32,000 bases of DNA from an uncultured archaeon. Its GTDB lineage: Archaea; Halobacteriota; Methanosarcinia; Methanosarcinales; Methanoperedenaceae. Under the pieces are notes generated by a model. The model was given only the letters and a program-made list of their open reading frames with translations, was not told the DNA's origin and did no database searches. The stretch is taken from assembly GCA_902386205.1 (NCBI GenBank), contig CABMIH010000006.1:1-32000 (forward strand), given 5' to 3'. Positions within the stretch are counted from its first letter, which is position 1; every line of letters begins with the position of its first letter. The position numbers and the translations under genes were made by a program. Below, piece after piece: positions 1 to 32,000 of this stretch.

Positions 1-600
1 TGCTTTTTCATAATATTCAATAGCTTTTCCGGGTTCACCAAGATTGATTTGAGCTTTTCCGAGGTTACTATAATTCACCCCTTCAGCCTGTCTATCTCCA
101 ATTTCCTGAGCTATTTTCAGAGCGTTGTCATAAAACTCAATGGCTTTTCTTATTTCACCAAGATTGATATGAACATCACCGAGATTACTTAGCCATATGC
201 TTTCATTTCGTTTGTCCCCCATCTCCTGAGCTATTCCCAAAGCTTTTTCATAATACTCAATGGCCATGTTCAATTCGCCAAGATCGCTGTAAGTAATGCC
301 TAGATTACCCAGCCATAAACCTTCATTTTGCTTATCTCCGATTTCCTGTGCTATTTTCAGAGCTTTTTCATAATACTCAATGGCTTTATTCAGTTCGACA
401 AGACTACTAAAAACATTGCCTATGTTACCATACCATATGCTTTCATTTTGCTTATTTCCTATCTCCTGAGCAATATTAAGAGCATTTTCATAATATTCAA
501 TTGTTTCTTGCATTTCCCCACGGGCCTGGTAATCATTGCCAAGACCGATGATAGCAGCGATTACAGCTGGATCATCTGGCTCAAGGCGTAGCGCTCTCAG
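1..600 (-). repeat. Tandem 120-nt coding repeats (40-aa TPR units)
   Basis: The near-identical string agc(t/a)ttttcataata(t/c)tcaat(a/g/t)g recurs at 1, 241, 361 and 481, with a more diverged copy at 121. The period is exactly 120 nt and lies inside the TPR ORF. Confidence 0.85.
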
Positions 601-1923
601 AAGTTCATTCTCAGCTTCCTTATATTGCCCAAGCTGTGATCGTATTTTTCCAATCTTGCCCCGAATCAACCCTTCCCAGCTTGGTCTACGCTGCAAGCTC
701 TGCTCATACCACTGCAGAGTATCTTCAAATCTTTCTTGCTGCTCATAGAGCAAGGCCATTCCCCAGTAGCCTTCGAATGCTTCAGGCGCAACTTCAATGG
801 CTTTCTGAAAAGAGGTCTGAGCATGCTCATAATTTTCTTCTTCGATATAAGCATACCCTTTTGAAATATAGCCGTGAAGGCGCGTATTATCAAGCTCAAT
901 AGCCTTATCATACCACCTGTGAGCTTTTTCATACTGCCAGTTTTGCTGGTAGATGTAGCCCATATGAAGGTAATTGAGGTATTCTCTCTCTGGATCCACA
1001 GCAATGGCACGATTGAGAAGGGGCAATAAGTTACTCTCATGCTCTGCAAACTTTTCAGGGCGCCCGTACAGGTTCAACAGGCAGATATAACCTCTTGGGC
1101 TACCACTCCTTTTCCTGATAGCTTCGCGATACCACTCTTCAGCTTCGTCAAATTTACTCTGCCGTTCGTACCAGTCCCCCATGCAGGTATAACCTCTTGT
1201 CAGGTGTGGATCTTTTTGGATTACTTCCTGAAAATACTTCTTAGCTTTTTCAAATTCATACTTCAGCAACCAATACTCTCCTTGGCCGCAAAGCACCCAG
1301 CTATTATCTGGAGCCAGCTGCTCTCCATTCTGCAATAAATTCTTTGCGGCATCAGGCTTTAGGAGGTTGTATAGCTGGATACTGGCTGCCATGACATACA
1401 TCTCTGCTCGAAGCTCATTGGGAATGCACTCTTGCTTGGCAACGTATTCAATCAAATCATATGCCTCTGGCCATCTGTCGATCAATGCATACCTTGTTGA
1501 TTCTCGGATTTTTTCCAATTTCTGCATAGCGCTAGACGGAAACGGGAAATGTTCCTCAGATAGCGCCAGGCAGAACTTTATTCTAGAGTAGGTTAGAGCC
1601 TCAGCATAGGTTTTAAGCCATTCGGTCCATCCATTCTCTTGATTATTTCTAAATGCGTCATGCAATCGTGCAATCTCGCTCTTTGTGATTTGCATCTCAT
1701 AGTGGTTGCTAAGTGCATTCAGTACTGACTGAAAGCTATTGTTTTCAGTAAGTCCAATTTGCTCATCAACCGCATACAAACATCTAAAGTAATTCTTCTC
1801 TTCTGCAATAGCAGTGCGAATATTCTCGAGCGCTTCAGTGGTACTCCTCATGTCGATATTTGCCAGTGCAGCTTCATAATATGCCTTTGCAATTAATTGA
1901 ATAAATTCATCGGAAATTGTCAT
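1..1923 (-). CDS. TPR-repeat protein (partial; C-terminus lies beyond the window edge)
   Basis: My own translation of the minus strand from ATG (1923-1921) to position 1 found no stop (MTISDEFIQLIAKAYYEAAL...). The distal part is tandem 40-aa TPR units (e.g. AIEYYEKALKIAQEIGDKQNEGLWLGNLGITYSDLGELNM). The start lies 6 nt after the stop of the CHAT gene. It is probably absent from the ORF track because its stop is outside the window. Confidence 0.85.
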   Translation of the reverse strand, partial: MTISDEFIQLIAKAYYEAALANIDMRSTTEALENIRTAIAEEKNYFRCLYAVDEQIGLTENNSFQSVLNALSNHYEMQITKSEIARLHDAFRNNQENGWTEWLKTYAEALTYSRIKFCLALSEEHFPFPSSAMQKLEKIRESTRYALIDRWPEAYDLIEYVAKQECIPNELRAEMYVMAASIQLYNLLKPDAAKNLLQNGEQLAPDNSWVLCGQGEYWLLKYEFEKAKKYFQEVIQKDPHLTRGYTCMGDWYERQSKFDEAEEWYREAIRKRSGSPRGYICLLNLYGRPEKFAEHESNLLPLLNRAIAVDPEREYLNYLHMGYIYQQNWQYEKAHRWYDKAIELDNTRLHGYISKGYAYIEEENYEHAQTSFQKAIEVAPEAFEGYWGMALLYEQQERFEDTLQWYEQSLQRRPSWEGLIRGKIGKIRSQLGQYKEAENELLRALRLEPDDPAVIAAIIGLGNDYQARGEMQETIEYYENALNIAQEIGNKQNESIWYGNIGNVFSSLVELNKAIEYYEKALKIAQEIGDKQNEGLWLGNLGITYSDLGELNMAIEYYEKALGIAQEMGDKRNESIWLSNLGDVHINLGEIRKAIEFYDNALKIAQEIGDRQAEGVNYSNLGKAQINLGEPGKAIEYYEKA

Positions 1924-1929
1924 AGACTC

Positions 1930-3369
1930 TCACCTTCTGGCTCTGATAGGCGGCTCTGACGCCGGCTCCAGCACCTTAGCCTGGGGCTTAATTTCCCCAG
2001 CCTTGGAGCGAATCTGTTTTTGTTTCACTCCATATCCACAAGAGTCACAACCGTAGTCTAAAGTTATTAAGTTTTTACATTGTGGGCATAGTATTAAATC
2101 AGATCCACATGCAAGACATATTTTACGACCGGAAATGATCCATCCCGAGCAGTTGGGATTAGGACACGGAACTTTTGTAGGTTTTACAGGAGTCAATTCA
2201 ATCTTTTTTGGTCTTTTGGGAACATTAAGCGGGGTCTCAGTTTGCAGATAGACGACAGGAGTACCAAAAGCACGATCGTTCCAGGCAGCCCTTACTCTGC
2301 CTGTTCCAACACTGCGGGTAGCCAGTGCATAGCGAGCTTCGCTCACTGCTTCGTCAATCTGCTTGCCTTCACCAATCTGTTGATAAAACTTTGCTGCAAA
2401 AGTAACTGCATCTGCGTTGGAGATTTCGTACTGCATCGCAACAACCACCGGTATCTTGGAATAGACAAGCTCTCGTGCAGTGCTCTTGAAGCCTTCAAAC
2501 GATTCTTTTATAGCTCCCCAACAAGCATGCAAAAAAACAAAATGTGGTTGATGCGCATCGAAAAGTACATTCATCATTTTACTTTCAATCCATTCTGCTT
2601 CCTCTGCGTTTTCTGGGCCTTTCATAGTCTTTTCATATCTTAGGTCTTCCTCCTCTTTTATAAACGCAATTTTTCCTGGTTTTCCATGGCCGATAAAGTG
2701 CAGAATATCTGGCTTGAAACTGTTGATCTTTTCTTTGAGCACAGTAAAGGAAGGATTATCAAGGGGTTCATCCACTTCAATAATACCTTCTGTCTTTAGA
2801 TTTTTAATTTGTTCAATAATGTCATCTGCAGTAATTGTTTGCAATTCTCGCGGATGGGAAAATGCGATTAAAATCTTTAGAGGGCCCTCCTCACGCTCTT
2901 TATGCAATACGCCTGCTTCAGGAACGAACCGTGTAAGAATAAGATCAGTTGTCTTACTTGCCAGGAAAAAGCCTGCAGGTTTATATGGCATGAATAAAAA
3001 CTCCCAGGGATATAAAGCCCAGTTTTCAGCTTCAGGATAGAAGATAAGAATCAATCTTAGGCGTTTTTCCGGATTCTCAAATTTCTCTCTTTCAAAATTA
3101 ATGTATGATTCCTCGAACATTTTTGCGAGGTCGGCGGTGAAAAGCAGCTTGTAAAGATGCTCACCCAGAACCTCCAGATCTTCTCGATTACAGCAGGGGT
3201 TAAGGGAGGGTTTATCACTATCAACCCATTTATTAAAACTTTTGATTGTTCGGAGCGTAAGATCATCTGTTTGTATTTTGCCCTCGGTCTTCCCTTTATG
3301 GTAGTCATCTTCATATTCGATTTTTTCTTCGTCCCATATCGTTAGTCTGCAATCGATATATTTTTTCAT
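1930..3369 (-). CDS. CHAT-domain (caspase-like) protease with C-terminal double zinc ribbon
   Basis: 479-aa ORF with an ATG start. The caspase/CHAT His-Cys dyad context is present (DILHFIGHG ... HFVFLHACWG), as is the LYPWEFLF motif typical of the CHAT N-lobe. The C-terminus carries four CxxC pairs (CPNPNC, CLAC, CPQC, CDSC). Confidence 0.8.
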   Translation of the reverse strand: MKKYIDCRLTIWDEEKIEYEDDYHKGKTEGKIQTDDLTLRTIKSFNKWVDSDKPSLNPCCNREDLEVLGEHLYKLLFTADLAKMFEESYINFEREKFENPEKRLRLILIFYPEAENWALYPWEFLFMPYKPAGFFLASKTTDLILTRFVPEAGVLHKEREEGPLKILIAFSHPRELQTITADDIIEQIKNLKTEGIIEVDEPLDNPSFTVLKEKINSFKPDILHFIGHGKPGKIAFIKEEEDLRYEKTMKGPENAEEAEWIESKMMNVLFDAHQPHFVFLHACWGAIKESFEGFKSTARELVYSKIPVVVAMQYEISNADAVTFAAKFYQQIGEGKQIDEAVSEARYALATRSVGTGRVRAAWNDRAFGTPVVYLQTETPLNVPKRPKKIELTPVKPTKVPCPNPNCSGWIISGRKICLACGSDLILCPQCKNLITLDYGCDSCGYGVKQKQIRSKAGEIKPQAKVLEPASEPPIRARR

Positions 3370-3419
3370 CTTGCTGCCTCAGTTCTAACATATACACGTT
3401 TCTATCATTAGTCATTAAA

Positions 3420-4490
3420 TCACAATCTAAGAATCGAGAGAGATTTTGCCCTTATGCCATCCAACTCTGAAGGCTTTGCCTCTGGTTCACCAAGTCCAGC
3501 AAGCATCTGTGCTCTCTCATGCAAGGCCTTCATTTTTATAATGTACTCATCTGCTAATTTTTCTGCATGCCTGCTGGTCAAATCAGGGCTGAGACTCATG
3601 GTCTGGCACAGGCTTGCCATGTTGGTTTTGGCGCTATCCCAATTATTCGCTTTGGCAACTTGAGCCTCTTCAGTCACTCGTTCCCAAAGCGGATAAAAAG
3701 GTAATGTCGTTATATCGCTTCTTTCTGATGTTTGATTGATACTATATAGCACATAATCAGCATCTCGGAAAGGTTTAGCATCTGCAAGACTTCTGCCATA
3801 GACGAGTTTGTGTTCGCGTACCCAAAGTCCGTTGATGTTCAACTGTGCTTCAGGCATATGGATCAACGCATAATAACTCGGTTCAAAAACTTCTACTGCT
3901 GGGGAGACCTCCTTGCGGAATCCAATGATGGGTACTGTACCATCAAGTTCCAGCAGTGCTTGAACACCATCCAGCACAACACCTGCGACCTTCACATAGG
4001 CAGTGAGGGAGGTGCCAAAATCAAAAACGTTCGCTGCACTCTCAACCATCTGCAGCAGTTTTCTTCCATAGTTCTCACGTTGCACACGATATAGTATTAC
4101 AGACAGAGCTAATTGACCTCCTTTATATGGATGTAATCCCGCCACTTTGGTATCAGAGAAGATCATACCCTCTTTTGGTATCTTGATCCCGTACTTCTCC
4201 ATCATAATTGGGCCAACAACGAATGGCACGGTTTCCACATCTTTGCCATATACGAATTCAGAGACTACAAATACCATAGGATCAAATTTATTGAACCACT
4301 CTCTGCTATAAGCGAGATACATTTCGTTAACTCGCACTTCAAAGTAGTTCTCATTTGGTTTGAAAGCCTTCCGTAACCTTTCACCCTCATCAATATGGTC
4401 AGTAGGAATGGCCACCCGGGTTGGCATTTGTGCCTTGCTTTGACGGATACTATTCCAAATATTTACCCACCTCTCTGTAAGAGATTTCAT
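3420..4490 (-). CDS. Hypothetical protein (first gene of the CHAT/TPR operon)
   Basis: 356-aa ORF with an ATG start preceded by AGGGG. It lies 50 nt upstream of the CHAT gene on the same strand. I recognise no motif. No TM segment is evident. The C-terminal ~90 aa look helical. Confidence 0.7.
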   Translation of the reverse strand: MKSLTERWVNIWNSIRQSKAQMPTRVAIPTDHIDEGERLRKAFKPNENYFEVRVNEMYLAYSREWFNKFDPMVFVVSEFVYGKDVETVPFVVGPIMMEKYGIKIPKEGMIFSDTKVAGLHPYKGGQLALSVILYRVQRENYGRKLLQMVESAANVFDFGTSLTAYVKVAGVVLDGVQALLELDGTVPIIGFRKEVSPAVEVFEPSYYALIHMPEAQLNINGLWVREHKLVYGRSLADAKPFRDADYVLYSINQTSERSDITTLPFYPLWERVTEEAQVAKANNWDSAKTNMASLCQTMSLSPDLTSRHAEKLADEYIIKMKALHERAQMLAGLGEPEAKPSELDGIRAKSLSILRL

Positions 4491-4690
4491 ACTAGCCCCT
4501 TTTTATAACCTTTACTCAAATACTATCTTTTTTATATCCAATATACCTTTCGGTAGCGGATACCTTCTCGTATGCTCAGACTGTGCGGAAAGTAAATTCG
4601 AAAACCTGAGTTCATCTCCCAATTTCATAATAAATCTGGCAGATTTATCCAAAAATTCTCATATAGAAAAACTACCGAGTAATCTCGGAA

Positions 4691-4957
4691 TCAATAAAGA
4701 GAGTCAACTTTAAATGTAGCCATTTCCCCCATCAATTTGTCTACTCCCACAATATTAATGACTCTTGTAATGTCATAAGCAAGCATGGTAAGGCTAATTT
4801 CAGTACCAACTTTATGCAATTTTTTCAATAGCAGATAACCTTGATTAAAAGACCTCTTTATAGTCCTAAAAGGATGTTCAACTACATCCTGCCTTTTCTT
4901 TACCTCGTCTATATTTTCTTTCACTCTTTTTCTATTTTCTTCCATGGGCCTCCTCAA
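4691..4957 (-). pseudogene. IS1182/IS5-like transposase, C-terminal fragment only
   Basis: VEHPFRTIKRSFNQGYLLLKKLHKVGTEISLTMLAYDITRVINIVG matches the conserved C-terminal block of IS1182/IS5-type DDE transposases. The ORF is only 88 aa with a TTG pseudo-start, and the catalytic N-terminal part is missing. Confidence 0.6.
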
Positions 4958-5313
4958 ACTCCATTCGAATCAGAATTCTTCCTCCTTTATAGGAGGTACA
5001 TTTTGGTCTGAATTCACAGCTGCTGCAGTTTTCAGTTCTATATAATTTCTCTTTTCTTGCATCGTATGTTGCCCATAATCTCAATTCGTTTCATGCTTTC
5101 TGATATGAAAAAGTAATCTAACGATGCTTCTTCATGGTTATCTATGAACGCAGTTCATAGCCAACTCTATCCTCTAATGGTAACTTTGATAGATAGCGAT
5201 CAGTATCTCTTTCCAGTACAGCTTTCAAATTATGTATGTCCTCAACCATGTTAAACCTCACTTTATTTGCCTGCTTATAAACTCCAAAGTAGGCTTTTGT
5301 TATGGTTAAAGGA

Positions 5314-5385
5314 AGCCACGGGAGGGATTTGAACCCTCGACCTCGTCCTTACCAAGGACGCGCTATACCCCTAAGCCACCGAGGC
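5314..5385 (-). tRNA. tRNA-Thr (anticodon GGU)
   Basis: Hand-folded cloverleaf on the reverse complement: GCCTCGG-TG-GCTT..AGC-G-CGTCC-TTGGTAA-GGACG-AGGTC-GAGGG-TTCAAAT-CCCTC-CCGTGGC-T. There is one U4:U69 mismatch in the acceptor stem. No CCA is encoded. Confidence 0.85.
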
Positions 5386-5411
5386 ACATATGATCGTTTT
5401 TTCAATTGAAG

Positions 5412-5486
5412 CGGGCCCGGAGGGATTCGAACCCTCGACATCCGGGTTAGAAGCCCGGCGCTATATCCAAGCTAAGCCACGAGCCC
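5412..5486 (-). tRNA. tRNA-Arg (anticodon UCU)
   Basis: Hand-folded. Acceptor GGGCTCG/CGGGCCC, anticodon arm CCGGG-CTTCTAA-CCCGG, T-arm GAGGG-TTCGAAT-CCCTC, discriminator G. An A/T-rich TATA-like box (TTTTTAAAT) lies about 25-35 nt upstream on the minus strand. Confidence 0.9.
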
Positions 5487-5541
5487 AGCGCGAAACCTCA
5501 AGATGTCCTGATGATTTAAAAACCTTTTGTGGAAATGGGAC

Positions 5542-6585
5542 TCAAATCCCATACTCTTTTCTGAGAGCTTCAATCTCAGGCAGGAGTATATAGTCCAGCG
5601 ACGTGCCTTTTGCCCCTTTAATTTCCATCAGGTCAACAATTTCCCTGTACTTCCCGCCGGCAAGTCCGTTGGCAACAAGGGCCGCACCCTCTGCGGCTTC
5701 TTTTACGTTCTTCACATGAAAACCCTCAAGTCTTCTCACAGGCGCTATGTCGATATGTTTTTTAAATTCCTCAAATAATCCCTTTGTCCTTGAGATTCTT
5801 CCAGAGACCAGGATTTCCTGCGGTTTTACAGAAGCCGTGAGCGAAAGGATATCTTTGATCCCGCTTTCCAGGTATGCATTCAGGGCTTCATCATTTTCCA
5901 TCAATTTTTCGGGGGTTCCTGCGATTGTCCCGACCCCGCCTTTAAAAATAAGTTCTTTACTGATGCCGCCTAAAAGATACGCAAGCTCAGCATCCATACC
6001 TCCCATTGAAAGAAAACCAATATTCCCCGAGCTTCCCCCGATCCCATCTACGATTTTCCCATCTTTAACAGCTACGGCAGCAGTATATCCAAAACCCATC
6101 TCAAGCATTATGAATGATGTTTCATTATAATTTTTATTATTCCTCAATGCCTGGTCCCTGATGCCAAGGGCTGCACAGCAGAGCTTATCGGCAGTACCCA
6201 TATCGACTTTATTAAATTTCCTGTATGCTGGAACCGTGGGTAGATGGATAACCCCCGGAATGAACATGATGGGGAGCCCTTTTTGTTTCAGGTGGTTTAT
6301 TGACCTTCGCATTCCAAGAATACTTTTATCATTCCCTTTTTTAATAAGTGACATAAGGAAGAGCTCACGCTCACCTATATCTTTGATATTTGAAAGAGGA
6401 ATGCCAAAGCCTGATGGTCCAACTACCAGGTCGGCCTTTGTGTCCACAATGATATCAGAAATCTTCCCCGGATCATTAATTATATCATGTGTAGATATGG
6501 AAGTATTAAGAATTACATTATCGTCTTCCAGGCCGCAGAAATCAAAACTTTTGGTTCCCGGGTCTATTCCGATTACTCTGACCAT
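5542..6585 (-). CDS. DUF1464-family ASKHA (actin/sugar-kinase-like) ATPase-fold protein
   Basis: 347 aa. The N-terminal phosphate-1 motif VIGIDPGTKSFD and later glycine-rich motifs (GFGYTAA, DGIGGSSG) are typical of the ASKHA fold. Overall it resembles archaeal DUF1464 proteins as I recall them. Confidence 0.75.
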   Translation of the reverse strand: MVRVIGIDPGTKSFDFCGLEDDNVILNTSISTHDIINDPGKISDIIVDTKADLVVGPSGFGIPLSNIKDIGERELFLMSLIKKGNDKSILGMRRSINHLKQKGLPIMFIPGVIHLPTVPAYRKFNKVDMGTADKLCCAALGIRDQALRNNKNYNETSFIMLEMGFGYTAAVAVKDGKIVDGIGGSSGNIGFLSMGGMDAELAYLLGGISKELIFKGGVGTIAGTPEKLMENDEALNAYLESGIKDILSLTASVKPQEILVSGRISRTKGLFEEFKKHIDIAPVRRLEGFHVKNVKEAAEGAALVANGLAGGKYREIVDLMEIKGAKGTSLDYILLPEIEALRKEYGI

Positions 6586-6635
6586 ACCCCAAAGTAATCA
6601 TCCTGACTCATTAATGTTTTTATTTTTCCGGATAA

Positions 6636-6818
6636 TTATGTCTTTGGCGGTTTCCTTTCTACCACTTTCATCCAATGGCCCGGACTGACCTCAGCAAGAA
6701 CAGGAACATTGGGCGCAAGTTCATCAAAGTAAATCGTTTCCTCACCCAGCGGGTGGATATCACCGCCGCATACAGGACATTTTTCAAAAAACGTTTTTCT
6801 TTTTCTAAGCTCTGCCAT
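6636..6818 (-). CDS. Small hypothetical protein with a CPxCG zinc-knuckle
   Basis: 60 aa with ATG preceded by a strong GGGAGG RBS. It lies 50 nt upstream of the DUF1464 gene on the same strand. Confidence 0.55.
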   Translation of the reverse strand: MAELRKRKTFFEKCPVCGGDIHPLGEETIYFDELAPNVPVLAEVSPGHWMKVVERKPPKT

Positions 6819-7320
6819 AAACCTCCCTTCACTGTTAGAGTTGGATTAAGACAGGATAAAAGTATTGGTGAAAGAAATCGAGGAAAAAAAGAACGACCGG
6901 ACCGGACTTGCTTAAGCCATTATTAAAGCCTTCATGGCGTCGTTGCTCAGATAAATTTCAAACATTCAATTCGGCAAGGGCATCATCAAGTCTGATTCTT
7001 TCGCCACGCCTCATCATTGTATCTCTGGACACTTTGGATTGCGACAATGAGAGACCTCCAACAGGCTATAGTTTGATAGAAGTAAGATGTTATGAAAAGT
7101 GCCGAGGTATGGTTGGAATGAGCCGAAAAGCGGCTACCCCATGCAAATCATTCATTTCTTATCATTTCCCGAAATAATTTTCTATTTCTTAACTTCTTTT
7201 ACCTTTTGTACTGTTTTCATAAAATTCACCATCCAAACATCTTGAAAGCAAAGCCCAACCAGACCTCTGGGTGCATCTTTCTTATGAAAGCCTGATTTGG
7301 GGTTTCGGCTCGTCTCAGAT

Positions 7321-7833
7321 TCAATGATCCGTGAGGTCGATTGCATGATCTGCTTTACCATTTTTATCCCGTTTATTGGCATAGAATTGCGTCCCATGAT
7401 CAGATATTACGGACCTGATCGGATACCAGTAGCTATATTTTTCAATTGCATCTGTCAATACCTTCAGAGAGTTCTCTTCAGTAGCGTTGTCAAATTCTTC
7501 TGCTGCCAGCACTTTTCTCGATGCGTCATCCAGAATAGTGCACAACTGCTTTCCATTGACCTTACTTTCGTGCCAATCGATATGAACCGCTGATAGCGAA
7601 TGTTTCCGTTCATATCGTATCCAGGGCTTTCTTCGCTTCTGCTTGCTCTCCTGCTCTTTGGCAAATCCGAATTCGAGCTTCAGAAACTTCCTTTTTTGGT
7701 CTCCCGGGTTGACGCCAATTGCAGGTATATGACCTGTTAATCTGTATATTTTATGGATCTGCCTGAACCGTCTTGGTGTAATACCGAGATACTTAGAATG
7801 AGGAAATTTTTTTGGGAAAAGATATCTTTCAGA
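7321..7833 (-). pseudogene. rve/DDE-type (integrase-core) transposase remnant, truncated at both ends
   Basis: HTH-like LGITPRRFRQIHKIYRLTGHIP, then the first two acidic motifs (VHIDWHE; LDDASR; VISDHGTQF). The ORF stops before the catalytic Glu region. The apparent N-terminus of ORF 7321..8016 runs antisense into hppA and is spurious. ORF 7182..7397 may be a frameshifted continuation. Confidence 0.6.
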
Positions 7834-7841
7834 GGTAAACA

Positions 7842-7853
7842 ATATATATAAAT
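7842..7853 (+). promoter_or_regulatory. TATA-like box upstream of hppA
   Basis: ATATATATAAAT lies 36-47 nt upstream of ATG 7889. A GGAGG lies 5 nt upstream of that ATG. Confidence 0.4.
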
Positions 7854-7888
7854 AGCACCAAGTGGGCGAAGATATTCTGGAGGATATT

Positions 7889-9955
7889 ATGGATTCTTTG
7901 TTATATTCGGCCCCTCTTGCGGGCTTGGTCGGTTTATTATTCGCAGTGTATCTTGCTTTGTATATACTCAAACTGGATGCAGGGACAGAAAGAATGAAAG
8001 CCATCGCATCTGCCATACAGGAAGGTGCAATGGCTTACCTGAACAGGCAGTACAGGACAGTGGCGATCATTGCCGTGATACTTGCCATCTTGATCGCAGT
8101 TGCCATAAATATTGAGACCGCCGCAGGGTTTATCCTGGGCGCGGTCATGTCAGCCGCGGCCGGTTATCTCGGCATGAACATATCCGTAAGGAGCAACGTG
8201 CGCTGCGCGAATGCCGCAAAAGAAGGCATGCAGAAAGCACTGACCGTTGCGTTCAAGGGTGGTGCTGTTACAGGAATATCAGTGGCAAGCCTTGCGCTCC
8301 TGGGCGTAAGCGGACTCTACATCGCTTTCGGCGGAGATATAAAAGCTGTTGAGAAAGTAGTCGGGTTCGGCTTTGGCGCTTCGCTCATAAGCCTTTTCGC
8401 AAGGATTGGCGGGGGGATATACACCAAGGCGGCCGATGTGGGAACTGACCTTGTGGGGAAAGTGGAAGCAGGTATTCCCGAGGACGACCCACGCAACCCG
8501 GGTGTTATTGCTGACAATGTAGGAGATAACGTGGGCGACTGCGCCGGGATGGCAGCCGACCTTTTCGAAACCTATGCAGTGACGGCGCTCGGAGCGATGC
8601 TCATTGGAGTTACTGTCATTGATAAATACCCGAATGCGATCCTTTATCCGCTTGTGCTCGGCGCGGCAGCCATAATCGCCTCCATAATCGGTACCTTCTT
8701 TGTAAAGTTAGGAAAGTCCGGCGACATAATGGGGGCTATGTATAAAGGCGCGATAGTGGCAGGATTGATATCTGTAGTGCTGTTTTACCTGATAACACAG
8801 AAGTTGATGGGGGGCAATACAGGTCTTTTCATCAGCGCGCTTGTAGGTCTTGGCGTAACAGCGGCAATGATCATTATCACCGAATATTACACAGCCACGA
8901 CCCATGGCCCGGTAAAGGATATAGCCAATGCATCAGTAACAGGCCCCGGGACAAATATCATAACCGGGCTTGCTGTTGGCCTTCAGAGTACTGCTTTGCC
9001 TGTAATGGTCATATGCGCCGGGATATTGATCTCATTTTTTGTTAACGGCGGCGTTGCCAACCCATCAATGGGACTTTACGGGATAGCCATAGCTGCGGCA
9101 GCCATGCTTTCAGTTACAGGCATCATAATTTCCATCGACTCATATGGACCAATAACAGATAATGCAGGCGGGATAGCAGAAATGGCGGAGATGTCAAAGG
9201 AAGTCAGAGACATCACCGATCCGCTTGATGCAGTGGGCAATACCACAAAGGCAGTTACGAAGGGTTATGCCATAGGCTCAGCAGCCCTGGGGGCGCTTGC
9301 GCTTTATGCGGCATACAGCAGTGAAATCAACAAACTGCTTATGGAGCAGGGGAGGCCGGAACTGGTGCTTAAACTGTCTGATCCAATGGTCTTAATAGGT
9401 CTGCTCATCGGAGGAATGATCCCTTTCCTCTTCGCTAGCTTCCTCATGAGAGCTGTGGGAAGGGCGGCATCAACTATAGTTTCTGAGATCAGGCGGCAGT
9501 TCAGGGAGATAGCCGGAATCATGGAAGGAAAGGCAAAACCCGACTACGGGCGCTGCGTGGATATCGTGACAATAGCAGCCCAGAAGGAAATGATCATACC
9601 AGGACTCCTCGCAGTGCTTTCCCCTCTCCTTGTGGGCTTCATTTTCGGCCCGGCGGCGCTTGGAGGCCTTCTTATCGGGGTTATTATTTCAGGTCTGCTT
9701 CTTGCCCTCATGATGACGACAGGCGGGGCGGCATGGGATAACGCCAAGAAGTACATCGAGTCTGGCAACCTTGGAGGTAAGAGATTACCCGATGGCAGCA
9801 AGAACCCGACGCACGCTGCGGCAGTGGTGGGCGACACAGTGGGCGACCCTACGAAGGATACGGCAGGTCCTGCGATCAATCCGCTGATAAAAGTAATGAA
9901 TATAGTGGCGATATTGTTTGCGGCACTGATACTGAAATACAGCCTGATCAGATAA
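7889..9955 (+). CDS. hppA: Membrane-bound H+-translocating inorganic pyrophosphatase, K+-independent type
   Basis: Highly hydrophobic ~690-aa protein with signature motifs [34 protein letters not shown] and [13 protein letters not shown] prefer ATG 7889 (GGAGG RBS) over the GTG at 7862 given in the ORF track. Confidence 0.95.
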
Positions 9956-9999
9956 AAAAAAGATGCGGCTGGATCAGCCGCATTCACTCAATATTTTTT
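9956..9999. terminator. Bidirectional terminator-like element between convergent hppA and the peroxidase gene
   Basis: An A-run (9954-9960), then a perfect 9-bp stem 9963-9971/9975-9983 (ATGCGGCTG-gat-CAGCCGCAT), then T6 at 9994-9999. Confidence 0.55.
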
Positions 10000-10008
10000 A
10001 GCTTATTT

Positions 10009-11325
10009 TCAATGATTCTTGTCTTTTGTTCGACACCCATCGTCCTTACAATCGTCTCTGTCTGAGAGGGTCTTCAAGAACGCGACAATGGCATCCTCTT
10101 CATTACTTGTTAGTTTAAGGTCGCCAACTTCATTTGTATTCATATTCTCAGAAACTTCCGGTGCCGGCCAGCAATTTACACCCGGCTGCGGCGGCAAAGT
10201 CAATTGGGGATCACACATTGGCAGCGTATCTCTTGTGTTATAGAAGTGCACGATCAGCTCCAAAGACTTGAAGTAACCATTGTGCCCGTATGCTTTTATA
10301 AAAGATGGATCTGGTCTCTTGTCCACATTGCGCAGGGTCGGAACCTTGAACTTGCCCATCTCTTTCTGGTACACATCCTGAGAAGAACCGGTGCTCTTGA
10401 GGTATCCGCCAAGTCCATAATCTACCCAGTTGAGCCCATCCTTGTTGAAATTTTCCCACTTTTCATTCCATAGTGATTCATAGTAGAATGGATTCAGGGG
10501 ATTCTTTGGGATTCCGATGTTATCATAAGTATAGTCTGTGAACAACGGCGGTACATGGCAATTACCACATTTTGCTTTACCCTTAAATAAATCCAGTCCC
10601 ATCATTTCCTGCGGGGTAAGCTCGGTATTTCCTTTCAAATAGTCATCGTATCTGGATGTGAATGAACTCACTTCTTTTGATCTCTCATAGGCTGCGATTG
10701 ATCTCGCAGTGTTATCGTATGCCGTGACAACTTTAGTGCGGTCTTCGGGTGACAGCTTGACCATTACATTTTCTTGCGAACAAACCACATTAATATCTTC
10801 CGGCCACTCGATGGTAAATATATTGCCGTCCCAGGCCTTTTTATAAAGATTTTTGTAATTTGAAGTTGCAATCCGATAAACAACACATGCAGCATCCGGC
10901 AAGGCCTGTTCCAGAGGATTCAGAAACGGTCCCTTGGCCTGCTCAGCGAGCGGATCTTGCATTATCAGGCCCGTCGCCCTTCCATCCCAGAACATGCCGC
11001 CTACCCATGAACCCAGGCTGGTATTATAATGCAGAACAGGACTATCGCCTGCATAAGCAGCTGCCGGCGGTTTACGGTTCCCGAACCTGCCCGCGATAGA
11101 ACCTTCATAGACCGATCCTAATACGTTTATTATAGATTCAGGCCCGGTATACCCGACCTGCGGCCCATGACAGGCCGCACATGCCTGATTTTGGTTGACC
11201 GACATCTTTTCATCGAAAAATACATATCTTCCGAGCTTTTCCTTATCCGATAATGCTGCCGCAGTTCCGGTAGCGGCGGTCAGCAGCAGAACCACCGCCA
11301 AAATCCATATTCTTTTACCCAACAT
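10009..11325 (-). CDS. Di-haem cytochrome c peroxidase (CCP/MauG family), secreted
   Basis: 438 aa with an N-terminal signal/anchor (WILAVVLLLTAATGTAAA) and two CxxCH motifs in the spacing typical of the family (CAACHG ... CGNCHVPPLFTD). ATG is preceded by GGGAGGA. Confidence 0.8.
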   Translation of the reverse strand: MLGKRIWILAVVLLLTAATGTAAALSDKEKLGRYVFFDEKMSVNQNQACAACHGPQVGYTGPESIINVLGSVYEGSIAGRFGNRKPPAAAYAGDSPVLHYNTSLGSWVGGMFWDGRATGLIMQDPLAEQAKGPFLNPLEQALPDAACVVYRIATSNYKNLYKKAWDGNIFTIEWPEDINVVCSQENVMVKLSPEDRTKVVTAYDNTARSIAAYERSKEVSSFTSRYDDYLKGNTELTPQEMMGLDLFKGKAKCGNCHVPPLFTDYTYDNIGIPKNPLNPFYYESLWNEKWENFNKDGLNWVDYGLGGYLKSTGSSQDVYQKEMGKFKVPTLRNVDKRPDPSFIKAYGHNGYFKSLELIVHFYNTRDTLPMCDPQLTLPPQPGVNCWPAPEVSENMNTNEVGDLKLTSNEEDAIVAFLKTLSDRDDCKDDGCRTKDKNH

Positions 11326-11512
11326 AGTTAATTCCTCCCTTTATTGCGTTTTTATGTCGGGAATCCGGCAGCTATAGCTGCGAATCATTTTAAATCGCGC
11401 AAATGTCCCCTGATACGATTAATCACACGCCCGATCAAAAACCTTTTTCCCGAGAGCCCACTCTGTCCACTGGTCTCATCATTTATATGAGGATTTTTGT
11501 GATATATACTTT

Positions 11513-13327
11513 ATGGTCGACGATAAATTATATTATTTACGAAATAATCATAAGCTTTTTACTGATGTAGAGCAACTCTGTATTATGTTTTTGAAGGAGA
11601 AGATATTCGCAGGGGAAGGATTGATTAAAGCAGACCTTGTGTTAAAAAATTGCAGGATAGTCAATGTAAATACTAAAGAGATCACAAAAGGTGATATAGC
11701 CCTGAGGTCAGGGTTCATAGCAGGTATTGGCGATGTTGCCGAATTGAAAAATGCGAAAACAGACGTGATAGATCTGAAGAACGCGCATGTGTGCCCAGGA
11801 TTGATAGATGGCCATGTGCATTTTGAATCGAGTATGGTAACACTCACGCAATTTGCAGAACAATCCATCCGGCACGGGACAACTGGCATAGTCATTGATC
11901 CGCACGAAATAGCCAATGTCCTCGGTCCCAGGGGCATAAGGCTTGTGCTGCGTGAGGCGAAAGTGCTCCCAATAGATATTTTTGTAACAATCCCGTCATG
12001 TGTGCCCTCAAGCCCGCTTGAGACATCAGGCGCCAATATCGGATTAAAGGAGACGAGAAAGTTTCTTGATACAAAATTCGTTGTTGGGCTTGGTGAGATG
12101 ATGGATTATCCAGCCGTTCTTAGCGGTGCTCCTGAAAAGCTCAGGATGATCTCAGAAATTCTTGATAGAAAACTCGTTGTTGACGGTCACTGCCCGGGTT
12201 TACATGGAAAAGAGCTTTTCGGCTATCTGAGCGCCGGGATATCAAGCGACCACGAGTCCGTAACCTACGAAGAAGCGCTTGAAAAAGCACGCCTTGGCAT
12301 GAAGATCATGCTTCGGGAAGGATCGGCTGCAAAATGTCTCGATGAATTCATCCCCAAGCTTATTCGCGAAGGGATATCGCTTGAAAATTTTTTCTTTGCG
12401 ACGGACGATAAGAATTCCGAAGGCCTGATAAATGGACACATGGATGTGCTGGTAAGGGCTGCAATCAGGCTCGGGATAGACCCTATCCAGGCTGTCTCAA
12501 TGGCCACAATCAACACGGCGCGCCATTACAGGGTGGACCAGCTTGTTGGATCGATAAGCATAGGCCGAAGGGCGAATTTGATAATACTTGATCACCTGAA
12601 GGATTTCAAGATCAGGAACGTGGTAATACGGGGCATGTTAAATCCAAAGGTTGAAAGAATAGAATATCCCCGATACGTTTTCAGGACATTGAAATATAAA
12701 AGAATAGTACCTGATGACCTGAAGATCAAATCCCCTGATAAGACGGTATTTGCGCATGTCATAGAAATCGTACCAGGCCGGATAATTACAAACAGGACCA
12801 TCGAAGAGTTGAATACCCGGAATAAAGTCGTTCAGCCAGACGTGGAACGCGATATACTTGCCATTGCAGTTATAGAACGCCACGGAAAATCTGGAAACAT
12901 TGGCCTGGGTTTTGTCCGGGGCCTTGGCCTGAAAGAAGGCGCCATCGGCCAGAGCATTGCCCATGATTCGCATAACGTTATCCTTGCGGGCACGAACTTT
13001 GAGGATATGGCGCTCTGCGCGAACAAGCTCAGGGAACTGCAGGGCGGGATAGTGATCGCCAAGGGCAGGGTAATAGATTACCTCAGCCTGCCTTTTGCAG
13101 GAATTCTTAGCACTGATAGCTTATATAATGTGGATACAAAACTAAAAGAACTGCATAGCAAGGTCAGGAAGATGGGATGTAAGCTCGATGCGCCTTTTGT
13201 TCAGATGTCATTCCTTTCGCTTCCAGTCATACCCTCACTCAAAATAACTGATAAAGGGCTGGTGGACGTGGATGAGTTTAAAATAATAGAGTCTATAAAA
13301 AGCGTAGATCCTATAAAAATCCCCTGA
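11513..13327 (+). CDS. ade: Adenine deaminase
   Basis: Amidohydrolase metal motif CPGLIDGHVHFESS, plus length and overall pattern typical of Ade. The true start may be the ATG at 11585 (MFLKEKIFAGEGLIKADLVLKNCRIVNV...). Confidence 0.85.
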   Translation: MVDDKLYYLRNNHKLFTDVEQLCIMFLKEKIFAGEGLIKADLVLKNCRIVNVNTKEITKGDIALRSGFIAGIGDVAELKNAKTDVIDLKNAHVCPGLIDGHVHFESSMVTLTQFAEQSIRHGTTGIVIDPHEIANVLGPRGIRLVLREAKVLPIDIFVTIPSCVPSSPLETSGANIGLKETRKFLDTKFVVGLGEMMDYPAVLSGAPEKLRMISEILDRKLVVDGHCPGLHGKELFGYLSAGISSDHESVTYEEALEKARLGMKIMLREGSAAKCLDEFIPKLIREGISLENFFFATDDKNSEGLINGHMDVLVRAAIRLGIDPIQAVSMATINTARHYRVDQLVGSISIGRRANLIILDHLKDFKIRNVVIRGMLNPKVERIEYPRYVFRTLKYKRIVPDDLKIKSPDKTVFAHVIEIVPGRIITNRTIEELNTRNKVVQPDVERDILAIAVIERHGKSGNIGLGFVRGLGLKEGAIGQSIAHDSHNVILAGTNFEDMALCANKLRELQGGIVIAKGRVIDYLSLPFAGILSTDSLYNVDTKLKELHSKVRKMGCKLDAPFVQMSFLSLPVIPSLKITDKGLVDVDEFKIIESIKSVDPIKIP

Positions 13328-13554
13328 GATTTATGGATAAATTATAGCAGTGGAATAGCCATACTGCTAGTTACGTGGTTATAACTACTTAAGAAAGATA
13401 AATTAACTTATATTTTTCAAAAAATCCAAGAGTATAAATCACAAATTATTTAAGGCATCAAGATAACAATAATCTAAAAAACGGGATAAAAACGGGTACA
13501 AAATCCACTACGGATAGGAAAACGTATTAAAATGATTCAGAGAGGTAAAGAATA

Positions 13555-14511
13555 ATGTTACTTATTGGTGCGAGCGTATGCTCATTATTGAAAAAGAAAT
13601 ACGCAATGATCTTAATTGCAGCATTAATTTTATTAATCCCGGTCGTCTCTGCCCAGCAGGACGTATCCTGTTACCACTGTCACACAGAGGTAGTCACCCA
13701 GTTCAGGAATAACATCCATTACCAAGGGGGTTTCTCCTGCGCAGATTGCCATGGAGGCGTTTCGGAGTCTAACGCCACGGTGATATCAGCCAATGCGATG
13801 TCGGGAAATTTTATTGGAAAACCTTCAAGAGACCATATAACCGACATATGCTCAAAATGCCATAGTCAGGAAGCAAGCGACTACAAACAGAGCATCCACT
13901 GGTATGCTATTCAGAAAGGCCATCCTGAAGCAGCAACATGCACGGACTGTCATGGAGTCCATGAAATACGTGCAATAGCGGATAACAAATCTTCATCGAA
14001 CCACCAGAACAGTCCTGCAACATGCGCAAAGTGCCACTCGAACAAGGAATTAATGAGTGCATGGTATTATGGAATCAAAGCTGACAGGATCGACACATAT
14101 AAAGAATCCTTCCACTGGAAGGCACTGCGAAATGGATACAACGTAGTCGCAACCTGCTCGGATTGTCATAATAATCACATCACAAAATCCCATGAAGATC
14201 CTTCATCAAGCACATACCCCGACAACCTCCCCAAAACATGTGGTAAGGAAGGCTGCCATCCAGGGACAAGATTTGACGCCAAGGTAGCAGCAGGGCTTGT
14301 ACATGACAAGGAATCATTGCATACAGGAGAACTTGTCTTCAACCAGTCACGCCTGGAACCGCAGATGAAGGCGTATTTCCTTGGCCCATTTGACCTTGCT
14401 TACTGGATAGCCATATTTTTCAAGATATTGACAACAGGCGTTATAGGTCTCTTTGCAGCCATGGTAGTTCTGGATTTCGCATCAAGATTCAAGATCCACA
14501 GGAGATGGTGA
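13555..14511 (+). CDS. Membrane-anchored multihaem c-type cytochrome (7 haem motifs)
   Basis: Signal peptide, six CxxCH motifs (CYHCH, CADCH, CSKCH, CTDCH, CAKCH, CSDCH), one CX4CH (CGKEGCH), and a C-terminal TM helix (YWIAIFFKILTTGVIGLFAAMVVL). Confidence 0.9.
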   Translation: MLLIGASVCSLLKKKYAMILIAALILLIPVVSAQQDVSCYHCHTEVVTQFRNNIHYQGGFSCADCHGGVSESNATVISANAMSGNFIGKPSRDHITDICSKCHSQEASDYKQSIHWYAIQKGHPEAATCTDCHGVHEIRAIADNKSSSNHQNSPATCAKCHSNKELMSAWYYGIKADRIDTYKESFHWKALRNGYNVVATCSDCHNNHITKSHEDPSSSTYPDNLPKTCGKEGCHPGTRFDAKVAAGLVHDKESLHTGELVFNQSRLEPQMKAYFLGPFDLAYWIAIFFKILTTGVIGLFAAMVVLDFASRFKIHRRW

Positions 14512-14573
14512 TCATGCGAAAGCAATCATTAATTGAGGTTTCATATTCTAAGGAATTGAAAGGAGATAATACG

Positions 14574-15272
14574 ATGGGTGAAGTTTTTTTTAAACGTTTT
14601 ACATTCAATCAGCTTGTACAGCACTGGATAATGATTGGCACGTTCATGGCTTTGGTAGTAACCGGGATGCCTGTCAAATTCCCTGATGCATGGTGGTCTC
14701 CTGTGATCATCAACATGGTCGGGGGATTTGAAATGAGAACATTGATACACCATGCGGCCGGCATTTCTATGGTCGTCCTTGGTATATACCATGTCACCTT
14801 CCATGTTTTTGTGGATAAGGAGTCCCTGCTTGACAGGAAAGTTTGGCCGACATTGAAAGATGCAAAGGACTTCTGGCAAACGGTACTTTTTTACTTCGGG
14901 AAAGCAGAAAACCCGAAATACGGCAGGTATAGCTGGAAAGAAAAATTCGATTACTGGGGAGCCTTCTGGGGTATGGTGATGCTTTGCGTAACAGGTCTCA
15001 TAATGATGTTCCCGTTCATTGCAATGGAATACATACCTTATGCATATGTCCATCTTGCAACGATTATCCATACCGATGAAGCGCTGCTGGCGACCCTGTT
15101 CATTTTCATAGTCCACTGGTGGAATGTTCATTACAGTCCGGAAGTATTCCCAATGTCGAAAGCATGGCTGACTGGTAACCTTTCAGAGGAACAGATGAAA
15201 CATGAACATCCCCTTGAATATGAAGAGATTATGAGACAGATGCGGGAAAGAAGCGAAAAGGTGCCTGATTGA
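14574..15272 (+). CDS. b-type cytochrome, FdnI/Ni-Fe-hydrogenase cytochrome-b-like membrane subunit
   Basis: Four or five TM helices with conserved His residues (QHWIM, IHHAAG, YHVTFH, IIHTDE, VHWWNVH). I prefer ATG 14574 (AAGGAG RBS) over 14505. It lies immediately downstream of the multihaem cytochrome gene. Confidence 0.8.
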   Translation: MGEVFFKRFTFNQLVQHWIMIGTFMALVVTGMPVKFPDAWWSPVIINMVGGFEMRTLIHHAAGISMVVLGIYHVTFHVFVDKESLLDRKVWPTLKDAKDFWQTVLFYFGKAENPKYGRYSWKEKFDYWGAFWGMVMLCVTGLIMMFPFIAMEYIPYAYVHLATIIHTDEALLATLFIFIVHWWNVHYSPEVFPMSKAWLTGNLSEEQMKHEHPLEYEEIMRQMRERSEKVPD

Positions 15273-15385
15273 TTTCTTCCTCCTCTTTTTTATTTATAGA
15301 ATCCTGAAAAAAAGCATTTGTGGCAAATTCTTAAATATCTCACTGAGTATTTTAAAGTGGAATTGAAATCCAGGGAAGTATTTTC

Positions 15386-16516
15386 ATGAGCCATAATTAC
15401 TGGGAAGGAAAATCAATATCTCCACTATCACTGACGGGGAATCTGACCATAACGGAACTCGTTGACAACATCTTCGACGGTATGGGATATAACGCGAAAA
15501 GACTGGCTGAGGCCTGCCATCTTTTCAAGGCAATGATCGATGAGAACTCAACTTTATGCCTGACACTGGCAGGCGCGATGACACCAGTAGGTATGGGCGG
15601 GGGAATTATCAAGATGATAGAGAACGGTTTTATCGACTGGATAGTTACAACCGGGGCGAATACATATCACGATATGCATTTTGCATACGGGCTGCCTGTG
15701 CACCAGGGGGACTACACGGCCGATGATAACGAACTGGCGGATAATGATGTCGTCAGGATCTATGATGTTTATATTGACATGGAGCGAACGCTTATGGCCC
15801 AGGATAAGATCATCCAGGAGCTTACCAGGAAAGCGGTTGAAAGGAACCTGTTCCCTGAAAAATTCTCATCCGCGTATTATTATAAAACCCTTGGTGAAGG
15901 GATAGTGGAGACTGCAAAGCACCCGGAGCGTTCATTCATAGCCTCAGCCTCAAGGAACAATGTCCCGGTTTTCGTGCCATCTTTTGCCGACTCTTCAGTC
16001 GGGATGAACACAAGTTACATTCCCATCGTGGCAAGCGCGATATCGGGTTCAAAAGAACTGAACTCCGGGGATTTTGTTGACCCGAGCCCTACCATGGATG
16101 TTCTTGAAAGCGCTGCCATCGTTTTTAGCAGCATGAAGGAAGATATACCGCGCGGTGCTCTTGAAGTCGGCGGAGGAGTTCCTAAGAACTTCCTTCAGCA
16201 GACAGGGCCTACGATTTCCCAGATTCTTGGAATGGAGTGCCCAGGTGAGAATTATGTTGTCCAGGTAACTGTTGACCGCCCGGATACAGGAGGGCTTTCA
16301 GGCGCTACGATCAATGAAGGCAAATCATGGGGAAAGATCCCGAAAGCAGGAGAGGGAAATGTTGTACCGTACCTTGATGCAACAGTCGGGATCCCGATAA
16401 TTTTCGCTTATGCACTTGAGAACTGCAAGCCAAGGAAACTTAAGAGGTATGGCAGCAGATTACCCCGCCTGGCTGGGGAGCTTGTGGAAGCGGCTAAGGA
16501 AAAGGTTGAGAAGTGA
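15386..16516 (+). CDS. dys: Deoxyhypusine synthase
   Basis: DHS-family motifs LAGAMTPVGMGG, VTTGANTYHD and the catalytic-Lys context EGKSWGKI. Confidence 0.85.
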   Translation: MSHNYWEGKSISPLSLTGNLTITELVDNIFDGMGYNAKRLAEACHLFKAMIDENSTLCLTLAGAMTPVGMGGGIIKMIENGFIDWIVTTGANTYHDMHFAYGLPVHQGDYTADDNELADNDVVRIYDVYIDMERTLMAQDKIIQELTRKAVERNLFPEKFSSAYYYKTLGEGIVETAKHPERSFIASASRNNVPVFVPSFADSSVGMNTSYIPIVASAISGSKELNSGDFVDPSPTMDVLESAAIVFSSMKEDIPRGALEVGGGVPKNFLQQTGPTISQILGMECPGENYVVQVTVDRPDTGGLSGATINEGKSWGKIPKAGEGNVVPYLDATVGIPIIFAYALENCKPRKLKRYGSRLPRLAGELVEAAKEKVEK

Positions 16517-16536
16517 TACATGGAATATATAAAAAA

Positions 16537-16564
16537 AACAAAATTGTTATATAACATTTTTGTT
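16537..16564. terminator. AT-rich imperfect palindrome between convergent dys and the HEPN gene
   Basis: 14-nt arms with one mismatch, centred on 16550/16551 (core TGTTAT|ATAACA). It is flanked by A8 and T5 runs and overlaps the HEPN stop codon. Confidence 0.35.
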
Positions 16565-17003
16565 ATGCAATCTGAATTTTATAATTTTTCTTTAGAAATG
16601 GCAACAAAATCTTAAAAACCATTTGCATTCTCGTTTCATTCATTTTCGCATCATCAAGAGTGTATATTTGAGATGGAATCCTTATTCCCTCATCGCTCCA
16701 GTCAGGATACCTTGAAATTGCCCAGTTTTCTTCAAGAGGGACAACCCCTTCTTCGAGCGTCACCATTATTTGTGCGTCCATTTTATCTTCAAATTCTTTC
16801 AAGAAAAAGGAGAAGATTTCATGTTTATAGATGCCAATTTTGCCTTCTGCTGCAAGGCAAGCTTTTAGCAATTTTTCCACTGCCTGCTGGGCATGATAAA
16901 CCGCAAGGTTGAATTTTTCTTTTTCGATAAGCATGGAAACAACATCATAGTCATTATTTGCCTCTATAAGATACGCTTTTGCGACATCCAGTTTCTTTAT
17001 CAT
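16563..17003 (-). CDS. HEPN-domain protein (toxin-like partner of MNT)
   Basis: 146 aa. AVYHAQQAVEKLLKACL is typical of classical HEPN. There is a 4-nt overlap with the upstream MNT gene. The usual Rx4-6H appears as KIGIYKH. Confidence 0.75.
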   Translation of the reverse strand: MIKKLDVAKAYLIEANNDYDVVSMLIEKEKFNLAVYHAQQAVEKLLKACLAAEGKIGIYKHEIFSFFLKEFEDKMDAQIMVTLEEGVVPLEENWAISRYPDWSDEGIRIPSQIYTLDDAKMNETRMQMVFKILLPFLKKNYKIQIA

Positions 17004-17419
17004 GCCACCACTTCCCAGTAATCCTCATGGTTAACAACCCTGCTCGGGACTATCTGTTTAAAATGTTTTAATAATTTATCAAATGTGCCGTCATCATATA
17101 ATGGAATCCCATAGTTGAGAATATTGAGAATAAGCGGATTAAGTGTTTCCAGTGAGGTTTCCAGTTCTTCGATTGACGCAACCTTTGGAGATACCTGGCC
17201 TACTGTGCGGTAAAGCCTTTTCCTTAACTCTATTTCAAGGTCTCTGCGTTCCATCCAGTTTGCGAATTTCTTGTTTAAGATGATAAGAATGTCAATGTCA
17301 GAATATTTTTGAGCGTAGCCTTTCGCATAGGAACCATATAAAATTATACTGCAAAGTTTGTCTTGAAATTTGGCTTTTAATTCTGATACTACTTTTTCGG
17401 AAAGCTTGGAAGAAATCAT
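17000..17419 (-). CDS. Minimal nucleotidyltransferase (MNT) domain protein
   Basis: GSx10SDxD signature LYGSYAKGYAQKYSDIDILIIL. I prefer ATG at 17419; the track start at 17428 is TTG. Confidence 0.8.
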   Translation of the reverse strand: MISSKLSEKVVSELKAKFQDKLCSIILYGSYAKGYAQKYSDIDILIILNKKFANWMERRDLEIELRKRLYRTVGQVSPKVASIEELETSLETLNPLILNILNYGIPLYDDGTFDKLLKHFKQIVPSRVVNHEDYWEVVA

Positions 17420-17431
17420 TTTAATCAACTC

Positions 17432-18295
17432 TTATAGAACACCCAATATCCAACCTTCCAATCTTGCTAATTTTAGTTTATCATCTTCAAGGTTTGGATT
17501 AAACCACTGGATTAATGTATTTCCTTTGTCTTGTTCGTATAGCCAAGTAGAGCATGCTTCAGCGTCGTTTTCATTAGTTTTTTCTTTTTCATTCACCAGT
17601 CCCGGATACATTTCAACCAGCACATGACCACTGGAAGGAAAATCCCAACCATCAAAAGGCCAGCAGAATAATTCAATGCCCACATCTTTCAAATCAGAAC
17701 GTAACTTAGCCAGATGTTGAATGCCATATAGGGATTGCAGGCCAACGGTTCCTTTTCCACCGATTTTATAAATTGGTTTAGTTTTAGGGCATCTATCTTC
17801 TGTAATCCTTTTTTCTTTTAGACGCGTGGTTTTCTCAAAGAATTTTGGATTAGTCTCTTGATATTTGAAAAGAGGTCCCCAAAAAGGACCTCCAGTTATT
17901 ATATTCAATCGTTTACAGATACAATCATTCGTATCTTTTGCCCATTCTCTGGGTTTATCATTAACAGGCGGTAATTCTTTCGTCCCATTGCATAATAAGT
18001 CTAAAAGTTGTTCCCATGTTTTCCATCTGTTTCCAGTTACGATTTCATAAAAACCTTCGGGGAAACTATAAGAATGGTCGAATCCAAAAATAACTCTCTG
18101 ATCATTTTGCATCGCTTTAACCAATAATGATTGGATTTCATATCTCAGGGATTTCCGTGTATAACATTTTGTTGTTTGCGGTTTTTCATTTTCATTACAA
18201 ATAATAGATAAAGCTATTGATTTCTTTTGATCATTGGCAGACTCTGAACCGCTATAATCAGCAAAAGCATATACATCGAATTTTCTCGACCTCAA
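17432..18295 (-). CDS. Hypothetical protein (possibly RNase-H-like/DUF429-like fold; unverified)
   Basis: 287-aa ORF. The only available start is TTG 18295, preceded by AAGGTGG and overlapping the stop of the upstream FAD-dehydrogenase gene. N-terminal DVYAFADYSGS and internal FGFDHSYSFP motifs. GC looks lower than in the upstream genes. Confidence 0.6.
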   Translation of the reverse strand: MRSRKFDVYAFADYSGSESANDQKKSIALSIICNENEKPQTTKCYTRKSLRYEIQSLLVKAMQNDQRVIFGFDHSYSFPEGFYEIVTGNRWKTWEQLLDLLCNGTKELPPVNDKPREWAKDTNDCICKRLNIITGGPFWGPLFKYQETNPKFFEKTTRLKEKRITEDRCPKTKPIYKIGGKGTVGLQSLYGIQHLAKLRSDLKDVGIELFCWPFDGWDFPSSGHVLVEMYPGLVNEKEKTNENDAEACSTWLYEQDKGNTLIQWFNPNLEDDKLKLARLEGWILGVL

Positions 18296-19683
18296 TCACC
18301 CACCTTCTTCAAAATGCCCCTTCCCGCAATCACTCCCGTCGCAGCCGCGTTCACTATATCCCTCGACAGGCCCGCGCCGTCCCCTGCCGCGAAAAGGTTC
18401 CGGACAGAGCTTTCCATGTTCCTGTCAACAAGAACCTGCATCGAATAGAACTTTATCTCCGGAGCATAAAGCAGGGTCGAGTCCGAAGCCACACCAGGAA
18501 TTATCTCGTTTAGAACCTCAAGCCCTTCAATAATATCAGTGACTATGCGGTGCGGCAGCGCCATCGAAATATCCCCCGGCGTTATGTCCTTTAACGTATT
18601 TACTACGGGATTCTTCTTCAGCCTGTTTTCGGTACTGCGCCTGCCCCTCCTGAGGTCGCCCATCCTCTGCAACACGGGTTTCCCACCGCCGATAGTTGTT
18701 GCCAGCTTGGCGATCGACCTGCCGTATCGCACCGTGTTCTCAATAGGCTCCGTGAGTTCCACCCTCACGATAAATGCAAAATTAGTGTTCTCTGAGCGCA
18801 TGTTCGTCATGGAATGCCCGTTCGTGGCTATGAAATCCTCATATTCTTCCTTGACAACAAAACCGTGCTCGTTGGTGCAGAATGTCCTTACGAAATCGTC
18901 GTATGTCTTTGTCTGGATGTGGAACTTCGGGTCGCGGTTGATCTTTGTTACCGGGTCCATCACGATTGCAGGCACTTCCACCCTGACTCCCACATCGATG
19001 GGAGCATACTTTGCCCCTATCTTATGCTTGTTTATTATCTCATCTGTCCATTTCGCACCAACCCTTCCGGGCGCGATGATCGTAAAACGCGAGTGCAATT
19101 CTGTCCCGTCTTTTAAAACAACACCCCTGCATTCCCCGTCCTCGATGATGAGGTCTTCCACCCTTGTATCGAGCAGGAATTCAACTCCCCTTTCCTTAAG
19201 GTCTTTCTCGAAGTTCCTGATAACCACAGGGGCGTTATCAGACCCTATGTGCCGCTGTATGATTTCAATGAACCTTGCGCCAACGGATGCGGCACGCCTT
19301 TTTAGCTCTTCCACTTTGTCGCCTTTCGGGACATAAAGATGGTCCGGCGCGCCATATTTAAGGAACACTTCATCCACATGGTCGACAAGCTGCCAGGCAT
19401 AATCCCTGTCACCTGTCTGCTCAACAAGGTCTCCCCCGATATCGGGCCGCAGGTTCAGCGTCCCGTCAGAAAATGTGCCTGCACCGCCCACACCGCACAT
19501 GATGTCGCACGGGTCGCAGTGCATGCAGATGCTACGCAGGTTCATTTTGCAGTTGCGTTCATCGATATCCCGCCCCTGGTCTATTATCAGCACTTTCATT
19601 TTTTCTGCAAGCTCATCTGCCGCGAACATACCCGCAGGCCCTGCACCTACTATGACAACATCGTATTCCTTTTTTTGATTCAT
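18292..19683 (-). CDS. FAD-dependent dehydrogenase (COG2509-like, uncharacterised)
   Basis: N-terminal Rossmann motif YDVVIVGAGPAGMFAA and a C-terminal FAD motif LFAAGDGAGLS. ATGA overlap with purP. Confidence 0.8.
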   Translation of the reverse strand: MNQKKEYDVVIVGAGPAGMFAADELAEKMKVLIIDQGRDIDERNCKMNLRSICMHCDPCDIMCGVGGAGTFSDGTLNLRPDIGGDLVEQTGDRDYAWQLVDHVDEVFLKYGAPDHLYVPKGDKVEELKRRAASVGARFIEIIQRHIGSDNAPVVIRNFEKDLKERGVEFLLDTRVEDLIIEDGECRGVVLKDGTELHSRFTIIAPGRVGAKWTDEIINKHKIGAKYAPIDVGVRVEVPAIVMDPVTKINRDPKFHIQTKTYDDFVRTFCTNEHGFVVKEEYEDFIATNGHSMTNMRSENTNFAFIVRVELTEPIENTVRYGRSIAKLATTIGGGKPVLQRMGDLRRGRRSTENRLKKNPVVNTLKDITPGDISMALPHRIVTDIIEGLEVLNEIIPGVASDSTLLYAPEIKFYSMQVLVDRNMESSVRNLFAAGDGAGLSRDIVNAAATGVIAGRGILKKVGD

Positions 19684-20750
19684 GAGATAACCTCGGAAAG
19701 CATATCCAATTCCCGCGCCATCCTGATCTCCCGTGCGATACGCCGCCCCATTGATAGTTTTTCATCTACCAGGTCTGAATACGGCGAACCTGAAATGAAA
19801 AGGTTGGTGCCTGCAACGATACGCGCTGAGATCTCGAAGACTTTCAACTCAAGTGAATCCGTCACTACGGCTTCAAGGCAGAATGGCCCGATCATGCCCC
19901 CGAACAGATCAAGCGACTTTTCAACGACCTGTTCTCCCATCTCAAATATCCTGGGAAGAAGTGATTCCCTTACCATTAGCGGTATATTCCCTGTCACGAC
20001 AAAAGTAGGATAAATTCCGGCTTCTGCAAGCTCGGTAGGCGATCCGATCCTGAATATCTCGTCGGCGTTTGATTCCACGCGCCTGTCAATCCCCAGGAGT
20101 TCAAGCGTTCCTTTACTTAATGCGTATCCGTCACTCTTGATCGGTGAATAAAAATAATGCATGTAGTAACGTGTCCCGAGAACGAATTCCTGTATGGTGT
20201 ATTTTTCGTTTGGGTTAATCCGCTTCTGGAAATCGGAATAATTCTTCACAACAAAGAAGCCCATCCCGCCTTTTGCCCCGTAATATTTTACCATCATTGG
20301 CGAATCGATATCTTCAGGATTTTTTATCTGGCGGGGCATCTTTATTCCAGCGGATTCAAGCCATTTGCGGCTCATATCCCTGTCTGATTCCCATTCAAGC
20401 ACGCGGCGGTTGCCATAAGTGGGCAGGCGCAGTTTCTGGAAATTTTCAGCTCCGAGGTATTCCACGAAAGAACCATGGGGGATTATTATGGCGTTTTTTT
20501 CTGCAAGTTCACGGGATTTTGTGAGTATGTCCTTATAGTTTTTCACTATGAAAAATTCATCAGGTTTTGCTTTCGGAAATGCATCGTAGAACTTTGGCGG
20601 CGCGCCCATACAAATACCGATTGTCCTGAAACCTTCTTTCCTTGCACCGTCAAAAATCTGGAGGCTGCTGTGCGAGCAGACCGTAGCAATAGCTATATTC
20701 TCCTTATCGTAGCCCTCCAGAATGTCAATTATCTCCTGCTTTTCGACCAT
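19680..20750 (-). CDS. purP: 5-formaminoimidazole-4-carboxamide ribonucleotide (FAICAR) synthetase, archaeal PurP
   Basis: N-terminus MVEKQEIIDILEGYDKENIAIATVCSHSSLQIFDGARKEGFRT resembles archaeal PurP (ATP-grasp). I prefer ATG 20750 over 20774. Confidence 0.85.
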   Translation of the reverse strand: MVEKQEIIDILEGYDKENIAIATVCSHSSLQIFDGARKEGFRTIGICMGAPPKFYDAFPKAKPDEFFIVKNYKDILTKSRELAEKNAIIIPHGSFVEYLGAENFQKLRLPTYGNRRVLEWESDRDMSRKWLESAGIKMPRQIKNPEDIDSPMMVKYYGAKGGMGFFVVKNYSDFQKRINPNEKYTIQEFVLGTRYYMHYFYSPIKSDGYALSKGTLELLGIDRRVESNADEIFRIGSPTELAEAGIYPTFVVTGNIPLMVRESLLPRIFEMGEQVVEKSLDLFGGMIGPFCLEAVVTDSLELKVFEISARIVAGTNLFISGSPYSDLVDEKLSMGRRIAREIRMARELDMLSEVIS

Positions 20751-20819
20751 TATGCACCTGCATAGTGCAACCATTATATATTTTCTGGGTTAATTAATCT
20801 TGTGGAGACTGGCTGATAA

Positions 20820-21371
20820 TTACGTTTTTATCAGATCAAAATCCCTTTCCTGAAAAGAGAATACCACTTCTTCTTTGAAATATAGGCTTATATAGGTCAA
20901 TGCATAAACAAAGAAAGCTGTCCCTATCATCTCAAGCGATTCTTCTATCGTGGAAATCATCGCATAGATCAGGTTTTCTTTGCCATTTGCAAATTCATAC
21001 CAGCCACCCACAAGTTCCATACCAAGAGAACCACCAACAAAAAAAATACCAGCCAGAATAAATAAAAACCGTATGTTTTTTGGAAGATTAATTAGAAATT
21101 TCATATAGGTGATTATAAAGATAATAACGATTGGTATTCCAATTATTACCCAGGGGAAATGGAAAATGCGGTAGCTGGAAAATGAAAACAGGAAGACATT
21201 AAATAATTCATGGATTTGGGCAGCTTCATCAATCGATAAATATAGAAAAAAAATCGAAAGTACACTCCAATGAAATTGATATTTATCATTGCCTCTTTTT
21301 TTTGCAAAAGCAATTACCGCAAGAAGGATTGCGCAAACTAATAATGCTATCGATTCATACCATGTCGGCAC
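20820..21371 (-). CDS. Hypothetical integral membrane protein
   Basis: 183 aa with about 5-6 hydrophobic helices. GTG start. Confidence 0.55.
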   Translation of the reverse strand: MPTWYESIALLVCAILLAVIAFAKKRGNDKYQFHWSVLSIFFLYLSIDEAAQIHELFNVFLFSFSSYRIFHFPWVIIGIPIVIIFIITYMKFLINLPKNIRFLFILAGIFFVGGSLGMELVGGWYEFANGKENLIYAMISTIEESLEMIGTAFFVYALTYISLYFKEEVVFSFQERDFDLIKT

Positions 21372-21676
21372 ATTTGCCTCTGCGCCAAGATAAAATAGTC
21401 GTACAAGCCCAAAGGCCTTGTTATGACCGAATAAATACGTAGAAAATTACCCCGCAGTACTTGCAATAATAAGAAAGACGATTACTATTAAAAGCATTTT
21501 TAAAACTTTACCTGACTGGATTGTAAGTCTTATATATTATCCAACCTGAAAAATTCTTTTTAGAATTTTATTCATATAATGTTATTAAATATACTTATTT
21601 GGATTTAAAATTTTCTTCTGGCAGGTTTGCCGTTTATAGAAGAATATATATTTATTCCAATTGTAATTTGGTATCT

Positions 21677-21880
21677 ATGAGTATAGAATATACGGGGATC
21701 AATAAAGAAACGGTAGCTGGAGAGATAGATAATTTTCTCAAATCCTGTACTGAAGATACAATTTTTAAAATGGTGATTAATTCAAAGCGGGGTTCAATCA
21801 ACATCAAGATAAAGCGCGCCAAGAAAAACAGGATAAAAAAATTATTCGGGAAATTGAGAAGAATAAAATCAGATGCCTAA
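21677..21880 (+). CDS. Small basic hypothetical protein
   Basis: 67 aa from ATG 21677 (the track starts at TTG 21599). An A/T-rich TATA-like stretch lies upstream. No recognisable motif. Confidence 0.3.
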   Translation: MSIEYTGINKETVAGEIDNFLKSCTEDTIFKMVINSKRGSINIKIKRAKKNRIKKLFGKLRRIKSDA

Positions 21881-22069
21881 TACATCAATAGCGATATCCC
21901 CGAGGGCATAGATTATAAGCGTTATAAGAAAGAAGATGATAACTAAATGAATTCCTTTGCTTTGTTTATAAAATGCAGTTTCGGTTATAGTGATCAAAAC
22001 CAGGAGCAAAACACCTATGATAAGACCAAGACCGAGGCGCAAGGCAACATCTTTCAATACCGCAAGCAT
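21869..22069 (-). CDS. Small hypothetical two-TM membrane protein
   Basis: 66 aa with two hydrophobic segments and an ATG start. No obvious RBS. Confidence 0.35.
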   Translation of the reverse strand: MLAVLKDVALRLGLGLIIGVLLLVLITITETAFYKQSKGIHLVIIFFLITLIIYALGDIAIDVLGI

Positions 22070-22141
22070 GTCTGATAATTGAAATGGTATTATTTAATTC
22101 TATTCCATAAACTATTCAAAGAGGTAAACCTACTATAATAT

Positions 22142-22705
22142 ATGACTGATGAAATTATTATAGGAATCAGCGGGGCTTCAGGAGTGCAGTACGGGATAAG
22201 ACTGCTTGAAGCATTAAAAAACATGGGGAATTTTGAAACTCATTTAATAATCTCCGGTTCAGCAGAAAAGCTTATCAAAATCGAGACTGGCTTCTCTGTG
22301 CAGGATGTGGAACAACTGGGAAATCATGTTTATGCGGATGACGACTTCACAGCACCTGTGGCAAGCGGTTCGCACAGGACAAAGGGCATGATAATCGCCC
22401 CGTGCAGCATGAAGACGCTTGCATCGATAGCGACCGGGATGTCCGATACGCTGATATCAAGAGCGGCCGATGTTTGCCTGAAAGAAAAACGTCCTCTTGT
22501 CCTGATGGTGCGCGAAACGCCCCTGAATTTGATACATGTCGAGAATATGGAACGTGCAATAAAAGCAGGAGCTTCCATTCTTCCGGCATGTCCGGCTTTT
22601 TATCCAAAACCCAAAACTATTGATGAAATAATCGATTTCATGGCAGGGCGTTCCCTTGACCTCCTTGGAATCGAACATAAGCTGTACCGAAGGTGGCGTG
22701 AATGA
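22142..22705 (+). CDS. ubiX: Flavin prenyltransferase UbiX (prenyl-FMN synthase)
   Basis: IIIGISGASGVQYGIRLLEAL, MIIAPCSMKTLASIATG and LVLMVRETPL are typical of UbiX/Pad1. Confidence 0.9.
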   Translation: MTDEIIIGISGASGVQYGIRLLEALKNMGNFETHLIISGSAEKLIKIETGFSVQDVEQLGNHVYADDDFTAPVASGSHRTKGMIIAPCSMKTLASIATGMSDTLISRAADVCLKEKRPLVLMVRETPLNLIHVENMERAIKAGASILPACPAFYPKPKTIDEIIDFMAGRSLDLLGIEHKLYRRWRE

Positions 22706-23967
22706 GTTTCAGGGGATTCATAGAACAACTAAGATCAGAGGGGAAACTCAAGGAAATTGGAACACCAATCTCGCCTGTGTATGAAGTTTCCGCGATCGCG
22801 GGGAGAGAACCCACGCTTTTTACCAATGTAAATGGTTCAATGGTTGCAATGAACGTTATTGGTTCAAGGGAACTGCTTGCAGAAGCACTTGGCGTACAGC
22901 CTGAGATGATCATATCCCATTTATCTTCACACCCGCCTGAAGGAAAAATTAAACTTGTCGCGGATTCACCCACGAAAGAAGTCGTTGAAAAACCCGACCT
23001 CTCGAAACTTCCAATACTTACGCACTTTGAAGGGGACGGTGCCCCGTATATTACCTCAGGTGTAGTGGTGTCGGAATACGAAGGGGTCATGAACGCCTCG
23101 ATTCACAGGCTCCGCGTGATAGGGAAGGATAAGCTTGCAGCGCGGCTTGTGGAATTCAGGCATACTTATAATCTTCATAAAAAAGCTGCCGAACATGGGA
23201 AGGCACTGCCCATCGCTATCGTTATTGGCATTGACCCCGTAACACTGTTTGCCATTTCAACACGGGTGCCGGAAGGAAAAGAGTTCGAATATGCATCGTC
23301 CCTCCGCGGTGAGCCGATAGAGGTTTTCGAATGCGGGAATGGTATCAAAGTCCCGCATGCTGAGATCGTGCTTGAGGGATACATCCATCCCACGGAACTT
23401 GTGGATGAGGGGCCGTTCGTGGATATCAGCGGCACCTATGATATTGTGAGGAAACAACCTGTCATATATATAACAAAAATCATGCACAGGAGAGATCCGA
23501 TATACCATGCTCTCATTCCTGCGGGGAATGAGCATAATATCCTGATGGGAGTACCTTACGAGCCGCTGATCTTCAACGAAGTGAAAAAGATGGCTGATGT
23601 CAGGAACGTGGTCCTTACTCCGGGAGGCTGCTGGTATTTCCATGCAGCTGTCCAGATACATAAAAATAACGATGAAGAGGCAAAGAAAGCTATCGAGGCT
23701 GCGTTTTTGGCGCACAAGAGCCTGAAACACGTAGTGATAGTGGATGACGACATAAATATTTTCGACCCGAATGATATCGAATTCGCTATTGCGACCCGTG
23801 TTAAGGGCGACGAGGACATATACATTTATCCAAATGTCAGGGGCAGCACGCTTGACCCACGCTCTGAGAACGGGATAGGGACGAAAGTGGGCATTGATGC
23901 TACGATGGATTTGAGCAAGAGGTGGAAGTTCGAGAGGGCAAGACGGCCTGAGATAAAAGGCAGATGA
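22702..23967 (+). CDS. ubiD: UbiD-family (prFMN-dependent) decarboxylase
   Basis: 421 aa with an ATGA overlap with ubiX. UbiD-like blocks are present (GAPYITSGVVV, NASIHRLRV, FVDISGTYD, VVIVDDDINIFD). Confidence 0.85.
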   Translation: MSFRGFIEQLRSEGKLKEIGTPISPVYEVSAIAGREPTLFTNVNGSMVAMNVIGSRELLAEALGVQPEMIISHLSSHPPEGKIKLVADSPTKEVVEKPDLSKLPILTHFEGDGAPYITSGVVVSEYEGVMNASIHRLRVIGKDKLAARLVEFRHTYNLHKKAAEHGKALPIAIVIGIDPVTLFAISTRVPEGKEFEYASSLRGEPIEVFECGNGIKVPHAEIVLEGYIHPTELVDEGPFVDISGTYDIVRKQPVIYITKIMHRRDPIYHALIPAGNEHNILMGVPYEPLIFNEVKKMADVRNVVLTPGGCWYFHAAVQIHKNNDEEAKKAIEAAFLAHKSLKHVVIVDDDINIFDPNDIEFAIATRVKGDEDIYIYPNVRGSTLDPRSENGIGTKVGIDATMDLSKRWKFERARRPEIKGR

Positions 23968-24127
23968 AGACGATTAATCATGAAGCATCTGAGGAATCAT
24001 GTAGCAAAAATGTTCTTTGAAACCTGTATGATGGCGAATCCAAATGTGGTGATATGTTTTTAATCAAATAAATATCTATAAATAATTGATAAAAGAGTAT
24101 ATATGAAACGGTAGTGATATTTATTTG

Positions 24128-24604
24128 ATGATGGAAAAAATCAATCGTAAGAAAAAAAATAATAAATATTTACTTATATTACCTTGTTCGAAACAGAAAA
24201 AAGAACTGTACAGTACATCTGCCCTGGAATTATACGACGGCCCCTTTTATCGTGTAGTCCGAAAAAATCAACCAAAAAATTTAGACATTTTAATTCTTTC
24301 TGCTAAATATGGATTAATCAGTTCTGACAATCTTATTTCTTATTATGACCAAATAATGACCCCTAAAAGAGCTGAAGAACTTGCCAGTAAGATTATGATG
24401 AAACTGGAAAGGATATTTACAAATGAAGATTATAATGAAGTATTCATAAATCTTGGAAAAAACTACTTGCCTGCATTAGATGGATCAAAAAAAATACTTG
24501 ATGAACATAATGTAAATTGGGCAAATGGACAAATTGGCGAGAGACTGCATCAACTTAAAACATGGCTCAATACAATTAGAGCAACAGAGAGATTGGTCTC
24601 ATGA
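24128..24604 (+). CDS. DUF6884-like small protein (function unknown)
   Basis: YLLILPCSKQKK...ALELYDGPFYRVV...ILILSAKYGLISSDNLISYYDQIMT matches the pattern I recall for DUF6884 proteins (ACSxxK ... LY ... ILSAKYGL ... YD). ATG 24128 or 24131; the track start 24125 is TTG. Its stop overlaps the helicase ATG (ATGA). Confidence 0.6.
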   Translation: MMEKINRKKKNNKYLLILPCSKQKKELYSTSALELYDGPFYRVVRKNQPKNLDILILSAKYGLISSDNLISYYDQIMTPKRAEELASKIMMKLERIFTNEDYNEVFINLGKNYLPALDGSKKILDEHNVNWANGQIGERLHQLKTWLNTIRATERLVS

Positions 24605-27015
24605 TTAGCTGGAATGATTTTGAGCATGCTGTAATAAATCAACTTAATCCACCTAGAAATATTAATAATCAGTATAATCCAGAACAAAATAATGCCATTC
24701 ATGCTCCTCAGAACCAATCTTTATTCTTAGCAGCAGGGCCAGGTAGCGGAAAAACAACTGTTATAACACTAAGGATCTTAAAACTCATTTTTGTAGATAA
24801 TGTTGATACATCAAGTATTTTAGTTACAACATTCACACGAAAAGCTGCCGCAGAATTAAGCTCAAGAATACTTGGATGGGGAGACCAACTTAAAAGGATT
24901 TTCTTGTCTCATCCATCTTACATTTCTATTAAAAATCAACTTGAGATTATAAATTTTAATAACATTACAATCGGAACTTTGGATAGTATAGTAGAAGAAA
25001 AATTAGGATATTATCGCCCAGCAGGTGCGCCTAATCCGGTGGTCATCGAGGACTTTGTATCCAATGCTTTGATGATTAAATTTGGTCTTTTTTTGCATAA
25101 TAGGCATAATAATAGCAATCTTAAAGATTATATACTGAATTTAAAATGCTCGTCACTTCCCCCCAATCCTTCAGAAATGAGTTCTACTTTAAGAGAAATT
25201 AAAGATAGAATATATCATGACCAAATAAATATTAACCAATATAGGTCTCAATCCCATCATCAGGGTATTCCAGTGGCATGTGATGCGATAGACGATTATA
25301 ATCAAGAATTACAGGATAGATTACTTTTCGATTTTACTAGATTAGAGCATGAATTTTTGTTTCAACTTCGAGCAGGAACATTAAAAACATTTCTGGAAGA
25401 TATTAATTTTATCCTTATCGATGAATACCAAGATACAAATTATCTACAAGAACAAATATATTTTGAGTTATCAAGGGCAGCATTACAAAATATGGGTAGT
25501 ATAACAGTTGTGGGTGATGATGACCAATCACTTTATCGTTTTCGCGGTGCCACTGTAGATTTGTTCCAAGAGTTCCTAAATAGAACGAACAGTCAATTAA
25601 ATCTTGTTCCTCGACTAATATATCTCTCTCAAAACTATAGATCTACCCCGATGATAGTTAGTTTTTGTAATAGATATATTAGTTTGGATAGTCAATTTCA
25701 AAATGCTCGTGTTTTAGGTAAACCTCCAATAATACCAGCACGACAAATGAATCCTCAATCTCATAACTATCCTGTCTTGGGAATGTTTAGAGATGATGTT
25801 GATACGCTTGCTCATGACTTAGGATTATTTATTCATAGAGTAATTCACGGCAGAGGTGTTCAAATTCAATATCAGGGTAATATATTTACGATACATACTG
25901 ATCAACAAAATGGCTCTCCTGCTGATATCGCGTTATTATTTAGTTCACCAAAAGAATTTAGTTCAAATGGAAATTCAAGACTTCCTTTGCTGTTACGCAA
26001 TGAATTAAGGAACCTATCACCACAAATTCAGATTTTTAATCCGCGCGGGCAGGATTTAGAACTAATACAAGATGTTCAAAGATTATGTGGTTTGATTCTG
26101 GAATGTATAGACCCTAATAGTAGAATACAAAATGATATACAGAGATTGCCGCAAGATGCCAGAGATAGACTTAACGAGTGGAGAAGAGAGGCGGTTAATT
26201 TTATAAACAGTAATCCTTTACATCAAACTCCAAGAAATCTAGGAGATTTTGTAGATGCTTGGAGAAATAGAAGACCTCTTGGAAGGCAAGTTCGTAGTAG
26301 AAAGTGGGAAGTTCCACTACTAGATTTAGTTTATAAACTAGTTACATGGATTCCCAATATGCAAAACGATATAGAGGGATTAGTTTATCTTGAAGCGATA
26401 TCAAGAACTATCAATCAAGCGGGTTTATTTGGTAATTATGAATCTAAAATAATTATTGATACAAATAATACAAATTTAGAATTCGACTCTGTTAATGAAG
26501 CTCTATGGAATATTTTTATACCTATTGCCACAGGTGCAATCAAAATAAACGAAGACCTTCTTGAAACTCTGCCAAATGATAGAATAAATGTAATGTCTGT
26601 TCATCAAGCAAAAGGGCTTGAGTTTCCATTGGTTGTCGTCGATGTAGGAAGCGACTTCAAAACAGATCACTGGAAACAAAGATTTAGACGTTTTCCGCAA
26701 CTGAATAATAACGGGAACGTAGAGGATGGAAAAAGTGTAAATTTGGAAAATGAACTAAGACCTCATTGCATTGACCCTCAATTAAGGCAATTACAAAGAA
26801 CAAGTTTGGATAGAGCATTTGATGATTTAACAAGACAATATTTTGTATCCTTTAGCAGGGCTCAAGATGTATTATTATTAGTTGGTTTGAATTCAGTTAG
26901 AAATGGTTATAATAGCCGTTCTGGAAGAAAAGAAATTCCAAATATCGCAACAGGTTGGAATAGAAATAGAAACTGGGACTGGGGTCGAGGATTGCCTAAT
27001 TTATATCATATATAG
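24601..27015 (+). CDS. UvrD/Rep/PcrA-like superfamily-1 DNA helicase
   Basis: SF1 motifs in order: I AAGPGSGKTTVIT, Ia VTTFTRKAAAELSSRI, II ILIDEYQDTN, III VVGDDDQSLYRFRGA, IV LSQNYRSTPMIV, V/VI VMSVHQAKGLEFPLVVV and YVSFSRAQDVLLLV. Confidence 0.9.
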   Translation: MISWNDFEHAVINQLNPPRNINNQYNPEQNNAIHAPQNQSLFLAAGPGSGKTTVITLRILKLIFVDNVDTSSILVTTFTRKAAAELSSRILGWGDQLKRIFLSHPSYISIKNQLEIINFNNITIGTLDSIVEEKLGYYRPAGAPNPVVIEDFVSNALMIKFGLFLHNRHNNSNLKDYILNLKCSSLPPNPSEMSSTLREIKDRIYHDQININQYRSQSHHQGIPVACDAIDDYNQELQDRLLFDFTRLEHEFLFQLRAGTLKTFLEDINFILIDEYQDTNYLQEQIYFELSRAALQNMGSITVVGDDDQSLYRFRGATVDLFQEFLNRTNSQLNLVPRLIYLSQNYRSTPMIVSFCNRYISLDSQFQNARVLGKPPIIPARQMNPQSHNYPVLGMFRDDVDTLAHDLGLFIHRVIHGRGVQIQYQGNIFTIHTDQQNGSPADIALLFSSPKEFSSNGNSRLPLLLRNELRNLSPQIQIFNPRGQDLELIQDVQRLCGLILECIDPNSRIQNDIQRLPQDARDRLNEWRREAVNFINSNPLHQTPRNLGDFVDAWRNRRPLGRQVRSRKWEVPLLDLVYKLVTWIPNMQNDIEGLVYLEAISRTINQAGLFGNYESKIIIDTNNTNLEFDSVNEALWNIFIPIATGAIKINEDLLETLPNDRINVMSVHQAKGLEFPLVVVDVGSDFKTDHWKQRFRRFPQLNNNGNVEDGKSVNLENELRPHCIDPQLRQLQRTSLDRAFDDLTRQYFVSFSRAQDVLLLVGLNSVRNGYNSRSGRKEIPNIATGWNRNRNWDWGRGLPNLYHI

Positions 27016-27026
27016 AAGGAATAAAC

Positions 27027-28220
27027 ATGTCGTTATCTGTTAGATCTAAACCTTATATAATCCCAGAATATAGTCTTACTGGAGATTTATTATCGTATCT
27101 TACCTGTGGATTACAATATAGATATCAAAATAAAGGTTCTCTTCCCCCATCTAAACCAGTTCAATTATGGTTTGGAGAATTTATTCATGGTGTTATGGAA
27201 GAAGCCTATCGTGAATGGCAACAAAACCCACAAAAAAGAAGGTTTCCATGGAATTGGAATTCAGAAATACGCGATATTGAACTCAGAATCCATCGAAGAT
27301 TGAGTGCGAGGGGTTTAAATCCTCCACCAGGGCAATTTTGCAGATATGATTCACCTTCAAATACTCAAAGATTATGTCCCGATGCTAAGCACCCTCATAA
27401 ACTTCTAGCTAGTAAAAGAACTGAAGCGGCAATTAACACATGGGGAAAACACTTATTTCCTTTAATTAATGAAGCAGAAGTCAAACTTAAGGGTATAAGA
27501 GATATGCCAAGCTATAATCCAAGAGTTAGTAGATCGAATTATTACGGTATTACTGGGATTATCGATGTAATAAGTTCAGTACATCTTGCTAATGCGCCAT
27601 CGGGAAATTTAATTCTTCATGAAATACACCAAAATTCACAGATACAGCAAGTAATAGATAATTTGACATCACCAGAGTATGAAATTATTATCGATTATAA
27701 GGGGATGAGAAGACCATCTAACTTAGCTGATAAATGGAATTATCATGAATGGCAAATTCTAACCTATGCGGGGCTTAGAAAACAACAGCCACAATCTAAG
27801 CCTATAGTTGCAGGAATACTCTTTTATCTCAATGAATTGATCCCTTCTAAAACAGACATAAAACTATTGAAACCTGAAGTTGTAAACAATGAAACAGATA
27901 TTATGCCTTCTGGGCTCGATTTACGAAATATCATAAATTGGATACCTAGACCGAGAACAGATGCACCTGTACTTACTCTTCCATTTAGAGAATCACGATC
28001 AATCCGAGTTATACCAATTCTTCCCAGTAATATACAAAATGGTTTTCAAAATTTTGATAATGTCGTAGATGAGATCGAAAGCTCAATACTTTCAGAAACC
28101 TCTGGTCAACTAATTAATTCATGCTGGAGAGCTATGGCTCATAGAGAAACATGCACTGCATGCGATTTTAAAACATTTTGTCGAAGCTCTGCTCAACGTG
28201 GTGCACCTACAGTACCATAA
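27027..28220 (+). CDS. PD-(D/E)xK nuclease with a Cas4/AddB-type Fe-S cluster (iron-staple) signature
   Basis: N-terminal Cys (YLTCGLQYRY), GEFIHGVMEE, GIIDVIS ... IIIDYKG (D...DxK), QILTYA (QxxxY), and a C-terminal CTACDFKTFC (C-x2-C-x5-C). Confidence 0.8.
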   Translation: MSLSVRSKPYIIPEYSLTGDLLSYLTCGLQYRYQNKGSLPPSKPVQLWFGEFIHGVMEEAYREWQQNPQKRRFPWNWNSEIRDIELRIHRRLSARGLNPPPGQFCRYDSPSNTQRLCPDAKHPHKLLASKRTEAAINTWGKHLFPLINEAEVKLKGIRDMPSYNPRVSRSNYYGITGIIDVISSVHLANAPSGNLILHEIHQNSQIQQVIDNLTSPEYEIIIDYKGMRRPSNLADKWNYHEWQILTYAGLRKQQPQSKPIVAGILFYLNELIPSKTDIKLLKPEVVNNETDIMPSGLDLRNIINWIPRPRTDAPVLTLPFRESRSIRVIPILPSNIQNGFQNFDNVVDEIESSILSETSGQLINSCWRAMAHRETCTACDFKTFCRSSAQRGAPTVP

Positions 28221-28222
28221 AT

Positions 28223-29530
28223 ATGGAATATGACATGAAATTGAAATATTTTCTGCCGGATTGGGAAGACCGATTAGACCCTGATTTTAATTTTGCTACT
28301 GATAAATATTCCAAAAAACATGATGCAGACCCCTATAACTATGATTTTTATGCCCATCAATTATTTGATAAACCACCTTATGATGGGATATTATTTAGTT
28401 TGAGTGTATTTCAATCAAAAATAACATTAAAAAATGGGGATAATGAAACATACACAATTAGAAACCATACAAATATCAGGGATTATTTAAAAATCCCAAA
28501 AGATTCTTCTTTGAAAGTTATGGGCGATTGCGGCGCCTTTGGTTACGTTAAAGAGAAAGCGCCACCACTGCCGTTTTATAGTGTTGAGAATGTTTCAAAT
28601 ATTTACGATAAATTAGGATTTGACTATGGAGTTTCTGTGGATCATCTGGTTGTTGACTATGTAATGGTTAGAGATGAAATAACAGGAAAGAAGTTAAAAA
28701 ATATTCTTTCCAGAGATGAGAAGGATGAAAGGATAGAAATTACACTAAAAAATGCTAAAAAGTTTCTAAAATTACATAATAAAAAAAAATATAATTTTAT
28801 TCCTATTGGCGTAGCACAGGGTTATGATACAGATACTTATAGGGAATCTGTTAAATCATTAATTGAAATGGGGTATAAATATATCGCTCTTGGTGGGCTT
28901 GTTCAGTACAAATCAGATTTTATAATAGGGATTTTAACGGAAATACAACCATTTATAAAAGGTATAAATGTTCACTTATTTGGTGTTTTAAGACCAGGTC
29001 ATCTAAATGATTTTGAAAGTTTTGGAGTTACAAGCTTTGATAGTGCATCATTTTTACGCAAAGCATGGCTCAGATCAGGGCAGAACTATTTAGCCCCAAA
29101 TGGGAAATGGTACGCTGCGATAAGAGTGCCGCAGGCCACAAATCCGCGGCTTTTAAAACATGCCAATTTAAATGGCTTTTCAATAGACGATCTGATAAAG
29201 ATGGAGCAGGATGCATTGCGAGCATTAATTAAGTATGATAAAGGAAAAATTAATGTAGACGATACACTGGATATTATTTTAAAATATGATAATCTTCTTC
29301 TCCGCGATTCAAATGATGGAGAGAACCTAAAAGAAAAATATGAGCGTACGCTGTTAGATAGGCCCTGGAAATCTTGCAGTTGTAATGTTTGTAAAAAAAT
29401 AGGAATACATGTGATTATATTCAGGGGAACAAATCGAAATAAAAGAAGAGGATTTCATAATACATGGATTTTTAGGGAAGTCGCAGAAATTATTAATTTC
29501 AATAAGAGGGAGGAAAATGCTGACTTATAA
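28223..29530 (+). CDS. tRNA-guanine-transglycosylase-family paralogue, DpdA-like (putative DNA guanine transglycosylase)
   Basis: TIM-barrel TGT motifs: Asp in MGDCGAFGY (cf. TDSGGFQ), ALGGLV, HLFGV, nucleophile Asp in FDSASF, and a zinc site CSCNVC...FHN (CxCxxC-x22-H). N-terminal FLPDWEDRLDPDFNF resembles DpdA N-termini as I recall them. I see no PUA or other tRNA-binding extension. I prefer ATG 28223 (2 nt after the nuclease stop) over 28178. Confidence 0.7.
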   Translation: MEYDMKLKYFLPDWEDRLDPDFNFATDKYSKKHDADPYNYDFYAHQLFDKPPYDGILFSLSVFQSKITLKNGDNETYTIRNHTNIRDYLKIPKDSSLKVMGDCGAFGYVKEKAPPLPFYSVENVSNIYDKLGFDYGVSVDHLVVDYVMVRDEITGKKLKNILSRDEKDERIEITLKNAKKFLKLHNKKKYNFIPIGVAQGYDTDTYRESVKSLIEMGYKYIALGGLVQYKSDFIIGILTEIQPFIKGINVHLFGVLRPGHLNDFESFGVTSFDSASFLRKAWLRSGQNYLAPNGKWYAAIRVPQATNPRLLKHANLNGFSIDDLIKMEQDALRALIKYDKGKINVDDTLDIILKYDNLLLRDSNDGENLKEKYERTLLDRPWKSCSCNVCKKIGIHVIIFRGTNRNKRRGFHNTWIFREVAEIINFNKREENADL

Positions 29531-29819
29531 AACCATATTAACCAAACTCGAAGAAAATAAAGCCGCTATAAAAAAATTCGGCGTCAAAAGAATCGGCCTA
29601 TTCGGTTCATATCTCAGGAATGAACAAAAACCCACAAGTGATATCGATATACTGGTTGAATTCGAAAAAGGCAAAATAACATTCGATAACTACATGGAGC
29701 TCAAATTCTTTTTAGAAGACCTGTTCAAAATTAAAGTTGACCTCGTAATGGAAGATGCGATTAAACCGGATTTAAAGCCGTATATCCTTGGGAGTGTAAA
29801 ATATGCAGCGAGCGCATGA
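29517..29819 (+). CDS. mntA: MntA-type minimal nucleotidyltransferase (antitoxin)
   Basis: [21 protein letters not shown] signature. GAGGGAGGA RBS. 14-nt overlap with the TGT-like gene. Confidence 0.85.
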
Positions 29820-30141
29820 GGCTTATCTTAAAGATATTCTTGAGGCCATCCGTAAAATTGAAAAATATACTGAAAAATTGACCTATGAGGAATTCCTGAA
29901 AGATGAATTAAGACAGGATGGGGTAGTGAAAAATCTGGAAATTATTGGAGAAGCGGTCAAGAGAATCCCGTCTGAGATCAAGAATAAAAAACCGGAAATT
30001 GAGTGGAAAAAGATTGCCGGGTTAAGAGATATTCTTACACATGAATATTTTGGAATAAATTTCGAAATCGTATGGGATGTAACAAAGAACAAGCTCCCGG
30101 ATTTGAAAAAAGAAACTCAGGAACTTCTTTCTGGGCTGTAA
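29803..30141 (+). CDS. hepT: HepT-type (DUF86) HEPN ribonuclease toxin
   Basis: 112 aa with the Rx4H motif [11 protein letters not shown] near the C-terminus. 17-nt overlap with mntA. Confidence 0.85.
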
Positions 30142-30169
30142 AAACCCGGATTCTCAAAAGAAAAAAAGA

Positions 30170-30685
30170 TCAGCTCACGAACTTGGGGGAAAAATACTTC
30201 TTGATAACAGTATCGCATTTCCCGCATGTGATCATGAGCCAATCGCCTACATCCTGTTTATCGTAGTGGTCGAATATGGATGCGCCGCAACCGGGACAGA
30301 CATAGTATTCCTTGAAATAGTAGTTGTAGAATTCAGGACACCGTTCAAGCCAGTTGATCGCCTGAAGTAGCCTTTCAAGATATCTCTGTTTCCCGCCTTC
30401 CGCGCCTTTTTGCATCTCTTCATGCACATGTTCTTCCATGTGCTTGAGGTGACGCTTGCTATGCTTTCGTATCCGCTGGTAGTCGCTTAAGAACTGTTTC
30501 CCATTTTCAAGATATTTGAGGTATCCTGTTTTTGTATCAGAACCCTCATGTCTGAGCGTCCTCAGGAAATATTCACTCATCAGGTCTTCCATCAGGTCGG
30601 CGCATTCGGTGCAGATATTGAATCCTTTGTAATGTTTTGAGTCCTGGTCACCCTTGCATATCTTGCAGGTTTCCATTCTTCTCAC
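30170..30685 (-). CDS. Cys-rich zinc-ribbon protein, hypothetical
   Basis: 171 aa. CKICKG...CTEC at the N-terminus and CPGCG...CGKC at the C-terminus. GTG 30685 overlaps the upstream stop (GTGA); the alternative start is ATG 30676. Confidence 0.6.
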   Translation of the reverse strand: MRRMETCKICKGDQDSKHYKGFNICTECADLMEDLMSEYFLRTLRHEGSDTKTGYLKYLENGKQFLSDYQRIRKHSKRHLKHMEEHVHEEMQKGAEGGKQRYLERLLQAINWLERCPEFYNYYFKEYYVCPGCGASIFDHYDKQDVGDWLMITCGKCDTVIKKYFSPKFVS

Positions 30686-31098
30686 CCGACAACCACAGGT
30701 TGAGTCGCCTCTCGTGTGAACATTATCGGATACAGGTTCAATACAGAGAGAAGGTCTCCTTTTTTGATCTCGCCAGATTCTTGCCCGAGTACATATGCCG
30801 TATTGATGATGCGATCAGTTTCAACAGGTGCAGGGCCTTTTTTTGCCCCCACTTTCACAACTGATACGAGAGGGTGATGGCTGAAAGCGCACGGCATTGC
30901 AAGCATGTCCTTCTGCACTTTTATCTCTTTTACTTTTATTCGCTCAAGTTTCCCCGCCCCGATGGTTACATCCTCATCTGCTATTACCATCTCCCATTTT
31001 GCTCTTGTGGCTATTGTAAATTCATATGGCGATGCCTTCACTTTTTTCCTGTTAACTTTCCCGTTCTCACGGGAAACTACGTTTACTATTTCGCTCAT
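30682..31098 (-). CDS. Hypothetical protein (archaeal DUF-type; not confidently recognised)
   Basis: 138 aa with an ATG start. Translationally coupled to the zinc-ribbon gene. Confidence 0.55.
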   Translation of the reverse strand: MSEIVNVVSRENGKVNRKKVKASPYEFTIATRAKWEMVIADEDVTIGAGKLERIKVKEIKVQKDMLAMPCAFSHHPLVSVVKVGAKKGPAPVETDRIINTAYVLGQESGEIKKGDLLSVLNLYPIMFTREATQPVVVG

Positions 31099-31217
31099 AA
31101 AGCCTCACAAGAATCTAATAAACGGCATAGTACTTAAGTTTTATCATATTTAATCATGATAATAAATTAATGGTACGAAAAATATCATCTGGACGAATTT
31201 CCGCTTTCAAACGAAAC

Positions 31218-31225
31218 TTTAATAA
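31218..31225 (+). promoter_or_regulatory. TATA-like box upstream of tRNA-Glu
   Basis: TTTAATAA is centred about 30 nt upstream of the tRNA 5' end. Confidence 0.35.
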
Positions 31226-31251
31226 TCAGGTAAGGACTTTCAGATAACCGC

Positions 31252-31326
31252 GCTCCGATAGTGTAGCACGGCCAATCATGTCAGACTCTCACTCTGACGA
31301 CTGGGGTTCAAATCCCCATCGGAGCA
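31252..31326 (+). tRNA. tRNA-Glu (anticodon CUC)
   Basis: Hand-folded. Acceptor GCTCCGA/TCGGAGC, anticodon arm TCAGA-CTCTCAC-TCTGA, T-arm TGGGG-TTCAAAT-CCCCA, discriminator A. No CCA is encoded. Confidence 0.9.
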
Positions 31327-31439
31327 CTTAATTTTCCTGGATGCTCCCTGTTTTTAACTTGATTATTGAAGTTTATTGAAAGGATATTGTTACCAGATCA
31401 TCTGGTTTCTTCATAGAAAAAAGTGAAAAAAAGGAGGAT

Positions 31440-32000
31440 TTATATCCTCCTGTTGCCAAAGTCCGCTACTGCAATTTCACCCTTACCCAGGCGTATTGGG
31501 CGGGCAGGCGGGGTTGTCGGCACCCACCTTCGCTCCATTTTTTCATTTACAACATATATTCCCGGGTTCAGGCCAGTAAAGCTGTAGTCCCCATTAGCAT
31601 CTGTGAGAACCTGCATGTTAACTCGAATTCGTTTAACTGTATCATAACCTCTGAGCTGTATTGTCCAGTTCGCAAGGCCGTTCTCACTTATGTCTTTTAT
31701 CTTATTTCTGTTTGAGTCATTGAATTTTTTCCCGCGGATTACGCCTCCCGTTGGCGCAGTGACATTTACAGTAACTCTCCTTGTTTCGCTTATGTTGAAA
31801 TTTCCGGCAGCATCGCTTGCGTTCACATAATATTCATATATGCCGTTGGCGAGTCCTGTCTTGTTCTTGTAGAACACAGCGCCGGAACCGTCCATATTTT
31901 CCACAGCGCCATTCCAGTTAAGCTGCACAGTGCCGCCTGGCTTGTTCAACATTATGCTCACATTGACGTAATTAACATTCACCTCCGAGTTGTTGTCTGG
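31440..32000 (-). CDS. Secreted/surface protein with an SdrD-B/Cna-B-type domain (partial; N-terminus beyond window)
   Basis: FNDSNRNKIKDISENGLANWTIQL ... TDANGDYSFTGLNPGIYVV is typical of SdrD B-like (Ca-binding beta-sandwich) repeats. The frame stays open to the window edge. Confidence 0.65.
   Translation of the reverse strand, partial: PDNNSEVNVNYVNVSIMLNKPGGTVQLNWNGAVENMDGSGAVFYKNKTGLANGIYEYYVNASDAAGNFNISETRRVTVNVTAPTGGVIRGKKFNDSNRNKIKDISENGLANWTIQLRGYDTVKRIRVNMQVLTDANGDYSFTGLNPGIYVVNEKMERRWVPTTPPARPIRLGKGEIAVADFGNRRI

Follow-up and report, generated by a model that had tools for sequence, protein, structure and literature searches.

Death effectors that are controlled by proteases are increasingly recognised as a central principle of immunity in prokaryotes, and as the evolutionary origin of caspase-gasdermin signalling. 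In bacterial gasdermin operons, a small effector gene adjoins a protease of the CHAT or C14 type, with TPRs or other repeats either in the protease itself or next to it. In Runella, the CHAT protease cleaves the gasdermin at Leu247-Gly248, a dipeptide in a loop that precedes a C-terminal inhibitory peptide of 21 residues (Johnson et al., bioRxiv 10.1101/2021.06.07.447441). A recent survey (Evans et al. 2025, PMC12642450) covers MBL, alpha/beta hydrolase, Pepco, EACC1, PCaspase, bGSDM, CATASP, MPE, CalpT, and Csx30, and in such modules a latent death effector adjoins a protease that is coupled to interchangeable sensors. Alpha/beta hydrolases are a known caspase-activated effector class, and Pepco is activated by the loss of a short C-terminal tail (PMC12642450). 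In loci of the CATRA ternary system (for name and context see PMC8195603 and PMC12657218) that we examined, a CHAT protease and TPR repeats are encoded beside a module without known activity, which has about 350 aa. The type III-E Craspase consists of Cas7-11, the TPR-CHAT protein Csx29, and Csx30; here too a CHAT protease works with TPRs and cleaves a co-encoded protein. SAVED-CHAT proteases occur in type III CRISPR/CBASS, and further systems are centred on STAND or MoxR NTPases (Kaur et al. 2020). The archaeal cassette described here, consisting of a protein that we call A, a CHAT protease, and a TPR protein, resembles most of these in part and is most likely a protease-triggered cell-suicide or immune module.

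The cassette lies at the start of the window, i.e., the whole stretch of 32,000 nucleotides that was analysed. The initial annotation had described three co-directional genes with spacers of 50 and 6 nt, and the open reading frame coordinates bear this out. All three are on the minus strand. Gene A (3420-4490, ATG start), taken from the open reading frame list and its translation, encodes 356 aa and is the proposed protease substrate and effector. After 50 nt (3370-3419) it is followed by the gene for a CHAT (caspase-like) cysteine protease of 479 aa with a C-terminal double zinc ribbon (1930-3369, ATG start), and after another 6 nt (1924-1929) by the gene for the TPR protein, whose first 641 residues (1-1923) are encoded in a frame that is still open at the contig end. 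Reading the sequence of the non-coding region upstream of the operon (4491-4690, minus strand) revealed A/T-rich TATA-like boxes 15 to 50 nt before the ATG of gene A, which may represent the promoter. Next comes an integration-type context (4691-5486, minus strand) with a DDE transposase fragment (4691-4957; Pfam DDE_Tnp_1, E 7.7e-4) and two tRNA genes predicted by ARAGORN, tRNA-Thr (5314-5385) and tRNA-Arg (5411-5486). Genes for a DUF1464 protein and an H+-pyrophosphatase are also found upstream. An NTPase and an integrase had been suggested as neighbours, but neither adjoins the cassette in this genome: the Pfam matches of the cassette, of the upstream genes, and of contig C65, which probably continues the TPR gene (see below), include no NTPase, and no integrase was present upstream or on C65.

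The protease is well supported as a member of the CHAT family. The Pfam model PF12770 matches residues 69 to 351 (E 1.4e-13, 51.4 bits, with a gathering cut-off of 24), and a profile search of the PDB returned the SAVED-CHAT structure 8tl0 at E 9e-13. The same structure was found by Foldseek (E 4e-13) with the AlphaFold model (pLDDT 78.9), together with Csx29, separase, and caspases, all at probability 1.00, so that the structure search confirms the CHAT fold. The stretch that holds the catalytic dyad (2521-2688, minus strand) contains the codons for His228 (2686-2688, in HFIGHG) and Cys283 (2521-2523, in LHACWG). Both residues are invariant in alignments of 39 and of 32 orthologues, in agreement with the intact caspase-like dyad noted initially. 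Judged by dyad and fold, the protease is predicted to be catalytically competent. Outside the CHAT domain, the N-terminal part is beta-rich and the C-terminal part has eight cysteines within residues 402 to 444, which correspond to two zinc ribbons (2035-2175, minus strand). The Pfam DZR match at residues 405 to 445 is weak (E 0.004); a Zn_ribbon_15/DZR match is also present in the orthologue from Balneolaceae.

The TPR gene is incomplete, as had been noticed before, and a leftward extension had been proposed. However, base 1 of the window is the first base of the contig (C6), so it is the assembly and not the window that cuts the gene. The TPR end of C6 and the start of contig C65 share an overlap of 260 nt with 93% identity and in the right orientation, and on C65 the frame stays open for 560 codons. 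C65 is therefore probably the continuation of the gene (C65:3-1685), and the overlap together with the open frame would give a full-length protein of about 1,110 to 1,190 aa. Orthologues have a comparable length, between 810 and 1,177 aa. The other genes on C65 encode a flavodoxin, a flavodiiron-type protein, a nitroreductase, and ABC transporter components. Residues 1 to about 185 (1369-1923, minus strand) form a helical non-TPR domain without significant Pfam match, followed by the TPR units, which is close to the non-repeat N terminus of about 170 aa described initially. This domain is conserved, as the orthologues align from residue 1. The TPR proteins of relatives commonly carry a domain like FlhA_C, the cytoplasmic ring-forming domain of the flagellar and type III export gate; such a domain was not found in the genome of the cassette itself.

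Protein A had been regarded as an orphan. This no longer holds, as we found more than 360 close homologues and at least 1,344 representative clusters (at 50% identity) that match the A profile. A family of this size and conservation is nevertheless absent from the ten effector families of the 2025 survey (PMC12642450). There was no match to A in Pfam or PADLOC (both at E up to 1) or in NCBIfam, and because Pfam gave zero matches up to this E value, A matches no Pfam model of the surveyed effector families; the Pfam version that was used includes at least the CHAT, Peptidase_C14, Lactamase_B, Metallophos, alpha/beta-hydrolase, CATRA-N, and CATRA-C families. The AlphaFold model of A (pLDDT 81.5) has a beta-rich core (residues 24 to 254) and ends in a helical bundle of about 90 residues (266 to 355). 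A fold search of this model against the PDB, another check that had been proposed, yielded no solved relative at E below 1e-3. The best matches in the PDB were C2 domains and PI3K, with E values no better than 3e-3 and low TM-scores. The only protein with a similar structure that the searched libraries yielded comes from a giant virus. Most likely, the A family is an effector family that no database describes.

We considered whether A could be a gasdermin, and rejected this: there was no match at all in Pfam or PADLOC, and no gasdermin is among the 50 PDB fold matches listed. A is also longer than the small effectors of gasdermin operons, with the C-terminal helical bundle, and the protease and the TPR protein of the archaeal cassette are separate genes. 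The identification of A as a CATRA module was rejected as well. The hhalign comparison of A with the CATRA alignment gave a probability of 0.4%, and neither CATRA-N (PF20269) nor CATRA-C (PF20270) was matched in the genome of the cassette or in 15 A-carrying genomes. As a positive control, real CATRA loci were found by the search and examined. CATRA modules can be fused to effector domains, as one relative of A is. However, in the two loci examined the CATRA module is fused to GT4 or TIR, whereas A stands alone, and the CHAT protein has TPRs in the same chain in one locus and shows CHAT only in the other, whereas CHAT and TPR are split here. A is thus distinct from both gasdermins and CATRA modules, and it would represent a new family of effectors.

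The other systems differ in other ways. Compared with the surveyed protease-effector modules, A is far larger than Pepco or EACC1, which have 117 and about 110 aa, respectively, and the sensor of the triad would be a TPR protein without an NTPase. The Craspase shares with the archaeal cassette the cooperation of CHAT and TPRs, and Csx29 ranks high among the structural matches to the archaeal protease, but TPR and CHAT are separate genes in the archaeon. No Cas7-11 (gRAMP) or Csx30-like protein was present among the open reading frames and Pfam matches of the window, and no repeat array was found in positions 1 to 9000. SAVED-CHAT is the closest solved CHAT domain by profile and by fold, but instead of a SAVED sensor the archaeal protease has its beta-rich N-terminal part and its C-terminal zinc ribbons. 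Unlike the STAND/MoxR systems, the cassette lacks an NTPase; other loci of the A family do carry NACHT, NB-ARC, MoxR-VMAP, and EAD7.

A parallel with the Runella gasdermin lies in the C-terminal end of A. A conserved [L/M]-[G/S/A] dipeptide, 23 residues from the end, is found in A where Runella has its Leu-Gly site and 21-residue tail. The codons for Leu333-Gly334 (3489-3494) and the tail Gly334-Leu356, which may act as an inhibitory peptide, together span 3423-3494 on the minus strand. Position 333 is leucine or methionine in 144 of the 174 homologues and arginine in 10, and position 334 is glycine, serine, or alanine in 144 of the 174. The dipeptide is followed by a linker of variable length and then by a conserved amphipathic helix that ends in I-L-x-L/M. 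The pLDDT of the model falls to 65 at residues 331 to 340. In some Bacteroidota clades the [L/M/R]-[G/S/A] dipeptide is degenerate, and its position shifts in the alignment. By analogy and from the alignment, we infer that Leu333-Gly334 is a candidate cut site for the CHAT protease, and as such it is a directly testable prediction. Where the residue before the predicted cut is arginine instead of leucine or methionine, CHAT positions 80 (Glu/Lys) and 299 (Leu/Arg) switch as charge complementarity predicts. We gave this covariation no weight, as it comes from five arginine-type loci only, which possibly belong to one clade.

These features suggest how the cassette may function. The large TPR protein of about 1,100 aa would be the sensor and scaffold that holds or activates the CHAT protease. 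Once triggered, the protease would cut A in an exposed variable loop just after Leu333-Gly334, and the cut would release a C-terminal helix, about 23 residues long, by which A would otherwise be kept latent, as in the Runella gasdermin and other protease-activated effectors. Cleaved A may then arrest or kill the cell, most likely at the membrane, which is the weakest step of the proposed mechanism. The membrane is the likeliest site because the core of A bears a weak resemblance to C2 domains and because a lipase-type alpha/beta hydrolase is the fusion partner of one relative. It is a guess, as the fold of A gave no informative match, and the invariant polar residues could equally mark an enzyme. 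Taken as a whole, we see about an even chance that the cassette is a self-contained, NTPase-free, protease-gated effector system of the conflict or abortive-infection type that was acquired horizontally by the archaeon.

The genomic contexts of A outside the triad bear directly on its role. A-family genes adjoin C14 caspases, a CHAT-NB-ARC-TPR protein, a NACHT-HEAT protein with C14-EAD7, components of the VMAP-MoxR system, or S10 and M12 peptidases, and plasmid-borne homologues of only about 25% identity have a C1 peptidase and a CHAT protein as neighbours. This adjacency to peptidases and to STAND and VMAP parts favours the suggestion, made in the initial annotation, that A is a substrate or effector. 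A is also the best conserved of the three proteins, with a mean pairwise identity of 38%, compared with 30% for CHAT and 26% for TPR, as would suit a constrained effector that is paired with a sensor evolving more rapidly. A could also be a securin-like pseudosubstrate, an inhibitor, or an adaptor, and in that case CHAT would exert its lethal or regulatory effect by cleaving host or invader proteins. One of the closest structural relatives of the protease is separase, an enzyme kept in check by a pseudosubstrate inhibitor, and A is always directly upstream and co-inherited. Moreover, in the CATRA loci the module, which is of similar size (about 350 aa), precedes the actual effector (GT4 or TIR) on the N-terminal side, which is a regulatory position, and the one fused relative of A is likewise the N-terminal part of a fusion with a hydrolase effector (DUF900 alpha/beta hydrolase). 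We nevertheless consider such a role unlikely. A accompanies at least five unrelated peptidase folds (CHAT, C14, C1, S10, and M12), which is easier to reconcile with a shared substrate than with an inhibitor that is specific for one fold, and most cassettes are without any further effector gene.

A second possibility is that A is a latent enzyme, a zymogen whose catalytic site is unmasked by cleavage, and is not membrane-active. The conservation of A is unusually high for an effector: among 40 sequences, 25 positions are invariant and about 50 are nearly so. Among the invariant residues are the polar N55, E56, R63, H120, and D303, and S301 and the motif TRVAGLHPYRGG are also strongly conserved. 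The protease-activated MBL nuclease and alpha/beta hydrolase modules (PMC12642450) provide a precedent. However, no enzyme family resembles A by sequence or fold in Pfam, NCBIfam, the PDB, or BFVD, and we regard the zymogen as improbable.

The distribution of the cassette is relevant for its classification as a conflict system. The order A, CHAT, TPR on the same strand is present in 39 of the 60 loci from other genomes, in about ten phyla, and 3 further loci are cut off after CHAT. The phyla include Acidobacteriota, Bacteroidota, Chloroflexota, Verrucomicrobiota, Planctomycetota, Actinomycetota, Pseudomonadota, and Ignavibacteria, and the triad is also found in a second archaeon of the host's phylum, in an Asgard (Hodarchaeota) metagenome-assembled genome, and on metagenome contigs. 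Pairwise identities correlate between the three proteins (Spearman 0.62 to 0.75), indicating that the triad is inherited as a unit. Synteny and co-conservation, which had been proposed as a check, thus extend well beyond this archaeon. HetF-type CHAT proteases act in cyanobacterial cell division, and the cassette might be a housekeeping or developmental proteolytic regulator of that kind instead of a conflict system. The NCBIfam HetF model is weakly matched by the protease (E 0.04), and ordinary metabolic genes flank most triads. On the other hand, the cassette is patchy, with 3 of 301 genomes of the host's phylum carrying it and the one other genome of the genus lacking it. Archaeal and bacterial copies share 60 to 65% identity, which points to transfer between the domains, and copies occur on plasmids. 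Together with the repeated location of A beside NACHT, NB-ARC, VMAP-MoxR, and EAD7 parts, this makes the HetF-like reading very improbable. A was not found in any phage. An enrichment of defence islands around the triads was considered and rejected, as the flanking genes are mostly housekeeping and metabolic; one relative does sit among AbiE, PIN, and type I restriction-modification genes.

A wider proposal remains tentative, and we hold it to be rather doubtful in its full extent. The A family might be a structurally new and so far overlooked class of protease-activated death effectors, gasdermin-like in function but unrelated to gasdermins, that has spread by horizontal transfer across bacteria and archaea, including Asgard, and whose usual partner would be a new NTPase-free platform of CHAT and TPR proteins, often with FlhA_C. 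If this is true, CHAT and an FlhA_C-bearing TPR protein would form an inflammasome-like assembly that is built from a part of a secretion machine. If the prediction for A holds, the known repertoire would gain a new executioner fold as well as a TPR-based sensor that works without an NTPase. Such modules would then be seen to move across the divide between bacteria and archaea, Asgard included, a lineage that is relevant to the origins of eukaryotic cell death. As for the host of the present cassette, a methanogen or ANME was considered and dropped because McrA was not found in its genome, which does carry the archaeal markers ribosomal protein S28e, PurP, and DUF1464.

The three-gene operon that the initial annotation proposed as a candidate protease-based conflict system is a conserved unit. 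In a synteny scan with one genome per species, which returned 60 loci, the genes for A, the CHAT protease and the TPR protein were found in this order on one strand (the triad) in 39, and three more loci end after CHAT. Their genomes come from Acidobacteriota, Bacteroidota, Chloroflexota, Verrucomicrobiota, Planctomycetota, Actinomycetota, Pseudomonadota, and Ignavibacteria. The triad is also kept in archaea, as a second archaeon of the host's phylum carries it (A, 60% identity; CHAT, E 3e-137; TPR, E 3e-178) and a Hodarchaeota MAG has it with two CHAT genes. Metagenome contigs contain it as well. The three proteins are co-inherited, with pairwise identities that correlate across loci (Spearman 0.62-0.75) and average 38% for A, the most conserved, 30% for CHAT, and 26% for TPR. 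The distribution of A is patchy and crosses domains: homologues occur in 3 of 301 genomes of the host's phylum and on four plasmids, with none in the other genome of the host's genus and none in phage records. A related archaeon of the same order as the host (G273) encodes a distant A homologue (L071:5386-6468, 26% identity), and phmmer detected no CHAT or TPR homologues in the 14 kb around it.

The window starts at base 1 of its contig in a genome of 2.79 Mb and 88 contigs, which is archaeal judging by its genes for ribosomal protein S28e, PurP-type DUF1246/DUF1297, DUF1464, and deoxyhypusine synthase. The cassette genes are real and lie on the minus strand, encoding A (356 amino acids [aa], 3420-4490), CHAT (479 aa, 1930-3369), and TPR (1-1923, 641 aa so far and open at the contig end); our open reading frame (ORF) listing gave the same 50-nt and 6-nt spacers as the initial annotation. 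An NTPase or integrase, which that annotation had considered as possible neighbours, does not flank the cassette, including on the side probably continued by C65, another contig of this genome. A DDE transposase fragment (4691-4957) lies directly upstream in the direction of transcription, followed by tRNA-Thr and tRNA-Arg (5314-5486) and, farther upstream, an rve integrase-core fragment (7321-8016), all of them between the cassette and a housekeeping H+-pyrophosphatase gene. This region (4691-8016) fits an integration hot spot.

The His/Cys dyad of CHAT, described initially as intact, holds up: neither His228 nor Cys283 varies among 39 orthologues, and the same holds in a 32-sequence alignment. 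Pfam places a CHAT domain in the protein (E 1.4e-13), along with a weak match to a double zinc ribbon; eight cysteines in residues 402-444 form two ribbon motifs. The best fold relative of its AlphaFold model (pLDDT 78.9) is the SAVED-CHAT filament 8tl0 (E 4e-13), and Csx29 of Craspase, separase, DdvA, and caspases also matched. The invariance of the dyad, together with the profile and fold matches, indicates that it was not misidentified, and the protease is predicted from sequence and model to be competent.

The TPR protein begins with about 185 residues that match no Pfam family significantly but are covered by the alignments with orthologues, which start at residue 1; TPR units follow. The 260 nt of its gene at the contig end match the first 260 nt of C65 (93% identity, ungapped, in the correct orientation), where the frame stays open for 560 codons; the full protein is therefore probably about 1,110-1,190 aa long. 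Orthologues have 810-1,177 aa. The overlap (C65:1-260 with window 1-260) falls within near-identical 120-nt TPR units, and either the repeat interrupted the assembly or it collapsed two strain variants. Past the TPR gene, C65 carries flavodoxin, flavodiiron-type protein, nitroreductase, and ABC transporter genes. In about 18 of 40 related cassettes (L017, L024, L026, L035, L053, L061, L070:9179-11829 of the archaeal genome G072, and others), the final 300 or so residues of the TPR protein match Pfam FHIPEP positions 325-655, corresponding to the cytoplasmic domain of FlhA/SctV, which is soluble and forms rings; the membrane part is missing. A second FHIPEP-type protein is encoded by a fourth co-directional gene in 14 related cassettes, and no such domain was found in the window's own genome.

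A has no match in Pfam, PADLOC, or NCBIfam, and a profile search of the PDB returned nothing at E up to 10. It had been called an orphan; instead, a word-indexed search found at least 360 homologues (46-65% identity among the best 120), none with any precomputed Pfam domain, in Hodarchaeota, Balneolaceae, cyanobacteria, Syntrophorhabdus, Acidobacteria, and others. When 1.84 billion representatives were searched exhaustively with a profile, 1,344 clusters matched within E 1e-3 and 442 within E 1e-30. Across 40 aligned sequences, 25 positions are invariant and about 50 nearly so. In the AlphaFold model (pLDDT 81.5, pTM 0.77), an N-terminal helix precedes a beta-rich core (24-254) with a lower-confidence helical hairpin inserted at 143-181, and a C-terminal helical bundle (266-355) follows as the fourth part. 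The best PDB matches, C2 domains and the C2-plus-helical part of PI3K, have low TM-scores, and none fell below E 1e-3. Across PDB and viral models, the sole clearly significant match is an uncharacterised giant-virus protein of Hokovirus HKV1 (BFVD A0A1V0SF49, 323 aa, E 1e-6, TM about 0.42, 10% identity). A second viral match barely under E 1e-3 was spurious (probability 0.16, TM 0.11).

The genomic neighbours of A include proteases of several folds. By our own count, at least 53 of the 60 loci from genomes have a peptidase gene at most two genes away from A; gasdermins and other protease-activated effectors have been reported with this genomic signature. Outside the triad, A occurs near Peptidase_C14 caspases in cyanobacteria, in the order NACHT-HEAT, A, C14-EAD7, directly downstream of a CHAT-NB-ARC-TPR protein, in a VMAP-MoxR ternary system context, one or two genes downstream of a CHAT gene, and beside a serine carboxypeptidase S10 or an M12 metallopeptidase. 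Plasmid homologues only about 25% identical adjoin a C1 peptidase (Sporomusa) or a CHAT protein (Rhizobium). One representative is fused to a DUF900 alpha/beta hydrolase, and alpha/beta hydrolases are one of the known caspase-activated effector classes (PMC12642450). In an Acetobacteraceae MAG, a 951-aa protein (L062:2189-5044) carries the A domain C-terminally after 640 residues without Pfam match, preceded by a 732-aa ORF without match.

We propose that the TPR protein would sense a trigger and activate CHAT, which would remove the C-terminal helix of A, and that truncated A would kill or arrest the cell. We give this protease-gated scheme an even chance; truncated A may act at the membrane, a point in which we have less confidence. 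The cassette resembles a gasdermin-protease operon in this proposed working, but A fails the gasdermin test, with gasdermin absent among the PDB matches listed. In Runella, the CHAT protease cleaves its gasdermin partner after Leu247; the Leu-Gly dipeptide there is essential and sits in a loop ahead of a 21-residue inhibitory peptide (bioRxiv 10.1101/2021.06.07.447441). A would offer a close parallel: among 174 aligned homologues, 144 have Leu/Met at position 333 (10 have Arg) and 144 have Gly, Ser, or Ala at position 334, followed by a linker with indels and, at the C-terminus, a conserved amphipathic helix. The tail usually has 22-24 residues, and model confidence falls around the site (pLDDT 65). 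By this analogy, Leu333-Gly334 is a tentative candidate for the exact cleavage site. Because CATRA stands for "Caspase and TPR repeat-associated" (PMC8195603, PMC12657218), it was tested directly. Pfam CATRA-N and CATRA-C found nothing in the window's genome or in 15 A-carrying genomes; among 301 actinobacterial genomes, the same models detect genuine CATRA proteins in 10. In two such loci, a CHAT protease (with TPR matches in one) adjoins a protein in which a CATRA-N/C module some 350 aa long is joined to a GT4 or TIR effector. Aligning the A and CATRA alignments with hhalign gave a probability of 0.4%. On these results A is therefore not a CATRA module; it may be its functional analogue. Ten protease-associated effector families were described by Evans et al. 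(PMC12642450), and since A lacks any Pfam match, it fits no Pfam model of these either.

Elsewhere in the window, a HEPN-domain protein (146 aa, Pfam E 8e-13) and a same-strand 142-aa ORF overlapping by 4 nt (16563-17428) resemble a HEPN-MNT toxin-antitoxin pair in layout. A cluster at 10009-15272 encodes a di-haem cytochrome c peroxidase, a multi-haem c-type cytochrome, and a cytochrome b561-type protein; in a genome where no McrA was found, this hints at a respiratory or metal-reducing lifestyle. A low-GC block at 24125-30141 (31-36% versus about 42-50% around it) encodes a UvrD-type helicase (804 aa), a PD-(D/E)XK nuclease (397 aa), a TGT-like protein (450 aa), and small ORFs; it may be an island that was gained by horizontal transfer and serves DNA-targeting defence or repair.

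Follow-up and report, generated by a model that had tools for sequence, protein, structure and literature searches.

A cassette of four genes (g1-g4) in the window, the whole 32,000-nucleotide stretch of archaeal DNA analyzed here, appears to be a DpdB-less, previously undescribed form of bacterial Dpd restriction-modification, spread over archaea and bacteria. We give an even chance to reading the locus as a compact modification-restriction system of the Dpd type, based on 7-deazaguanine in DNA, with an unrelated MntA/HepT pair (g5-g6) behind it, and no description of the four-gene system was found in the searchable literature. In the proposed mechanism, DpdA (g4) would swap guanine in host DNA for preQ0 drawn from the archaeon's own archaeosine-precursor pool, with g1 predicted to modify the nitrile group once preQ0 is in the DNA, most likely converting it to the amide dADG but possibly to another derivative. 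The products of g2 and g3 would form an AddAB-like helicase-nuclease effector that unwinds and degrades DNA without the mark, with the 7-deazaguanine in host DNA acting as a self signal that would block or attenuate the effector.

Layout and composition of the locus

Six co-oriented open reading frames are tightly packed in the locus (Table 1), confirming the initial annotation, whose junction lengths of -4, +11, +2, -14 and -17 nt are reproduced by the ORF coordinates; the g3-g4 junction would be +14 rather than +2 if g4 starts at the Met of MKLKYF, as in homologues. The overlaps, together with conserved adjacency in other genomes, suggest that g1-g6 form one transcript. A repeat search identified a perfect 14-nt inverted repeat upstream of g1 (arms at 24063-24076 and 24116-24129), with a TATA-like TATATATG approximately 25 nt upstream of the g1 start. 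Nucleotide homology to the Methanoperedens locus L001 starts exactly at 24062 and the inverted-repeat/TATA-like element is conserved there, the region being a candidate promoter/operator.

Table 1. Features of the locus, with positions counted along the window.
Feature	Position	Strand	Assignment	Basis
Upstream region	24063-24129	+	AT-rich; candidate archaeal promoter/operator	
g1	24128-24604 (ORF 24125/24128-24604)	+	158-aa DUF6884 protein, half-size DpdC/ArcS-C1-like	HMMs, motifs, fold
g2	24601-27015	+	804-aa SF1A UvrD/AddA-like helicase	HMMs, motifs
g3	27027-28220	+	397-aa RecB-family PD-(D/E)xK nuclease, AddB/Cas4-type 4-Cys Fe-S site	HMM, motifs, fold
g4	28223-29530 (ORF 28178/28223-29530)	+	DpdA, DNA-guanine transglycosylase, bacterial-type (bDpdA) family	HMM, PDB match, catalytic residues
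g5	29517-29819	+	MntA-like minimal nucleotidyltransferase (antitoxin), accessory	HMMs
g6	29803-30141	+	HepT-like HEPN RNase (toxin), accessory	HMMs, Rx4H motif (RDILTH)

The sharp compositional break that had been claimed proved real on calculation and is greater at third codon positions, with the six ORFs in an AT-rich patch (g1-g4, GC 0.31-0.36, GC3 0.21-0.26) against the ubiX/ubiD flank (GC 0.47-0.48, GC3 0.45-0.51) and the two genes downstream of the locus (GC 0.45-0.46, GC3 0.45-0.56); the GC of g5-g6 is 0.36-0.37 and that of the remainder of the window 0.436. Of eight other hosts measured, five likewise have an AT-rich module (32-39% G+C vs 44-50% in the flanks), while the contrast is clearly weaker in a Dehalococcoidia MAG (0.42 vs 0.46) and in two low-GC genomes module and flanks have the same composition. 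The third-position composition relative to the flanks and the AT-rich modules of other hosts show that the g1-g4 cassette was acquired horizontally.

Domain searches returned, in gene order, DUF6884, UvrD, PDDEXK_1 (Cas4-like), TGT/DpdA, NTP_transf_2 (MntA-like) and HepT, concurring with the labels first given to the six proteins. Searches of Pfam, PADLOC and NCBIfam found no DpdB in the window or locus, and DpdD-K were not found at the locus; the domain searches also bear out the claimed absence of preQ0 synthesis genes from the island, with no que genes within the 32-kb window. Of the six-gene system originally proposed, the four-gene core stands, but MntA/HepT does not hold as a component, being missing from nearly all related loci. 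The conserved unit is g1-g4 with an accessory toxin-antitoxin pair behind it, unrelated to the DpdA system and outside the conserved core. The pair is decayed in the closest related locus, L001 keeping just a 48-aa remnant of g5; g5 is missing from most related loci, and a g6 homologue lies close to the system in L041 and L066 only. Both proteins resemble the MntA/HepT type VII toxin-antitoxin in their minimal nucleotidyltransferase and HepT HEPN domains (g5, Pfam NTP_transf_2 62.6 bits, PADLOC PDC-S09 1.7e-37; g6, Pfam HepT-like 116.1 bits), their GS...DxD and Rx4H motifs and their overlapping genes, but score just under the NCBIfam equivalog cutoffs (MntA 45.7 and HepT 56.1 bits, cutoff 60).

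Predicted writer and helicase-nuclease proteins

By its sequence g4 is a true DpdA, matching the NCBIfam DpdA equivalog NF041059 at 434.6 bits (cutoff 200) and PADLOC DpdA at 425.9 bits. The possibility that it is a tRNA TGT was rejected, since the NCBIfam Tgt/ArcTGT models gave 26.7-32.4 bits, in keeping with its initial description as DpdA-like. It aligns over its full length with the crystal structure of S. Montevideo DpdA (PDB 7UI4; E=1.2e-86, 39.5% identity), an enzyme with demonstrated preQ0 insertion activity whose pocket residues are retained in g4, with the catalytic D102/D140/D273 and the Zn ligands C385/C387/C390/H412 invariant in 74 relatives. In a phylogeny, the window's DpdA falls in a clade separate from that of S. 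Montevideo, with nearly all members linked to a helicase-nuclease pair. Characterized bacterial DpdA requires the DpdB ATPase, whereas phage DpdAs function without DpdB or a dedicated helicase, and it is by analogy with the latter that g4 is assumed to be active without DpdB.

The initial annotation held that only the DpdA was recognizable as a Dpd component, which the analysis of g1 overturned. The g1 product matches Pfam DUF6884, the family of DpdC itself, at 55.2 bits (cutoff 30), gives weaker matches to DUF5591 and YaaA, and scores against PADLOC PDC-M57A (3.6e-12) and DpdC (9e-7). Its PCSKxK, LYDGPFY, ILSAKYGLI and GQIGER motifs are near-invariant, it carries the PCx3K motif of ArcS-C1, and its AF2 model (pLDDT 87) has AF0587 (2q07) and YaaA (5caj) as top Foldseek matches. 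These features place g1 in the DpdC/ArcS-C1/YaaA clan with conserved motifs kept, the invariant Cys20 and Lys24 being the likely catalytic residues. The chemistry may differ from that of DpdC, because g1 is half the length and its hhalign match to DpdC-type domains (92-94% probability) leaves out the PCx3K motif. In many homologues DUF6884 is fused to DpdA, at either the C- or N-terminus. The proposed writer module therefore comprises DpdA and a mini-DpdC, with DpdB the sole missing member.

On domain and motif evidence, g2 and g3 constitute an AddAB-like pair, the helicase being of the SF1A UvrD type and the nuclease an Fe-S enzyme of the RecB/AddB/Cas4 type. All helicase motifs read from the g2 translation are intact (Walker A GPGSGK51T, DEYQD, GDDDQSLYRFRGA, NYRS, HQAKGLEF and SFSRAQ), with Pfam matches to UvrD-helicase (158.5 bits) and UvrD_C, a top NCBIfam match to AddA (141.9 bits) far under every equivalog cutoff, and only GajB-type generic matches in PADLOC (up to 110 bits). 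The g3 product matches Pfam PDDEXK_1 (46.2 bits), and C27, C376, C379, C385, D180, D223, K225, Q243 and Y247 are invariant in 24 homologues, with an extra invariant C105/C117/H122/H124 motif; Foldseek searches with its AF2 model (pLDDT 78) returned AddB/AddA nuclease domains first (4ceh_B, 7.4e-5) and then Cas4. In L041 UvrD and nuclease are fused in one polypeptide. The pair is an autonomous module, which M. paludis and two metagenomic contigs carry with neither DpdA nor DUF6884 (g3 identity 56-58%), such lone pairs being located in defense islands. It therefore has no intrinsic need of a mark for host tolerance, which complicates a simple model of degrading unmarked DNA.

Recurrence in other genomes and rival explanations

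Syntenic co-occurrence of the core genes was found in many genomes, and species loci with the four-gene core number at least 11 in archaea and about 25 in bacteria. Among the 80 best GTDB species loci, over which linkage was counted, a UvrD and PD-(D/E)xK pair lies within approximately 9 kb of DpdA in 36 and DUF6884 is fused to or near DpdA in 63. These loci come from Methanoperedens, Pyrohabitans, Methanotrichaceae, Methanoregula, Methanococcales, Theionarchaea and Thermoplasmata among archaea and from Dehalococcoidia, Bacteroidota, Bacillota, Planctomycetota, Aquificota-type and further groups among bacteria. The core takes at least four gene orders, with fusions, in over 30 species loci drawn from both domains, and two divergent helicase-nuclease lineages are coupled to DpdA, as seen in L008 (g2 61%, g3 65% identity (401 aa); DpdA 71% identical to g4) and L002 (g2 25% identity, a 310-aa nuclease; DpdA 66% identical), a sign that the coupling has been selected repeatedly. 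In three loci (L015, L022 and L032) DUF6884 and DpdA are separated by another cassette of approximately 3.6 kb, which in L015 includes a BrxC/D-like ATPase, the pattern expected of a constant writer with exchangeable effectors. Related loci often lie in defense islands, with GmrSD, HicAB, type III RM, SLFN/AlbA and BREX genes as neighbors.

It is unlikely that the four proteins are a modification machine only, in which UvrD replaces DpdB as the duplex-opening ATPase for DpdA, the nuclease prepares DNA for loading by nicking or processing it, and 7-deazaguanine is written into host DNA for protection from other nucleases, as an epigenetic mark or for thermostability. The DpdB requirement of bacterial DpdA would fit, as would the helicase that always adjoins DpdA in the N-fusion class (spacing of 4 nt in L038 and L039, 18 nt in L066 and an overlap in L043), and the paper on the DpdA structure itself raised the possible need for a helicase-like activity that makes local ssDNA. 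Yet the pair exists without DpdA, DUF6884 and DpdA occur elsewhere with quite different cassettes instead of the helicase, phage DpdAs manage without either DpdB or a dedicated helicase, and a pure writer would have little use for an intact processive-type RecB/AddB Fe-S nuclease. We also doubt that two independent systems, a DpdA/mini-DpdC writer with its reader elsewhere or absent (an orphan modification, e.g., for anti-restriction) and an autonomous end-dependent helicase-nuclease module of defense or recombination, travel together only through shared defense-island residence. Each half does occur alone, and in M. aeolicus an MmeI-like RM cassette is inserted inside the locus, but the genes abut or overlap in one orientation in most loci, the association recurs with both pair lineages and in all these gene orders, and the DpdA subclade correlates with presence of the pair, all of which exceeds what island co-residence would predict.

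A DNA repair function, with the YaaA-like protein sensing a damaged or abnormal base, DpdA replacing damaged guanine and the helicase-nuclease resecting, has a low probability. E. coli YaaA is tied to oxidative stress, YfjM, a DUF6884 protein of B. subtilis, was recovered in pull-downs with abasic and RNA-base lesions, the Methanococcales locus sits at a conserved position among housekeeping genes and the pair in L094 adjoins Mre11/Rad50-like genes; set against this, the patchy taxonomic distribution, foreign composition and defense-island setting are atypical for core repair, g4 retains the identity and pocket of a preQ0-inserting enzyme, and YhhQ/Vut_1 (a transporter; Paenibacillus) or QueD (PCC 7113) adjoins DpdC::DpdA fusions in relatives, a link to preQ0 that also speaks for the Dpd reading. 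Very improbable is a defense in which the DpdA-like and YaaA-like proteins recognize viral 7-deazaguanine and make lesions or covalent adducts for the helicase-nuclease to degrade, even though Dag glycosylases are defense enzymes against 7-deazaguanine-modified phage DNA and archaeal viruses carry such modifications. Insertion of 7-deazaguanine by TGT enzymes is effectively irreversible and its excision by a TGT-fold enzyme is therefore chemically disfavored; moreover g4 is an equivalog-level relative of the self-modifying bacterial DpdA, and its fusion to a DpdC-like tailoring domain in homologues speaks for a synthetic role rather than recognition. The slimmest chance belongs to the remnant of a virus or plasmid hypermodifying its own DNA, an alternative raised at the outset that viral, phage and plasmid database searches left poorly supported. 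Its foreign composition, the few IMG/VR contigs that hold the gene set (L088, L091) and an rve integrase fragment elsewhere in the window would fit, but relatives occur in just 5 of 2.9 million viral contigs and 1 of 50,697 phage records, the plasmid matches are classic dpdA+dpdB clusters (35-42% identity), and no structural, replication or integrase genes or flanking direct repeats were found around 24000-30200. A second Methanoperedens lineage also has the same chromosomal site occupied, with the module (78.6% nucleotide identity) about as conserved as the flanking ubiXD genes (75.9%), indicating stable chromosomal inheritance.

Relationship to known systems

The proposed DpdB-less system shares with bacterial Dpd (dpdA-K; Thiaville 2016; Yuan 2018; Gedara 2023) the DpdA family, down to the same catalytic Asp triad and Zn site, a DUF6884 partner of the DpdC family, a horizontally mobile island that combines writer and effector and, presumably, the use of preQ0. 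It differs in lacking DpdB (a ParB/DndB-like DGQHR ATPase) and DpdD-K, in the half-size g1 (158 vs approximately 300 aa), in a two-gene effector of UvrD and Fe-S RecB-type nuclease instead of the SNF2/DEAD helicases and PLD nuclease of Dpd, and in occurring in Archaea as well as Bacteria with a DpdA clade separate from that of S. Montevideo. Phage pairs of DpdA with ArcS/DpdC-type proteins (e.g., Vibrio phage nt-1 DpdA2 and ArcS; Hutinet 2019; Cui 2023) likewise combine a transglycosylase with a stand-alone PCx3K ArcS-C1-like domain, have no need of DpdB and can take preQ0 from the host; g4, though, belongs to the bDpdA family rather than phage DpdA1-4, with its single phage record match at 33% identity, and its locus is chromosomal, linked to a helicase-nuclease and without preQ0 synthesis genes.

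The g2-g3 pair resembles AddAB/AdnAB/RecBCD in its SF1A UvrD-like motor and RecB-family nuclease with an AddB-type 4-Cys Fe-S cluster, in the best structural (g3, AddB/AddA nuclease domains) and named HMM (g2, AddA) matches and in the helicase::nuclease fusion of L041. Unlike these enzymes it has a single nuclease and no second, inactive helicase-like scaffold, its equivalog scores are far below cutoffs, its size is 804 + 397 aa vs approximately 1,150-1,250 aa per AddAB subunit, and it is located in defense islands or beside a DNA-modification module rather than in recombination operons. Gabija (GajA/GajB) and other UvrD defense systems also place a UvrD-type helicase in a defense context, but the GajB matches of g2 are limited to the generic helicase core, with marginal ones only in its C-terminal half, and in place of GajA (an OLD/TOPRIM ATPase-nuclease) the partner of g2 is a RecB-type Fe-S nuclease.

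Layout, composition and surroundings of the locus

ORF calling recovered the six plus-strand genes, g1 to g6, where the initial annotation had placed them, with junctions from g1 through g6 of -4, +11, +2, -14 and -17 nt. In g4 homologues the start is the Met of MKLKYF, four codons further 3', with which the g3/g4 junction becomes +14.

Coordinates and assignments of the six genes of the locus
Gene	Assignment	Position	Strand	Basis
g1	DUF6884, DpdC-like	24128-24604	+	ORF call
g2	UvrD helicase	24601-27015	+	ORF call
g3	PD-(D/E)xK nuclease	27027-28220	+	ORF call
g4	DpdA	28223-29530	+	ORF call
g5	MntA-like	29517-29819	+	ORF call
g6	HepT-like	29803-30141	+	ORF call

Directly upstream of g1 lies a perfect 14-nt inverted repeat (24063-24076 / 24116-24129) with a TATA-like element between its arms, the second arm overlapping the g1 start codon. 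The element, kept in the closest related locus, L001 from a Methanoperedens MAG, could serve as an operator or form a 5' stem-loop. A sigma-70 promoter and terminator scan gave chance-level matches only, the model being a bacterial one that is not applicable to an archaeon.

The drop in G+C reported initially was confirmed by calculation, with windowed GC of 0.31-0.36 across 24000-30000 and g1-g4 individually at GC 0.31-0.36 and GC3 0.21-0.26, against GC 0.47-0.48 and GC3 0.45-0.51 in ubiX/ubiD and GC 0.45-0.46 and GC3 0.45-0.56 in the two genes downstream of the module. Among eight other hosts measured, five (loci L008, L010, L017, L023 and L001) have a module of 32-39% G+C between flanks of 44-50%, and the contrast is smaller in a Dehalococcoidia locus (L011; module 0.42 vs 0.46). 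In the low-GC genomes of Methanococcales (L002, L013) and Ignavibacteriales (L031) the module is not compositionally distinct; in Methanococcales it occupies one conserved site adjoining PAC2 and FTR. Because the window and the Methanoperedens MAG are about equally close at the nucleotide level in the module (78.6% identity) and in ubiXD (75.9%), acquisition is judged to be older than the divergence of these lineages. The flanks of the locus are free of integrase, att repeats and viral genes, and a search for flanking direct repeats or att sites over 23800-30400 found just short, chance-level repeats. A phage or plasmid origin was rejected after viral-contig, phage-record and plasmid comparison.

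By their sequences g5 and g6 are predicted to be an MntA-like nucleotidyltransferase and a HepT HEPN RNase, with Pfam scores of 62.6 and 116.1 bits and catalytic motifs present; the NCBIfam MntA and HepT scores are 45.7 and 56.1 against a cutoff of 60. The two genes are probably co-transcribed with the module. Their inclusion in a six-gene system, as first proposed, did not hold, MntA/HepT being absent from almost all related loci. In L001 HepT has been lost and a 48-aa MntA remnant is left, and nucleotide homology ends inside g5 (window 24062-29630 vs L001 5912-11411, 78.6%). The window also carries a second HEPN/MNT pair. On all these grounds g5-g6 are treated as an accessory toxin-antitoxin pair and not as a component of the system. 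This second pair, a 146-aa HEPN protein and a 142-aa minimal nucleotidyltransferase (16563-17428, minus strand), is independent of g5/g6 and falls within a further AT-rich stretch (GC 0.35-0.37 at 16501-18000).

Elsewhere the window encodes multihaem cytochromes, which together with its resemblance to L001 indicate a Methanoperedens-like archaeon. At 1930-4490 on the minus strand a 479-aa CHAT-domain protein adjoins a 356-aa ORF without a Pfam match, and together they could be a caspase-like protease module for defence or signalling. A 231-aa ORF at 7321-8016 on the minus strand, overlapping the beginning of the gene for the H+-pyrophosphatase (7862-9955), has a sub-threshold rve integrase-core match (30.3 bits vs cutoff 32.6) and probably represents an IS remnant.

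DpdA and the DpdC-like protein

On profile scores and conserved residues g4 is assigned as a bona fide DpdA, a DNA-guanine transglycosylase of the bDpdA type. The NCBIfam DpdA equivalog NF041059 (cutoff 200) gives 434.6 bits and the PADLOC DpdA model 425.9 bits. The crystallised and biochemically characterised S. Montevideo DNA-guanine transglycosylase (7UI4) aligns with it end to end at 39.5% identity (E=1.2e-86). In that enzyme Asp95 is the general acid/base, Asp256 the nucleophile, Asp130 the residue of base recognition and Phe99 the gate; the g4 counterparts, respectively D102, D273, D140 and F106, do not vary across 74 relatives, nor do the Zn ligands C385/C387/C390/H412. Assignment as a tRNA-guanine transglycosylase was rejected, all three tRNA models remaining below cutoff (ArcTGT TIGR00432, 26.7 bits vs 350; Tgt TIGR00430, 29.8 vs 306.75; TIGR00449, 32.4 vs 47.6), and with these scores the initial placement of a DpdA-like enzyme outside the tRNA TGT clades stands. 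It was also rejected as a phage DpdA1-4, with relatives in one of 50,697 phage records (32.9% identity) and in five of 2.9 million viral contigs. Homologues of g4 number thousands, many of them DpdA::DUF6884 fusions. In a neighbour-joining, midpoint-rooted tree built of DpdAs only, the contrast with ArcTGT/Tgt being drawn by HMM score, the window DpdA belongs to a clade almost wholly linked to the helicase-nuclease pair and the S. Montevideo DpdA to a separate, pair-less clade.

It had initially been thought that only DpdA was recognisable and that the DUF6884 protein was an unrelated partner, a view not sustained, as the GATOR-GC preprint assigns canonical DpdC to DUF6884 and g1 matches DpdC models. 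The Pfam DUF6884 score of g1 is 55.2 bits (cutoff 30), with weaker matches to DUF5591 (the ArcS C1 domain) and YaaA/DUF328, and PADLOC returns DpdC weakly (9e-7) and the candidate model PDC-M57A (3.6e-12). Compared by hhalign, the g1 family profile matches a 320-aa DpdC-type protein and the N-terminal domain of the PCC 7113 DpdA fusion at 92-94% probability. The family is very strongly conserved (PCSKxK, LYDGPFY, ILSAKYGLI, GQIGERLHQLK) and includes PC-x3-K, the signature of the ArcS catalytic C1 domain (PMC10516641). A search of PDB chains by sequence gave noise only, for which reason the fold was searched; the AF2 model (pLDDT 87) is nearest to AF0587 (2q07) and E. coli YaaA (5caj). According to the cited literature (PMC10516641 included), DpdC yields ADG by hydrating the nitrile of preQ0 in DNA, and ArcS makes archaeosine from tRNA-bound preQ0 (PMC10516641). 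By analogy, g1 is most likely a tailoring enzyme for dPreQ0.

DUF6884 proteins may in addition have defence roles independent of DpdA, since at L094 (157-615) a lone 152-aa DUF6884 gene directly follows a DUF2357/PDDEXK_7 gene and there is no TGT in the vicinity. Such a role may be what the PADLOC candidate PDC-M57A represents; no mention of PDC-M57 was found in the searchable literature, and when g2 was scanned with PADLOC in its middle and C-terminal halves for a hidden PDC-M57 partner model, marginal GajB matches were the only result.

The helicase-nuclease pair and its arrangements in other genomes

The g2 protein is an SF1A helicase (Pfam UvrD-helicase, 158.5 bits) with motifs I-VI intact in the translation, its best named HMM being AddA (141.9 bits vs cutoff 707.65). 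In g3, C27/C376/C379/C385, an AddB/Cas4-type four-Cys Fe-S site, and D180/D223/K225/Q243/Y247 are invariant, and Foldseek with its AF2 model (pLDDT 78) ranks AddB and AddA nuclease domains best, followed by Cas4, which places g3 in the RecB family of nucleases. An extra invariant motif, C105-x11-C117-x4-H122-x-H124 (residues 105-124, window 27339-27398), lies in a region largely without secondary structure in the model and may be a further metal site, one not described for Cas4 or AddB. Identification of g3 as a CRISPR Cas4 was rejected (TIGR00372, 18.9 bits vs cutoff 65; no cas genes among the window ORFs scanned), as was that of the pair as Gabija, there being no GajA match and only generic GajB matches, to g2. 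PADLOC holds no model for a pair of UvrD helicase and Fe-S PD-(D/E)xK nuclease.

Homologues of g3 at 56-58% identity, with a UvrD partner and no DpdA or DUF6884 beside the pair, occur at three loci, namely in Methanobacterium paludis (L092, CP002772), in a defence island adjoining PglZ/BrxL and GmrSD (L093), and near Mre11/Rad50-like genes, MNT genes and the lone DUF6884 gene (L094). As homologous pairs thus occur without DpdA or DUF6884, the pair is an autonomous two-gene module tolerated by carriers without the DpdA mark, and it may be an undescribed stand-alone defence or repair module. The neighbours of these DpdA-less pairs are MNT/HepT, BREX/GmrSD or Mre11-Rad50-like genes.

Scanning GTDB with a single genome for each species returned 469 relatives, of which the best 80 were analysed by tblastn and HMM/jackhmmer. 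Among those 80, the pair lies within about 9 kb of DpdA in at least 36 and DUF6884 is fused or adjacent to DpdA in at least 63, both counts being lower bounds because some locus contigs are incomplete. The set was found at at least 11 archaeal species loci within the best 80 of 469 (Methanoperedens, Ca. Pyrohabitans, Methanobacterium, Methanotrichaceae, Methanothermococcus, Methanoregula, Theionarchaea and Thermoplasmata) and at about 25 bacterial loci (Dehalococcoidia, Bacteroidota, Bacillota, Poribacteria, Ignavibacteriales, Desulfurobacteriaceae, Chloroflexota, Planctomycetota and Deltaproteobacteria). The synteny in other genomes that had been anticipated was therefore borne out by the neighbourhoods and the species scan. 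In the Methanoperedens MAG, DUF6884-UvrD-PDDEXK-DpdA occupies the same site after ubiX/ubiD, and the same set is also present in Methanothermococcus. Besides the window order with separate genes, DUF6884 may stand directly upstream of DpdA or be fused to it C- or N-terminally, and the pair may lie downstream or on the opposite strand; in a Desulfurobacteriaceae MAG (L041, 6233-9004) helicase and nuclease form a single 923-aa ORF. In L041 a MntA/HepT-like pair adjoins the DUF6884 gene.

Comparison of two loci points to two divergent helicase-nuclease lineages coupled to similar DpdAs, g2 and g3 having counterparts of 61% and 65% identity (the latter 401 aa) in L008 with a DpdA 71% identical to g4, and L002 having a g2 counterpart of 25% identity, a 310-aa nuclease and a DpdA 66% identical to g4. 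The UvrD-PDDEXK-DpdA::DUF6884 form is found in defence islands that also contain GmrSD, HicAB, restriction endonuclease, HEPN/MNT, SLFN/AlbA and type III RM genes. In L001 (5312-5905) an extra DUF1016/YhcG-type nuclease gene lies between ubiD and the system. In Methanococcus aeolicus (L096, CP104873, 1078-5826) an MmeI-like/Eco57I-type methyltransferase cassette and a T5orf172 protein are inserted between the helicase and nuclease genes, the locus there serving as a landing pad for further defence genes.

At three loci (L015, L022 and L032) the position between DUF6884 and DpdA that is usual for the helicase-nuclease pair is taken by another cassette, about 3.6 kb long, which suggests effector swapping; in L015 (1994-6009) it encodes a 355-aa unknown protein, a 423-aa BrxC/D- or DndF-like ATPase and a 547-aa unknown protein. 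DpdAs at about 37-42% identity are long DpdC-like::DpdA fusions, and some of their loci carry a second TGT paralogue, a YhhQ/Vut_1 transporter, or QueD, DndB/DpdB, a DEAD helicase and a PLD nuclease like the published PCC 7113 example. The overall pattern is one of a constant writer, DpdA with a DpdC-family domain, and exchangeable partner cassettes. Many loci hold two DpdA paralogues. In Paenibacillus terricola (L072, 7530-16003) YhhQ/Vut_1 is followed by a 693-aa DpdC-like::DpdA fusion and a 310-aa TGT paralogue, with unknown proteins and a 1053-aa protein weakly matching DpdH; no DpdB was found among the seven ORFs scanned (5113-16003).

Proposed mechanism and relation to known systems

Euryarchaea make preQ0 for archaeosine; the initial observation that queC, queD, queE and folE are lacking was upheld among the window ORFs scanned. 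The best-supported reading, given about an even chance, is that DpdA would put host preQ0 into chromosomal DNA, g1 would tailor the inserted base, most likely to dADG, and g2-g3 would act as an AddAB-like machine degrading DNA without the mark. If the pair is end-dependent like AddAB/RecBCD, it may be speculated that the 7-deazaguanine mark is a self brake rather than the sole safeguard. A broader proposal is put forward tentatively, its probability being somewhat below even: that the locus represents an unrecognised class of 7-deazaguanine immunity common to Archaea and Bacteria, in which DpdA works without DpdB, a mini-DpdC tailors the base and the marks restrain, as a Chi-like 'self' brake, a minimal AddAB-like pair that otherwise destroys any loadable DNA, giving the first 7-deazaguanine in archaeal chromosomal DNA, drawn from the archaeosine precursor pool.

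Several other readings compete with that of marking and degradation. The helicase could possibly stand in for DpdB within a pure writer, as raised by the authors of the DpdA structure paper, or writer and pair may be two independent systems that are merely neighbours. A DNA-repair pathway is a rival to which the literature on YaaA and YfjM lends support, and modification-dependent defence another, with Dag glycosylases as the comparison. The virus or plasmid remnant entertained initially is a weak alternative, given the rarity of relatives in the viral contigs and phage records and the lack of integrase, att repeats or viral genes around the locus.

To our knowledge, 7-deazaguanine DNA modification has so far been documented in viruses and in bacteria that carry large dpdA-K islands. 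Within the searchable literature, the founding Dpd papers lying outside its scope, no account was found of a DpdA joined to a UvrD/RecB-type pair, nor of DpdA systems in archaeal chromosomes. The name DpdA is already used by NCBI for these archaeal proteins; the enzyme is thus annotated and the system undescribed. The sole large dpd survey found (GATOR-GC preprint) was confined to bacteria and made dpdAB a requirement, and a recent BREX-related study reports another TGT system without DpdB/DpdC. If correct, the proposed function would bring Archaea, in which preQ0 serves archaeosine, into the range of chromosomal 7-deazaguanine DNA modification, and would mean that DpdA can work without the ParB-like ATPase or with a helicase instead, a question posed by the DpdA structure authors. 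It would also provide a very small writer and effector pair whose self/non-self logic could be dissected in vitro, and make the autonomous UvrD and Fe-S nuclease module of defence islands a candidate stand-alone defence system. The four-gene, DpdB-less version spans methanogens, ANME-type archaea, Thermoplasmata and many bacterial phyla; since cultured carriers exist (Methanococcus aeolicus, Methanothermococcus sp. Ax23 and Methanocaldococcus sp. FS406-22) the prediction is directly testable.

Compared with the Dpd system, the locus has a DpdA with the catalytic Asp pair and TGT Zn site, as g4. DpdC, the DUF328/DUF6884 protein that converts dPreQ0 to dADG, is about 300 aa; its candidate counterpart g1 is 158 aa and without the C-terminal half of DpdC. 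The ParB/DndB-like (DGQHR) ATPase DpdB, required for DpdA activity in the Dpd system, is absent, no ParB/DndB/DGQHR domain being found in the six genes, in 20 other window ORFs scanned or in the Pfam lists of the syntenic loci L001-L006, unlike the classic plasmid dpd cluster, in which DndB/DpdB is present. The restriction genes DpdD-K (SNF2/DEAD helicases, PLD nuclease and others) are likewise absent from the six-gene locus, with no PADLOC matches among the six proteins. With AddAB, g2-g3 share an SF1A UvrD-like helicase and a RecB-family nuclease with a four-Cys Fe-S site, but AddAB has a helicase-like as well as a nuclease domain in both of its large subunits, whereas g3 is a 397-aa protein without a helicase-like domain.

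What the first reader, a model, noticed from the sequence alone, without database searches (positions are those of the whole stretch)
28223..29530. TGT paralogue keeps both catalytic Asp residues and the zinc site but has no tRNA-binding extension and no cis preQ0 pathway
Seen: Asp in MGDCGAFGY (codon 28526-28528) and Asp in FDSASF (codon 29039-29041) align by motif with the general-acid and nucleophile Asp residues of TGT enzymes (TDSGGFQ and FDCV contexts). CSCNVC (29375-29392) plus His in FHN (29456-29458) reproduces the CxCxxC...H zinc site. The protein ends shortly after the zinc site, so I see no PUA-like domain of the kind ArcTGT carries. It is embedded among DNA-acting enzymes rather than tRNA or queuosine/archaeosine genes. 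Inference: it is an active base-exchange enzyme whose substrate is DNA.
Basis: partly seen in the sequence, partly recalled or inferred. Interest (0 to 1): 0.8.

Follow-up and report, generated by a model that had tools for sequence, protein, structure and literature searches.

The report
Archaeal DpdA in DpdB-less cassette
The gene is a clear member of the known DpdA family, enzymes that swap guanine in DNA for a 7-deazaguanine base. It sits in a compact four-gene cassette that lacks the usual DpdB helper and that I could not find described in the papers available to me.

Summary
ORF 28223-29530 (435 aa) has D102, D273, C385-x-C387-xx-C390 and H412 at the stated codons, and it ends 23 residues after the His.

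It is not an unclassified TGT paralogue. It is a DpdA, the DNA-guanine transglycosylase: NCBIfam equivalog 434.6 bits against a cutoff of 200, E 1e-86 to Salmonella DpdA (7UI4), and model TM 0.80-0.84.

The context is less ordinary. The gene closes a low-GC (0.34 versus 0.44) co-directional cassette of four genes:
- a 159-aa DUF6884 protein of the DpdC / ArcS-C1 / YaaA fold
- a UvrD-like helicase
- a Cas4/AddB-like Fe-S nuclease
- DpdA

No DpdB lies in the window. This DpdB-less arrangement recurs across archaea and bacteria. Its DpdA forms a clade separate from the DpdB-linked one. DUF6884 is fused to DpdA at either end in some relatives. The helicase-nuclease pair is replaced by NurA-HerA or a DpdJ-like helicase in others.

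My favoured reading is a compact Dpd-type modification-restriction system using host preQ0. A link to DNA repair is not excluded, and nothing here was tested biochemically.

The parts
24125..24604 (+). DUF6884 protein (159 aa; ATG at 24128). It is a small DpdC / ArcS-C1 / YaaA-superfamily protein with PCSKQK (CxxxK) and LSAKYG (LSAxxG) motifs, and the likely partner of DpdA.
   Evidence: Pfam DUF6884 1.1e-14 and DUF5591 4e-5. PADLOC PDC-M57A 3.6e-12 and DpdC 7.4e-7. AF2 pLDDT 86. Foldseek top PDB hit is 2Q07 (E 1.4e-4, TMq 0.51), with YaaA 5CAJ at prob 0.97. hhalign to the DpdC N-terminus gives E 2e-4 with the motifs aligned. It is fused to DpdA in relatives.
24601..27015 (+). UvrD-like SF1 helicase (804 aa). 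Its start overlaps the stop of the DUF6884 gene (ATGA).
   Evidence: Pfam UvrD-helicase 3.4e-46 and UvrD_C. Closest solved relatives are UvrD1, UvrD, AddA and PcrA. Motifs I, Ia, II, III and VI are conserved in 40 relatives.
27027..28220 (+). PD-(D/E)XK nuclease of Cas4/AddB type (397 aa) with four Cys predicted to bind an Fe-S cluster.
   Evidence: Pfam PDDEXK_1 7.5e-12 and weak Cas4 hits. C27, D180, D223-Y-K225, Q243, Y247, C376, C379 and C385 are conserved in 32-33 of 33 relatives. The helicase is always upstream (67 of 67 loci).
28223..29530 (+). DpdA, a DNA-guanine transglycosylase (435 aa, or 431 aa from ATG 28235).
   Evidence: NCBIfam NF041059 434.6 bits. PADLOC DpdA 3.7e-128. 7UI4 at E 1.2e-86. 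AF2 pLDDT 85, TM 0.80/0.84 to 7UI4.
28526..28528 (+). D102, the predicted general acid/base (Salmonella Asp95).
28640..28642 (+). [quoted passage not shown]
29039..29041 (+). D273, the predicted nucleophile (Salmonella Asp256).
29375..29458 (+). Structural Zn site: C385, C387, C390 ... H412.
29517..30141 (+). MNT (29517-29819) and HepT (29803-30141) toxin-antitoxin pair. It overlaps the 3' end of dpdA and is a neighbour rather than a shown component.
   Evidence: Pfam NTP_transf_2 4.8e-17 and HepT-like 9.5e-34. MNT/HepT also abut the cassette in L037, L042, L004, L168 and L169.
24062..29630 (.). Low-GC segment holding the cassette. GC over 24125-29530 is 0.337, against 0.438 in the flanks. The segment is conserved at 78.6% DNA identity at the same site (after ubiX-ubiD) in a Ca. 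Methanoperedens MAG.

Best explanation
ORF 28223-29530 encodes a DpdA. This is a TIM-barrel transglycosylase that flips a target guanine out of double-stranded DNA. It displaces the base through a covalent Asp273-deoxyribose intermediate, with Asp102 as acid/base, and it installs 7-cyano-7-deazaguanine (preQ0). This mechanism is inferred from 37% identity to the characterised Salmonella enzyme.

The host looks like a Methanoperedens-type archaeon, which would make preQ0 anyway for tRNA archaeosine. That would explain why no synthesis genes are needed in cis (inferred).

DpdA is the last gene of a horizontally acquired four-gene cassette. This cassette is a DpdB-less variant of the Dpd modification-restriction system.

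- The DUF6884 protein is DpdA's dedicated partner. This is shown by conserved linkage and by fusions at either end of DpdA. It either processes the inserted base or helps DpdA reach its target; which of the two is unresolved.
- The UvrD-like helicase and the Cas4/AddB-like Fe-S nuclease form an autonomous end-resection-type motor-nuclease module. I infer that it degrades DNA lacking the mark.
For: DpdA identity:
- The family, structure and residue evidence is, with residue roles from PMC10164549.

The cassette is real:
- The same gene set recurs in about 31 of about 45 DpdB-less loci, spanning nine archaeal and many bacterial lineages.
- It is present at 85% protein identity at the same chromosomal site in a Methanoperedens MAG.
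- The genes are tightly packed and co-directional, and GC is 0.337 against 0.438 in the flanks.

DpdB-less clade:
- Iterated searches find DpdB in every classic locus, but none in the window and none in any cassette locus except L047.
- An NJ tree of 77 DpdA sequences splits 38 DpdB-linked from 39 DpdB-less at the midpoint root.

DUF6884-DpdA coupling:
- N-terminal fusions occur in L033-35, L038 and L042. C-terminal fusions occur in L004, L007 and L011.
- Fourteen of the top 120 DpdA homologues carry both Pfam domains.
- The two genes are adjacent in Halorubrum virus HRTV-29, in a phage contig (L082) and in the Rosebush/Qyrzula phages.

preQ0 link:
- YhhQ-family transporter genes abut the cassette in four Chloroflexi loci, and QueC does so in two others.

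The motor-nuclease pair is a separable effector:
- Its catalytic motifs are intact.
- It is replaced by NurA-HerA in L017, L019, L027, L031 and L053, and by a DpdJ-like helicase in L024.
- The pair also exists without DpdA.
- It co-occurs with classic DpdABC in L052, L061 and L074, so it is not simply a substitute for DpdB.
- The viral copies (HRTV-29, L082) have DpdA and DUF6884 with no adjacent nuclease, as expected if those two genes form the modification half.

Defence-type neighbours:
- RM methylases, GmrSD, HNH, integrases, zeta toxin and MNT/HepT lie in the flanks.
- In M. aeolicus an MmeI/Eco57I-type RM is inserted inside the cassette.
Against: - No biochemical or mass-spectrometry data exist for this clade.
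- The only reconstituted DpdA (Salmonella) requires the DpdB ATPase (PMC10164549), and DpdB is absent here.
- Restriction by the helicase-nuclease pair is inferred only from analogy and modularity.
- The pair's closest relatives often lie next to Mre11-Rad50, and 40 of 69 relatives have no DpdA. The pair may therefore be primarily a repair machine.
- Phage Rosebush encodes a DUF6884 protein with intact motifs, yet its DNA carries dPreQ0 with negligible dADG (PMC6884629). This argues against a simple DpdC-like hydratase role for DUF6884.
- The DUF6884 protein lacks the roughly 200-residue C-terminal half of DpdC.
- The NJ tree has no bootstrap support.
Confidence: 0.6

Rival explanations
1. The cassette belongs to DNA double-strand-break processing rather than defence. 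In this reading DpdA and DUF6884 mark or process DNA in concert with an end-resection machine. The mark could modulate resection in a Chi-like way, or the enzymes could act at damaged guanines or abasic sites.
For: - The partners of DpdA are all resection-type machines: an AddAB-like UvrD plus Cas4-like nuclease, or NurA-HerA.
- Close relatives of the helicase-nuclease pair sit directly after Mre11-Rad50 in L123, L125, L132, L134-136, L141 and L169, and near Rad50 in M. paludis.
- L017 reads DUF6884-NurA-HerA-DpdA-Mre11-like.
- In L169 a DUF6884 gene lies beside Mre11-Rad50 with no DpdA in view.
- DUF6884 is related to YaaA (peroxide stress), and YfjM was recovered as a binder of abasic lesions (PMC11701544).
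Against: - The distribution is patchy across phyla. The cassette has island-like low GC, and the DpdA tree mixes archaea and bacteria. These features fit an accessory, mobile function better than core repair.
- The flanks hold RM, toxin-antitoxin and integrase genes.
- preQ0 transporter and QueC genes lie next to the cassette.
- The classic Dpd system is described in the literature as a restriction-modification system (PMC10164549, PMC5699537).
Confidence: 0.17
2. The whole cassette is a modification machine with no restriction role. In this reading the helicase supplies the ATP-driven DNA opening that DpdB provides in Salmonella, and the nuclease has an accessory role.
For: - Salmonella DpdA needs an ATPase (PMC10164549).
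- Every complete cellular DpdB-less locus has some ATPase motor beside DpdA: UvrD-like, HerA, DpdJ-like, or BrxC/D-like.
Against: - The same helicase-nuclease pair co-occurs with DpdB in the classic loci L052, L061, L074 and L115.
- The motor always comes with a catalytically intact nuclease.
- The pair is autonomous in 40 of 69 relatives.
- The viral copies (HRTV-29, L082) carry DpdA and DUF6884 without the pair.
- Phage DpdAs modify DNA without DpdB (PMC6884629).
Confidence: 0.12
3. The protein is the organism's housekeeping tRNA-guanine transglycosylase (ArcTGT) in a trimmed form.
For: - It hits Pfam TGT (1.3e-10).
- The host is archaeal and needs preQ0 insertion into tRNA.
- The rest of the genome could not be inspected.
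Against: - TgtA equivalog 26.7 bits against a cutoff of 350, and Tgt 29.8 against 306.75.
- No C1/C2/PUA domains are present.
- TM is about 0.41 to ArcTGT against 0.80 to DpdA.
- The same clade occurs in bacteria, in one case next to a canonical Tgt gene.
- The gene lies in a low-GC island.
Confidence: 0.01

Closest known systems
Salmonella enterica Montevideo DpdA (PDB 7UI4) and the classic Dpd system (DpdA-K)
   Same: The enzyme family is the same: 37% identity, E 1e-86, TM 0.80-0.84. The catalytic Asp triad, the Zn site and the spacing match, and both lack tRNA-binding domains. The logic is also shared: a 7-deazaguanine modification gene sits beside helicase and nuclease genes.
   Different: There is no DpdB, which is found with dpdA in 92% of genomes per PMC5699537 and is essential in vitro. 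There is no full-length DpdC and no DpdD-K. The cassette has four genes (about 5.4 kb) rather than about 20 kb. Its DpdA falls in a separate clade. Position 199 is Gln where Salmonella has His181, although Gln is the rule in both clades.
Viral DpdA modules with a standalone C1/YaaA-like protein (Vibrio phage nt-1 'ArcS', Halorubrum virus HRTV-29 gp32-gp33, Mycobacterium phage Rosebush gp2...gp8)
   Same: A small DUF6884/DUF5591-fold protein is encoded beside a DpdA. These viruses either use host preQ0 or carry the pathway themselves (PMC10516641, PMC8651126).
   Different: The viral DpdAs belong to other subfamilies; HRTV-29 DpdA has 243 aa and does not match the window's profile. HRTV-29 and the L082 phage contig have no helicase-nuclease partner. 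The role of the module is anti-restriction for a virus rather than self-marking of a cell.
ArcTGT + ArcS (archaeal tRNA archaeosine pathway)
   Same: Both use a TGT-fold enzyme that inserts preQ0, plus a C1-type domain carrying a PC-x3-K motif that acts on the inserted base. Here the two are separate genes, and they are fused in relatives.
   Different: The predicted substrate is DNA. There are no PUA or C2 domains. The ArcS motif PC-x3-KPY-x2-S-x2-H is only partly kept (PC-x3-K, then S at +9; no PY and no H) (PMC10516641).
BREX-related capture (BRC) systems with TGT, GNAT and HerA/FtsK (PMC12839542)
   Same: This is a DpdB-less system in which a TGT homologue is combined with a DNA translocase, found in both archaea and bacteria.
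   Different: BRC has PglZ, a BrxC-like ATPase, a STAND NTPase and DUF4007, and no DpdC-like protein. The cassette here has none of those, and it always has DUF6884.
AddAB/AdnAB and HerA-NurA end-resection machines
   Same: Both pair a UvrD-family helicase with a RecB-fold nuclease bearing a Cx2Cx5C Fe-S cluster motif. The pair is interchangeable with NurA-HerA in relatives, and some relatives lie next to Mre11-Rad50.
   Different: The proteins are far below the AddA/AddB equivalog cutoffs (141.9 against 707.65). The nuclease is a separate 397-aa protein with no helicase-like domain. Here the pair is linked to a DNA-modification enzyme.

Membership tests
DpdA (DNA-guanine transglycosylase) | Sequence passes the curated family model over its full length | tested here: met
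   NF041059 equivalog 434.6 bits (cutoff 200), residues 7-419 against model 1-401 of 406. PADLOC DpdA 3.7e-128.
DpdA (DNA-guanine transglycosylase) | Catalytic Asp general acid/base, Asp nucleophile and base-reading Asp (Salmonella Asp95, Asp256, Asp130) | tested here: met
   D102, D273 and D140 align to these residues and are invariant in 77 relatives. Roles are from PMC10164549.
DpdA (DNA-guanine transglycosylase) | Structural Zn site CxCx2C...H | tested here: met
   C385, C387, C390 and H412 have the same spacing as Cys368/370/373/His395.
DpdA (DNA-guanine transglycosylase) | DpdA-type TIM barrel with its own insertions and no tRNA-binding C-terminal domains | tested here: met
   The AF2 model (pLDDT 85) has TM 0.80/0.84 to 7UI4 against about 0.4 to tRNA TGTs. 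The protein ends 23 aa after the Zn-site His.
DpdA (DNA-guanine transglycosylase) | Exchanges guanine for preQ0 in dsDNA | not testable with these tools
   This needs a [14C]guanine or preQ0 exchange assay, or LC-MS of genomic DNA.
Classic Dpd system (DpdA-K) | DpdB (ParB/DndB-like ATPase) next to DpdA | tested here: not met
   No DpdB hit in the 32-kb window by an iterated search that finds DpdB in all classic loci. No ParB or DndB Pfam hit.
Classic Dpd system (DpdA-K) | Full-length DpdC (about 320 aa) | tested here: not met
   Only a 159-aa protein homologous to the first ~110 residues of DpdC is present (hhalign E 2e-4, 69 columns). The conserved C-terminal half of DpdC is absent.
Classic Dpd system (DpdA-K) | DpdD-K restriction genes | tested here: not met
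   PADLOC gives only GajB-like and Cas4-like hits for the helicase and nuclease, and no DpdD-K.
ArcTGT / bacterial Tgt (tRNA enzymes) | Passes the TgtA or Tgt equivalog model; ArcTGT additionally has C1-C2-PUA domains | tested here: not met
   TIGR00432 26.7 bits against 350, and TIGR00430 29.8 against 306.75. There is no extension.
ArcS C1 domain (for ORF 24125-24604) | Motif PC-x3-KPY-x2-S-x2-H (PMC10516641) | tested here: not met
   The sequence PCSKQKKELYSTSA keeps P, C, K(+4) and S(+9) but lacks PY and H. The DUF5591 hit is weak (4e-5, 23.9 bits, below the cutoff of 26). The fold match to 2Q07 has TMq 0.51.
DUF6884 (PF21818) (for ORF 24125-24604) | Passes the Pfam gathering score; CxxxK and LSAxxG motifs (PMC11701544) | tested here: met
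   55.1 bits against a cutoff of 30. C-SKQ-K and LSAKYG are present. K24, S58, K60, Y61 and G62 are invariant and C20 is at least 90% conserved in 43 relatives.
Cas4/AddB-type RecB nuclease (for ORF 27027-28220) | D...(D/E)xK and QxxxY catalytic motifs plus four Cys (C...Cx2Cx5C) | tested here: met
   D180, D223-Y-K225, Q243...Y247, and C27, C376, C379, C385 are conserved in 32-33 of 33 relatives. It falls below the Cas4 equivalog cutoff (18.9 against 65), so it is not Cas4 itself.

The most novel reading that the evidence does not exclude
DpdB-independent DpdA defines a second, widespread kind of 7-deazaguanine DNA system. Its obligatory two-part modification unit is DpdA plus a DUF6884 protein, which are sometimes a single polypeptide. 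That unit plugs into interchangeable end-resection machines: UvrD/Cas4-like, NurA-HerA or DpdJ-like. The system would place 7-deazaguanine marks in the chromosomes of archaea, including methanogens and Methanoperedens, where no such DNA modification has been reported in the papers I could search. The DUF6884 partner may carry out chemistry or targeting different from DpdC, because Rosebush DNA stays as dPreQ0.
Probability: 0.45. Interest if true: 0.65.

Novelty: new variant of a known kind. Interest (0 to 1): 0.45.

Why it matters

The value lies in the context.

- The only DpdA reconstituted in vitro needs the DpdB ATPase. A large clade that never has DpdB but always has a DUF6884 partner raises the question of how DNA base exchange is achieved without it, and what the DUF6884 fold does.
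- The cassette offers a four-gene system that is much easier to dissect than the 11-gene Salmonella island.
- It predicts 7-deazaguanine in archaeal chromosomal DNA. This is directly testable in cultured carriers (Methanothermococcus sp. Ax23, Methanococcus aeolicus).
- It links DNA hypermodification to end-resection machines that, in related archaea, sit beside Mre11-Rad50.

Tried and rejected
Searches that led nowhere:
- Exact-sequence look-ups of the window DpdA (435-aa and 431-aa forms), of P0001 and of P0099 found nothing. The source contig was therefore not retrieved, and the rest of the genome could not be checked for tgtA or arcS.
- Sequence searches of the PDB with the DUF6884 profile and with the nuclease found nothing meaningful.
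- Thiaville 2016 and Yuan 2018, the founding Dpd papers, are not held. I cannot exclude that they mention DpdB-less clusters.
- Literature searches for DpdA+UvrD, DpdA with NurA, HerA or Cas4-like (two or more of the four terms), PDC-M57, and DpdA with methanogen names found no description of this cassette.

Readings considered and rejected:
- Housekeeping ArcTGT, on the model scores, the fold and the bacterial relatives.
- Membership of the classic Dpd system, because DpdB, full-length DpdC and DpdD-K are absent.
- The 159-aa protein as an orthologue of DpdC or of ArcS, because only the N-terminal core is shared and the ArcS motif is incomplete.
- The helicase as a simple stand-in for DpdB, because the pair co-occurs with DpdB in some classic loci.
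- A mainly viral origin, because only 2 of 2.9 million IMG/VR contigs carry this DpdA clade.

Full report
**1. The observation**

The ORF at 28223-29530 (+) translates to 435 aa. The protein ends 23 residues after H412. An ATG at 28235 is an equally possible start, since a 100%-identical database entry is 431 aa.

**2. What the protein is**

- It hits Pfam TGT only moderately (1.3e-10).
- It passes NCBI's DpdA equivalog model over its full length (NF041059, 434.6 bits, cutoff 200).
- It fails the tRNA-enzyme models: TgtA 26.7 against 350 and Tgt 29.8 against 306.75. PADLOC's DpdA model gives 3.7e-128.
- The only solved relative by sequence is Salmonella Montevideo DpdA, PDB 7UI4 (E 1.2e-86, residues 5-417).
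- In that alignment D102, D140 and D273 correspond to Asp95 (acid/base), Asp130 (base recognition) and Asp256 (nucleophile). Mutating Asp95 or Asp256 abolishes activity (PMC10164549).
- C385, C387, C390 and H412 correspond to the crystallographic Zn ligands Cys368, Cys370, Cys373 and His395, with identical spacing.
- An AlphaFold2 model (pLDDT 85.4) superposes on 7UI4 with TM 0.80/0.84 and E 1e-36. It superposes on tRNA TGTs, including P. horikoshii ArcTGT, only at TM about 0.4.

However, the family has been named since 2016 and structurally characterised since 2023.

**3. The surroundings**

The window is archaeal and Methanoperedens-like. It encodes PurP, deoxyhypusine synthase, DUF22, multihaem cytochromes and an H+-pyrophosphatase. 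The closest DpdA is labelled Ca. Methanoperedens.

DpdA is the fourth gene of a tight co-directional array (junctions):

| Coordinates | Product | Evidence |
|---|---|---|
| 24125-24604 | DUF6884 protein | |
| 24601-27015 | UvrD-like helicase | |
| 27027-28220 | PD-(D/E)XK nuclease | |
| 28223-29530 | DpdA | |
| 29517-30141 | MNT/HepT toxin-antitoxin pair | |

- GC is 0.337 across the cassette, against 0.438 on both sides.
- No DpdB, and no QueC, QueD, QueE or FolE, is in the window.
- A Methanoperedens MAG has the same four genes at the same place after ubiX-ubiD. DNA identity there is 78.6%, similar to the 75.9% of the flanking ubiXD genes. The insertion therefore predates the split of these two lineages.

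**4. The cassette is a recurrent unit**

I fetched 80 genomic loci encoding DpdA relatives and searched their ORFs with the window's proteins. I also searched them with DpdB, DpdC and DpdJ taken from a classic Comamonas locus. The loci fall into two groups.

- **Classic loci.** These hold the DpdA relatives least similar to the window protein (mostly 35-38% identity; Actinomycetes, Burkholderiales and others). They have full-length DpdC, one or two DpdB genes, and often DpdJ.
- **DpdB-less loci.** With one exception (L047) they hold the DpdA relatives of 39% identity or more and have no DpdB within 10 kb. About 31 of them have the DUF6884 + UvrD-like + PD-(D/E)XK set.
  - Archaeal carriers: Methanoperedens, Pyrohabitans, Methanobacterium, Methanotrichaceae, Methanothermococcus, Methanoregula, Theionarchaea, Thermoplasmata and Altiarchaeota.
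  - Bacterial carriers: Dehalococcoidia, Anaerolineales, Bacteroidota, Bacillaceae, Poribacteria, Ignavibacteriales, Desulfurobacteriaceae, Planctomycetota and a deltaproteobacterium.

A neighbour-joining tree of 77 DpdA sequences splits exactly along this line at the midpoint root, 38 against 39 (no bootstrap). The catalytic and Zn residues are invariant in both halves. Only 2 of 2.9 million viral contigs carry this clade. One of the two holds the full cassette, and the other is a genuine phage carrying DUF6884-DpdA only.

**5. The DUF6884 protein**

- It passes Pfam DUF6884 (55 bits) and weakly hits DUF5591, the ArcS C1 domain. It also weakly hits PADLOC DpdC.
- Comamonas DpdC itself hits DUF6884, as noted in bioRxiv 10.1101/2025.02.24.639861.
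- A profile-profile comparison aligns it with the first ~110 residues of DpdC, with the CxxxK, LYxG and LSAxxG...YD motifs in register (E 2e-4). It lacks DpdC's conserved C-terminal half.
- The AF2 model (pLDDT 86) best matches PDB 2Q07, an A. fulgidus protein of unknown function, and E. coli YaaA. Among viral models it matches phage DUF6884 proteins and the DUF5591 'ArcS' of Vibrio phage nt-1.
- Its link to DpdA is strong. It is fused N-terminally to DpdA in five loci. A second subtype is fused C-terminally in three.
- It also sits beside DpdA in Halorubrum virus HRTV-29 and near the DpdA/preQ0 block of phages Rosebush and Qyrzula.

What it does is open. The shared Cys/Lys motif suggests chemistry on the nitrile of the inserted base, as in DpdC (amide) or ArcS (amidine). 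Against this, Rosebush DNA is 28% dPreQ0 with negligible dADG (PMC6884629). That result speaks against a bulk hydratase role and leaves room for a targeting or base-flipping helper.

**6. The helicase and nuclease**

All SF1 helicase motifs are conserved. So are the RecB-type nuclease motifs (D180, D223-x-K225, Q243...Y247) and a C...Cx2Cx5C cluster (C27, C376, C379, C385). The closest solved helicases are UvrD, AddA and PcrA.

In other DpdB-less loci the pair is replaced:
- by NurA-HerA in L017, L019, L027, L031 and L053 (L037 has a NurA gene as well as a fused helicase-nuclease);
- by a 1363-aa DpdJ-like helicase in L024.

A reverse test started from the nuclease.
- The helicase is upstream in 67 of 67 loci with room for it. 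DpdA is downstream in only 29 of 69.
- The pair is therefore an autonomous module that DpdA and DUF6884 join.
- Where DpdA is absent, the pair often follows Mre11-Rad50.
- The pair also occurs near classic DpdABC in L052, L061, L074 and L115. It is therefore not merely a DpdB substitute.

**7. Other context**

YhhQ-family transporter genes (PF02592, Vut_1), the family of the queuosine-precursor transporter YhhQ, directly abut the cassette in four Chloroflexi loci. QueC does so in two others. This ties the clade to preQ0. The flanks also hold RM methylases, GmrSD, HNH, integrases, zeta toxin and MNT/HepT. In M. aeolicus an RM system is inserted between the helicase and the nuclease.

**8. Interpretation**

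Most likely (about 0.6) this is a compact, DpdB-less Dpd-type modification-restriction system. DpdA, with its DUF6884 partner, would mark host DNA using preQ0 from the archaeosine pathway. A resection-type helicase-nuclease would destroy unmarked DNA.

- **Shown:** family membership, intact catalytic residues, conserved linkage, the fusions, and the modular exchange of the motor-nuclease pair.
- **Inferred:** DNA modification itself, its chemical product, and restriction.

The main rival (about 0.17) is a role tied to double-strand-break processing, prompted by the Mre11-Rad50 and NurA-HerA neighbourhoods. A modification-only machine (about 0.12) and a housekeeping ArcTGT (about 0.01) are less likely.

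**9. Novelty**

The protein is a new member of a known family. The cassette is a variant of the Dpd system that I did not find described in the searchable literature. One recent survey required dpdA and dpdB together and so would have missed it. A 2026 paper describes a different DpdB-less TGT system built around HerA and BREX-like genes. The founding Dpd papers were not available to me, so prior mention cannot be excluded.

Noticed in passing
window 29517-30141 (+) and 16563-17428 (-): There are two MNT/HEPN-type toxin-antitoxin pairs in the window. The first overlaps the 3' end of dpdA by 14 nt. MNT/HepT genes also abut the cassette or the helicase-nuclease pair in L037, L042, L004, L168 and L169.
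   Followed up: partly
L123, L125, L132, L134-136, L141, L168, L169: In DpdA-less relatives, probably Methanobacteriaceae, the same UvrD-like helicase + Cas4-like nuclease pair lies directly downstream of Mre11-Rad50. This is the position HerA-NurA occupies in thermophilic archaea. It may be the missing end-resection machine of mesophilic methanogens.
   Followed up: partly
L017 3173-9808: A Thermodesulfovibrio MAG has DUF6884-NurA-HerA-DpdA followed by an Mre11-like gene. DpdA is thus embedded in what looks like a complete resection operon.
   Followed up: partly
L087 (Mycobacterium phage Rosebush) 1-6508; L085 (Qyrzula): Rosebush gp8 is a DUF6884 protein with intact PC-x3-K and LSAKYG motifs, close to the DpdA-QueC-QueD-QueE-FolE block. 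gp1, next to DpdA, is ParB-like. Published data give dPreQ0 with almost no dADG in this phage, so gp8 is not a bulk DpdC-type converter.
   Followed up: partly
L086 (Halorubrum tailed virus 29) 4986-6111: gp32, annotated 'peroxide stress protein YaaA', is a DUF6884 protein whose gene overlaps that of gp33 DpdA. The paper describing the virus lists it as a metabolic gene unrelated to DpdA.
   Followed up: partly
L006 11330-12022, L009 11346-12107, L033 8217-8918, L036 5222-5917; L030 15094-15762, L042 6501-7199: YhhQ/Vut_1-family transporter genes directly abut the cassette in four Chloroflexi MAGs, and QueC genes do so in a Bacillota and a deltaproteobacterial MAG.
   Followed up: yes
L084 (Methanococcus aeolicus CP104873.1) 1-8281: The cassette is split. 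An MmeI/Eco57I-type RM enzyme and a T5orf172 protein are inserted between the helicase and the nuclease-DpdA genes.
   Followed up: no
window 1930-3369 (-): A CHAT-domain (caspase-like) protein of 479 aa, followed by an unannotated 356-aa ORF (3420-4490). This is possibly another defence-type locus.
   Followed up: no
window 7321-8016 (-): A 231-aa ORF with a partial rve integrase core overlaps the predicted GTG start of the H+-pyrophosphatase gene (7862-9955). It is likely a transposase remnant, or the PPase start is mis-set.
   Followed up: no
window 5314-5486 (-), 31252-31327 (+): tRNA-Thr(GGT), tRNA-Arg(TCT) and tRNA-Glu(CTC) genes. tRNA-Glu lies about 1.1 kb beyond the low-GC region, after a zinc-ribbon protein and a DUF22 protein on the minus strand.
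   Followed up: no
L029, L047: In a Sphingobacterium MAG and a Gemmataceae MAG the whole cassette is broken into several frames. This may be pseudogenisation or assembly error. L047 is the only DpdB-less-clade locus with a DpdB-like gene within 10 kb.
   Followed up: no
window 24125-24604: The best PADLOC hit of the DUF6884 protein is component A of the uncharacterised candidate system PDC-M57 (3.6e-12). The other components of that candidate system could not be inspected.
   Followed up: no
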